A stretch of 64,000 nucleotides of DNA from Macrostomum lignano (taxonomy: Eukaryota). This document shows positions 1 through 64,000 of this stretch, piece by piece (positions within the stretch are counted from its first letter, which is position 1; the number at the start of each line of letters is the position of its first letter). The stretch covers positions 30,519 to 94,518 of the forward strand of contig NIVC01002613.1 in NCBI GenBank assembly GCA_002269645.1. The letters are read 5' to 3'. The translations under genes were made by a program, and so were the position numbers. The notes under the pieces are model-generated. The model made no database searches and was not told the origin of the DNA. It worked only from the letters and a program-made list of their open reading frames with translations.

Positions 1-1
1 G

Positions 2-2209
2 CAGACGGAATCGCCGGAGTGCCGGGACCGGCAGCGCGGCCGCCATTCGGGCGGGCGCCGCAACGGCAGTCGGTCCCCTCAGCGGCCGGCGCCAGCAGCC
101 GGGGCTCTCGCTGACGGATTCGACTGCCGGCCGTTCAACGGGCCGAAGACGCCGCCGTCTCCGGAGCCGGAGGATGACGAGCCTTCTTTGCAGGGTGCGG
201 CAAGAGCGGAGGGCGGCACCTCGGCTTCGGTCCTGCGCCGATCGCCGAGTCCGAGTGCCAAGAGGCTGAGCTCGTCTGTGGAGCGGCGAGAACGCCGCCG
301 TGACGATCGCGCCAACCGGCAGGCGGCCGGGGCGCGCAGGGGGGCGGCTCCGGGAAGCGCGCGCCACCCAAGGGAGCGCCAGTCGGCGGCTTCGTGGGGG
401 CGGCAGCGCTACCAGGACATCCAGGTCAAGCAGCAGCAGCGCCGGCAGGGGCTTGCGGACCGCGAGCGCAAGGATCGGCCAGGTGGACGCGGCGAAGGCG
501 ACCGCCGTCCCAGATCGCCTCCTGCCCCTTCCAGCGCTCGGGGCGATAGCAAAGAGAAATATTCAACAAATAATAATGATGTACAAAGTCGTGAAGCTGG
601 ATCGTCACAACAGCCAAAAGTACAGCTGACAAGTCCGCATCAGCCGTCAGTTCAGCTGACAAGTCCGCATCAGCCGTCAGTTCAGCTGACAAGTCCGCAT
701 CAGCCGTCAGCTCAGCTGACAAGTCCGCATCAGCCGTCAGTTCAGCTGACAAGTCCGCATCAGCCGTCAGTTCAGCTGACAAGTCCGCATCAGCCGTCAG
801 TTCAGCTGACAAGTCCGCATCGGCCGTCAGCTCAGCTGGCAAGTCCGCAGTCCCTGTCCACCTCATCGAGCCTTGTCAGTCCCGGCGACAGCAGCTGCGG
901 CAAGAAGGCAGCGCCACCCAGTCAGCGGAGGATCATCTTCAGCCTGCCCGATGCCTACCGCACCCAACTGCCGCCCGTTGAAGTCGGCAGCGACGAGGAT
1001 GCCGCCGTGCATGTCGAGCCAGTGGGAGCCGCTGCAGTCGCCGAGGTGCATCATCCAGACGTCGCCGCCGAGGTTCGGGCAACGGATGCCTGCACGCTGA
1101 TGCGAATGCACCGCTCGTGGGCCGCCAGGGAGGCCGTCAGACAGCAGCACCTGCGGGAAAACGAGGCCGCCGAAGTTGACAGCGGCGTCGGCTCGTCGCA
1201 CCCGGACCAGGCGCACACGCCCGACGAGCCTTCGGTGTCCGAGGAGCCCGCGGGCAAGGCTCAGCCACCGCCACCGCCGGCCACCCCGACGCCAGCCGGT
1301 GCCGTCCCAGCCGAGCCCATCGAAGTCATCACAGACTGCGCGCCTGTGCAGCGCTGCGGGCCGCGCACGCCGCCATCGCCACCTCCGCCGACTCCGCCGC
1401 CTGTTGAGCTCGAGCTGAACTGCTCCAATGACTTCGGCGAGGAAGCTGCGGCTGAGCCGCCGGCAAGCTCGGCTACGCTGGCTGCAGACTCCGTGCAGCG
1501 CGACAGGAGGTCGAAGTCGCGCGAATCAAGACGGTGCAAGGACGGCTCCGACAGGTGCGAGGCGTCCTCGCAGCCCCGCTCGTCCAAGACGTCTTCAAGC
1601 CAGCGGCATCGGCGCGAAATCTCTCGATCGCCGCTGCGATGCGGGGAATCCGGCCGCTCCGGCAGGCGCAACTCCCGGCCAAGAGACGCTTCGCCGGCCT
1701 CAGCAAGCAGCTGTCGATCGGGCTCGCGGGCCGCCGAGCCGCGGCATCATCGGGAGGCGACGCCGCCAAGACTGGCGAAGCGTTTGGCCAAGAAGCCGCC
1801 TGCTGCTCGAGTCAGCCACGATGTCGACGCTAAAGCCGAGGTTGCCGAGGAGGGCGAGATTGTCAGCGATGAAGAGGGGATTCTGCGAGCGGGCACCTGC
1901 GATGAGGCAGCCAAGGACAGGGCGGCGGTTGACCGCGCCAAAAGCACGCAACGCCAGCAGCGAGCGCCGGAGCCGGTCCGGTCCGCTGTGTTTGCCAAGG
2001 CCGGCGCGGTCCTCAGCCGGCGAGCATCGCCAAAGCAGCAGCGCCGGCGTCGCTCCTCGGGTGATCACCGAAGCGAGGACGGAGCTTATTCGCAGCATCG
2101 TCAGCGGCAGCGTGGAGGCAGTCGGCACCGGCGAAGTCGATCAAAGTCCCCGTTGAACCGGCGCTCGCGACCCGCCTATGTCTGCACTGGCAGGAAGTGG
2201 CGCGCATAG
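2..2209 (+). CDS. Arg/Ser-rich low-complexity protein, 5'-partial (frame open from window start); possible RNA-processing factor
   Basis: Frame +2 is stop-free from position 2 to TAG at 2207-2209. It has GC3-rich codons, RS/RSRSKSP tracts and an EEGEIVSDEE motif. Whether the AT-rich stretch and 30-bp repeat at ~550-850 are intronic is unresolved. Confidence 0.55.
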   Translation, partial: QTESPECRDRQRGRHSGGRRNGSRSPQRPAPAAGALADGFDCRPFNGPKTPPSPEPEDDEPSLQGAARAEGGTSASVLRRSPSPSAKRLSSSVERRERRRDDRANRQAAGARRGAAPGSARHPRERQSAASWGRQRYQDIQVKQQQRRQGLADRERKDRPGGRGEGDRRPRSPPAPSSARGDSKEKYSTNNNDVQSREAGSSQQPKVQLTSPHQPSVQLTSPHQPSVQLTSPHQPSAQLTSPHQPSVQLTSPHQPSVQLTSPHQPSVQLTSPHRPSAQLASPQSLSTSSSLVSPGDSSCGKKAAPPSQRRIIFSLPDAYRTQLPPVEVGSDEDAAVHVEPVGAAAVAEVHHPDVAAEVRATDACTLMRMHRSWAAREAVRQQHLRENEAAEVDSGVGSSHPDQAHTPDEPSVSEEPAGKAQPPPPPATPTPAGAVPAEPIEVITDCAPVQRCGPRTPPSPPPPTPPPVELELNCSNDFGEEAAAEPPASSATLAADSVQRDRRSKSRESRRCKDGSDRCEASSQPRSSKTSSSQRHRREISRSPLRCGESGRSGRRNSRPRDASPASASSCRSGSRAAEPRHHREATPPRLAKRLAKKPPAARVSHDVDAKAEVAEEGEIVSDEEGILRAGTCDEAAKDRAAVDRAKSTQRQQRAPEPVRSAVFAKAGAVLSRRASPKQQRRRRSSGDHRSEDGAYSQHRQRQRGGSRHRRSRSKSPLNRRSRPAYVCTGRKWRA
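622..850 (+). repeat. 30-bp tandem repeat x~8 (reads VQLTSPHQPS in frame)
   Basis: aagtccgc recurs at 631, 661, 691, 721, 751, 781, 811 and 841. Confidence 0.95.
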
Positions 2210-2269
2210 TAACAAGCCTCGAAAAGTGAAGGATATCTTCTTTCATTACCTGTTCCGTGTAGCAACTGC

Positions 2270-2555
2270 CAGTCCCGCATAGCAACCGACCAGTCCCGTA
2301 TAGCAACTAACCAGTACTGCGTAGCACACGGCCAGTACCGCATAGCAACTGGTCAGTAACGCATAGCAGCCGGCCAGTTCCGCATAGCAACCGGGCAGTT
2401 CCGCATAGTAACCGGCCAGTTCCGCATAGCAACCGACTAGTCCCGTATAGCAGCCAACCAGTACTGCATAGCACACGGCCAGTACCGCATATCACACGGC
2501 CAGTTCCGCATAGCAACCAACCAGTTCCGCATAGCAACCGGCCAGTTCTGCTTAG
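2270..2555. repeat. 21-bp degenerate minisatellite (tagcaaccggccagttccgca)
   Basis: Direct tandem copies immediately 3' of the first ORF. Confidence 0.9.
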
Positions 2556-2675
2556 CTGCCGTATAAGAATCCCATCTTAGCAATTCGTCATTTTATCTGT
2601 TTTCAGTCCAGCGATTTTTCTTCTGCTACCATAGTTTTTGAGTTTTATTATATGAAGGTTTTTTTAGTTTTAGCG

Positions 2676-2689
2676 GTTGTCATGGCAAC
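2676..2689. promoter_or_regulatory. RFX X-box-like motif GTTGTCATGGCAAC
   Basis: Matches the X-box consensus GTHNYY-AT-RRNAAC. Target gene is unclear. Confidence 0.35.
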
Positions 2690-3344
2690 TCGCCAGCCGC
2701 AGACCGAAAGTTTTTCCGGGCACAAATTCTATTTTAGCCTGGCATTCTCTGGCATATTTTTTGTCTCCGTGCAATGCAGTATTTTTGTCCTTTTGTCAAT
2801 CGTGAATTTTCGATCCTGCTATTCAATTGCATTCCCTGGCAATCAGAAATTTGATGATTCATTATGACGTCACCAGCTTTTCTCATCTTCAGGTGTTTTT
2901 TGTCTGACCGGGGAAAGCCCCAGTCACTTCTGTTGCTCTGTACAAAGATGTTATGATCTGCACTTTATACTATCTCGTTACGTAGCGTTCTCCCTGTCTA
3001 GTGATGAGGCTCGCAGCATCTTCATGGCGAGCAGTGCATTTTATCCCAGCCCCCAGTCTGGCTCATTGTGTTCGTGGATTTTTTTTTGTTCACCTCCTGG
3101 CTGAAAATTTCAGCGGATCGCGGCTCCCACATCAGCTCTGCTTTTTTATTTAATGACCACCAGCTTTTCCCTGTTTTGCTGCAACCGGCCTCAATACACT
3201 GGCGGCCTGACTCACTGAATCTGGAACTCGAAGGCTTGACTTCTTTATTTCTTGTGGTCCAGCACCCGGTCCGGCTTGGCTTGACTCTATTCTGAGCAAT
3301 AATCACTCTGTTGTATTCCTGCAGATTCTAGTGCCCCTTTAATA

Positions 3345-3863
3345 GTGCCTAATAGTGCAAATTCCATGATGCCTAATAGTACAAATCCCCATGATGCCTA
3401 ATAGTGCAAATCCCCGTGATGCCTAATAGTGCAAATCCCCACGATGCCTAATAGTGCAAATCCCCATGATGCCTAATAGTGCAAATCCCCATGATGCCTA
3501 ATAGTGCAAATCCCCATGATGCCTAATAGTACAAATCCCCATGATGCCTAATAGTGCAAATCCCCATGATGCCTAATAGTACAAATCCCCATGATGCCTA
3601 ATAGTACAAATCCCCATGATGCCTAATAGTTGAAATCCCTATGATGCCTAATAGTGCAAATCCTCATGATGCCTAATAGTGCAAATCCCCATGATGCCTA
3701 ATAGTGCAAATCCCCATGATGCCTAATAGTGCAAATCCCCATGATGCCTAATAGTTGAAATCCCTATGATGCCTAATAGTGCAAATCCTCATGATGCCTA
3801 ATAGTACAAATCCCCATGATGCCTAATAGTGCAAATCCCCATGATGCCTAATAGTGCAAATCC
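3345..3863. repeat. 25-bp minisatellite x~20 (gatgcctaatagtgcaaatccccat)
   Basis: gcctaatagt recurs with period 25 (3371, 3396, 3421...). The array ends ~10 nt before the PIGO ATG. Confidence 0.95.
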
Positions 3864-3872
3864 CTCGCATGC

Positions 3873-6800
3873 ATGTCCGAAGAAGGCATCAAGAGCGACG
3901 TCAGCGAAATCGGCAGCACAAATGGGAGCCGCCTGTCAGCTGGCGCCGCCTCCTTCGTCCTGGCGGCTGTCGGCGTCTGCCTGTGCACCGGCCTGTTTGC
4001 CAGTGGCTTCCTGCTGTCCCGCACGGAGCTGCGCAATCGCTCCGCCTGCCGCGAGGCCACCGCTGGTTTTGCTGGCCGTGGCGACCTTCGCGACGGCTGC
4101 TGGCTGCCGCGTCGTTTTGACCGGGTCATGCTGCTGCTGGTAGACGCGCTGAGGTGAGCAGCATCGCTGCGGGATGCCCGCTAGTCTCGATATGCTGCTC
4201 AAAACAGTTTCTCAGAGTTCCGAGTCCTCATAGCAGGGCCGGATCCCGATTCCCCTCTCATAACAGTGCCGGATCCCGATTCCCCTCTCATAGCAGTGCC
4301 GGATCCCGATTCCCCTCTCATAACAGTGCCGGATCCCGATTCCCCTCTCATAGCAGTGCCGGATCCCGATTCCCCTCTCATAACAGTGCCGGATCCCGAT
4401 TCCCCTCTCATAGCAGTGCCGGATCCCGATTCCCCTCTCATAACAGTGCCGGATCCCGATTCCCCTCTCATAACAGTGCCGGATCCCGATTCCCCTCTCA
4501 TAACAGTGCCGGATCCCGATTCCCCTCTCATAGCAGTGCCGGATCCCGATTCCCCTCTCATAACAGTGCCGGATCCCGATTCCCCTCTCATAGCAGTGCC
4601 GGATCCCGATTCCCCTCTCATAACAGTGCCGGATCCCGATTCCCCTCTCATAGCAGTGCCGGATCCCGATTCCCCTCTCATAACAGTGCCGGATCCCGAT
4701 TCCCCTCTCATAACAGTGCCGGATCCCGATTCCCCTCTCATAACAGTGCCGGATCCCGATTCCCCTCTCATAACAGTTCTTGACTCCCCACCCCACAGGT
4801 TCGACTTTCTGCGGCCGAATCGGTCCCTGGCCAACCGGCACCACTGGGCCGGCAACGTCCTGGCCGTGGACGAGCTGCAGCAGTCACGCCCGCGCCACGC
4901 CTTCGTCGCCCACGTGGAGGCGGACGCGCCAACCACAACGCTGCAGCGTCTGAAGGCGCTGCTCACCGGCACGCTGCCCACCTTCATTGACGCCTCCGCC
5001 AACTTTGGTGGCGCCGCCCTGCGGGAGGACAACCTCATCGACCAGCTCCTCGGCGGCGCCGCGAACCGCACGGCCGTCTTCATGGGTGACGACACCTGGC
5101 TGAGCCTCCTGCCAGGTCGCTTCCAGCGCGCCTACCCGTTCCCGTCCTTCAGCATCCACGACCTGGACACCGTGGACCGCGGCGTCGAGCGCCACCTGGC
5201 CGAGGAGCTGCAACGCACCGACTGGCAGTTGCTGGTGGCTCACGTGCTTGGCGTGGACCACTGCGGCCACCGCTACGGCCCCGAGCACCCGGAGATGCGG
5301 CGCAAGCTGCGGGAGGTGGACGCACTGATCCGGGCGATGCTGCAGCGCATGGACAACCGCACCCTGCTGGTGGTGCTCGGCGACCACGGCATGACCACTG
5401 GCGGCGACCACGGCGGCGGCAGCGAGGACGAGATTGACGCCGGAGTGGCGTTGGTGTCGAACTCGCGACCTCTCCTAGGCCCGGAGGACGCGCTGGCGAT
5501 GCGGCAGCAGCCGCCGCGCCTGTCCCAGATTGACCTGGTGCCGACACTGGCGCTGCTGCTCGGCGCGCCGATTCCCTTCTCCAGCCTCGGCGCCGTGCCG
5601 CCCGCACTGTTCGCCAGCCCCGGCGACAGAGGCGCGGGGGCGCGCGACGCTCTGACGGTGAATGCGCGCCAGGTCATGCGCTTTCTGGAAACCTACCAGG
5701 CTGCATACGCTGACCTGCCAGCCACCCGCCTCGCCGAGCTGCGCGCAGACGCTGCCGCCGCCATTGGCTCTGACGTTGAAGGCATGCGGCGCCTCCTCGA
5801 TGACGTCAAGGACGCCTGCCGCTCCGTCTGGGCGCGGTTCGACGAGCCCGCCATCGGGCTGGCCCTGACCGCCTTTGCCGTCTGCCTGGCCTTCGGCGGC
5901 GCCTTCTTCGCCGGTCCCGACGGCGGCAAAGGGCGCCTCGCCACTGGCTTCGCTGTCGCCATTGCCGCCTGCGCCGCCGCTTTTGCTGGGCGAGCAGCGC
6001 TGCCGCCGGCCCTGGTCTGGGGGCTCCCGGCTTCCGCTCTGCTGGGCGGTGCGGCCTCTCTGGCTGCTCGCCTGCTGGCCGCCTCCGCAGGTAAAAATAA
6101 TTCTCGGGCTGGGATTGCAGGCGGAAAGCCTGACTGACAGAAATCAGACAGTTCTCAATGCCAATCAGGATACAGGCCCCTATAGCCATGCTCCAGATGC
6201 GATAGCAGCCACTCCACCCGATCCCCAGTACATTGCCAAGGGAGTCTCTACTTGCATGTAAAAGTTCAAGTAGTAAAAATGCAATTCGCAACTTTCCCGC
6301 AGCTGAGGCGCCGCCGCCCGACACCGGGGCCCGCCTCTCTCAGGTCACTTCGTTTGCCTGCGCTCTGACAGCTGGATTTGCCTCATTAAGCCCCTTGTCC
6401 AATAGCTTCATCATTAGCGAGCCCAGCTGCCTGCTCTACCTGCTGCAGACTCTGCTCCTGCTCCAAGCCGCCGTCACCTGCGTTGCCGCCCTGCGCCGCG
6501 CCCGCGCTGATGGCCTGTGGCGCAAGCCGGTCAAATCGCTGATCGGCCACCCGTGCGCCATCTCCGCTCTGCTGCATGCGGCCGCCGCCATCTGCCTGCG
6601 CCTGGCCTTCGGCTTCACCACCTGCCGCGAGGAGGCCCGCGGCGCCGGCTGGTGCAGCGACGCCGACGACTGGCTGGCCGCCTCCGCCGCTGTGTCCAGT
6701 CAGTCCCCCCTGCTGTCTTGCGTGCTGGCGCTGCTCGCCTTTCTGGCCGCCTTCCGCTGGTGGCTCCGCCGCTGCGGCAACTTCAACGGCTACTCGCCGG

Positions 6801-7891
6801 CCGTGCTGGCGCTGTCCTACCTGCCCGTTCCCATTGGTCTCTGCGCCATCATCCACTGGGTCCTGCAGGCGGCCGGCAGTCCAGCCTCCCCGTTGCTGCT
6901 GCGCATCGGCCTCGCGCTGGCCACCGCTGCCGTCTTCATCCTCCTGCTGGCGCCCAGCACTGCCCACCTCGAGCGCCGGCCCGCGACTTCTCGGCGCCTA
7001 CAGGCGATCGCCAACGCGCTGGCTCGCGGCTACGACCTGGCCGAGGTGGCACCTGCCCTCTGCCGCGACCTGCTGGGTGACAGCGGCGAGGACTCGGACA
7101 ATCAGCACCGGGGCTACGGCATGCGCTTCATGTACCGCACGGCTGCCTGCGGCCTCCTCCTGTTTGCCTGTCTGGCCGCGCTGCTGCTTGCCGGCCACCG
7201 CGCCGTCCCCGCCCTCCTTCTATGCGCCGCTGCCGCTGCGCTCCACGCCGAGCTCCGCTCCGCCCAGCTGCGCCTCGGCCAAGGCCGTCCGCTGGCCAAG
7301 CTGGCCGGCTGGCCGGACATTGTCTTCCTCCTGCTGCTCGGCTGGGCCGCCTTCTACGCCTGCGGCCTGCAGCCCAGCCTGTCCGCCATCCGCTGGGACC
7401 CCGCCTTCATCGCCTACAGCGCCGAGACCTCCGGCTCCGCGGGTCGCTTCTTTGGCGGAGTCCTCATCCTCAGCGGCATGTTCTGGGGGCAACTGCTGGC
7501 CACCATGGCCGCCCCTCTGCTGCTTCTTCTGCTGCCGCTGACCGCCGGCCACCTGCCGTTTGTCGCCCGGCCAAAGTGGCGCCGCCTGCTGCCCGACCAG
7601 TCCAGCGGTGACTTCCTGCTGACCGACCTGCCGCCCGGCACCCTCGCCGGGGCCGCCGCTGGCGTCTTCGCCCGTCTGCTGCTGCTTGCCGCCTGTCTGG
7701 CGCTCGGCAGCATGGCGGCAGCTGGCTGGCACCGCCGCCACCTCATGGCCTGGAAGGTGTTCGCGCCGCGCATGATGTTCGGCGTCATCGGCTGCGCGGC
7801 TACCGCCGTTGGCGCTGGCGCCGGCCTCCTCTGCGCCGTCTGTATTGATAGAGGCGTGCGGCGCTGGGTTAAGCAGGCGCTTAAGGAATAA
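3873..7891 (+). CDS. PIGO: GPI ethanolamine phosphate transferase 3 (PIG-O); exons 3873-4153, 4799-6090, 6303-7891
   Basis: Motifs [28 protein letters not shown]|[47 protein letters not shown] and C-terminal [13 protein letters not shown]. The GT-AG junctions (gtgagc 4154/cag 4798; gtaaaa 6091/cag 6302) are phase-consistent. Confidence 0.93.
4238..4776. repeat. 30-bp minisatellite x~18 in PIGO intron 1 (ccggatcccgattcccctctcataacagtg)
   Basis: Near-perfect tandem copies lying between the PIGO donor and acceptor. Confidence 0.97.
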
Positions 7892-7899
7892 GTCTCCCC

Positions 7900-8218
7900 C
7901 TGATCCCAGCCCCTGATCCCAGCCCCTGATCCCAGCCCCTGATCCCAGCCCCCTGATCCCAGCCCCCTGATCCCAGCCCCCTGATCCCAGCCCCCTGTTC
8001 CCAGCAACCTGATCCCAGCCCCCTGATCCCAGCCCCCTGTTCCCAGCAACCTGATCCCAGCCCCCTGATCCCAGCCCCTGATCCCAGCTCCCTGATCCCA
8101 GCCCCCTGATCCCAGCACCCTGATCCCAGCCCCCTGATCCCATTCCCCTGATCCCAGCCCCCTGATCCCAGCCCATGATCCCAGCCCCCTGATCCCATTC
8201 CCCTGATTCCAGCACCCT
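7900..8218. repeat. 13-14 bp minisatellite (ctgatcccagccc) directly after the PIGO stop
   Basis: Direct tandem copies with variable C-run length. Confidence 0.93.
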
Positions 8219-8814
8219 GATCTCAAAGCTTCCAGGATCTCAGCTTTACAAATCCCTCGCATCCTAAACCGTGGTCCTCCCAAATCTCAGTTTCCTGTCT
8301 CGAGCCTTGGCCCCGAATCCCAGAGTCTATCCCCGATCCCAGCTGGCCCCGCGCAAATTACTTGTAGTTTTTATTTGCACCTGAGTAGCATTTGATTTGC
8401 ACAGTGCAGCCAGCTTAGAAATTCGCTGATCAAAGATCTGCAAGGCTCGCATTGAATTGTGTGCATTGCCTCGCCCCTGCCAGTCCCCTTGCTCAAGTAT
8501 TGTTATCAATCATGATTGCGCAGCTGGCAGCTTTATTAGCTCACAGCTAGCCCAGTCCAGTTGGATTCGACCTTCTTCACTGTCTGTCTGTGTGCAGCGC
8601 ATTTTCTGCAGCCTGTTTTTATCCATAGCTTTTCTTAGCTCATTCTTGTTGGCCAAAAATACAGCAGACCTGTTTGCTTTGGTTTTAGCGAAACTGCAAT
8701 GCTGGCTCAGTACCGCTTTTGCTCTTCTTTTTTTGCCAGTTTGCTAAGGAAATTCAGTAGTTTGTAGCGGCCTTTGTGTCATCAGTTTTCGGCGTGGCTA
8801 TACTCACTATAACA

Positions 8815-9195
8815 TCCCTGAGATCTCTGAGAATCGCCCAAATCAACCCTGAGAATCGCTCCAATCATCTCTGAGAATCACCCAAATCAACCCTGAGAAT
8901 CGCTCCAATCATCTCTGAGAATCGCCCAAATCATCCCTGAGAATCGCCCCAATCATCCCTGAGAATCGCCCAAATCATCTCTGAGAATCGCCCAAATCAT
9001 CCCTGAGAATCGCCCAAATCATCCCTGAGAATCGCCCAAATCATCCCTGAGAATCGCCCAAATCTTCTCTGAGAATCGCCCAAATCATCCCTGAGAATCG
9101 CCCAAATCATCTCTGAGAATCGCCCCAATCATCTCTGATAATCGCCCAAATAATCTCTGAGAATCGCCCCCAATCATCTCTAAGAATCGCCATAA
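8815..9195. repeat. 22-bp minisatellite (ctgagaatcgcccaaatcatcc) upstream of RBM15
   Basis: About 17 tandem copies. Confidence 0.93.
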
Positions 9196-9245
9196 AATCA
9201 GATAGCCATAAGACAGTCACACCTCCCGAAATCCCCGTGCCCTTC

Positions 9246-12217
9246 ATGCAGCGGATGAAGCGCTCCGGAGACAGCCGGGATCATTCGCCTCGGCGTAGCA
9301 GCGCTAAAAAGTCGCGCGGCGGTGGCGATCACGATCGGGACAAAGACCGGGACCGCGCTAGAGACAAAGACCGCGGAAAGGATCGCGATCGCGACAGGGA
9401 TCATGACCGCGCGTCGTCGCTACGCTCCGGTGACCGGGATCAGAACCGGGACAAAGACCGGCACAGAGACCAGGACCGGGACAAAGACCGGCACAGGGAT
9501 CAGGAACGGGACAAAGACCGGCACAGAGACCAGGACCGGGACAAAGACCGGCACAGGGATCAGGACCGGGACAAAGACCGGCACAGAGATCAGGACCGAG
9601 ACAAAGACCGGCACAGAGATCAGGACCGAGACAAAGACCGGCACAGGGATCAAGACAGGGACAAAGACCGGCACAGAGACCAGGACAAGGACCGGGATGG
9701 AGAGCAGCCGCCGTACAAGGCGCTGTGCGTGCGGGACATTGACCCCTCCGCTGAGGACGATCAGGTGCGCCAGCGAATGCACGACGAGTTCGACCGGTTC
9801 GGCCTGGTGAAGGTGACGCCCAGCTTCTTCGACAGCGAGAAGATCGCCTTTTTGTACTTTGACCGACCCGAGGACGCCAGGCGGGCGCGGGCAGCCAAGC
9901 TGGAGGCCGGCCTGAGCTTCAGCGGCCGGTCCTGCCGCCTGGACCCGCACTACTCGCGCAAAAGGACTCCGCCGCAGCGTCAGCGCCAGCGGTACTCGCC
10001 GCCGCCGCCGCAGCAGCACCTGCCGCCTATCGGCTCCTCGGCTGTCAGGCGACGCGGCGGCGATTTTGGCGGCCGGCGCGGTCCGCCGCCCGAGGAGGTG
10101 CTGCCGCCGGAGGACGACGACCGGGCGACCCGCACCCTGTTCCTGGGCAACATGCCGCCTGATGTGGACGAGTACCTGATCAGGCACAAGTTCGAGCGGT
10201 TCGGCATCATCCAGGTAGGTTGAGGAGGCAGCGGCTATGGTCAGATGATCGATCTGAAGTCAATTATGAATGTATTTTCTCCATTCCCTCATTACCAGAC
10301 ATGGAGGGCCGTAGCCTAGTGGTCTAGCTCGGGCCGTCGGGCGCTCTGATGTGCCCAGGCTCGATTCCAAGTCTGATCGTGCAATTAACACCCTTCAGGG
10401 CCAACTCCCCAGGCACAGTGAAGTGCCTTTAGGATGAATAAAGTTAGGGTCGCTGTACACTCCTGTGTGAGTGTGTGCCTGTGCGTATGATTGCGTACGT
10501 ATCCTCTCGCCGGTTGTGTGACAATGTCGCTTAAAGTGCGCCAGGGTGCGCACAGCCGCCTGCCTCTAACTAAAAAACTGTCAGACCCGAGACAGACTGC
10601 AGGTTTTCAGCTGCAGTCCGTCTGTCTCAACGCTAAATCTGTCTCAACGCCAAGCAGAAGTCGCAATGCTAGCGGTAGTGGAGATTAACGCATAAGCGGA
10701 GAGAAATTTCAGCCCGCCTCATTTCGTGGCTGAAAATGGAGATTTTGTTAAGAAATCCCAGTTGAGCCCAGTTCTCCCTGACCAGCCGCGATCCCCCCAA
10801 CCGCCGACAGGACCTCGAGGTGAAGCGGCCGCCTAAAAGCGTCATGCAAACGCCGGGCGCCAAGGCGTTCGCCTTCATCAAATTTCTCACGCTGGACATG
10901 GCCTACAAGGCCCGCGTGCACCTGGCGCAGACCAGCATCGGCGGCCACATCGCCAAGATCGGGTACGCCAAGGCGGTGCCCTCTTGCTGCATGTGGCTGG
11001 GCGGCCTCGGCTCCTGGCTGTCCGAGGAGAAGCTGCGCACCGAGTGCGAGCGGTTCGGCAGCCTGGAGCGGCTCGACTGGCCGCCCGGCCGCGACTTCGC
11101 CTTCGTGCTGTACGAGCGGCAGGAGTCGGCGGCTGAGGCCGTCCGCCGGCTGCGCGGCGGCAGCTTCTACGGCGAGGACAAGCGGCTGCGGACCGACTTT
11201 GTCGATGCCGACATCAACCTGCTGCTCGGCCTGCTGGCCCGCCACTCCGGCGCGGCCGACTCGCAGCAGCCGCCGGCGCCCCTGTCCTCGGCTGCCTTCC
11301 TGTCCGCCAGCGCCGGCTCCGGGATTGCGCAGCCCTCCGTTCTGCAGCCGCCGCCGCCGCCGCCACCCCCGCCGCCGCCGCCGATCGACAAGGCGACCAG
11401 CATTAACGACGTGGTGCGGAGCCTGCAGCCGCCGTGCTGGTCGGGCGCCCTGCTGCTCAAAGGCGCGCGCTTCCCCGCAACGCTGCACTATTTCTATGGC
11501 GAGACCCGCCTGCTGCGGGACCACTTCGGCCCCAGGGATCCAGGCGGGGGCAGGCGGGGCCACCGGCGGGGCGGCAGCCGCGATCGGGACCGGCACAGCG
11601 AGCGCGACGCCGACCACCGGCCATCCGTGCTGCGCGAGCCGCCACCGATGCCGCCCACCGATGCCGAGGACGAGCCGCTGGAGGTCCGGCAGCGGGTCCG
11701 CATCACCCCGGCCAGCGCCGACCGCATGCTGGCCCGTCTGCTCGCCAGCGTCGAGGGCTTCTGTGTCTGCTTCTGCGTGCCCCGGGCCGGCCCGCCTGCC
11801 GCTGCCACCGCCGCGGAGGAGCCGTCGGTCACAGCCTCGAGCGACTCCGCCAGCGAAGCAGCCGCAGCAGCTGCCGCCGCAGCGAAAGTGGCCGCGGATA
11901 TTCGGCCGTTCAAGCACCTGCTGTCCTACCTGGTTGCCAAGGACTCCGTCGGAGTGGTGGACCTGGAGGACGGCATGGGCGCCCTCTACCTGGTGCCGCC
12001 CTGCCTGCTCACGCAGCGCCTGTTCACCAAGAAGGCGCCGATGCTTGACTGGCAGCGGGCCGCCTCCGAGGCCGACGAGCACCTGCTGGGCCTCCTGCTG
12101 CGCCGCCGAAACCCGCCGCCTCAGGCCGTCCCGGCGCAGCCGCCCTACGCCTCGCTGATGTCGCTGCCGATGCTGGCGACCGAGGCGGCGGCCGCTGTCA
12201 CTAGCGAGCAGAACTGA
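9246..12217 (+). CDS. RBM15: RNA-binding protein 15 / spenito (3 RRM + SPOC); exons 9246-10214, 10811-12217
   Basis: RRM1 YKALCVRDI...IAFLYFDRPEDARRA, RRM2 DDRATRTLFLGNM, RRM3 MWLGGLGSW...FAFVLYE, SPOC WSGALLLKGARFP and RPFKHLLSYL...VGVVDL. The phase-0 intron gtaggt (10215)...cag (10810) joins IIQ|DLEVKRP. Confidence 0.92.
9432..9697 (+). repeat. Coding 30-bp repeat (DQDRDKDRHR x~8) in the RBM15 N-terminus
   Basis: In frame with the RBM15 ATG. Unit variants are mostly synonymous or D/E. Confidence 0.85.
10303..10577 (+). mobile_element. tRNA-derived SINE-like element in the RBM15 intron
   Basis: A-box TAGCCTAGTGG (10312-10322), B-box GGCTCGATTCC (10358-10368), ~200-bp body and a short A-rich tail ending at 10577. 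Confidence 0.6.
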
Positions 12218-15200
12218 CCCGGCAGGTCCGTGCTGGTCCGCCCTCTGCCCGCCTGCTCTCCGGTGTTTCCTACAGAATAAAAGATAACCAAATTCTCGCA
12301 GCCTACTGTGAGTAGCCTCTCGCCCCTCTGACTCGCTAGTGTTTTGTTTAACTTTCTCGCGCTGATTTCGCCGTTTTCGCCAGCTGGTTGCGGCAAAGCC
12401 GATGAAATATACATTTCAAAATAACCGATTTCACAAATTGTTGTTTCAATACAAACCGCGTCTACAAATGCATCAGCGCTTGCCTGTAGGTTTTTTGCTC
12501 GCCTGCCGGCTAACTCTGGCTAACTGGGGCTTTGGGGCTGCATCTGTTAGCTGGCTACAAGTCTCGGCCTGCATGTATCAGTTGGGGCGCCACAGTGCAG
12601 TTGATCAACTTGACTCTCCACCCACCACTGAGCCCCCGCTTACTATTGGCGAAGCCCGCGGCTGGCGCAGCGCGACAGATGTAGCGGGTCGGCTTTTGTT
12701 ATTCCAGTGCACAGCCAGCATCTCTGTGCTTGGGCCGAGCCGGCTGCAAGCTAAAAGTGCAGCCGAATCTCCCCAGCTGCCGCTTGTCGCGCTCAGTTAA
12801 GCAGCTGGCCCTAATGGCCTGATTCCTATCGTGGCCGCCGGTCTCCCCCGGCAGAAAGATGGCGAAGAGGCATTTCAGGCTGGGGCCGCTGTGAACTTTT
12901 ATGATCCCCTCTTCACTGCGGCGAGAGGAGAAAACTGGGTCAAGGAATCCTGAGTTCGGCCAGTGCGGCTAAACTTTTCTGGACCGCTTCGCCGCCGCTG
13001 TTTTGGCACCGTTCCGCGGCCCCGAGCCCCGGCTGAGTCAGCCGCCGGCCTTCCCTGTCTGCCCCGCATCCCCCAAGCCCGGCCTCGTTTGCCTAGTAAA
13101 TCCCCATGCAGGCAAAAGTGCACCCGGACTGCCGCCCGGCTCCCCATCCGCCCGCCTCCCCTCTGCGCTCTCCCGTCCCCGCAGTTGCCCGCTGGGCCGC
13201 CCTGTCCCGGCATCCCAGACGGCTGCTGACCCGCTAGGGGGGGGGGGGCTCCAAGCCCGCCACTTCTTCCCTGGCCCGGCAACCGGGATTCAATTCCCTC
13301 CCCCAAGTCGATTTGGGAGCGGGCAGAGTGCAGGCAGGCAGCGACTTTTTACTGCGCAGCCTCCGGCCCTCCGAGCATCATCGTCTCCCTCTTTCACTTC
13401 CCTGCCCGCCATGTCCCACGTCGCGGCACGGGGAAAGTCGCCGCTGCTGCAGCCCTCCACGCGGGGAATGGCATGCTCCCCTGCGCTGGATGCGGCGAGG
13501 GCAGCTGCAGCGGCTGCCACAGGGACTTAAAGTTTATCTCGTGCAGAGGCAAATGTTTCCTGTGTTAAATATTGTCGTGCTCGGCTGGGGAAGCCGCCTT
13601 TATTAGAAGGTCTCTCAGTTGCTTTTAAATCCAAGCCATGGATACGAAAGTGTCAAGGACGACTTAAGCAGCTGTCTGTTGGCCATTATCATGTGATAAA
13701 GCGTGCATTTGCTGCTCTTGCTCAGCTGTTGAATTCTAGGCGCTAGTTATAAGGCTGTTGTGCTGCCGAATACCCGAGACTTCGCCTCAATAGACTGCAT
13801 GACTGCATGGCTGGCCATCCGTCAGTCAGTCAACAGGGGGCTCCACCCCGTGCGGCAGGCCGGTCGGGCCCGGCGGCTGCAATGCACCGTTGCGGCCTGG
13901 GCTTTCCGCTCATGTGACCGAGATTACGTAACAGCTCCACGCCGCACCGAGCGACCCCGCCAGGAAACAAAGCGCGCTCTGCAACTCGTGCGCAACGGCT
14001 TTTTCCGAGCTGTTTCGCTTGCGTTGCCTCGAATTCAACTGGCTTTGTCTACTTTGGAGTCTGCGGTCTGGCATTCACTGGCAAATGACTGAAATGAGCA
14101 TCAGGCAGAGAGAACTGGAGCGTGTCAGGCAGTGGCTGGAACCTCAGCTTCACTGCGCACGGCTCACTTCCGGACTGAAGTGTCAATCCGATCCGAGCCA
14201 CTTCCGGTCTGCGGACTCTGTGCTGGGCCTGAGTGGCATGTTTGCAACTTTCTCCGACCAGCCTTGGGCGCTCGCAAAGCAGCTCTGGTCCGATTGCGTC
14301 ACTGGCAGATTCCAGTGCAACGCGTAAACAGACGAATCTCTGGGGCGGGGCTGCATGGCCAGGGCCAGCTGTTCTGGATTTCGGATTTCGTGCTGGACAG
14401 AAGTTCAGGAGTGATGAAATCTGCACCCCAGAAGTGTGTGCATTCAGTGCAAAAACAAATGAAGGTCAAAGGAGATTTCTGGCGAGGGGACGCAGACTCA
14501 AATTTCACAAATTGCATGGCAACAATGACTTTAGGATAATTCTACCCCCCCCCCGAATGAGTTTCGATTGAACTTCGAATAGTGTCCTGATACCATGCTC
14601 GGGCTCGTCCTTCAAACGACCTCCCGTTCTTCTCCTACTGTCCCCCTCTACTCTCGGGTGGGACGGGGTCATACGAGGTCACGCGGCCTGCGCGGAGCGG
14701 AGGAGGCAGAGAAGCGAACGAGTGCGCGAAGCCGCCCCAGGGATTTGGGAGCGGTGGGGAGGCGCGGGCTCAGCGCTTTCCCTTCCTTTCCCCTCATTTC
14801 AGGATCACTCCGGCCCGGGACTCGCCTTCTTCTCTTCCCGCTCTGTCTCCGGCTTCCCCTCGGCTTCCCCGCGGCTCAGTTTTTAGGGCAAGAAAAAGCC
14901 GGGGCCTCCATCCGGCCTTCATCCCATGCGGTTCCCAGTTTCCCACCGGATCGGCAGGGATGGGAGCTGCAGCTGTCAGTCTCGGGCCTGTGTGAGTGCG
15001 GTGGCCCGCGGAGACTGCGGGGGCTGCAGCTTCAGTTGATGACGCAGCTCAGCCAGCTGCAGGGCGTTAACTGGAAATTGTTGGCTAGGCCTCGGTGCAC
15101 AAAGCCGTCCTGCCCATAGACAATAGCAGTTGCTATGCCGTCTGTAGACCACGCACCGACCGAGTTAAAGTGCGCGTGAACTGCAGTGAGCATGTTTTCC

Positions 15201-17965
15201 TTATGCTAGGCTTAGTCAGTTTTTATGACAAAAAATCTGCGTTGGTTGGCAAGTTTCAGTTTTTTACTCATAAACAGCTCCAAATCGGGCCAAAAATTCA
15301 CCTGCAACTGTTTGAAAAATTGCCTACTTGTTTTGCTTTGGCTTCTTGATTAGTGCAGCTGCACCTTAGCCCTCGAAGCCGGAGAACTCCCTGAGCAGAT
15401 CGCGAGTTCAGAGTTGCTGCGGACTGGTCGTACTTTGATTTCGGCTCAACTGAAGGCTAAAATTTTCAAATGGAAAGCTGAGAGAGAGCACAGCAGAATG
15501 TTGCAGAGAATTCAGAGATAACGAGATTGCAGCGTAGGTATAGGCTGTGCGGCGGGGGAAGTGGAGCTGGTGACAGATGTGAGAGGTCAGATAAGACTGT
15601 CCCGAATTGCCTGAGTTTCAGTGAAAGGGATTTCTCTGGGTTGCATGGACAGAAAAATGTACTGCAGTGCATTGCTGTTTTCGCACAGCATTTCCGCCCG
15701 CATCGCAGCCGGCACCCCCGCCAGCCAGTTTGCCAGCACCGCTGCGGTGCAGCTGCCCGGCTTCGGGCTGGTGCGGCCCGAACTGCGCAGCTTTCGCAAC
15801 CCTAAACTGCCCCGCGGAGCAGAGCAGCTGAGACCAAAGCAAGAGGAGGGCGGCCCGACTGTTTGCAGCAGAAAAGTCCTGCTCAGAGTCGCTGAGAGTG
15901 GAGTCCAGAGATGCTGCCCAGCTCAGCCTCACGAGCTCTTGAGGAATCGGATTTTTCTTGACCCCATTCAGCGCTGTGCGTCCTCTGGAGCTACCGAATG
16001 CACTGGCGATGCGACAGCTGCTGCAATACGTGCCTTAGCGGCCTCAAGCTCATTTCTGTTCCATCAAATTCGATAAACTGTTGAATGTGTGAGATGGCCA
16101 GATTTTTGCTAAAAATAACTGTGGAAAATTTACATCTCGCCGATGCATTTGGCAGCGAAATCAGGCCTTCAAATAAATTTTCCATAATAATTTTGAAGTG
16201 CCATTGTGCGTAAACTTGCAATTGTGAGGGATTTTATAATTTGCCACTCAGCTAGCTGAAATTCAATTTCAATTTTCGCCGACTAGAAGAAACTCGACCC
16301 CCTCGCACCGGCATGGCAACCGGAGTCAGGTGTAGTAGCGAAACGCGATCCCTCCCTGGTTGCGGAGGCGGCAGACAATCGGAGCGTGACAGCTCGCGCT
16401 CTGCTGCTGGGTGGGTTGGTGGGAGGTGGGAGCCCGATCCCAGAGAGCGCCATGGCAACAGATGCTGCCGGGGTCGCTGCAAGGGCGCGCGGTCTCATGC
16501 TGCACTAATATTGGCGAACGCCTTGGGGCGCCTCTCCATCCCTCCCTGCCCGCCGCCTGCGTGCAAATCCAGTCTGGGAGGGGGGGGGGGCTGTCTGGGC
16601 TGGGCGGTCACCTCGGCTGACCTCTGGGAGCCGCCCCGCTGCAGTCACATGAGCAGAGAGGGCCGGGCTGTGTCTGTACTCTGCCAGGCCTGCGCAGAGC
16701 CCATTGCTAATACTTGAGCACGGGTGAGCTGGGAGCGAGCCGGACAAGAGAAGGAGAATGGATTGGAAAAGCAGCTCACACCGCCCTGCCCTGTCAATCT
16801 GCAGCGGACATCCCCCTGCAGTCCAGATTGCTCCAACCGAAAATAAAAAAAGACGAATTGGAGCTGAATCAATTAGCGATTTTTATTGGCAATTAAAACT
16901 GTTCGCAGTGCTTAAATGTGAAATAAAAGCTTACCAGTGTATTCTGGAGCGGGGATCAAATCCAGGATTATACAAGCGGATTATGTGTTGCATGTACAGC
17001 GCTGGCTGCGAAGCTGGGGCGACAAGGCAAATAGCGAGAAATCAAAAAATTAATAATAATCATCAACATAAAAATTAAAACTAAATTAAAGCGGTGGAGA
17101 CGGACAGAAGGCGGACAGGCCTCTGCAGCAAATAAAACTGATTGGACCCTGGCAGGTGCTCGCCCCTGTACCGAGTTAAACTGCGGATTCGCTAGTGAGC
17201 CAGGCGGCAGCCAACGGAACAGACAACAAACAATCTGAGGCTAGAAAGGGTGCTCAGCGCATAAGATAAATATAATGCCGACTGTTCTCAAGCACCTTGT
17301 CGGTGCCATGCAGGTAAAATGACAACTGAAGGAGCCAGCAGCCCGCCGCATCAGCCCGTGTTCACAGCGGCCGACTTGGCAGGTGGCTACAGCTGGCAGT
17401 GTGCTGGGAACACGGTGTTAAAATAATGAAGATGAAGCTACAGGTGCGGCAGGTGCGCTTGAGCTCGGTATGGGTAGGGGTGCATTTTGAGCATTGAGCT
17501 GTACATGCAGAATTTGCCAATAAAACAGTTGCAAATCAGTACTCGAACACATGTATGAAAAAGCAAGCATGCGGAAAGCTGAGCAGAGGCAAACAGGACT
17601 GGCCAAGGTCCAGCTACCTGAGGAGCTTTCTGGACTAAACAGGGATTCTGGACAAACAGATCTACATCAATTAAGCCTCTCCCCAGCTTTCAGGTGCGTT
17701 CTGATAGTTGTGAGGACATTCAGTAAACATAAATTCAGCCTAGATAGATCTGTACAGTTTGCCGGGCCTCGCCTCAGCGAGCAAAGGAAAGCAATACTGG
17801 AGACATTAAAAAACAACTCGAAAAAACACAATTGGAACTTAAGGAGTTAAATAAGGGGCAAATCGGATAGGAACAAAACTAGAGATCAGGCAATTGGACT
17901 GCAGAGGCGGAAGAGGTAGGCGCTGACTCATCTCAACTGCGTCGTGGACTGGAGCTTAGAGAACA

Positions 17966-18240
17966 CTCGGGCTGCCTCCAGGACTGGGGCACTGGAATCG
18001 GAGGAGACCGGGGCTGCCTCCAGGACTGGGGCACTGGAATCGGAGGAGACCGGGGCTGCCTCGGGGCACTGGAATCGGAGGAGACCGGGGCTGCCTCCAG
18101 GACTGGGGCACTGGAATCGGAGGAGACCGGGGCTGCCTCGGGGCACTGGAATCGGAGGAGACCGGGGCTGCCTCGGGCACTGGAATCGGAGAAGACCGGG
18201 GCTGCCTCCAGGACTGGGGCACTGGAATCGGGGGAGACTC
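17966..18240. repeat. 35/42-bp minisatellite (ggggcactggaatcggaggagaccggggctgcctc[caggact])
   Basis: About 7 tandem copies downstream of the Pim stop codon. Confidence 0.9.
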
Positions 18241-18572
18241 GGGCTAAAGCGTCACGGACTCCGGCCCCTTATTACTGCAGTGAGCTGATGGCGAATGGAG
18301 CAATGACCAGACATTCGGGATGGCTTCTGAGCAGAGAAGAGGAGTGCTTAGGCGATTCGTCCAACTAAGCAGCTTCATGAGCAGCGGGCGCATCTGCACG
18401 AGCAGTTTTTGTCCAGTTAAACTTAACCTCAAGGCTCAAGCTGAGAAATCAGTTTAGTCAGCTTTTCAACTCGAACTGACGCAACCGTGCCCCCAAGTTG
18501 CTAAGCAACCAAGGCAGGTGCGATAGAATAGAAGAATTTACACAATCAGAAAGCAAAATGTCGATGTGCTCA

Positions 18573-22004
<3,432 letters not shown>

Positions 22005-24283
22005 CTACGGCATTTATAATTGGGTCTCTTATTAGTAGCAGGCTGTTATTCTTGCACGAAATTCTGATTACTGCAATTATCTGTGGAATCATATTTTCTT
22101 TATGTCAATATTCGATACGATACATTTTTGGTAGTTTGAGGCCAAAATTTGGTTCTCCTATAAAAATAAATCCCAATTTTACTCTTCTTTACAATCGAGA
22201 TCTACTTCGCAGTATATTTCGGAGTACGTAAATTTAGAAGGGTTTTTCCATGCCGCTATAAAAAATTCGCCTCCGCGCCGGGCAGCCAATGGCGAGAGGA
22301 CTGGAACTTGGCCTGGCCGGTGGCCTTTGAGTGGATTCCCCTGTCAAGCACGCCCACGACTGATGACTGGCGAGTGCACGGGACCCCCACAGTTCACGCA
22401 TGCATGACAGACAAAGAAAGAGCATTTGGAATCTGCTGAATGCATTATTTGCTTGGAGAATTAATAAATTCATATTTGCTGCTGCTAATCTGCGCACAGT
22501 GGAACCGGCAGGAAAGAATATGCTATAAAAACTTGAGTTAAGCTGACAGCCAATAATTGTTTAATGGGTTAATGCAGCTCCTGAGCTGACTTTGCCCCCT
22601 ACTTGATTGATTCCTTCAGCTGCAGACTGCAGACCACAGCTAGCTAATGTTAGCTTTAAAGCTAATCAATCGGTAGAGAATTTTCCTAGCTTGCAACTGC
22701 GCGCTTCGCCTGACTGACAGGCCGGGCTTGAGGGTGCAGGTTTTTGCACTACAGGGCAATCTTGCTGCCAGCCGGAGCAGCTAGGCGGGAGAGCTACCTG
22801 AGATGAAATATTTTTCTATGCCGGCTAGTAGCATCGCTCTCACAAACATTGCCCTCTCCTGACCCCCTGCTGTAAAAATGCCTTTGGTTATTAGACTGCT
22901 GAAATTCTCACTGCCAGTGTGCGAGGTCTCAAGCTCTGTTCTCAGACCCAATTTTATTTTCCGTCTGTGGAAAGAATGCAGTAACGTGCTGCTGCACCTA
23001 CTCAGGTGTGACCATGCCTTTGCCTTCTATAGGAGTGAGCAGCTTGGCAATTATCCGGTCCTGCAGCATTTACCTGCAGACAGAAAAGTCCAGAAATTTC
23101 CTATGGGGTCTTTCGGGTCAGGCTGAAGCCATTAGGAAAGAGGGGATTGATTGAGCCTAGAGGATTCGAAATACAGAACTGGTAAATGATTTTGGGATTT
23201 TTGGTAGAGAATAGGTAGGATTCAAGGAGTTAGCAGGGAGTTAATCAGGTGAAGATTACAATGAAATAAAAGACCCAGTCTTGACTTTACTGTGGAATCG
23301 ATTAATAACTCAAATGTGCGCAAACGAGGCATTTATATAGTTGACGGGCTGCTGGCTGACGCCGGCGCCCCGGATTCGTGGCGTTCATTCGCGACCTGGC
23401 CTTGAAGCGCGCCCTGTGACGCTGAACGCGTATTCTGTTGTTGTTGTTATAGATACATTTAGATTGTACATGCGTCGATCAGCCAGGAAAATGTATTGTA
23501 GTTAATTCAATTATTGTAGTTTTACAAAACAAGTCACTTTACACGTTTTGTTTACGTAGACTTCTGTAAGTTCTGTTACCATGGAATATGCAATGCGTAC
23601 TTTTCAAAGCAGCCCTTGTCAGAAGTAATGCATCGGAATCATGCATGCGCAACACCCGGCCGAGCAGCCAAGGTAAGTCGCAAAACTGCATACCCAAAAT
23701 AGACGTAGCACTGATTTGATGACGAAGCATTCAGCCTAAATAAAACAGTTATAGTTACTCTTGCCGTTTACCCAAAAACGGTAATTTTTGCTTAGTTTTT
23801 TTCATAGATAAATAATATAAGTCGAATTTTTGGTCAAAAATTAGTAAGTCGCACGGCCGGTGCAAATCAGTGTGGTGGCGCATGTATGATGGGAATATGC
23901 AGACAGAACAGAACAAATCTAATCTAATCTAATCTAACATATCTAAAATATGTTGCACCATGCAATATATTGTTGTTTGTTTTGTTGTTATGTATAAAGC
24001 GTATCAGCCCTAAACTGAGCTCTTCCGCATTTATTTGTGATCGAGTTAGTCATGCACCATTCAATGTATGCTGTCTTGAGGAAAGGGATGCTGAAAAACG
24101 AAAGAGCTGCAATCTGACCAAGTAATACTTTACTTTGTTAAAAAAACAGCTACTAATAGTAGCTAGCTTAGTTTTTTCTCTTGTTAATAAAGTCGCAACC
24201 AGTTCAATGACACATGTAAGGCTTAGAGAAGAAGAATAATAAAAGATATAGCATTTTTCAAGCCAATTGAGCCTAGGAGCAAG

Positions 24284-24407
24284 CAATATAATAGTACATT
24301 AATACCCATGCTTTAAGGGCGTCAATGGGAAAATCAGAGGGCGCTCGCCGTTAGGCGCCCGAGGATTTCCCATTAGCGCCCGCAAAGCATGGGTATTACT
24401 ATTATTG
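24284..24407. repeat. ~120-bp imperfect palindrome / long hairpin
   Basis: aatacccatgcttt/aaagcatgggtatt, gggcg/cgccc, aatgggaa/ttcccatt and gggcgc/gcgccc close a 10-nt loop. The outer flanks aatagt/actatt also pair. Confidence 0.8.
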
Positions 24408-24531
24408 TGCCATAGACATTTGTGTCCTTGACAAAGTGGGACAGAATAATCGGGCGTTAAATCTCATTAACAGTAGGAATACCAAGCCATCTTTCCGCCC
24501 GTCGAACTACCAAGGGGGGGGGTGAAATTTC

Positions 24532-25299
24532 GTGCATTCCTGCACGATGAATAATCCGACAATGTACCATGACCTTTGTGCCCGCTGGGCACTTATTCTT
24601 GCCTTTTAATGCCACAGACTACATTTAAGCCCGCTTGCAGGAAAGAAATATCAAAATTAGCGGGCAGTTAAGGACATTTAACGCCCGATTGTCTATGTCA
24701 CACTTTAATGCAAATTTGCGGGCACTTAACAGTAGAACTACCAAGGGGGGGGGAATTCCCCCCCCCTGAAAATTTTTTTTGCTGCGCTGGAACGGAGCAA
24801 CGCAGGCACACGAAATTCAAGAACACGGGCTAACTTTTTGTTGCGCACCTTCTCAAACAAGAATCAAGTCGCCAGCCCTCCGGACCGTCGAGATATTCGA
24901 CGATTCTGCCAGAAGGTCGGATTTTTCCCATAAGCGCTAGTGTATTCAGTACACCCCTGTGCGCCAATCAGCACTGCGCCTCAGTGCAGCCTTGCCAAGT
25001 CTCCAAATTTCATCAGCACGTCGACCACAAGTGTCTGCATCAGTTCTGACTTCGTTGGTCACTAGCCTTCACCCAGGTGGAGCTTCTTGGTAGTTCTACT
25101 GTTAAGTGCCCGCAAATTTGCATTAAAGTGTGACATAGACAATCGGGCGTTAAATGTCCTTAACTGCCCGCTAATTTTGATATTTCTTTCCTGCAAGCGG
25201 GCTTAAATGTAGTCTGTGGCATTAAAAGGCAAGAATAAGTGCCCAGCGGGCACAAAGGTCATGGTACATTGTCGGATTATTCATCGTGCAGGAATGCAC
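24532..25299. mobile_element. Foldback/MITE-like element with perfect 214-bp inverted arms (24532-24745 and 25086-25299) and a 340-bp spacer
   Basis: Checked base by base: the arms are exact reverse complements. There is no ORF. The inverted repeat is certain; the mobile-element label is inference. Confidence 0.75.
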
Positions 25300-27422
25300 A
25301 AAAACGTGCAGGAATGCATTTCTGCGCCTAATGCTTTTTCAGTGAGATTTTACCATAGACATCCATTCCTGCACGCAAAAAAGTGCGCACGCTAGCGCGC
25401 ACTCGTGCAGATGTCATTCCCGCACTCGTCCAGATGTCATTCCTGCACTCGTGACCGTGCAGGAATCATTCATTGTCTATGGCCCAAAAGGGGGTCTATG
25501 GAGCAACCAATTTGAGAATCTGGGCGCGCAATTAATCTTTTTCACATGCAGTGCTCATATATCCTTCACGAATAACTTCACTGAAATAACGTCTGCAAAT
25601 AGATGGCATATCAGAAAACGATTGACATTAACAATTTGATTTCAGAGAAACCAATTAAAACAGGCAAAGGCAAAACCATGGCATAGACCATACCATAGAC
25701 AATAAACCATAGATCGACAAACCATAGACAATGGAAAGCAACAAGTCTTCAATAGCTTGATTTTCCCACTAAGGATTAAATTGCTCGCTCATAGGCTCAA
25801 TTGGCTTGGAAAGTGCTAAATTATATTAATACTTATAGCCTACTTTTTCAATAAAATGTGGCTCTCAAATCTCAACTGCTCCTACTTCAAAATTGTTTAA
25901 ACAAGTGACGTTGTTTTATTGGTACAACCTGTGTATGCTTTATGTATGTAGATTGTAAGCCTACCTTTCACCTTAAAAAACTGAAAGTGACAATGGCAAT
26001 TCTAAGTTACTTTTATCTAAGAACAACCCACAAGGCCACAATAAAGCAAATGTACCCATACCCAAACTGAATTTCGGTTCATGCTTATTTGATAAGCCGG
26101 CCGAAGTTAAATAAATAAAAGGGCCTGAATCTGACCTGACCAAAGTCTGACTTAAGTAAATACTGTCAAAACTCCCAACTCGAATGTCTGAATAGAAGGA
26201 ACTATATTCGAATGAAAGACTAGGGCCTAATATTTAAAAATCATAAAATTTACTACATGTAAGATGTTGCCAAGAAATGCGGCTCACACTTGATGGCTTA
26301 GGTCTTTATCCCTTCTTACTTCTTTAAACATTGTCATTGTGGTGTAAGACCAAGATGGCCACATACCAAGAACCAAGATGGCTACAACATTGAATCTCTT
26401 ATTATATATATATTCCCTACCATAAATTTGCAACTTAATAGCTATTGTTAAATTAAATAAATATATATTATGCAGAAATCTATATTATGAAATTATCTAT
26501 TAATATTTGAATATTTTCATTCAGTTTTGAACCAATTACTTTTTAATAATTAATAATTAGGCTTCTTGGAATAAGTTAAACATTGAGCCATCAATTTCTA
26601 TCAGTTTAACAAAAAGTTACTATTAATATTATAGGCCTACAAGAAACTTGAAATGCATTATGCATAAACAACAATATATTGATTATGTACTAGGCTAGGC
26701 TAGGCCTTATTTGCTTAGTAGATATATATCTGAAATAAATGCTAAAAATAAAGAATGTTTTTTGTTTAGTTAATCTAATTATATTATAGTATGTATCTCC
26801 CGACTCCCTAGGATTTGAATATCCATACCCATTACTAATCACTAGGGCCTACTAATAAGAAATAAAGAACTGGTAGACCTAGGCCTATTCTTATTTATAT
26901 CAAAATTTAGAGCTGTCTTAAAGTTAAACTATTGAATATTCAGTGTTTTTATTATGAATTATAATCTAGGTGTATTAAATGCCAAGAATATATTTACCTA
27001 CCTATAGCATTAGCCCTAAAGAGAAAGCAGAAAGGTAGCCTTTGCCATGGAAAAATCAAATACATAGAAGATGTCCCTAATATACTAGCTTACAAGTATA
27101 TCCATGATATACAATAAGTATATTATATCTTAAATTATAACTTATTTCAACTACTTGTTTTGTAGGGGACAAGGGTAAGGCCTACCATATTGAGATGGCA
27201 AATGCTAAAAAATATACAAATTGTATTGAATATGCAAAAAATTATAAATAGAATAGTTCAAGGTTAACTAAGGATATTCTGCTTTCCTGGCTATGCCACT
27301 ATTTATTTGCCATGTTTAGCCTTTTTATAAATAACTTACCTTAAGCTGCCATAGCTATAGTTAAAATATAGGCTCTATAGAGTTACTGCAATGTTGTTAA
27401 ACAGTCAATCTTACCCCAACTG

Positions 27423-28553
27423 ATGCAGCAACAGCAGCAGCAGCTGATGCTTGGGCAGGCTGCCCAAGCATTGGTGAATGTGACCAGCCCCAGCAATGTC
27501 AACCGCATTCCGCCCCACCTGCGCAATGCCTACCAAGTGCTGTCTGGCCTGCAGATCACCTGCGGCTGCCTGCTCATCCTCGTCTGCGCCATTGGCCAGG
27601 TTGTGAGCTATGGCGCCAGCTACTCCTCCACTGCTGGCTTCTGGTGCGGCGCCTTTGTCATTGCTGCTGGAGCCGCTGGCTTTATCGCCAACAGACCCCA
27701 CACCGGCTGCAGCCTCTGCTGCATCAACACCTGCATGGTGCTGAGCATTATGGCTGCTCTGCTCTGCATCAACGTGTTCGTGACGTCGCTCACATTGTTG
27801 CAAATCCATGGGCGCACCAACATGTTCAACATCGGCACCGCCGTGGTGGCGGCTATTGAGGGCATTTTGGCCGTTGTGAGCGCCTTTTTATCCTGCCGAG
27901 CCTCCTGCTGCTGCGTGACCACCCCGGCTCCCCAGCAGCAGGCTGTGCAGGTGTACCAGCAGCGGCAGCAGCCCATCGTTGTCGTCAATTCGCCCCAGCA
28001 GATTGTCTATCCAATGCAGCAGTCTGGATACCCACCGCAGCAGTCTGGATACCCACCGCAGCAGTCTGGATACCCACCGCAGCAGTCTGGATACCCGCCG
28101 CAGCAGTCTGGATACCCACCGCAGCAGTCTGGATACCCGCCGCAGCAGTCTGGATACCCGCCGCAGCAGTCTGGATACCCACCGCAGCAGTCTGGATACC
28201 CGCCGCAGCAGTCTGGATACCCACCGCAGCAGTCTGGATACCCGCCGCAGCAGTCTGGGTACCCGCCGCAGCAGTCTGGATACCCGCCGCAGCAGTCTGG
28301 ATACCCACCGCAGCAGTCTGGATACCCGCCGCAGCAGTCTGGGTACCCGCCGCAGCAGTCTGGATACCCGCCGCAGCAGTCTGGATACCCACCGCAGCAG
28401 TCTGGATACCCGCCGCAGCAGTCTGGGTACCCGCCGCAAGCTCAGTGGTCTCAGCCGTGCGAGTCGCAGCCGCCGTTCAATCCGGCCTACGGAGACCTCC
28501 CGCCACCCTACGAGCCGCCGCAGGCCTCCGCTCCGTCTGGCGCCAAGTGCTGA
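27423..28553 (+). CDS. MS4A/CD20-like four-TM membrane protein with a C-terminal YPPQQSG repeat tail (intronless, 376 aa)
   Basis: Four hydrophobic segments ([16 protein letters not shown]; [19 protein letters not shown], compare MS4A PFWG..FIISG; [17 protein letters not shown]; [20 protein letters not shown]), a Cys cluster CRASCCC and a PPPY motif. Codons are GC3-rich. Confidence 0.78.
28017..28436 (+). repeat. Coding 21-bp repeat x20 (QQSGYPP)
   Basis: All unit variants seen are synonymous (cca/ccg, gga/ggg). Confidence 0.93.
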
Positions 28554-28699
28554 TGATTAAGTCCTGTGTTCGAATCGTCTTGTTTTTCTTCAGATTTTGA
28601 TGTCTGCTACTTACAACATGAGCGCCATGTTTAGAGCCGACTAATAACTGATTGTGGAGGCCTTCGTAACGGGTAATACCCCTCTGACCTCACCTGTTA

Positions 28700-29480
28700 T
28701 CACAGTGATAACGGGTGGGGTTTGTGATAACAGGTGGGGTCAGTGATAACAGGTGGGGTCAGTGATAACCGGTGGTGACAGTGATAACAGGTGGGGTCAG
28801 TGATAACAGGTGGGGTCAGTGATAACAGGTGGGGTCAGTGATAACAGGTGGGGTCAGTGATAACCGGTGGTGACAGTGATAACAGGTGGGGTCAGTGATA
28901 ACAGGTGGTGACAGTGATAACCGGTGGTGACAGTGATAACAGGTGGGGTCAGTGATAACAGGTGGGGTCAGTGATAACCGGTGGTGACAGTGATAACAGG
29001 TGGGGTCAGTGATAACAGGTGGGGTCAGTGATAACAGGTGGGGTTAGTGATAACAGGTGGTGTCAGTGATAACTAACAGGTGGTGAAAGTGATAACAGGT
29101 GGTGACAGTGATAACAGGTGGGGTTAGTGATAACAGGTGGTGTCAGTGATAACAGGTGGGGTCAGTGATAACCGGTGGTGACAGTGATAACAGGTGGGGT
29201 CAGTGATAACAGGTGGGGTCAGTGATAACAGGTGGGGTTAGTGATAACAGGTGGTGTCAGTGATAACAGGTGGGGTCAGTGATAACAGGTGGGGTCAGTG
29301 ATAACAGGTGGGGTTAGTGATAACAGGTGGTGTCAGTGATAACAGGTGGGGTCAGTGATAACAGGTGGTGACAGTGATAACAGGTGGTGACAGTGATAAC
29401 AGGTGGGGTCAGTGATAACCGGTGGTGACAGTGATAACAGGTGGGGTCAGTGATAACAGGTGGGGTCAGTGATAACAGGT
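28700..29480. repeat. 19-bp minisatellite (cagtgataacaggtggggt)
   Basis: About 40 tandem copies with a ccggtggtga variant. Confidence 0.95.
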
Positions 29481-29562
29481 GTGTACAATTCTCATCTTTT
29501 TGGGGATATGAGGAGACTTAGAGCGAGCAATTCAGAAATATTCAAGTACTGTTCACTATGTA

Positions 29563-29620
29563 CTTTTGACTATGTACTGTTCACTATGTACTTTTGACTA
29601 TGTACTGTTCACTATGTACT
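29563..29620. repeat. Short 14-bp alternating repeat (gtactgttcactat/gtacttttgactat)
   Basis: Two alternating 14-mers repeated. Confidence 0.75.
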
Positions 29621-30464
29621 ATGTTATATTAGCAGTTGTGTCTATCAGCCGAGTTTAATCTCAATATATTCGCCAGCTGTAGCGATGCTGACTAGTTAAT
29701 TAAAGCCATTGAACTGAGCACACCGCTGTATTTCACCGGTGCATGGCGACTGTCTGTTTGTACTTTTATTAATTCAGGCGCACCAGCTTTGTATCGAATT
29801 CAATATTTTTGCACCAATTCTCACCTGACTGAGTGTTCAGATCATGGATGCGCATTCTTCAGTGTTATACTGTAATAATTCAGCGGTTGGAACCGTTTTA
29901 TGTGCTATAAGTTAATTTTCTTATAAGGTGTACCGGTGTTTCATTGCGCCGCTGTGGCTACTGTTCTAAGTCACCTTTTGATCGACTTTGTCGTTTTATT
30001 TCACCGTTTTGCAACCAATATATAATCCTTAGATGGGAGATTAAGACTTAAGTCCTACACTCTTGAGCCGTATTGCGTATCTTCACCGGCTTGGCATGGC
30101 CAATAAAAATTGTCCAACTTTAAATTCAATAAATCCGGATGCTTTTGCTTGGCAGTTTTTAAACCCATTTTTAAGAACGAATTTTTCATTTCTGATAATC
30201 GTGAGTTGACTGCAAAACTGGCCGTCTCGCTCATTTCTGGGAAAACAAAATTTTGCTGTCTGGGCTCTGGGGGCAACACCTGAGTGGCCACTTTGCACCG
30301 CGACTAACTCAATATCTCTGGACCGATATCCTATCCGAAGTGTATATGCTAGTGTACTGTCACCCGCTTACCGTAGTTACAGAGATGATGCCGATACTTC
30401 AGCCTCAGTAGCTGTGCGTACACTGGTGCCACAGCGCCATCCCCTCTGACCCAGAGGAGACCAT

Positions 30465-31015
30465 CCGCCCCAACACACCTGCCAAAACACCCTCTCTGCC
30501 ACAACACCCTCTGCCCCAATAATCCTCTTGCCATAAGAACCCCTCTGCCCCAACACCCCTCTGCTATAACACCCTCTGCCACAACACCCTCTCTGCCCCA
30601 GCACCCTCTCTGCCCCAATGCTCCTCTTGCCACAACACCCACTGCCGCAGCACCCTCTCTGCCACAACACCCTCTCTGCCACAACACCCCTTTCTGGCCC
30701 AAAACTCCCATCTGCCCCAACACCCATCTCTGCCCCAACACCCGCCTGCCCCAACACCCCGTTGCCCCAACACCCCGCTGCCCCAACACCCCGCCTGCCC
30801 CAACACCCCGTTGCCCCAACACCCCGTTGCCCCAACACCCCGCTGCCCCAACACCCCGCCTGCCCCAACACCCCGCCTGCCCCAACACCCATCTGCCCCA
30901 ACACCCATCTGCCCCAACACCCGTCTGCCCCAACACCCGTCTGCCCCAACACCTATCTGCCCCAACACCCATCTACCGCAACACCCCCCTCTACCGCAAC
31001 ACCCATCTGCCCTAA
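30465..31015. repeat. Degenerate 15-16 bp C-rich minisatellite (ctgccccaacaccc)
   Basis: Tandem copies downstream of the UNC93A-like stop. Confidence 0.9.
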
Positions 31016-31307
31016 CACTCGCTCTGCCATAACACTACCCATGCACTAGTGTCCATCTACTAATAAGCTGCTAAGAACTTTACTGAGCTGAACTGTATGC
31101 GTGTAGCCAGCGGTTTTATTGTAGATGGGCGCTGCAGACTCCAGTCCAATTAAAAAGAAAAATTCAAAATGATTGCTGAGAATGTAACTTTGAACACTAA
31201 GCGTGCACACGCGCGTGTGCCAACGCATGCAGTTGTTACATCAGATTCGAGCCATTGCGCACAAGAAACCTGCGATAAAAGCAAACATTTGTCCGGGGGG
31301 GGGCGCC

Positions 31308-34300
31308 TCACAGCTGGCCGCCAACCCGCATCCTCCGCGCCCGCCTGTCCACCGCGGCGCTGGCCACTAGCATGAGGCAGCCGGCTGACACCGCGGCCAG
31401 CATGACGCCCAGCTTCTGGTTGATGCACAGCAGCTTGTTGTAGGAGAAGCCCAGGATGTAGCCCAGCGACTCGAAGAACCGGTAGGCTGAGAACGCCGCG
31501 TCCGTTCTGTCTGAGAAGTACTCGCCGTAGATGGCTGCGGGCGGCGAGGTGGACAACACTCTTTGATCCTCTGTATGCTTCCTCAGCTCCCCCATCTCTT
31601 ATCTATCGCCCCGATCTCGCTCGTTTTCCCCGGTGCAGACTCGTGTGATCTAATACTGAGTGCTTGTGACTTCGAGGAATTCTATTGAACCCCGCTGTCA
31701 CTCACCGTTCATCTGCGAGTTCCACACCGTGTCCACGCAGCCCCAGGCGAAGGCGTAGCAGTAGAAATATGCGACCGGCTCAGCCTCCACCTGCCACAGC
31801 AGGCCGGCGACCTCCAGGCCGATCTGGCAGCACCCGGCTGGGTGCGGTGGTGGGGTCGGTTTGATAGGGTGGGGTTTGATAGGGTGGGGTTGATAGGGTG
31901 GGGTTTGATAGGGTGGGGTTGATAGGGTGGGGTTGAAAGGGTGGGTTTGATAGGGTGGGGTTGATAGGGTAGGGTTGATAGGGTGGGGTGGACAGTGTGG
32001 TTTTGATACGTTTGGGTTGAAACGGTGGGTTTGAAATGGTGGGTGGGGTTGATAGGGTGGGGTTGATAGGGTGGGGTTGATAGGGTGGGGTTGAAAGGGT
32101 GGGGTTGAAAGGGTGGGTTTGATAGGGTGGGGTTGATAGGGTGGGGTTGATAGGGTGGGGTTTGATAGGGTGGGGTGGACAGTGTGGTTTTGATACGTTT
32201 GGGTTGAAACGGTGGGTTTGAAATGGTGGGTGGGGTTGATAGGGTGGGGTGGACAGTGTGTGTGGTTTTGATACGTTGGGGTTGAAACGGTGGGTTTGAA
32301 ATGGAGGGTTTCGTTGATAGGGTGAGAAGTTGATGCGTGGTTGAGCGTCTGGTTTAAAGTACCCTACGATCGATCGTAAGATTACTTTTTTCGATTGCAA
32401 TAATATTTTTTTTGAACTTCTATTAGTCTGAGAGCACCTGACTCTTCGAGTTTAATTACAAACCCTACATGTACTCGTAATATGTGCATACATGCATGAA
32501 CTTCTGCATCGGCTACTCAACAGCCTCACCTGCCAGCAGCACCGGCAGCTTGCCGAGCCGGCCGGCCACCAAGCCGAAGAGCACCCCGAGCACATGGCCG
32601 GCCCCGTAGCACATCATCACGCGACCGACCGCGCCAATGCCGCTGCTGCAGGCCACGAAGCCCTGCAGTGTGGGATTCAAGGAAATCATACAGGATGTGT
32701 ACAATCCAATATCTTCCTGGGTTAAACCGAATTCCCCATTCAGTAGTCTGTACTCATCCCCTGCTGTACTCATCCCCTGCTGTACTCATCCCCTGCTGTA
32801 CTCATCCCCTGCTGTACTCATCCCTGCTGTACTCATCCCCTGCTGTACTCATCACCTGCTGTACTCATCCCCTGCTGTACTCATCCCCTGCTGTACTCAT
32901 CCCCTGCTGTACTCATCCCCTGCTGTACTCATCCCCTGCTGTACTCATCCCCTGCTGTACTCATCCCCTGCTGTACTCATCCCCTGCTGTACTCATCCCC
33001 TGCTGTACTCATCCCTTCACGGTACTCAGCCCACCTCGGTGAAGTCGCTGACGATGAAGGACTGGCTGAGCCCGACATTGACGGTCAGGCAGAGCAGCAG
33101 CAGCTGCCGCCAGTCCGCCATGTGGCGCAGCATCGCTAGGATGTTGCCGCGCAGCTGCGCCAGCGTCACGCGGCGTCGCTCCGCCTCAGAGTCTGTCCGG
33201 TCCACCAGCAGCAGCAGCACCAGGACTGACAGCAGCCCGCTGCCCATGAAGCAGCCCATCATGATGTAGAACTGCGGGCGGAGTGGGGCTGGCTGGATGG
33301 GACTGGCTGGATGGGACTGGCTGGATGGGACTGGCTGGATGGGACTGGCTGGATGGGACTGGCTGGATGGGACTGGCTGGATGGGACTGGCTGGATGGGA
33401 CTGGCTGGATGGGACTGGCTGGATGGGACTGGCTGGATGGGACTGGCTGGATGGGACTGGCTGGATGGGACTGGCTGGATGGGACTGGCTGGATGGGACT
33501 GGCTGGATGGGACTGGCTGGATGGGACTGGCTGGATGGGACTGGCTGGATGGGACTGGCTGGATGGGACTGGCTGGATGGGACTGGCTGGATGGGACTGG
33601 CTGGATGGGACTGGCTGGATGGGACTGGCTGGATGGGACTGGCTGGATGGGACTGGCTGGATGGGACTGGCTGGATGGGACTGGCTGGATGGGACTGGCT
33701 GGATGGGACTGGCTGGATGGGACTGGCTGGATGGGACTGGCTGGATGGGACTGGCTGGATGGGACTGGCTGGATGGGACTGGCTGGATGGGACTGGCTGG
33801 ATGGGACTGGCTGGATGGGACTGGCTGGATGGGACTGGCTGGATGGGACTGGCTGGATGGGACTGGCTGGATGGGACTGGCTGGATGGGACTGGCTGGAT
33901 GGGACTGGCTGGATGGGACTGGCTGGATGGGACTGGCTGGATGGGACTGGCTGGATGGGACTGGCTGGATGGGACTGGCTGGATGGGACTGGCTGGATGG
34001 GACTGGCTGGATGGGACTGGCTGGCTGGATGTGGTAACAGAGGCAGGTGACAGGGACACGGCAGTGACAGGGACACAGGACAGTGACAGAGACACAGGGG
34101 GAGGTGACAGGGACACAGGGCAGTGACAGGGGCACAGGGGGAGGTGACAGGGACATAGGGGCAGGTGACAGGGACACGGCAGTGATAGGGACACGGCAGT
34201 GATAGGGACACAGGGGCAGGTGACAGGGACACAGGGGCAGGTGACAGGGACACAGGGGCAGGTGACAGGGACACAGGGGCAGGTGACAGGGACACAGGGG

Positions 34301-36101
34301 CAGGTGACAGGGACACAGGCGCAGGTGACAGGGACACAGGGGCAGGTGACAGGGACACAGGGGCAGGTGACAGGGACACAGGGGCAGGTGACAGGGACAC
34401 AGGGGCAGGTGACAGGGACACAGGGGCAGGTGACAGGGACACAGGGGTAGGTGACAGGGACACAGGGGCAGGTGACAGGGATACAGATCAGGTGCCCTCA
34501 GCCCACCTTGTACTCCGGCGGTCTCTCGACGCCGCCTCCATCCCCGTCGGCGTTGCCGGCTGAGCAGAAGCGGTGGCCGCAGCTGAGGTTGCTGACTGCA
34601 GAGCCCAGAGCGCTGGCGGGGTGCTGCTGCCAGTCGCTGAGCGCCAGGTAAGAGATGAGGTTGCCCCAGATGTTGGCTGCGGGTGGTAGCGGGGATTATT
34701 GGCTACTAAAATTGGCTACTAAAAGTAGTATCTCTCAGGATCTCGTGGTTTTCAGCATATATTAGTCACAGTTTGCTAAGTGCAGCACTCTGCTGCTACC
34801 TTATCTCCACACGTTTTTGTTCGAGGCATTTTTACCTGCAGTGGTAGCACCCCTTTGCCCGAAATAATCTCGTCACAGTGACCCGTTTAGTGCAGACCTT
34901 GTCTCATGCCAATTTTTATTTCATATCAGATGTCAGTCTATCAACTAGTCGCTCTGCTTGTCACTCTGCATTGCTAACTTTCACTCTCTCTACGCTCGAA
35001 TGTCCCTTCCCAATACACCGCTTCATTCATTGTCACTCTCCTTCACTCATTGTCACTCTCCCTTTACCCATTGTCACTCTCCCTTTACCCATTGTCACTC
35101 TCCCTTTACCCATTGTCACTCTCCCTTTACCCATTGTCACTCTCCCTTTACCCATTGTCACTCTCCCTTCACTCATTGTCACTCTCCTTTCACTCATTGT
35201 CACTCTCCTTCACTCATTGTCACTCTCCCTTCACTCATTGTCACTCTCCCTTCACTCATTGTCACTCTCCTTCACTCATTGTCACTCTCCCTTTACTCAT
35301 TGTCACTCTACCTCACTCATTGTCACTCTCCCTTCACTCATTGTCACTCTCCCTTTACTCATTGTCACTCTCCCTTCACTCATTGTCACTCTCCTTTCAC
35401 TCATTGTCACTCTCCTTCACTCATTGTCACTCCCCCTTCACTCATTGTCACTCTCCTTCACTCATTGTCACTCTCCCTTTACTCATTGTCACTCTCCTTC
35501 ACTCATTGTCACTCTCCATTTACTCATTGTCACTCTACCTCACTCACTAATTGCCCCCAGGCCACAATCCCCGCTCACAGCTGGCAAACATCGTGAAGAA
35601 GACCCCGAAGAAGACCGACACAGCGCTGCGCTGCCGACCCTCTGTGCCGTCGCCTCCGCCGTCGTGTCCGCCGGCCCTCGCGTACTCGCCAGCCAGGCGG
35701 ACAACATAGACCGACATGGCAGCCCAGAGCGGGGCGCTGCTGACGCCCAGCAGCACGGAGGCTGGAATGATGGTGCCCCAATGCGGGTACAGGTTGGCCG
35801 CCAGGTACAGCAGGTAGGCGCACAGGCAGGCCGCCATCGTCCGCTTCGGCCCCAGCCGCCCGATGACCAGCGGGGCCAGCGCCAGCGACGAGGCCACGAC
35901 GCTCGCGTAGGTGACGGCCAGGCCGGCGACTCCCAGGCCGCCGGACGAGTTGAAGGAGCTCTGGATGGCGGACAGGCCCTGGTAGCTGGTGAACATCAGC
36001 ACAAAGCTGAGGCCCACGGCCAGCAGGTTCTTCACCGACCGGCCGCGGCTCATGGCCGGCTGCTCGTCGGTCTCGAGTGACGCTTTCTCGGTGGCCTCCA
36101 T
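31308..36101 (-). CDS. UNC93A: UNC-93-like MFS protein (UNC93A-like); exons 36101-35579, 34676-34507, 33271-33035, 32662-32530, 31837-31706, 31534-31308
   Basis: KNLLAVGLSFVLMFTSYQGLSAIQSS, RLGPKRTM, APLWAAMSVY, FFGVFFTMFAS|SNIWGNLIS, DFTE|GFVACSSG, WGCVDTVWNSQMN|AIYGEYF and AAFSAYRFFESLG. All five introns are GT-AG and phase-consistent. Confidence 0.9.
31855..32300. repeat. 14-15 bp G-rich minisatellite (gatagggtggggtt) in UNC93A intron 4
   Basis: Tandem copies with GGG/GGGG runs. Confidence 0.9.
32752..33012. repeat. 17-bp minisatellite (ctgctgtactcatcccc-like) in UNC93A intron 3
   Basis: About 15 tandem copies. Confidence 0.93.
33288..34030. repeat. 14-bp homogeneous minisatellite (ggctggatgggact) x~52 in UNC93A intron 2
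   Basis: Essentially perfect tandem array. Confidence 0.97.
34045..34480. repeat. ~21-bp minisatellite (gacagggacacaggggcaggt) in UNC93A intron 2
   Basis: Second array abutting the 14-bp array. Confidence 0.92.
35022..35545. repeat. ~21-22 bp pyrimidine-rich minisatellite (cactcattgtcactctccctt) in UNC93A intron 1
   Basis: About 24 tandem copies. Confidence 0.93.
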
Positions 36102-36394
36102 GCAGCTCTGGGATTCTGGGGGGTGGGCAGCAGCGGGGAAGCCAGTATTTAGAGCTGAGACCCCGCACCCACCCCTGCCAGCTGTTATCAGCTGTGAGCG
36201 TCACTCAGCGCTCGGGGCTGTGCGGCCGGGGGAGCGCTGCTGTGATATTGAAATGTGCTTTCAATGTGCTTTCACTTCGCCACTGACTTACACAGATAAA
36301 TGTTTGCTTGTCAAAACTCTCGCTGTCCAGATAGCCGCGTGATCTAGGCCTGGAATTTATTGAGTATTTGGTACAGTTGCCATGCTGCTCTCAT

Positions 36395-36815
<421 letters not shown>

Positions 36816-37614
36816 GTTACGGAACGCCAAGAAGCAGCTGTCAGCTTTAAGAAGATCTTATTACCTGTGGGCAAGACGCCACCAAGTAAATTTAAAGAAA
36901 ACTCACTGTAATGAATGGACAAAGTAGTATTGATAAACTGTGGAGACAGCGGCGCAGTGTTAAATTTAAAAAACCAAAGCCCAGCTTTAGAAAACGGGGG
37001 GTAGCGGAGACAGCAGAGGGAAAATAGAGGTTGAAGAAGGCGATCGTTTAATTTTATGAAGCCATGCAGCCGCACACCCCAGCAACTCTATTGGGTGCAG
37101 CTCTGCATGCGCAGATAGAGGAGAGGCCTCAGTGAAAGTCGATTCGAGCGTAGCAAAACGAACAAAATGCAGGATTTGCAGCGAAATTAATATTCAAAGA
37201 TCAGATCAGAGCACTGGCACACAGACGGCCAAGCCAGAAAAAACGGGGTTTCAGAACCCCCGGGGGACGGAGGAGAGGTGGGCGAAGGGGGTGGATGGGG
37301 TTAACACACTTTACACTGAGGACCCACGGAGCAGGCCTAGTGTAAAGTGACAGGAAAGCGTATGAGCTCACGATCTGAAACCAAGGCTTGAACCTGACGA
37401 CCTGATGCGCTCCACCACCCCACGACCTCCCGCATCGCTGACTACCCCAACCAGAGCCGAAACGAGCATCAGCTTCCCGACCTCTGCAAACGGAGTCAAA
37501 TCTGCCGAGCGTCCACGACAATCGCGTATGACGCTGCCCTGCGCTGACAATTATGACTTCACAAGGCTAGGCACTGTTTGGAAATGCATTTTCCCATTCG
37601 GGGACTTCTCGCGG

Positions 37615-38555
37615 AGAGCAGTGGTATCAGACGTGGAGAGCTGTGGTATCAGACACTGAGAGCTGTGGTATCAGACACTGAGAGCTGTGGTATCAGACAC
37701 TGAGAGCTGTGGTACTGGTATCAGACACTGAGAGCTGTGGTATCAGACACTGAGAGCTGTGGTATCAGACACTGAGAGCTGTGGTATCAGACGCGGAGAG
37801 CTGTGGTATCAGACACTGAGAGCTGTGGTATCAGACACTGAGAGCTGTGGTACTGGTATCAGACACTGAGAGCTGTGGTATCAGACACTGAGAGCTGTGG
37901 TATCAGACACTGAGAGCTGTGGTATCAGACACTGAGAGCTGTGGTATCACACGCGGAGAGCTGTGGTATCAGACACTGAGAGCTGTGGTATCAGACACTG
38001 AGAGCTGTGGTATCAGACACTGAGAGCTGTGGTATCAGACACTGAGAGCTGTGGTATCAGACACTGAGAGCTGTGGTATCAGACACTGAGAGCTGTGGTA
38101 TCAGACACTGAGAGCTGTGGTATCAGACACTGAGAGCTGTGGTATCAGACACTGAGAGCTGTGGTATCACACGCGGAGAGCTGTGGTATCAGACACTGAG
38201 AGCTGTGGTATCAGACACTGAGAGCTGTGGTATCAGACACTGAGAGCTGTGGTATCAGACACTGAGAGCTGTGGTATCACACGCGGAGAGCTGTGGTATC
38301 AGACACTGAGAGCTGTGGTATCAGACACTGAGAGCTGTGGTATCAGACACTGAGAGCTGTGGTATCAGACGCTGAGAGCTGTGGTATCACACGCGGAGAG
38401 CTGTGGTATCAGACACTGAGAGCTGTGGTATCAGACACTGAGAGCTGTGGTATCAGACACTGAGAGCTGTGGTATCAGACGCTGAGAGCTGTGGTATCAG
38501 ACACGGAGAGCTGTGGTATCAGACACGGAGAGCTGTGGTATCAGACGCGGAGAGC
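37615..38555. repeat. 22-bp minisatellite (gagagctgtggtatcagacact) x~42
   Basis: Direct tandem copies. Confidence 0.96.
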
Positions 38556-39317
38556 AGTTATATCACGGTCAGTCGACGAACCCGTAGAGCAATGGCCTGC
38601 TGTTTACAATGGCCTCAACCTCAACTATTGATGATGCCCAACCAACACTTTTCTGGAGAGCGCTTTTAACATGTCAGGAAGAAGCTCTAAGTGGACTGCA
38701 TGGGTCGACAAACGTGTGAAGAGCAAGACGTACGCTTTGTGTGTTCGATCTTCACGTCTGCTGTCACCGGCTCAGACGCTGTCTTTTTGACTTCTTTGAG
38801 CTGGTGATCAAGTGGCAGAAACAAAATAAGCGCGACAAGCAGCTGCAAGCTGCAAATATACGAGCTGCGTTCCCTACCGGCCTCCGGTTCATTTCCAAGA
38901 AAATCCTGTGTTCCATCGTTCTGCTTCGGCTGTCCATGGTTGAACTATTACAAAGCAAAGCCACAAGTTCGCAAAGACGGCGGTATTGTAAGTTGCAAGA
39001 GTGCGAGGCCAGCCTGACCTAAAAGTGCGCCTCCACTTTAAACGTATGTTTTTTGCCTTCTCTAGCGAGGGCTTCTGCAGTTATTTCGCAGTTAGCCTCA
39101 GCTGGAGATTCTGGCTCTGGAGGCGAATTGCGAAAGAACCTGCCTGTGAGGTCTGCAGAAGCAATTGCGCATGAAAAAGCAACAATTGATTCAATTTTTT
39201 TGCTCTGCTGGGTGAACAGCAAAGACTGCTTGGGTCGCAAGCCATAAATAAGACTTTTTGTGTAGTGCAGCATCGGTAGCATCGTCTATTCGTCTTGCAA
39301 GTCAAGGAACACGAAAG

Positions 39318-40272
39318 GAGGGGCGGCAGAGTGCAACGGAGGGCCAAGGGAGGGGCGGCAGAGTGCAACGGAGGGCCAAGGGAGGGGCGGCAGAGTGCAA
39401 CGGAGGGCCAAGGGAGGGGCTGCAGAGTGCAACGGAGGGCCAAGGGAGGGGCGGCAGAGTGCCATGGAGGCCAAGGGAGGGGCGGCAGAGTGCAATGGAA
39501 GGCCAAGGGAGGGGCGGCAGAGTGCAATGGAAGGCCAAGGGAGGGGCGGCAGAGTGCAACGGACGGCCAAGGGAGGGGCTGCAGAGTGCAACGGAGGGCC
39601 AAGGGAGGGGCGGCAGAGTGCAACGGAGGGCCAAGGGAGGGGCTGCAGAGTGCAACGGAGGGCCAAGGGAGGGGCGGCAGAGTGCCATGGAGGCCAAGGG
39701 AGGGGCGGCAGAGTGCAATGGAAGGCCAAGGGAGGGGCGGCAGAGTGCAATGGAAGGCCAAGGGAGGGGCGGCAGAGTGCAACGGAGGGCCAAGGGAGGG
39801 GCGGCAGAGTGCAACGGAGGGCCAAGGGAGGGGCGGCAGAGTGCAACGGAGGGCCAAGGGAGGGGCGGCAGAGTGCAACGGAGGGCCAAGGGAGGGGCGG
39901 CAGAGTGCAACGGAGGGCCAAGGGAGGGGCGGCAGAGTGCAACGGACGGCCAAGGGAGGGGCTGCAGAGTGCAACGGAGGGCCAAGGGAGGGGCTGCAGA
40001 GTGCAACGGAGGGCCAAGGGAGGGGCGGCAGAGTGCAACGGAGGGCCAAGGGAGGGGCGGCAGAGTGCCATGGAGGCCAAGGGAGGGGCGGCAGAGTGCA
40101 ATGGAAGGCCAAGGGAGGGGCGGCAGAGTGCAACGGAGGGCCAAGGGAGGGGCGGCAGAGTGCAACGGAGGGCCAAGGGAGGGGCGGCAGAGTGCAACGG
40201 AGGGCCAAGGGAGGGGCGGCAGAGTGCAACGGAGGGCCAAGGGAGGGGCGGCAGAGTGCAACGGAGGGCCAA
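39318..40272. repeat. 32-bp G-rich minisatellite (agagtgcaacggagggccaagggaggggcggc) x~30
   Basis: Direct tandem copies. It generates the spurious long ORFs on both strands. Confidence 0.96.
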
Positions 40273-40680
40273 GCAGGTGCTCCATGAAAAAAAATTCAAT
40301 CTGAAGATTAGACAGGTTAAATTCCGCAAGGTACGAGCGAAGATAAGTTTTAAGGTTTTATTAATAATTAATCTGTAGTGTACAAAAGGCATTGAATAAA
40401 TGAATCTTCAATCGCTGAGCGGGAAATTTCCAAGATCTCCATCAGAGAAGCGGTGTTCGCACTTCTAAAAAGACAGGGAAATCTCAACTGCTTCCAGGTT
40501 AACAGTAAGCTATAGAAATTTTTATTTAATTTAACTTCAAAAACGCCTTCAATGACATTTTCAACATGCAGTTCGGGTTGCTTAAATTTTCTCAAAAATC
40601 TCCGGTGTTGTCCCTGGGAAAAAGGAAAAGGCAAGTTGATCCATCAGTGCTTAATCGCGGCATGAACGGCAGAGGCCATC

Positions 40681-42344
40681 TCAGGATTCTGGCAGCTCAC
40701 TGACCTCATCATAGTCAATCTTGAACATCTCCAGCCAGCCCTGGAAGTAAAAGTCCGTGTCGCTGATGCGGCGCTGCCGGAACCAGTCCTGCTCGCCACG
40801 GATCCGCTTCAGCTGGATGTCGCCGTTCAGCGATTGGCCCGTGGCAAAAATCTGCGTGGGCGGGGGTGGCGAAGGGCGCGGCGCTGCTCAGGAAAAGCTG
40901 AGGACATGATGGGCGCATGGGAAACCAAAGTTCGAGATTTCTGTCAAGCCTGATGTCTATGGCCAAACTATCAACTTAGCTGACAAAAGCAACAATGTAG
41001 AGCCACGCAAATTAATCTATGGTCCAACTTGGCCCGGGTCCAGAAACGCAGTCCTAAGCCGCCTTAGGCCATATACTCAGAGAGAGTATTATGATAGAGC
41101 TTGGCTCGGCTCCCGATAAATACGGGTTTGGCCATAGACTGTCAAATTTAATTGGCCGAAGCCATTTAACGATTTCAATGGAATGCGCTGGATTAATCAG
41201 ACAGCAAAGGCCGGCTATGCCGGGGATTACTCAATCAAATAAAATATTCTGGATTAGATGTTATCTGCTGCACATGCATAGTCAAAGAATCTTCGCTTCC
41301 AATTCAACAATTGTATATTGTTAGTAAGGCTTTTTACCATAGACCAGACAAATTCTCATCAAGAATAATTTTATCACAGTTAGAAATAGAAAAGCATTTG
41401 ATTGCTCTAATTTAAATACGCTTCTCTGTTTACTAATAAAATCTAGTAGGGCAAATTAAGCGGGCAAAAATTTTCAATTTCAAATTTCAAATTTCAAAAT
41501 ACACTCAGCAACATTGAAAAGTATTTAGAGTTTCAAAACTGGTTTTTGTCGCCAGACTTGTGCCATAGACGATTGATGATTTCGTCAACACGCACTTGTG
41601 CCATAGACAAAACTTGGGTCATAGACGCCAGACAGGTCGAAGGAAACAGTCACATAGAGCAGACAGCAGTAGCTTACAGGAGTCTAAAATCCACTTTCGC
41701 AACCGAACGCAATGGTTCGCCAAATGACCGACCTCGAACGAGCGCGCGCCATGCTGGACGCTGGGATGTCCATCCGAGCTGTTGCTGGGGAAGTTGTCGC
41801 CCTTGCTCGCGTACTTTGTTTCTTTGCTGTTCCTTTGCTTCGTTCGAATCCGGATTATATATTTGTCGATGGCTCAAAACACGAATATCTACACCCACCA
41901 AAACGTTGACCCTTCGTGCGCTAGGGTGGAAACTTTTCAATGTTGCTGAGTGTATCAAGAAGCATACAGATTTGGGCCATAGACATGTAGTTTTTATGTA
42001 TAATGTTTAATGTTCAAGGTTCAGCTATTTTATAGGACCGACCAATTAACTACTGATTGGGCAGGAGGCTGGGTCAAGCTGAGAAATTGGAATGATGGGG
42101 CACACAACTGATATTTCGGTATCGGTCTCCAAGTCGATGCAAGGCGGCAATGCGCAGAACCTGCTCACCAATTGGCAGTCCTTGCACTCGGCCGCAAATG
42201 AGTAGTCATACTGGCCGTGATCATAGCAGCCGTCCCGCACCATGTGGAACCGAACTCGATCCTCGGATGGGAGCACTTGGTTGCTGGGGGACTTGGCTCA
42301 GCTGCGGCAGCGGCTTTCACGCTGTTCTGGTACTGTCGGTACAT
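40681..42344 (-). CDS. Small unknown protein (~115 aa if repaired); exons 42344-42169 and 40851-40681; apparent 1-bp frameshift at the G5 run 42296-42300
   Basis: GC3-rich segments EDRVRFHMVRDGCYDHGQYDYSFAAECKDCQL|IFATGQSLNGDIQLKRIRGEQDWFRQRRISDTDFYFQGWLEMFKIDYDE join through a phase-0 gtgagc...gcag intron. Adding one base to the homopolymer links them to an upstream ATG (MYRQYQNSVK). The 3' end may instead splice at 40704 or 40700. Confidence 0.6.
41712..41790 (+). mobile_element. Tc1/mariner-like transposase N-terminal HTH relic
   Basis: MVRQMTDLERARAMLDAGMSIRAVA resembles the ER.RAIGML.AGMS.R.VA start of Tc1-type transposases. No DDE domain follows. It is flanked by CCATAGAC motifs (41563, 41601, 41977). 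Confidence 0.5.
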
Positions 42345-42555
42345 TGTGTAGGAGCTGCAGGTCAGAGCGGTGCTGCAGACTCTGGCTGTGAGGCGCAGCG
42401 GGGCTACTTGAGTAGGCTTCAAAAGACTCAACTGCTCTCTCCCGATAGGCAGGCTGTACTCAGGCTCAGCTCTTGAGATGTGCAATGCTGGGCTTTGGGT
42501 ACACCTGTGCGCTCATTCTAACAATAGGAGCTGGCTTTGGGGAGAGCTCTCACTG

Positions 42556-42569
42556 GTTGCCTTGGCAAC
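42556..42569. promoter_or_regulatory. RFX X-box GTTGCCTTGGCAAC
   Basis: Palindromic GTTGCC-nn-GGCAAC, 212 bp upstream of the ATG of the small minus-strand gene. Confidence 0.55.
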
Positions 42570-42641
42570 TAGCCCTCCCCCATGACAAATCATTACTGAA
42601 TTAAAATTCTGGTTGGCTATCGCAGGAACTCCCCAATCCTG

Positions 42642-42875
<234 letters not shown>

Positions 42876-43805
42876 GTTAGGGATTTCGGTTTCACATTTA
42901 CCAGCAATATTGGCTGTCTATGTTAGCTTGGTATCTTCCGGTCTGCAAGTCACTTTAACAGACTTTATTTTTTGTAAAATAGCATTCGGATTCTTCCTTA
43001 CTACTGAACTGAAAGTAGAAAGACTTTTTTACTAAGCAAATATCTAGTTTTTATAGCACAGTTAATCAGATCTTAAACGGACTGGCTCGCAAACACGCAT
43101 TAGTAAATTCTAGATTAGATTAGCTACATCTATCTGTTCGCTCTCTGGTGCAAGGCTCGCTTGAAAAAAAGCCAAAAAAGACATCTGTGCATGTACACTT
43201 CTCTATCTAGCGAAGAGTGCTGTCGCACTAAAAAAACCAGTGCGCAACCCCTTCGCTTCAGTGAATTCTAGGTTTAAAACAGTGACATCAAATCTAAATA
43301 TTTTTGTTGAAGGCTGCTAGCGATTGCACTCTTTGAAGAGTTTTGATGTCTTTGTTTTTCACGTCCCGTCAACCCTCCCAGTCTGCCCTTTATCCTCCAG
43401 TTTCGTCTAACTTGCGTGAAAAATATCAAGGTGTGAAGAACAGTCAGGTGGGGAAAATAAATGGTATAAATTCCCCATTTATACCAGTGCTAGGGCAATA
43501 AATGCTTGAGTGACTTGTTTATTGACCAAGGCGAAGCCTGGAATTGCTACTTTACTGTGTAAGTTTTTCGTTCTTTTCTGCTTCTCACTCTTTGTCTCCT
43601 AGGCCCCGAAAACCCAGGGGTTCGGGCCATAGACACTTGCTGCTGCAGCAAAGCGACTAGTCAGATTCCAATGCTTTTCGAGTACTTTTCTTCCAGTTCT
43701 TGTCGGTTTAGCTCGAGAGCAGCGGAAGCTACTGTCTATGGTCAAAACCACCGGGGCCTTCGCACTGCGGTCAGGCGGCTGGAGTGGCCCATTAAGTAGG
43801 CAATA

Positions 43806-46525
43806 TCTAATATACTAAAAATGAAATGCTTGGTTGCTTGCTTGTAATTGATTTTCTCCCGAACGGCTCAACCGATTTTCTTCAAACTTGCACCATTCGA
43901 TCAGAAATTTTCCCGGGACGGTACATGCATATTGGCTAAGAAATTGCTCAATGTTAAAGGGATTAAATATTCGAAAAACATGCTTTTTTGCAAAGGTCAA
44001 GCCAAATTTTCGACTTGAAATGCATTGTAAGAATGCTAGAGAAAAAACTGACTGACTGAATTCCGATTGTGATAAAGATTGCATCACAACAAGTTGAAAA
44101 CAGTGCCGAAGAAATGCACACACGACTTGGTTAAAATTGCGTAACCATATTGCTAACTTAAATTGAGACTGATACTGGCTGACTGAGAAATTGATTATGT
44201 CATAACTTTTTACTCCAATTGACTTGCTGTAAGAATTGAATTATAAGGGCCACAATTCATGTTCTCCAATTGAAAAGAGATAGCCCTGATGCGAACAGAC
44301 TGGAATGCTAATGTAGCAACCTGGGTTCGAATCTTAGTAGTACAAAAAGATTTTTTTTATTAAAACACCTTAAAAACACAACAAAACTGCTAAACATCAA
44401 AGAGGCGCAATGTCAAACATAGAAGAGCCAACATATCGAACATAAAAGAGTTACCATATCAAACATAGAAGAGCCACCATGTCGAACATTAAAGAGCCAC
44501 CATGTAGAATATTGAAGAGCCACCATGAAGAACATTAAAGAGCCACCATGTCAAACATTTAGAAGGTTCCATGTCAAAGATTTAAGAGCCACCATGTCAA
44601 ACATTTAAGAGCCACCCTGTCAAACATAAAAGAGCCGCCATGTCAAACATAAAAGAGCCACCATGTCAAACATAAAAGAGCCACCATGTCAAACATAAAA
44701 GAGCCACCATGTCGAACATAAAAGAGCCACCATGTCAAACATAAAAGAGCCACCATTTCGAACATTAAAGAGCCACCATTTCGAACATTAAAGAGCCACC
44801 ATTTTGAACATTTAAGAGCCGCCATGTCAAACAATTAGAAGCCACCATGTCAAACATTAAAGAGCCACCATGTCGAACATTTAAGAGCCACCATTTCGAA
44901 CATTAAAGAGCCACCATATCGAACATTAAAGAGCCACCATGTCAAACATTTAAGAGCCACCATGTCAAACATTAAAGAGCCACTTTGTCGAACATTAAAG
45001 AGCCACCATGTCAAACATAAAAGAGCCACCATGTCGAACATAAAAGAGCCACCATGTCAAACATAAAGAACCACCATGTCAAACATTTAGGAGCCACCAT
45101 GTCAAACATTTATGTGACTTTATGTCAAACATTAAAGAGTTACCATTTCAAACCTTAAAAAGCCACTATGTCGAACATTAAAGAGCCACCATGTCTAACA
45201 TAAAAGAGCTATACCATTAAGAACATTAAAGAGCTATACCATTAAGAACATTAAAGAGCCACCATGTGGAACATAAAAGAGCCACCATGTAGAATATTAA
45301 AGAGCCACCATGTCAAACATTTAAGAGCCACCATTTCGAACATTAAAGAGCCACCATGTCGAACATTAAAGAGCCACCATGTCAAACATTAAAGAGCCAC
45401 CATGTCAAACATTAAAGAGCCACTTTGTCGAACATTAAAGAGCCACCATGTCAAACATAAAAGAGCCACCATGTCGAACATAAAAGAGCCACCATGTCAA
45501 ACATAAAGAACCACCATGTCAAACATTTAGGAGCCACCATGTCAAACATTTATGTGACTTTATGTCAAACATTAAAGAGTTACCATTTCAAACCTTAAAA
45601 AGCCACTATGTCGAACATTAAAGAGCCACCATGTCTAACATAAAAGAGCTATACCATTAAGAACATTAAAGAGCCACCATGTGGAACATAAAAGAGCCAC
45701 CATGTAGAATATTAAAGAGCCACCATGTCAAACATTTAAGAGCCACCATTTCGAACATTAAAGAGCCACCATGTCGAACATTAAAGAGCCACCATGTCAA
45801 ACATTTAATAGCCACCATGTCAAACATTAAAGAGCCACTTTGTCGAACATTAAAGAGCCACCATGTCAAACATAAAAGAGCCACCATGTCGAACATAAAA
45901 GAGCCACCATGTCAAACATAAAGAACCACCATGTCAAACATTTAGGAGCCACCATGTCAAACATATATGTGACTTTATGTCAAACATTAAAGAGTTACCA
46001 TTTCAAACCTTAAAAAGCCACTATGTCGAACATTAAAGAGCCACCATGTCTAACATAAAAGAGCTATACCATGAAGAACATTAAAGAGCCACCATGTGGA
46101 ACATAAAAGAGCCACCATGTAGAATATTAAAGAGCCACCATGTCAAACATTTAAGTGCCACCATGTCGAACATTAAAGAGCCACTATGTCAAACATTTAA
46201 GAGCCACCATGTCAAACATATATGTGACTTTATGTCAAACATTAAAGAGCCACCATGTCGAACATTAAAGAGCCACCATGTAAAACATTAAAGAGCCACA
46301 TTGTTAAACATAAAAGAGCCATTATGTCGTACATTAAAGAGCCACCATGTAAAACATTAAAGAGCCGCCATGTCAAAACATAAAAGTGCCATCATGTCAA
46401 ACCAAAAAGACCCACCATGTCTAACAGAAAAGAGCCACCATGTCAAACATAAATCTGGCATGATGTCAAACATTAAAGTGCCACCATATCGAACATTAAA
46501 GAGCCACCATGTCTAACAGTAAAGA
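43806..46525 (+). mobile_element. Non-autonomous Helitron-like copy A (5' core plus 21-bp satellite; 3' end not seen)
   Basis: Starts A|TCTAATATACTAAAAATG, then a short microsatellite and AACGGCTCAACCGATTTTCTTCAAACTT. The ~600-bp core is shared with copies B-D. Confidence 0.7.
44400..46525. repeat. 21-bp satellite (aaagagccaccatgtcaaacat-type) with higher-order blocks
   Basis: About 100 monomers. A marker variant cactttg recurs at 44981, 45421 and 45836. Confidence 0.95.
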
Positions 46526-46729
46526 GTGTATGTGTGAGATAGATTCCAGAAAAAACGGCTCAACCGATTTTCTTCAAACTTGCACCATTCGATCGGAAAT
46601 TTTCCTGGGACGGTACATGCATCCTGGCTAAGAAATTTCTCAATGTTAAAGGGATTAAATATTCGAAAAACATGCTTTTTTGCAAAGGTCAAGCAGCTCT
46701 TCCTATATACTAAAAATGGTCTGTCTGTG

Positions 46730-46762
<33 letters not shown>

Positions 46763-47344
46763 GTGATCGATTAGAGAAAAAATGGCTGGACCGATTTTGT
46801 TCAAACTTGCACTGTTCGATCAGAAATTTTCCCGTGACTGTACATGCATCGCGGCTAAGAAATTGCTCGATGCTAAAGGCATTAAATATTCGAAAAACAT
46901 GCTTTTTTGCAAAGGTCAAGCAAACTTTTCGACTTGAAATGCATTGTAAGAATGCTAGAGAAAAAACTGACTGGTTGAATTCTGGTTCTGAAATAGATTG
47001 CATCATCACTGAATTGTAACTCCGACTTGAATTGAAAATGCAGTGTGGAAGCGTAGCACCAGACTTGATTTAAATTGCGTAACCATATTGTTAACTGATA
47101 CTGACTGACTGAGAAACTGATTATGTCATAACTGCTTCGTGTGATTTACTCTATGCTTGGATTTTAAACTGTTGAATTATATATATATATAAGTGCAAAA
47201 TTTGATGTTATCAAAAAGATGAGAACTAGCCTAGAGGTGAACAAACTGAACTGCTAAATGCAGCGACGATGGTTCGAATTTTCAAAGAGTATAATTTTTT
47301 TAATTAAAGCTTTTCAACGTCAGGAAAACTAAAAGACTTTTTAA

Positions 47345-49005
47345 AAAGAAGCGTCATGTAAAAATCATAGTAGCGTCATGTAAAAAATCGTAGAAGCGTC
47401 ATATAAAAAATTATAGAAGCGTCATATAAAAATCATAGATGCGTCATTTAAAAAATCATAGAAGCATCATATAAAAATCATAGATGCGTCATTTAAAAAA
47501 CCATAGAAGCATCATGTAAACAATTATAGAAGCGTCATTTAAAAAATCATAGAAGCATCATATAAAAATCATAGATGCGTCATTTAAAAAATCATAGAAG
47601 CATCATGTAAACAATCATAGAAGCGTCATTTAAAAAAATCATAGAAGCGTCATATAAAAATCATAGATGCGTCATTTAAAAAATCATGAAAGCGTCATGT
47701 AAACAATCATAAAAGCGTCATGTGAAAATCAGAGAAGCGTCACGTAAAGAATCATAGAAGCGTCATGTAAACAATCATAGAAGCGTCATGTAAACAATCA
47801 TAGAAGCGTCATGTAAAAAATCATAGAAGCGCCATGTAAACAATTATAGAAGCGTCATGTAAAAAAATCATAGAAGCGTCATGTAAACAATCATAGAAGC
47901 GTCATGTAAACAATCATAGAAGCGTCATGTAAACAATCATAGAAGCGTCATGTAAAAAATCGTAGAAGCGTCATTTAAAAAATCATAGAAGCGTCATGCA
48001 AAAATCATAGATGCGTCATTTAAAAAATCATGGAAGCGTCATGTAAACAATCATAGAAGCGTCATGTAAAAAATCATGGAAGCGTCATATAAAAATCATA
48101 GATGCATCATTTAAAAAAATCATAGAAGCGTCATATAAAAAATCATAGAAGCGTCTTGTAAAAATCATAGAAGCGTCATGTAAACAACCATAGAAGCGTC
48201 ATGTAAAAAATCATAGAAGAGTCATGTAAACAATCATAGAAGCGTCATGTAAGCAATCATAGTAGCGTCATGTAAACAATCATAGAAGCGTCATGTAAAC
48301 AATCATAGAAGCGTCATGTAAGCAATCATAAAAGCATCATGTAAACAATCATAGAAGCGTCATGTAAACAATCACAGAAGCGTCATGAAAAAATCATAGA
48401 AGCGTCATGTAAACAATCATAGAAGCGTCATGTAAACAATCATAGAAGCATCATGTAAAAAAATCATAGTAGCGTCATGTAAACAATCATAGAAGCGTCA
48501 TGTAAAGAATCATAGAAGCGTCATGTAAAAAAATCATAGATGCGTCATTTAAAAAATCATAGAAGCATCATGTAAACAATCATAGAAGCGTCATTTAAAA
48601 AAATCATAGAAGCGTCATATAAAAATCATAGATGCGTCATTTAAAAAATCATAGAAGCGTCATGTGAAAATCATAAAAGCGTCATGTGAAAATCATAAAA
48701 GCGTCACGTAAAGAATCATAGAAGCGTCATGTTAACAATCATAGAAGCGTCATGTAAACAATCATAGAAGCGTCATGTAAACAATCATAGAAGCGTCATG
48801 TAAAAAATCATAGAAGCGTCATGTAAACAATCATAGAAGCGTCATGTAAACAATCATAGAAGCGTCATGTAAAAAATCATAGAAGCGTCATGTAAACAAT
48901 CATAGAAGCGTCATGTAAAAAATCATAGAAGCGTCATGTAAAAAATCATAGAAGCGTCATGTAAAAATCGTAGAAGCGTCATTTAAAAATCATAGAAAAT
49001 CATAA
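47345..49005. repeat. ~22-bp AT-rich satellite (atcatagaagcgtcatgtaaaca) carried by copy C
   Basis: About 75 tandem monomers, different from the A/B/D satellite. Confidence 0.95.
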
Positions 49006-49843
49006 AAATCAAAAATTAAATGCAGCTATAATGCTGTGCTGGGGAGAAAGACTGAGACGTAAAGGCTCTCAGAGAATAACTGCTGAGATTACGGGGGGGG
49101 GGTTTCTGAGATGTCAAAGCAAAAGTCAGAAGCTACTTCAAAGTTCATGTACTTTACTCAATTTTTTTATTGCATTCTTTGTTGGCTCGCCACGGGAGGC
49201 GCTTATAGAAGAAGAGTCATGTAAAAAATAAAAGTAGCACTACGAGCGTATGTACGAGCTATACATAAAATAAAAGTCATGTTCAAGTTAAAAGATTCAT
49301 TTGGGAATTGCTACGATGTCAAAGCTTGGTGGAAATCGTTATAGTGCTGTGATTCTTAAAGAAGGAATCACTAAAATGTCAAGGCTTAGGGGAGAAGAAT
49401 TGCTGAGATTTCAAGGCTTTAGGTTGGGTTAAAGTTAGGTTTAGGTCAGGTGTGGGTTGAGGGTTATATTTTATCGGGTTTCAAGGTTAACAGAATAACA
49501 GGGGATTTTTTAGATTTCAAGGTTTATGGAGGCCATCGCTGACATGTTAAGGCTTACGGGGGAATAGCTGAGATGTCAAGGCTCACGGGGTATAAATGAG
49601 ATTTCAAGGCTAAAGTCAGAAGCTACATGTAGTTTATTGAAAACTTTTTATTACATTATTTGATGCCTCCTCAGGGGAGGGATCGCTGATAAAAAAAGCG
49701 TAATGTAAAAAATAAAAGAAGCTTCATGTCGAAGTTAAGAGATTCATTTGGGAATCCCTACGATGTCGAGGCTTGCAGGAAATCGCTATAATGCTGTAGT
49801 AGTGCTATAGTGACTCTTAGAGAGAATTACTGAAATTTCAATG

Positions 49844-49903
49844 TTAGGTTAGGGTTAGGGTTAGGGTTAGGGCTAGGGTTAGGGTTAGGGTTAGGCTAGG
49901 GTT
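49844..49903 (+). repeat. Interstitial telomere-like (TTAGGG)n
   Basis: About 10 TTAGGG/variant units inside copy C. Confidence 0.85.
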
Positions 49904-50519
49904 AGAAGGTTGACAGATATTTTTAGATTTCCAAGGCTTATTGGGGGCATTGCTGAGATGTCAAGGGGGGAAGTTGATATGTCAAAGCTTGTGGGGGGGG
50001 AATTACTGACATGTCAAGGCTTACAAGGTTTGACAGGAGATTTTTTAAGATTTCAAGGATACATGTAGCTTATTAAAAAAACGTGTATTGCATTTATTTG
50101 GCTCCCCAACGGGGGGCGTAGATTGCTAGTTCGACCTAAAATTCATTGTAAGAATGCTAGAGAAAAAACTGACTGGCTGAATTCCGATTGTGATAAAGAT
50201 TGCATCACAGCAAGTTGAAAACAGTGCCGAAGAAATGCACACACGACTTGAATGAAATTGCGTAACCAATATTGCTAACTCAAATTGAGACTGATACTGG
50301 CTGACTGAGAAATTGATTATGTCATAACTGTTTACTCCAATTGACTTGCTGTAAGAATTGAATTATAAGGGCCACAATTCATGTTCTCCAAATGAAAAGA
50401 GATAGCCCAGATGCGAACAGACTGGGATGCTAAAGTAGCGACCTGGGTTCGAATCTTAGTAGTGCAAAAAGATTTTTTTATCAAAACACCTTAAAAACAC
50501 AAAACTGCTAAACATAATA

Positions 50520-51925
50520 GAAGCGGAATGTCAAACATAGAAGAGCCACCATGTCAAACATAAAAGAGCCACCATGCCAAACATAAAATAAGCACTATGT
50601 CAAACATATACGTGACTCCATGTCAACGATTAAAAAGCCACCATGTCAAACATAGAAGAGCCACTATGTCAAAACTAAACGAGCCACCACGTCTAACATT
50701 TAAGAGCCACCATGTCAAATATTTAAGAGCCACCATGTCAAACATATATGTGACTTTATGTCAAACATTTAAGTGTCACCATATCAAACATCAAATAGCC
50801 ACTTTGTCGAACATTAAAGAGCCACCGTGTCAAACATAAAAGAGCCACCATGTTAAACATAGAAGAGCCACCATGTCAAACATAAAATAGCCACCATGTC
50901 AGACATTAAAAAGCCACCGTATCAAACATAAAAGAGCCACCATGTAGAATATTAAAGAGCCACCATAAAGAACATTAAAGAGCCACCGTGTCAAACATTT
51001 GGGAGCCACCATGTCAGACATTAAAAAGCCACCATGTCGAACATAAAAGAGTTACCATGTAGAACATTAAAGAGCCACCATTTCAAACAGTAAAGAGCCA
51101 CCATGTCAAACATTTAGGAGCCACCATGTCAAACATTTAAGAGCCACCATCTCAAACATATATGTGACTTTATGTCAAACTTTCAAGAGCCACCATTTCG
51201 AACATTAAATAGCCACTTTGTCAAACATTAGAGAGCCGCCATGTCAAACATAAAAGAGTCACCAGGTTAAACATAAAAGAGCCACCAGGTTAAACATTAA
51301 AGAGCCACCATGTCAAACAATAAAGAGCCACCATGTCAAACATAAAAGAGCTACCATGTTAAACATTTAAGAGCTACCATGTCAAACATTTAAGAGCTAC
51401 CATGTCAAACATTAAAGAGCCACTATGTCAAAACATGATAGTGCCATCATGTCAAACCTAAAAGAGCCACCATGTCAAACATAAGGAGCCACCAGGTTAA
51501 ACATTAAAGAGCCACCATGTCAAACAATAAAGAGCCACCATGTAAAACATAAAAGAGCCACCATGTCAGACAATAAAAGCCACCGTGTCAAACATAAAAG
51601 AGCCACCAGGTTAAACATTAAAGAGCCACCATGTCAAACAATAAAGAGCCACCATGTTGAACATAAAAGAGCTACCATGTCAAACATTTAAGAGCTACCA
51701 TGTCAAACATTTAAGAGCTACCATGTCAAACATTAAAGAGCCACTATGTCAAAACATAATAGTGCCATCATGTCAAACCTAAAAGAGCCACCATGTCAAA
51801 CATAAAAGAGCCACCATTTCGAACAGTAAAGAGCCACCATGTCAAGTATAAAAGAGCCACCATGTCAACATAAAAGAGCCACCATGTCAAACATTAAAGA
51901 GCCACCATGCCAAACATAAAAGATA
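50520..51925. repeat. 21-bp satellite in copy B
   Basis: Same monomer family as 44400-46525. Confidence 0.95.
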
Positions 51926-52012
51926 CACAATTTCAAACGTAATAGTAAGCGAATTTTAAAGGAGCCACTATAATGCTAAGGAAATTGTCGCACTAGCTAC
52001 TTATTGTCTGGT

Positions 52013-52212
52013 GGATGCTTGCTATTTGGGGGATGCTATCTATCTGGGGATGCTTGCTATCTGGGGGATGCTTGCTATCTGGGGGATGCTTGCTATCTGG
52101 GGGATGCTTGCTATCTGGGGGATGCTTGCTATCTGGGGGATGCTTGCTATCTGGGGGATGCTTGCTATCTGGGGGATGCTTGCTATCTGGGGGATGCTTG
52201 CTATCTGGGGGT
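52013..52212. repeat. 18-bp repeat (gatgcttgctatctgggg) in the subterminal region of copy B
   Basis: About 11 copies. The same repeat occurs in copy D. Confidence 0.95.
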
Positions 52213-53049
52213 TTTATAAACTAAATAAATAAAATAACTTTTATCAAACACGTTGACATATACAGGGCTCTAAACTAAAAAACTGTAAAAAGTTGATAGT
52301 TTTGTTTTACCTAAAATGCGTTATTAACGATCTCCAAAAATTCCTATTTTAAGCTTAAGCTTAAGAAAAACACTTAAAGTACTCCTGCTAAAAGGTATAT
52401 TATATTAGACGAATATTAATTATTTCTGCTCCTCGAAGGGGGGCAAAACTTTAGCTAGTCCTATATACTAAAAATGAGTTGTCTGTGGGTAGGTAGGTAG
52501 GTATGCGATAGATTTCAGAAAAAATGGCTCAATCGATTTTCTTCAAACTTGCACCATTCGATCAGAAATTTTCCTGGGACGGTACATGCATCTTGGCTAA
52601 GAAATTGCTCAATTTTAAAGGGATTAAATATTCGAAAAACATGCTTTTTTGCAAAGGTCAAGCAGCTCTTTCGACCTGAAATGCATTGTAAGAATGCTAG
52701 AGAAAAAACTGACTGACTGAATTCCAATTGTGATAAAGATTACATCACAACCAGTTGAAAACAGTGCCGAACAAATGCACACAAAACTTGATTTAAATTG
52801 TGTAACAATATTGCTAACTTAAATTGACACTGATACTGGCTGACTGATAAAATTGATTATGTCATAACTTTTTACTCTAACCGATTTGCTATAAAAATTA
52901 AATTATAAGGGCCACAATTCAAGACAAGAGATAGCATAGATGCGAACAGACTGGACTGCTAATGCTACGACCTGGGTTCGAATCTTAGTAGTGCAAAAAG
53001 ATTTTTTTATTCAAAAATCTTAAAAACACAAAATGCTAAACACAAAAAA

Positions 53050-55950
53050 GCACAATGTCAAACATTAAAGAGCCACCATGTCAAACATTAAAGAGCCACC
53101 ATGTCGACCATTAAAGAGCCACCATGTCGACCATTAAAGAGCCACCATGTCGAACATTAAAGAGCTACCATGTCGAACATTAAAGAGCCACCATGTCAAC
53201 CATTAAAGAGCCACCATGTCGAACATTAAAGAGCCACCACGTCCAACATATACATGACTCCATGTTGAACATTCAAGAGCTACCATGTCAAACATATACA
53301 TGACGCCATGTCGAACATAAAAGAGCCACCATGTCGAACATTAAAAAGCCACCATGTCAAACATTAAAGAGCCACCATTTCAACCCTAAAAGAGCCACCA
53401 TGTCGAACATTAAAGAGCCACCATGTCAAACATTAAAGAGCAACCAGGTCAAACATATACATGACTCCATGTCGAACATTGAAGAGCCACCATGTCGAAC
53501 ATTAAAGGGCCACCATGTCAAATATTAAAGGGCCACCATGTCAAATATTAAAGAGCCACCATGTCAAACATTAAAGAGCCACCAGGTCAAACATGAAAGT
53601 GCCACCATGTCTAACATTAAAGAGCCACCATGGCAGACATATACATGACTCTATGTCGAACATTCAAGAGCTACCATGTCAAACATATACATGACTCCAT
53701 GTCAAACATTAAAGAGACACTATGTCAAACATTAAAGAGCCACCAGGTCAAACATGAAAGTGCCACCATGTAACACATTAAAGAGCCACCATGTCGAACA
53801 TTTAAGAACCACCATGTCAAACATAAAATAGCCACCATGTGAAACATATACGTGACTTCATGTAAAACATTAAAGAGCTACCATATCAGACATATACATG
53901 ACTCCATGTCAAACATATACTCGTACGTGACTCCATGTTAGACATTAAAGAGCCACCATGTCGAACATTAAAGAGCCAACATGTTAAAAATACAAGAGCC
54001 ACCATGTCAAACATATACATGACTCCATGTCAAACATTGAAGAGACACCATGTCGAACATAAAAGAGCCACCATGCAAAACATTAAAGAGACACTATGTC
54101 TAACATTAAAGAGCCACCATGTCGAACATTTAAGAGCCACCATGTCAAACATATACATGACTCCATGTTGAACATTCAAGAGCTACCATGTCAAACATAT
54201 GCATGACTCCATGTTGAACATTCAAGAGCTACCATGTCAAACATATACATGACGCCATGTCGAACATAAAAGAGCCACCATGTAAAACATATACGTGACT
54301 CCATGTCAAACATTGAAGAGCCACCATGTCGAACATAAAAGGGCCACCATGTCAAATATTAAAGAGCCACCATGTCAAACATTAAAGAGCCACCAGGTCA
54401 AACATGAAAGTGCCACCATGTAAAACATTAAAGAGCCACCATGTCGAACATTTAAGAACCACCATGTCAAACATAAAATACCCAACATGTGAAACATATA
54501 CGTGACTCCATGTAAAACATTAAAGAGCTACCATATCAGGCATATGCATGACTCCATGTCAAACATATACGTGACTCCATGTTAGACAATTAAGAGCCAC
54601 CATTTCGAAAATTAAAGAGTCAACATGTTAAAAATACAAGAGCATCCATGTCAAACATATACATGACGCCATGTCAAACATTGAAGAGACACCATGTCGA
54701 ACATAAAAGAGCCACCATGCAAAACATAAAAGAGCCACCATGTCTAACATTAAAGAACCACCATGTCAAACATATACATGACTCCATGTCAAACAGTAAA
54801 GAGACACTATGTCAAACATTAAAGAGCCACCATGTCGAACATTTAAGAGCCACCATGTCAAACATATACATGACTCCATGTTGAACATTCAAGAGCTACC
54901 ATGTCAAACATATACATGACGCCATGTCGAACATTAAAGAGCCACCATGTCAAACATTATAGAGCCACTATGTCGAACATTTAAGAGCCACCATGTCAAA
55001 CATATACATGACTCCATGTTGAACATTAAAGAGCCACCATGTCGAACATTTAAGAGCTACCATGTGAAACATATACATGACTCCATGTCGAACATTACAG
55101 AGCCACCATGTCAAAGATAAAAGAGCCACCATGTCAAACATAAAAGAGCCAACATGTCAAATATTAAAGAGCCACCAGGTCAAACATGAAAGTGCCACCA
55201 TGTAAAACATTAAAGAGCCACCATGTCAAACATATACGTAACTCCATGTCAAACATTGAAGAGACCCCATGTCAAACATTAAAGAGCCACCATGTCGAAC
55301 ATAAAAGAGTCACCATGTAAAACATATACGTAACTCCATGTCGAACATTGAAGCGACACCATGTCGAACATAAAAGAGCCACCATGTCAAACATTAAAGA
55401 GCCACCATGTCAAACATATAAGTGACTTTATGTCGAACATTAAAGAGCCACCATGTCTAACATTAAAGGCCACCATGTCCAACATTAAAGAGCCACCATG
55501 TCAAAAAGTAAAGAGCCCCCATGTCTAACATTTAAGAGCCATCATGTCAAACATTAAAGAGCTACTTTGTCTAACATTAAAGAGCCACCATGTCAAACAT
55601 TAAAGAGCCACCATGTCAAACATTAAAGAGCCACCATGTCAAACATAAAAGAGCCAACTTTTTGAACATTAAAGAGCCACCATGTCAAACATAATAGAGC
55701 CACCATGTCAAACATAATAGAGCCACCATGTCAAACATTAAAAAGCCACTTTGTCAAACATAGAAGAGCTCCCATGTCAAACATAGAAGAGCCCCATGTC
55801 AAACATAGAAGAGCCACCATGTCAGACATTGAAAAGCCACCGTATCAAACATAAAAGAGTTACCATGTACGAGCGTAGAACAAAAAAGAGCCACAATGTA
55901 TAACATAAAAGAGCCACAATGTATAACATAAAAGAGCCACCCTGTTAAAC
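53050..55950. repeat. 21-bp satellite in copy D
   Basis: Same monomer family, with an atatacatgactccatg variant. Confidence 0.95.
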
Positions 55951-56047
55951 ATAAAAGATACACAATTTCAAACGTAAAAGTAAGCGAATTTTAAAGGAGC
56001 CGCTATAATGCTAAGGAAATTGTCGCACTAGCTACTTATTGTCTGGT

Positions 56048-56450
56048 GGATGCTTGCTATCTTGGGGATGCTTGCTATCTGGGGGATGCTTGCTATCTGG
56101 GGGATGCTTGCTATCTGGGGGATGCTTGCTATCTGAGGGATGCTTGCTATCTGGGGGATGCTTGCTATCTGGGGGATGCTTGCTATCTGAGGGATGCTTG
56201 CTATCTGGGGGATGCTTGCTCTCTGGGGAATGCTTGCTATCCGGGGGATGCTTGCTATCTGGGGGATGCTTGAAATCTGGGGGATGCTTGCTATCTGAGG
56301 GATGCTTGCTATCTGGGGGATGCTTGCTATCTGGGGGACGCTTGCTATCTGGGGATGCTTGCTATCTTGGGGATGCTTGCTATCTGGGGATGCTTGCTAT
56401 CTTGGGGATGCTTGCTATCTGGGGGATGCTTGCTATCTGGGGGATGCTTG
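56048..56450. repeat. 18-bp repeat (gatgcttgctatctgggg) in copy D
   Basis: About 22 copies. Confidence 0.95.
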
Positions 56451-56710
56451 CGGTCTTGGGATGATTTCTTTTTGCAATGCACTTCATTTGAGCAGTTTGT
56501 CTGTTGTCTTTTTGAAGGATTTTTGGCTGTTTTTTTGTTACTTGTAGAGAACAGAGATTCTATCCAGATGTCCCCCATCGGGGGGCGAAGATTGCTAGTA
56601 GAATCTGAGATCACATCTTCTTGCACTTTAATATTTTTGCTTCAAAATTCGGCTTTCCAAGCCACCGAACGGCTGAAACCTTCAGGCATCACTGTTTCAT
56701 CAGCGACAGC

Positions 56711-56953
56711 ATGGACAAGTCAAACAACGACAATAAGTCCAACCAGTGCAACCCCAACAATGAGCGCTATCAGGGCCACCAGCCCGGCTACCAGGGCACC
56801 GGCACCAAGGCGGATCTGGATAACCATGCCAACCAGCTGAACCCCAACAACTGGCGCTACCAGCAGGGCGGAGGCCCCAGTGGCGGTGGAGGCGGCAGCG
56901 GCAGCGGTGCCGCTGAGCAAGAGCAGCAGAAGTCTTGGTGCACCTTGCAGTGA
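56711..56953 (+). CDS. NPNN-repeat micropeptide 1 (80 aa), C-terminal CaaX (CTLQ)
   Basis: MDKSNNDNKSNQCNPNNERYQGHQPGYQGTGTKADLDNHANQLNPNNWRYQQGGG...KSWCTLQ. It has strong GC3 bias and two paralogues within 4.3 kb. Confidence 0.8.
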   Translation: MDKSNNDNKSNQCNPNNERYQGHQPGYQGTGTKADLDNHANQLNPNNWRYQQGGGPSGGGGGSGSGAAEQEQQKSWCTLQ

Positions 56954-57706
56954 AGTCGGTGACAAAGACTGCCCCAGCCAGCATGCAGAAGATTGCCAAA
57001 AGATTAACAAAGACAGCAGTCTGTGTTGGTTTCACATTTGACTATTTAAAATACAAGATTAGCAAGTTGGATCTTAAAAATTTTTCTCATGTTCAAACTC
57101 GAAGGTCGCTTTGAAAATGCAGCATGAACTCGGCTTCTCCCTGCATGTCTTTTGTGTATTTTTGTTTGTCGAATTTTTTCAACTCAGTTTGGCCTAAGAT
57201 GAAACTCATCCTAAGCACCCCAGTGCGCTCTTGTGCCTCTCCTGAGCAGGCAGCTGCAAGGTACCGTTAGACCGGCGCGGTGCGCGCTTAAACCAATGCG
57301 CTCCTATGATAGCGCGCGATTCGGAGTTGGCGTCCAATCCAAGTCGCGCGAGAATTTCTGTCAGAACTCCAAGGACTACTTAAAAGTATCGATTATTTTT
57401 CAGACAGTAGTCCCCGCCACGCCCTTGCCAGCGCAAGCGCTCTCAGTCCAGTCCTGATTCTAATCTCTGCAATAAACAGACTTGAAGTTCGGGTGGAGCC
57501 AGGGTAAAGTTGTTGCTCAAACTAAATGTACTTTTTGATTGAATTTCCTGGAAATGAGTTCTCAAGTTTCCAAGAAATTTCTGTCAGGCAGGCAGGTATT
57601 TCGAAAGCAAAAACACCGTGTTTTTCTTCTCTCACGTGCTCCGCACCTGGGGTGTACTTTTAAGCCAGAGTTTCTGACTCCTTCCACCGTCACGCACATT
57701 TCAGGC

Positions 57707-57714
57707 TATAAATA
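57707..57714 (+). promoter_or_regulatory. TATA box (TATAAATA) for micropeptide 2; inferred non-coding exon ending at donor gtgagt 57748
   Basis: TATA lies ~40 nt upstream of a canonical donor. An acceptor cccccag is at 58378, 10 nt before the ATG. Confidence 0.5.
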
Positions 57715-57844
57715 GTAAATACAAATCCCGAGGAGCCGCTCAGACCCGTGAGTTTCTTCATCGAGTTCCAAAGCTTCGAGAAGAATTTTTTGCTTTTCTA
57801 AGAATTCTCAGCTTTTGAAAAAAACGGTAAGTTTTTTTACAAGA

Positions 57845-58280
57845 ACGGCACCATTCTCTCTGTGTGGCGCCATTCTCTCTGTGTGGCGCCATTCTCTCTG
57901 TGTGGCGCCATTCTCTGTGTGGCGCCATTCTCTCTGTGTGGCGCCATTCTCTCTGTGTGGCGCCATTCTCTCTGTGTGGCGCCATTCTCTCTGTGTGGCG
58001 CCATTCTCTCTGTGTGGCGCCATTCTCTCTGTGTGGCGCCATTCTCTCTGTGTGGCGCCATTCTCTCTGTGTGGCGCCATTCTCTCTGTGTGGCGCCATT
58101 CTCTCTGTGTGGCGCCATTCTCTCTGTGTGGCGCCATTCTCTCTGTGTGGCGCCATTCTCTCTGTGTGGCGCCATTCTCTCTGTGTGGCGCCATTCTCTC
58201 TGTGGCGCCATTCTCTCTGTGTGGCGCCATTCTCTCTGTGTGGCGCCATTCTTCCTGTATGGCGCCATTCTCTCTGTGGC
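57845..58280. repeat. 19-bp minisatellite (gtggcgccattctctctgt) in the inferred 5'UTR intron of micropeptide 2
   Basis: About 22 tandem copies. Confidence 0.95.
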
Positions 58281-58388
58281 ACAATTTCAGTTCCCTACGA
58301 GTATAGCTCAGACTTGAGCTCTTACTAAAGCCATGGATTGACTTAGGACTGCATCCGCACCTCACCGCGCACCCCCAGAGCAGCGGCC

Positions 58389-58589
58389 ATGGACAAATCC
58401 GGCAGGGACAACAAGTCCAACCAGTGCAACCCCAACAACTCCAGCTACCAGGGCCACCAGAGCGGCTATGGCGGCACCGGGACCAAGGCCGACCTGAGTA
58501 ACCATGGCAACCAGCTGAACCCCAACAACTCGCGCTACCAGGGCGGAGGCGGCGGCCAGGGCCGGTCGGGGGGACATTCGAAGAAATGA
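58389..58589 (+). CDS. NPNN-repeat micropeptide 2 (66 aa)
   Basis: MDKSGRDNKSNQCNPNNSSYQGHQSGYGGTGTKADLSNHGNQLNPNNSRYQGGGGGQGRSGGHSKK. Clear paralogue of peptide 1 with many synonymous differences. Confidence 0.8.
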   Translation: MDKSGRDNKSNQCNPNNSSYQGHQSGYGGTGTKADLSNHGNQLNPNNSRYQGGGGGQGRSGGHSKK

Positions 58590-59449
58590 GCGGTTTTGAG
58601 AGGCGAAAGTCACGGAGCAGAGCTGACAGTTACAGAAATACTGATTGAGCTCTCGTAGAATAACCTGATGCCTCTGTGGCTGTTTACCATCAACTTTGTA
58701 CTTTTGAGGACGCATGATTTGAGCAATAATTACAAAAAATATAATCACAAGATTTTTTTGCGAATCAGCTACTTTTAGTAGTGCAATAATAACACAGCAT
58801 TAAATTGAGCATCTTTTCAGTTTTTGTTAAAATTGAGTTCCACTGCGGACAAGCTTCAAGCCCTGCCACTGTGCCCCGGTGTCACGTCTTAAAAAAATTC
58901 TGCGTTGTTTTATTCAGCTGAATAAAAATACTTTTCAGTATCCAAACTCATTCGGTTATCTTGAATTCTCTCACTGAGCAGAAACTATCTTATGCTTATG
59001 CTTATCTTATCTTATCTTATCTTATCTTAAATATTCCGACAACATTGCAAGTAGACAATAAATTATTACTACAAGGTACATTTCAACAAAAAGACAACAA
59101 CAATCCAGAACTGAATGATTTGTACTCGTACACAAAATTAAATAATGCACATTATAATATTGTAAGACTTGATGTGAAAAATAAATTAACCGCAGATAGC
59201 TAGTCTAGCTTGTCCTTGAGATAAATCCGGCACGTTTTAAAGATACGCAAAGAAATGTTGAGCATATGTTGAATTATCAAACTTCTTTGTCGTTTAAGTC
59301 CTACTTTCTAGATCTTCCATTAATTTTACATTTGCTCTAAATCACAAAGTTTCTAGTGAGTCAAGTGAAACACCTTTTTCAGTCTCTAGTTCACACCAAG
59401 TACTTTAGATGACGCCAATTAGAAAATTTACTCTTAAAATATTAGAAAT

Positions 59450-59980
59450 TCTTGAAATCACCTGCCTGGTGGCCATTGATCGCTGTACACTTCCCTCTCG
59501 AGTCCGTACAGGTTGTTGCTTAGGACGACACGTTCGACCGTGTATACCTTGGTACACCACGGTGTCTTCAGTTCGCCGCGTTTCAGATCGTCACGGACAA
59601 AGTTCCGCAGCAGGACCTTGTCACCGACTCTAAGGCTGAGGCTGCTGGCAGACGCGGACTTCTGAACGTACGAGCGTGCACAAATTTTGTCCTGCCGTCC
59701 CAGTGAAATCGCTCCTGCAGCTTCGATGGGGTGGACTTAATCCCCTGATGAGCTCCTCCAGTCGCAGAGGTGTGATCTTCTTAGATCAGTTGACAGATCT
59801 CTTTGATCTTCCACCTCCAGGCGACGCTCCGTTGACCGATGGCGCTTCTTCTGACATCACAGAACAGCTGCTGGCCCTCGTACCTGAAGTTGCGCTCCGT
59901 TTGTCGAACCTTGCTGTTGAAGTTGTTCTTCTCCTTGGTTGTTGTCAAAGACGCAAGGATGTCGTTCGTATGCGCCACTA
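59450..59980 (-). mobile_element. Ty3/Gypsy integrase relic (H2C2 zinc-binding part and C-terminal GPY/F-like module; core deleted)
   Basis: The minus strand reads KEICQLI*EDHTSATGGAHQGIKSTPSKLQERFHWDG and, in another frame, LRVGDKVLLRNFVRDDLKRGELKTPWYQG. An in-frame stop and a frameshift are present. Confidence 0.65.
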
Positions 59981-60822
59981 AGCAAGTAAAGTTTTAAATC
60001 CGAATACGCGGCAGACAAACTTTATTGTACATTAATTGTAAGTTTAATGTACAATACGTACATATACTGTCTAGATTTAGATGTACCGAAAGTCAGAGAA
60101 CTTTGAAATTTTGTTAACAGACTTGCGGACAAGAATGCGCGGCTATAAAAGATTCGGCAGTATTCATTTAGGTGATATCAGATCACGGCTTAAACTGTGA
60201 TTATTGACAGGTCTTTAATCTCGTAAACCCCAGAGAGAAATCAGCCTAGCGCTTGGCATGACTTCTGGCCCCAAATAAAATAACGCATCCAAAGTTAGGA
60301 TAATGGTTGCCATGACACCGGTCCTCAGCCCTGTCACAATTTGCTCTTGCCTAAACTAAAGTAAATTTGCAACAAGCCGCTGTGGTAAACAGAAGGGTTG
60401 CCTATACCTCATGAATGCAGGTGCAGAGCAGACATTGTGCAATGCAGTAAACAAGGCTGCTCTTGCCAACTCAAATTCAATTGACCGGCTTAACCGAAAT
60501 TGCACGGCACACACCCTCCTGGACTGCAGTAGTAAACAGGCAAGCTGTGTAAACATTTCTAGGAAATAGGCAGATTTCCAAGAAATAAACCGAGAGTCTG
60601 GGTTCATCAGAGTACAAAAGCGCCAATGCTATTGCAGGTTGTTGTTCTCAGATTCTATTTTTAGCAATGACTGAGAGGGCGTATTTAAGAGGCCAAGCCA
60701 GAGCGCCGCTTCCTCCCCGCTGTCACCGACTGCCGCCAGAGCTGAGCTAACGCGAGTCCTCAGAGTGATCAAACGCATTACACACAGACTAGTAAATCCA
60801 GCTACTAATCCAGATTAGCAAC

Positions 60823-61025
60823 ATGTCTGACAAAGCTGCCAGCGACAACAAGTCCAACCAGTGCAACCCCAACAATGAGCGCTACGCGGGCCACCAGCCG
60901 GCTACCAGGGCACCGGCACCAAGGCGGACCTGGATAACCACGCCACCCAGCTGAACCCTAACAACGAGCGCTACCAGGCTCCTGGCGGACAGCAGGAGCC
61001 GCAGCAGCAGCCGCCACCAAAGTGA
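60823..61025 (+). pseudogene. NPNN-repeat micropeptide 3 (67 aa if repaired); 1-bp deletion at 60898-60899
   Basis: MSDKAASDNKSNQCNPNNERYAGHQP/GYQGTGTKADLDNHATQLNPNNERYQAPGGQQEPQQQPPPK. It has cagccggc where copy 1 has cagcccggc. TATTTAA is at 60682. This may be an intact gene with a sequencing error. Confidence 0.7.
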
Positions 61026-61807
61026 AGCTGATCGGATGCCGAGGCATGCACGTTGAAAACTCGGAAACTATTTTAGTGAATCTGAATATTTTATTTAAAA
61101 ACACTGTCTTACTTTAAATGCATTAAGCATGCTATTTTGTGTTTTTAAATATACCCATTATATTTAACCACTGAGGTAAAGATTTCTGTCAGCTTTATCC
61201 AAATAAACTGACAAAAAATCGTACCAATTCCTATTTCCTCTAATGTTTTTTGTGTTTAGTTGCGCCCCAATTGGGCCGTTTTACTTTTTCTGTTGTGGGC
61301 ACGACCTATTCTGAGCGTCAGAGGCCCAGTTTATTACTTTAATCTGCCTTCGCCTTGATTTATCACCTTTCTCTCTCACCGCCGACTTTTACGACCCCCT
61401 GTTTCTAAATTTAGCTTTAAGTGCCAGTCACTTCCGTCTTTGTTATTTGTTTTACTAAGCAATTGGACAATGTCGCCCTCGTCTGTCTATCTATTTATTT
61501 ATCTTATCTGTTTATCTATGTATCTACTCGTATCTATCTATCGAAAAAATATCTAAAAGAGCCAAATATCTTGCTATTATCTAAACGCACAACTACGAGT
61601 ACTTATAGTAGTGACTTTTAGCAAGAAGAAATGATTAGTGCCTTTTAAAAGGGAGATTTAAAAAGCCCTAGTGTAATTAACACGGAACCAACAGTAATTA
61701 AAGCCATGCAAAAACCTCAAGTTGAGACTCATTACCCACTAATTGCTGTTATTAATGAGAGCTGAACAACGTGAGAAAACAAGGAGTGATTTTAAGTAGC
61801 TGAGGCA

Positions 61808-62415
61808 GCGCAGCTCCGTCAAAGGGCAGCGCAGCTCCGTCAAAGGGTAGCAGAGCTCCATCAAAGGTTAGCACAGCTCCATCAAAGGGTAGCAGAGCTC
61901 CATCAAAGGGTAGCAGAGCTCCATCAAAGGGTAGCAGAGCGCTCCATCAAAGGGTAGCACAGCTCCATCAAAGGGTAGCAGAGCTCCATCAAAGGGTAGC
62001 AGAGCTCCATCAAAGGGTAGCAGAGCTCCATCAAAGGTTAGCACAGCTCCATCAAAGGGTAGCAGAGCTCCATCAAAGGGTAGCACAGCTCCATCAAAGG
62101 GTAGCAGAGCTCCATCAAAGGGTAGCACAGCTCCATCAAAGGGTAGCACAGCTCCATCAAAGGGTAGCAGAGCTCCATCAAAGGTAGCAGAGCTCCATCA
62201 AAGGGTAGCACAGCTCCATCAAAGGTAGCACAGCTGCATCAAAGGGTAGCACAGCTCCATCAAAGGGTAGCAGAGCTCGCATCAAAGGGTAGCAGAGCTC
62301 CATCAAAGGGTAGCACAGCTCCATCAAAGGGTAGCACAGCTCCATCAAAGGGTAGCAGAGCTCCATCAAAGGGTAGCACAGCTGCATCAAAGGGTAGCAC
62401 AGCTGCATCAAAGGG
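61808..62415. repeat. 21-bp minisatellite (cagagctccatcaaagggtag)
   Basis: About 28 tandem copies. Confidence 0.95.
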
Positions 62416-63050
62416 TTATGCTACTTACTATAAGTAGTACAGCTAGCAAAATGAACGGAACGCCAACACAGCTGCCTGCGCAGTTGAGTTATCGATGTAT
62501 TAGAAACACAATTAGCGTAACAGTAATTGTAATAATAGGTAATAATTGTTATGCTGTGTATTCGGTGGGCTGCTGAATTTGCAGAACAGATGATGCGGAT
62601 TGTTGGGGGGCTCAGGCAAAGCATTTCAACACCTATTTCGGCAGACAGACACTGGGGGAGGCTGGAGAAAGTGGAAACTGCAGCAAGTGGGAGCCGCCGC
62701 GCACAAGAAATTCACAACAACACGAGAACGAAGAGAAGTAGCGGCTTGGGGAAACGCACAGGTGGCCACAATAAATGGATATAAAAATACGCGGGGCTCC
62801 GAGCCGCCAATTGAATTGCATTCGCTGCTACCGGGGGGAGGGGGACGCGGTGGCCTGAACGCGAAAGAGTTAAAGTTAATAGCAATACAATAGCATCCCG
62901 ACAGTCTGGCCGCATTGTGACAGTGCAGGGACAGACAATAAATAACTGGGTTCACGGAGAGGACTAAAGACACGAGGGGACAACAGAGGCCTGGCAAATG
63001 CACCGCTGCGAACACTGGAGGGGGGGGGTTCCGCATCACGAAGCAGCCGC

Positions 63051-64000
63051 TCAGTCCTCCATGGCGTCCTGAACCTCGTGCGGGTTGAGGATGCGGGCAC
63101 GGTGCACTGCTGGGCCAGCTTGGCCTCCTGGGCCCGCCGGATCTCTCCTCTGCTCCTCCAGGTACAGGTCGCTCAGGTCTCGCGGTGAACTCGCGAATCT
63201 GCACCAGGAAGTCGCGCAGGTGCTCGCGGAATCGCTTCTGGTCGGCGTTGAACGAGAAGCAGCCCTGGACGAACACGGCGATCTGCGGCCGCTGCAGGTG
63301 CGGGTAGGCCTCCGACAGCAGCGCGCTGAGCGACTGCAGCACAAACTCGCTGTTGCTCACGCTGGCCTGCAGCTGCGTGTGCAGCCGGTCCCGCTCGCAC
63401 AGGGAAAACATCAGGCACAGCACCGAGCTCACCTGCGAGCCAGGGGGGAGCTTGATGACTGGGATTTCCTGGGACTGTGGCTGGGATCTCCTGGGATTGT
63501 GGCTGAGATCTCTAGGGATTGTGACTGGGATCTCCTGTGATTGTGGCTGGGATCTCTGGGGATTGTGGCTGGGATCTCCTGGGATTGTGGCTGGGATCTC
63601 TGGGGATTGTGGCTGGGATATCCTGGGATTGTGGCTGGGATCTCATGGGATTGTGGCTGGATCTCCTGGGATTGTGGCTGGATCTCCTGTGATTGTGGCT
63701 GGATCTCTGGGGATCTTCTGGGATTGTCGGAGTGGCCGGGATCTGGCGAGTTTCTGGGAGTGGCTGGCATCTCATGAACACCAGAAGTGAAAAACCTCCG
63801 GCAGCTCACCTGAGACAGCTGGCCGGCCTGCAGCGGGTCGGTGAGCACGGAGAACAGGTGCTGGAGCAGGCTCATGAAGAAGTTGGCGTGGAACTGGCCG
63901 GCAGCGGCCGGGTCGGCAGTCGACCTTCTGCAGCAGGCGGAGCACGATGCTGAGGCCGTCTCGCTGACGGACCTCAAGCTGTGCCGCACGGCCCACAGCA
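63051..64000 (-). CDS. XPO1: Exportin-1 (CRM1), last two exons (64000-63810 partial; 63432-63051), with several 1-bp frameshifts as given
   Basis: DGLSIVLRLLQKV, FHANFFMSLLQHLFSVLTD, LLSEAYPHLQRPQIAVFVQGCFSFN, FREHLRDFLVQIREF, DLSDLYLEE and ILNPHEVQDAMED match the CRM1 C-terminus. Intron gtgagc (63809)...cag (63433). Confidence 0.88.
63455..63722. repeat. 22-bp minisatellite (ggattgtggctgggatctcctg) in the last XPO1 intron
   Basis: About 12 tandem copies. Confidence 0.93.

What the first reader, a model, noticed from the sequence alone, without database searches (positions are those of the whole stretch)
56711..61025. Cluster of three paralogous micro-genes encoding N/Q/G-rich peptides with a duplicated D-N-x-x-N-Q-x-N-P-N-N-x-x-Y motif
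Seen: three same-strand ORFs (56711, 58389, 60823) of 66-80 aa share a ~50-aa core made of two copies of DN[KH][SAG][NT]Q[CL]NPNNx[RS]Y. The copies are 30 aa apart and joined by a conserved HQ[PS]GYxGTGTKADL linker; the N-termini and Gly/Gln tails diverge. The motif residues are conserved while synonymous sites and tails differ, which indicates protein-level selection. There is no signal peptide, and two copies have TATA-like boxes. Inference: this may be an uncharacterised cytosolic, possibly inducible peptide family. The two-pseudo-repeat plus Gly-loop layout recalls amyloid signalling motifs such as the HET-s prion-forming domain, though the Pro in each repeat is atypical; a ligand-binding or adaptor motif is equally possible. 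I recall similar NQLNPNN motifs in short hypothetical proteins from other animals and bacteria, but have not verified this. Such small genes are easily missed by annotation.
Basis: partly seen in the sequence, partly recalled or inferred. Interest (0 to 1): 0.82.

Follow-up and report, generated by a model that had tools for sequence, protein, structure and literature searches.

The report
Three tiny NQxNPNN-repeat protein genes
Three neighbouring genes of the flatworm Macrostomum lignano encode 66-80-residue, largely disordered proteins made of two copies of a 16-residue motif; that motif recurs almost unchanged in thousands of unnamed mini-proteins of bacteria, archaea and invertebrates, so the family is real and uncharacterised, but nothing supports the proposed prion-like reading.

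Summary
Copies 1 (56711-56953, 80 aa) and 2 (58389-58589, 66 aa) are intact. Copy 3 (60823-61025) lacks one C at 60898-60899, so it reads as 43 aa here. It is intact (67 aa, PAA47450.1) on three near-identical sister contigs.

The window is the end of M. lignano contig NIVC01002613.1. All three genes already have RNA-seq-derived "hypothetical protein" models.

The unit (K)ADLDN[HR][AS]NQ[LCM]NPN[NH]xx[YF] defines a family found in all three domains of life:
- 747 representative clusters in a profile search.
- At least 5,735 90%-identity clusters found with a prokaryote-type profile.
- Members in isolate genomes of Flavobacterium, Vibrio and Methanolobus, in Nitrosopumilaceae MAGs, and in rotifers, molluscs, insects, mites, springtails and protists.

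I found no Pfam, NCBIfam, PHROG, PDB or literature match.

AlphaFold gives only a short helix before each NPNN turn and no compact fold. The unit also occurs alone in 31-50-aa proteins and on tails of unrelated membrane proteins.

Best reading: an autonomous binding module, two per protein in animals, for an unknown partner or ligand shared by all three domains. The HET-s/amyloid idea is not supported. The family is novel; the mechanism is inferred.

The parts
56711..56953 (+). Copy 1 CDS, 80 aa. It has two units plus a Gly-rich tail ending KSWCTLQ (CaaX-like).
   Evidence: ORF and translation. GenBank model on the same contig is a 99-aa 5'-partial ORF, 56654-56953. Best homologue E=2e-25.
56729..56770 (+). 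Copy 1 unit 1, DNKSNQCNPNNERY.
56786..56818 (+). Copy 1 linker, GYQGTGTKADL. It is the N-terminal part of the full unit 2.
56819..56860 (+). Copy 1 unit 2, DNHANQLNPNNWRY.
56629..56634 (+). TATA-like element (TAATAT within TTTAATATTTTT). It lies about 20-25 nt upstream of the first codon of the annotated 5'-partial ORF at 56654.
   Evidence: The link to a transcription start is an inference.
58389..58589 (+). Copy 2 CDS, 66 aa. It has two units and a Gly-rich basic tail.
   Evidence: An exact gene model exists on this contig.
58407..58448 (+). Copy 2 unit 1, DNKSNQCNPNNSSY.
58497..58538 (+). Copy 2 unit 2, SNHGNQLNPNNSRY.
60823..61025 (+). Copy 3, frameshifted in this contig. As it stands the ORF is 60823-60954 (43 aa). 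With one extra C it equals the 67-aa protein P0002 / PAA47450.1.
60898..60899 (+). Site of the 1-nt deletion: CC here, CCC in copy 1 and in the intact sister copies.
60844..60885 (+). Copy 3 unit 1, DNKSNQCNPNNERY.
60933..60974 (+). Copy 3 unit 2, DNHATQLNPNNERY, in the shifted frame.
60682..60688 (+). TATA-like element TATTTAA, 141 nt upstream of the copy 3 ATG.
61202..61207 (+). AATAAA poly(A) signal, 177 nt after the copy 3 stop.

Best explanation
These are three transcribed, single-exon paralogous genes of Macrostomum lignano. One is disabled, or mis-assembled, in this contig.

They belong to an unnamed family of very small, very hydrophilic, mostly disordered proteins found in bacteria, archaea and eukaryotes.

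The functional element is a ~16-25-residue unit, (GxGTGTK)ADLDN[HR][AS]NQ[LCM]NPN[NH]xx[YF]. It is predicted to form a short helix capped by the NPNN turn, followed by an aromatic residue.

I propose that each unit is an autonomous binding module that orders itself on contact with a partner. That partner would be present in all three domains of life: a universally conserved macromolecule or a small ligand or ion.

Animal members present two units at a fixed 30/31-residue spacing, so they would be bivalent. The divergent tails would set localisation; for example, the CaaX-like CTLQ end of copy 1 suggests membrane anchoring.

Shown: the genes, their conservation, the family's breadth, the modular and fused occurrence of the unit, and the lack of a predicted fold.

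Inferred: binding as the mode of action, bivalency and prenylation. The identity of the partner is unknown.
For: Genes and transcription:
- The window is the last 64 kb of NIVC01002613.1, and gene models exist for copies 1 and 2.
- The annotation of that assembly was built from RNA-seq transcript assemblies (PMC5730564).
- Copy 3 is intact on L001, L002 and L085.
- GC3 is 0.81-0.88 inside flanks of GC 0.31-0.56.

Conservation:
- Single-sequence search gave 92 hits, including Rotaria, Pinctada, Elysia, Magallana, insects, a mite, a springtail and the dinoflagellate Azadinium.
- Profile searches gave 747 50%-identity representatives, at least 5,735 90%-identity clusters with a prokaryote profile, and 620 with an arthropod profile.
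- 118 confirmed loci were found in bacterial and archaeal genomes, including isolates.
- Positions outside the search pattern are also near-invariant across 442 units: N 99%, D 78%, H/R 95%, A/S 91%, Y/F 84%.

Modularity:
- One unit alone makes up 31-50 aa prokaryotic proteins.
- Proteins carry 1-4 units.
- The unit is appended to a tetraspanin, a PLAC8-like protein (sub-threshold match), MG-/Gly-zipper springtail proteins and single-TM anchors.
- The repeat period is fixed at 30/31 aa in animals and varies from 16 to 46 aa in prokaryotes.

Structure: AlphaFold gave pLDDT 58.7 and 64.1 and pTM 0.21 and 0.28, with only helices at 4-13 and 34-43.
Against: - No partner or ligand has been identified.
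- There is no conserved operon neighbour in 80 prokaryotic loci beyond lineage synteny.
- The structure models are low-confidence, so the helix-turn description is tentative.
- dN/dS among the paralogues (0.22-0.55 over 45 codons) is only weak evidence on its own.
- Low core dS next to unalignable flanks could partly reflect gene conversion or codon bias.
- Expression level, tissue and translation were not seen directly.
- Prokaryotic members are strongly acidic (median net charge -11) while animal members are near neutral, so they need not share one partner.
Confidence: 0.5

Rival explanations
1. Bulk protectant (hydrophilin/LEA-like). The proteins are abundant, disordered, water-holding solutes that protect cells under osmotic, cold or desiccation stress. 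They would act through general physico-chemical properties, not a specific partner.
For: - Composition meets the two hydrophilin criteria (my knowledge: Garay-Arroyo et al. 2000). Gly is 9-23% and GRAVY is -1.7 to -1.8.
- No fold is predicted.
- Codon bias is strong, which suggests high expression.
- Members occur in bdelloid rotifers and many environmental microbes.
Against: - About 13 consecutive near-invariant positions shared from archaea to insects is far stricter than bulk-solvent functions require.
- The unit is also attached to tails of specific membrane proteins.
- No stress-expression data were found.
Confidence: 0.2
2. Ion or small-ligand chelating loop. The D/N/H/Q-rich unit (with Cys in the first animal unit) coordinates a metal ion or similar ligand, and the proteins buffer or deliver it.
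For: - The invariant residues are mostly oxygen or nitrogen donors (D, N, H, Q, plus C in unit 1).
- Prokaryotic members carry long acidic tails.
- A ligand present in all cells would explain the three-domain conservation without a conserved gene neighbour.
Against: - The unit does not fit the EF-hand loop pattern: there is no Gly at position 6 and no acidic position 12 (sequence inspection; pattern from my knowledge).
- The flatworm first units replace His with Lys.
- There is no PDB or Pfam relative to support a metal site.
Confidence: 0.15
3. Substrate or regulator of a nucleotidyltransferase. The invariant Tyr after NPNN would be modified (for example adenylylated or uridylylated), or the unit would regulate a pol-beta-type NTase.
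For: - Two protist-like proteins carry 4 units followed by a region with a GSx10DxD signature. One of them has a weak MTPAP-like palm hit, E=0.011.
- In two Firmicutes loci (L013, L026) an ORF with the same signature ends at or overlaps the start of the small gene.
Against: - Only 2 of 80 prokaryotic loci show this adjacency. In the third locus with the ORF (L071) it lies 3 kb away.
- The NTase assignment is sub-threshold, and the bacterial and eukaryotic NTase-like parts are not detectably related.
- No such gene lies near the flatworm cluster.
Confidence: 0.07
4. HET-s-like amyloid signalling motif. Two pseudo-repeats would stack into a beta-solenoid that templates a partner.
For: Two ~14-residue pseudo-repeats are separated by a Gly-rich linker, and the composition is N/Q/G-rich.
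Against: - No HET-s family hit at E<=10.
- Helices, not strands, are predicted.
- Pro is invariant inside the unit.
- There are no hydrophobic runs.
- No NLR or HeLo partner lies nearby.
- Single-unit proteins are common.
Confidence: 0.03
5. Non-functional or spurious ORFs, or contamination.
For: Copy 3 is frameshifted in this contig. The proteins are very short and of low complexity.
Against: - The cluster is present on four M. lignano contigs next to CRM1.
- Gene models are transcript-based.
- Homologues have E-values down to 1e-25 in many phyla.
- The sister contigs are 99.5-99.8% identical and differ mostly by indels, so the copy 3 lesion may be an assembly error.
Confidence: 0.03

Closest known systems
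Hydrophilins / small repeat stress proteins (my knowledge: LEA proteins, bacterial KGG-repeat proteins YciG/GsiB, fungal Con-6)
   Same: Very small, Gly-rich, strongly hydrophilic and predicted to be disordered. Built from 1-4 copies of a short motif. Found in several domains of life.
   Different: - No sequence relationship to any of them, and no Pfam hit at E<=10.
- The motif is far more strictly conserved.
- No stress-induction data exist.
HET-s prion-forming domain and other amyloid signalling motifs
   Same: Two short pseudo-repeats joined by a Gly-containing linker. N/Q/G-rich.
   Different: - Predicted helical, not beta.
- Invariant Pro inside the unit.
- No hydrophobic alternation.
- No NLR or effector partner.
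- Occurs as a single unit and in archaea and animals.
Short linear motifs / molecular recognition features in disordered proteins
   Same: A compact, autonomous, position-specifically conserved peptide. It occurs in otherwise disordered context, in variable copy number, and on tails of unrelated proteins.
   Different: - Eukaryotic linear motifs are usually 3-10 residues, evolve quickly and are lineage-restricted. This unit is 16+ residues and nearly invariant across three domains.
- No binding partner is known.
CaaX-box prenylated proteins (copy 1 only)
   Same: Cys at position -4 (CTLQ). It is kept as CTVQ in the homeologue L085. A distant member, P0070, ends in CQIL.
   Different: - Only 1 of 336 other family members examined has it.
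- The a1 residue is Thr or Gln rather than aliphatic.
- Prenylation has not been tested.

Membership tests
Unnamed NQxNPNN mini-protein family (defined here) | One or more units DLDN[HR][AS]NQ[LCM]NPN[NH]xx[YF] in a protein that is mostly under 120 aa | tested here: met
   Six units in three genes. Consensus taken from 442 units.
Unnamed NQxNPNN mini-protein family (defined here) | Significant sequence or profile similarity to members from other phyla | tested here: met
   E values of 2e-25 to 1e-10 to rotifer, mollusc and arthropod proteins. 747 representatives in the profile search.
HET-s-type amyloid signalling motif | Match to the HET-s prion-forming domain family | tested here: not met
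   No Pfam hit of any kind at E<=10 for the three proteins.
HET-s-type amyloid signalling motif | Beta-strand-forming pseudo-repeats with alternating hydrophobic residues | tested here: not met
   AlphaFold models show only short helices. No run of 3 or more hydrophobic residues. Invariant Pro.
HET-s-type amyloid signalling motif | Genomic or domain pairing with an NLR or pore-forming effector that carries the matching motif | tested here: not met
   The neighbours are the paralogues, minisatellites and CRM1.
HET-s-type amyloid signalling motif | Forms self-templating fibrils | not testable with these tools
   Needs ThT, EM and seeding assays.
Hydrophilins | Gly content above 6% and high hydrophilicity | tested here: met
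   Gly 17.5, 22.7 and 9.0%. GRAVY -1.69, -1.77 and -1.83.
Hydrophilins | Accumulation under water deficit, and a protective effect | not testable with these tools
   No expression data were found. Supplement look-ups for Mlig011114 returned nothing.
CaaX prenylation substrates (copy 1) | Cys at the fourth position from the C-terminus, conserved in orthologues | tested here: met
   CTLQ in the window, L001 and L002. CTVQ in L085.
CaaX prenylation substrates (copy 1) | Aliphatic a1 and a2 residues, and demonstrated lipid modification | tested here: inconclusive
   a1 is Thr and a2 is Leu or Val. Modification is not testable here.
Semialdehyde dehydrogenase dimerisation domain (PF22698) | Score at or above the Pfam gathering threshold | tested here: not met
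   26.0-26.2 bits against a cut-off of 27, over ~30 residues, in two homologues only. None for the window proteins. Judged spurious.

The most novel reading that the evidence does not exclude
The 16-residue DLDNHxNQxNPNNxxY unit is a previously undescribed peptide module found in all three domains of life. It would dock onto, or chelate, one component common to bacteria, archaea and eukaryotes. The mini-proteins that carry it would then form a new class of regulators or carriers of that component, with animal members acting as bivalent and sometimes lipid-anchored versions.
Probability: 0.3. Interest if true: 0.8.

Novelty: new variant of a known kind. Interest (0 to 1): 0.6.

Why it matters
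- A peptide unit this short that stays almost letter-for-letter the same from ammonia-oxidising archaea and Flavobacteria to flatworms, oysters and ants is rare. It points to a very old, very specific interaction.
- The family has at least several thousand members. I found no name, domain model, structure or paper for it.
- Defining it would annotate thousands of "hypothetical" micro-proteins at once.
- It would also give an entry point to whatever conserved partner or ligand it recognises.
- M. lignano offers RNAi and transgenesis, and many bacterial hosts are culturable, so the question can be tested directly.

Tried and rejected
**Database searches with no useful hit**
- Pfam, NCBIfam and PHROGs on flatworm and prokaryotic members gave nothing above threshold.
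- The PF22698 hits are sub-threshold and local.
- PDB sequence and profile searches gave nothing for A2. For A3 there was only an insignificant 17-residue match, E=0.16.
- Rfam found nothing over 55500-62500.

**Literature with no hit**
- Eleven motif strings and the gene id Mlig011114 returned no papers.
- 'NPNN' plus 'small protein' returned one irrelevant paper.
- Supplements of three M. lignano papers held no entry for Mlig011114.

**Prokaryotic gene neighbourhoods**
- All-against-all clustering of ORFs in 80 loci gave only lineage-level synteny.
- The convergent ~400-aa neighbours on Pseudomonas and Cereibacter plasmids and in the Accumulibacter and Methylibium loci are not homologous.

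**Nucleotidyltransferase lead**
- Support is limited to two adjacent Firmicutes loci and two eukaryotic fusions, and those two sets are not detectably related to each other. I kept it only as a minor rival.
- The source name 'DNA polymerase beta' on springtail protein P0338 has no domain support.

**Mobile elements and other fusions**
- Phage and plasmid collections hold only rare 'hypothetical protein' hits.
- Ten more long representatives had no Pfam domains.

**Not run**
- Fold search was skipped because both models are low-confidence.


Full report
**Where the window comes from.** Copy 2's protein is encoded exactly once in the public collection, on Macrostomum lignano contig NIVC01002613.1 (assembly GCA_002269645.1, Mlig_3_7). 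The fetched locus is base-for-base identical to window 52389-64000 and ends where the window ends. The window is therefore the last 64 kb of that contig. The rest of the window holds ordinary animal genes: a PIGO/PIGG-like gene, an RRM+SPOC protein, a protein kinase and the CRM1 C-terminus. These are interspersed with many minisatellites. This is a genuine flatworm chromosomal context, not contamination.

**The observation.**
- Copy 1 (56711-56953, 80 aa) and copy 2 (58389-58589, 66 aa) are intact ORFs.
- Each contains DNKSNQCNPNNxxY, then HQxGYxGTGTKADL, then [DS]NH[AG]NQLNPNNxRY. The two units are exactly 30 residues apart.
- Copy 3 (60823-61025) has the same layout but lacks one C at 60898-60899 (CAG CC GGC instead of CAG CCC GGC). 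The sequence as given encodes only 43 aa, and the second unit lies in another frame.
- With the missing base, copy 3 is identical to PAA47450.1/PAA52096.1 (BOX15_Mlig011114g3/g4). That protein is encoded intact on contigs NIVC01003302.1 and NIVC01004449.1. A version with two substitutions (g1) is on NIVC01000020.1.
- The first two contigs are 99.5-99.8% identical to the window and differ mostly by indels.
- Copy 2's tail also differs between contigs by a G6/G5 homopolymer. The published description of this assembly reports 180 Mb of duplicated blocks at least 95% identical (PMC5730564).
- The copy 3 frameshift is therefore either an assembly indel or a lesion in one of several redundant copies. 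It does not show that the gene is dead.
- The back-translated motif occurs 5 times in the window against 0 in 100 shuffles. DNA similarity among copies is confined to the coding core.

**Are they genes?**
- The Mlig_3_7 annotation was built from RNA-seq transcript assemblies, with ORFs called by TransDecoder (PMC5730564).
- It contains models for all three genes on the sister contigs and for copies 1 and 2 on this contig.
- The copy 1 model is a 5'-partial ORF starting at 56654. That is about 20-25 nt downstream of a TTTAATATTTTT element, consistent with a TATA-driven start. This link is an inference.
- The coding regions are sharp GC3 islands (0.81-0.88) in AT-rich flanks.
- dN/dS among the paralogues is 0.22-0.55 over 45 codons. 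This is suggestive only.
- The strong evidence for selection is conservation across phyla.

**The family.**
- A single-sequence search with copy 1 found 92 proteins at 50-88% identity over the core. Named sources include Rotaria, Pinctada, Elysia, Magallana, bees, a cricket, a midge, a mite, a springtail and the dinoflagellate Azadinium.
- A profile of 28 members found 747 50%-identity representatives among 1.84 billion.
- An arthropod-type profile found 620 90%-identity clusters. These include ants, termites, wasps, bugs, Tetranychus and a cryptophyte.
- A scan of one genome per prokaryotic species confirmed 118 loci. They include isolates (Flavobacterium chuncheonense, F. profundi, Epilithonimonas, Luteirhabdus, Vibrio, Holdemanella, Bilifractor, Anaerobiospirillum, Methanolobus vulcani) and many Nitrosopumilaceae MAGs.
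- The prokaryotic proteins are 31-75 aa with one or two units, for example MGKYSGTGDKADLDNHSNQLNPNNEEYAGDGEDDE. They often have an acidic WxSRGxDERPDDWE tail.
- A profile of 13 prokaryotic members retrieved at least 5,735 clusters. Every source name among the 120 listed was 'hypothetical protein'.
- Across 442 units the consensus is (K)ADLDN[HR][AS]NQ[LCM]NPN[NH]xx[YF]. Positions not used to find the units are 78-99% conserved.
- Animal-type members keep a 30/31-residue period and are near neutral. Prokaryote-type members have 16-46-residue spacing and a median net charge of -11.

**Is it known?** I found no evidence that it is.
- There was no Pfam, NCBIfam or PHROG family.
- There was no relative among solved structures.
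- Eleven motif strings and the gene id returned no papers in the 8.3-million-paper library.
- Three M. lignano data supplements held no entry for the gene.
- Phage and plasmid records hold only a few copies labelled 'hypothetical'.

**Anatomy and mechanism.**
- AlphaFold with 28 and then 114 aligned sequences gives mean pLDDT 58.7 and 64.1 and pTM 0.21 and 0.28.
- The deeper run predicts one short helix per unit, immediately before the [CL]NPNN turn (residues 4-13 and 34-43), and nothing else.
- The proteins are extremely hydrophilic and Gly-rich, with no hydrophobic runs.
- The unit behaves as an autonomous module. It stands alone in 31-50-aa proteins and occurs in 1-4 copies.
- It is also appended to unrelated proteins that are mostly membrane-tethered:
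  - a tetraspanin (PF00335, above threshold);
  - a PLAC8-like protein (sub-threshold);
  - springtail proteins starting MGN(T/S) with a glycine-zipper region;
  - several single-TM anchors.
- Copy 1 itself ends in CTLQ, a CaaX-like box. The homeologue keeps it as CTVQ, and one distant member ends in CQIL.
- No conserved operon partner exists in 80 prokaryotic loci.

From these points I infer a fold-on-binding recognition or chelating module whose target is present in all three domains. I put about 0.5 on that general mechanism and I do not know the target.

Rival readings:
- A bulk protectant role is the main rival. The strictness of the motif argues against it.
- A metal or ligand-binding loop is a special case that I cannot separate computationally.
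- A link to nucleotidyltransferases rests on two fusions and two adjacent loci, and is weak.

The HET-s comparison fails every feature I could test. There is no family match, the prediction is helix rather than strand, Pro is invariant, there is no hydrophobic alternation, and there is no NLR or effector partner. Its recollection of the motif in other animals and bacteria is fully verified.

**Verdict.**
- The feature is real, with one copy mis-described.
- The genes are already annotated as hypothetical proteins, so they were not missed.
- The family they belong to appears undescribed, despite thousands of members across all three domains.
- I class it as a new variant of a known kind (small hydrophilic repeat proteins), with interest 0.6.
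- I give about a 0.3 chance that it is a new universal peptide module, which would deserve about 0.8.

Noticed in passing
window 56939-56953 (copy 1 C-terminus); L085 3274-3516; L084 1379-1630: Copy 1 ends in KSWCTLQ, a CaaX-like prenylation box. The ~93-97%-identical homeologue keeps it as CTVQ. One distant member from an AT-rich, arthropod-like contig ends in QSWCQIL. No other of the 336 family members fetched by then has Cys at position -4.
   Followed up: partly
window 58565-58589 versus L001/L002 3568-3777: Copy 2's tail reads GGHSKK* here and GDIRRNERF* on two 99.5-99.8%-identical contigs. The cause is a G6/G5 homopolymer difference. Most differences between these contigs are indels, which suggests long-read assembly errors or very recent haplotype differences.
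   Followed up: partly
window 44392-55980, 52007-52211, 56042-56451, 57847-58278, 61807-62416, 63459-63711: The small genes are separated by minisatellite arrays with periods of 18, 19, 21 and 22 bp. They lie downstream of ~11 kb of 23-bp satellite blocks with strong AT skew. The same 18-bp unit, TCTGGGGGATGCTTGCTA, occurs at two places 4 kb apart. These arrays create long spurious ORFs on both strands.
   Followed up: partly
P0140, P0337-P0341 (springtail proteins; not in the window): The two-unit module forms the C-terminus of ~300-aa proteins. These start with MGN(T/S), a myristoylation-like signal, and contain a glycine-zipper region. One of them is named 'DNA polymerase beta' by its source, without any supporting domain.
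   Followed up: partly
L013 392-1269, L026 3297-4114; P0202, P0194: An ORF with a GSx10DxD nucleotidyltransferase-like signature ends at or overlaps the start of the mini-gene in two Firmicutes loci. Two protist-like proteins fuse four units to a region with the same signature.
   Followed up: partly
window 56697-56710, 58375-58388, 60810-60822: Each ATG is preceded within 4-12 nt by a pyrimidine-rich stretch ending in AG (…TTTCATCAG…, …CCCCCAGAGCAG…, …CCAGATTAG…). These could be trans-splice acceptor sites, which are common in this species, or just a shared start context.
   Followed up: no
window 4266-7888 (+), 10820-12214 (+), 20183-21508 (-), 62629-63432 (-): Other genes in the window: a PIGO/PIGG-like phosphodiesterase-family gene, an RRM+SPOC protein, a protein kinase, and the C-terminal exon of CRM1/exportin-1. 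CRM1 also flanks the cluster on all sister contigs.
   Followed up: partly
L085 ~5600-5760: In the more divergent homeologue, only the second unit of copy 2 was found in frame and no gene was called there. Copy 2 may be frameshifted or mis-assembled on that contig.
   Followed up: no
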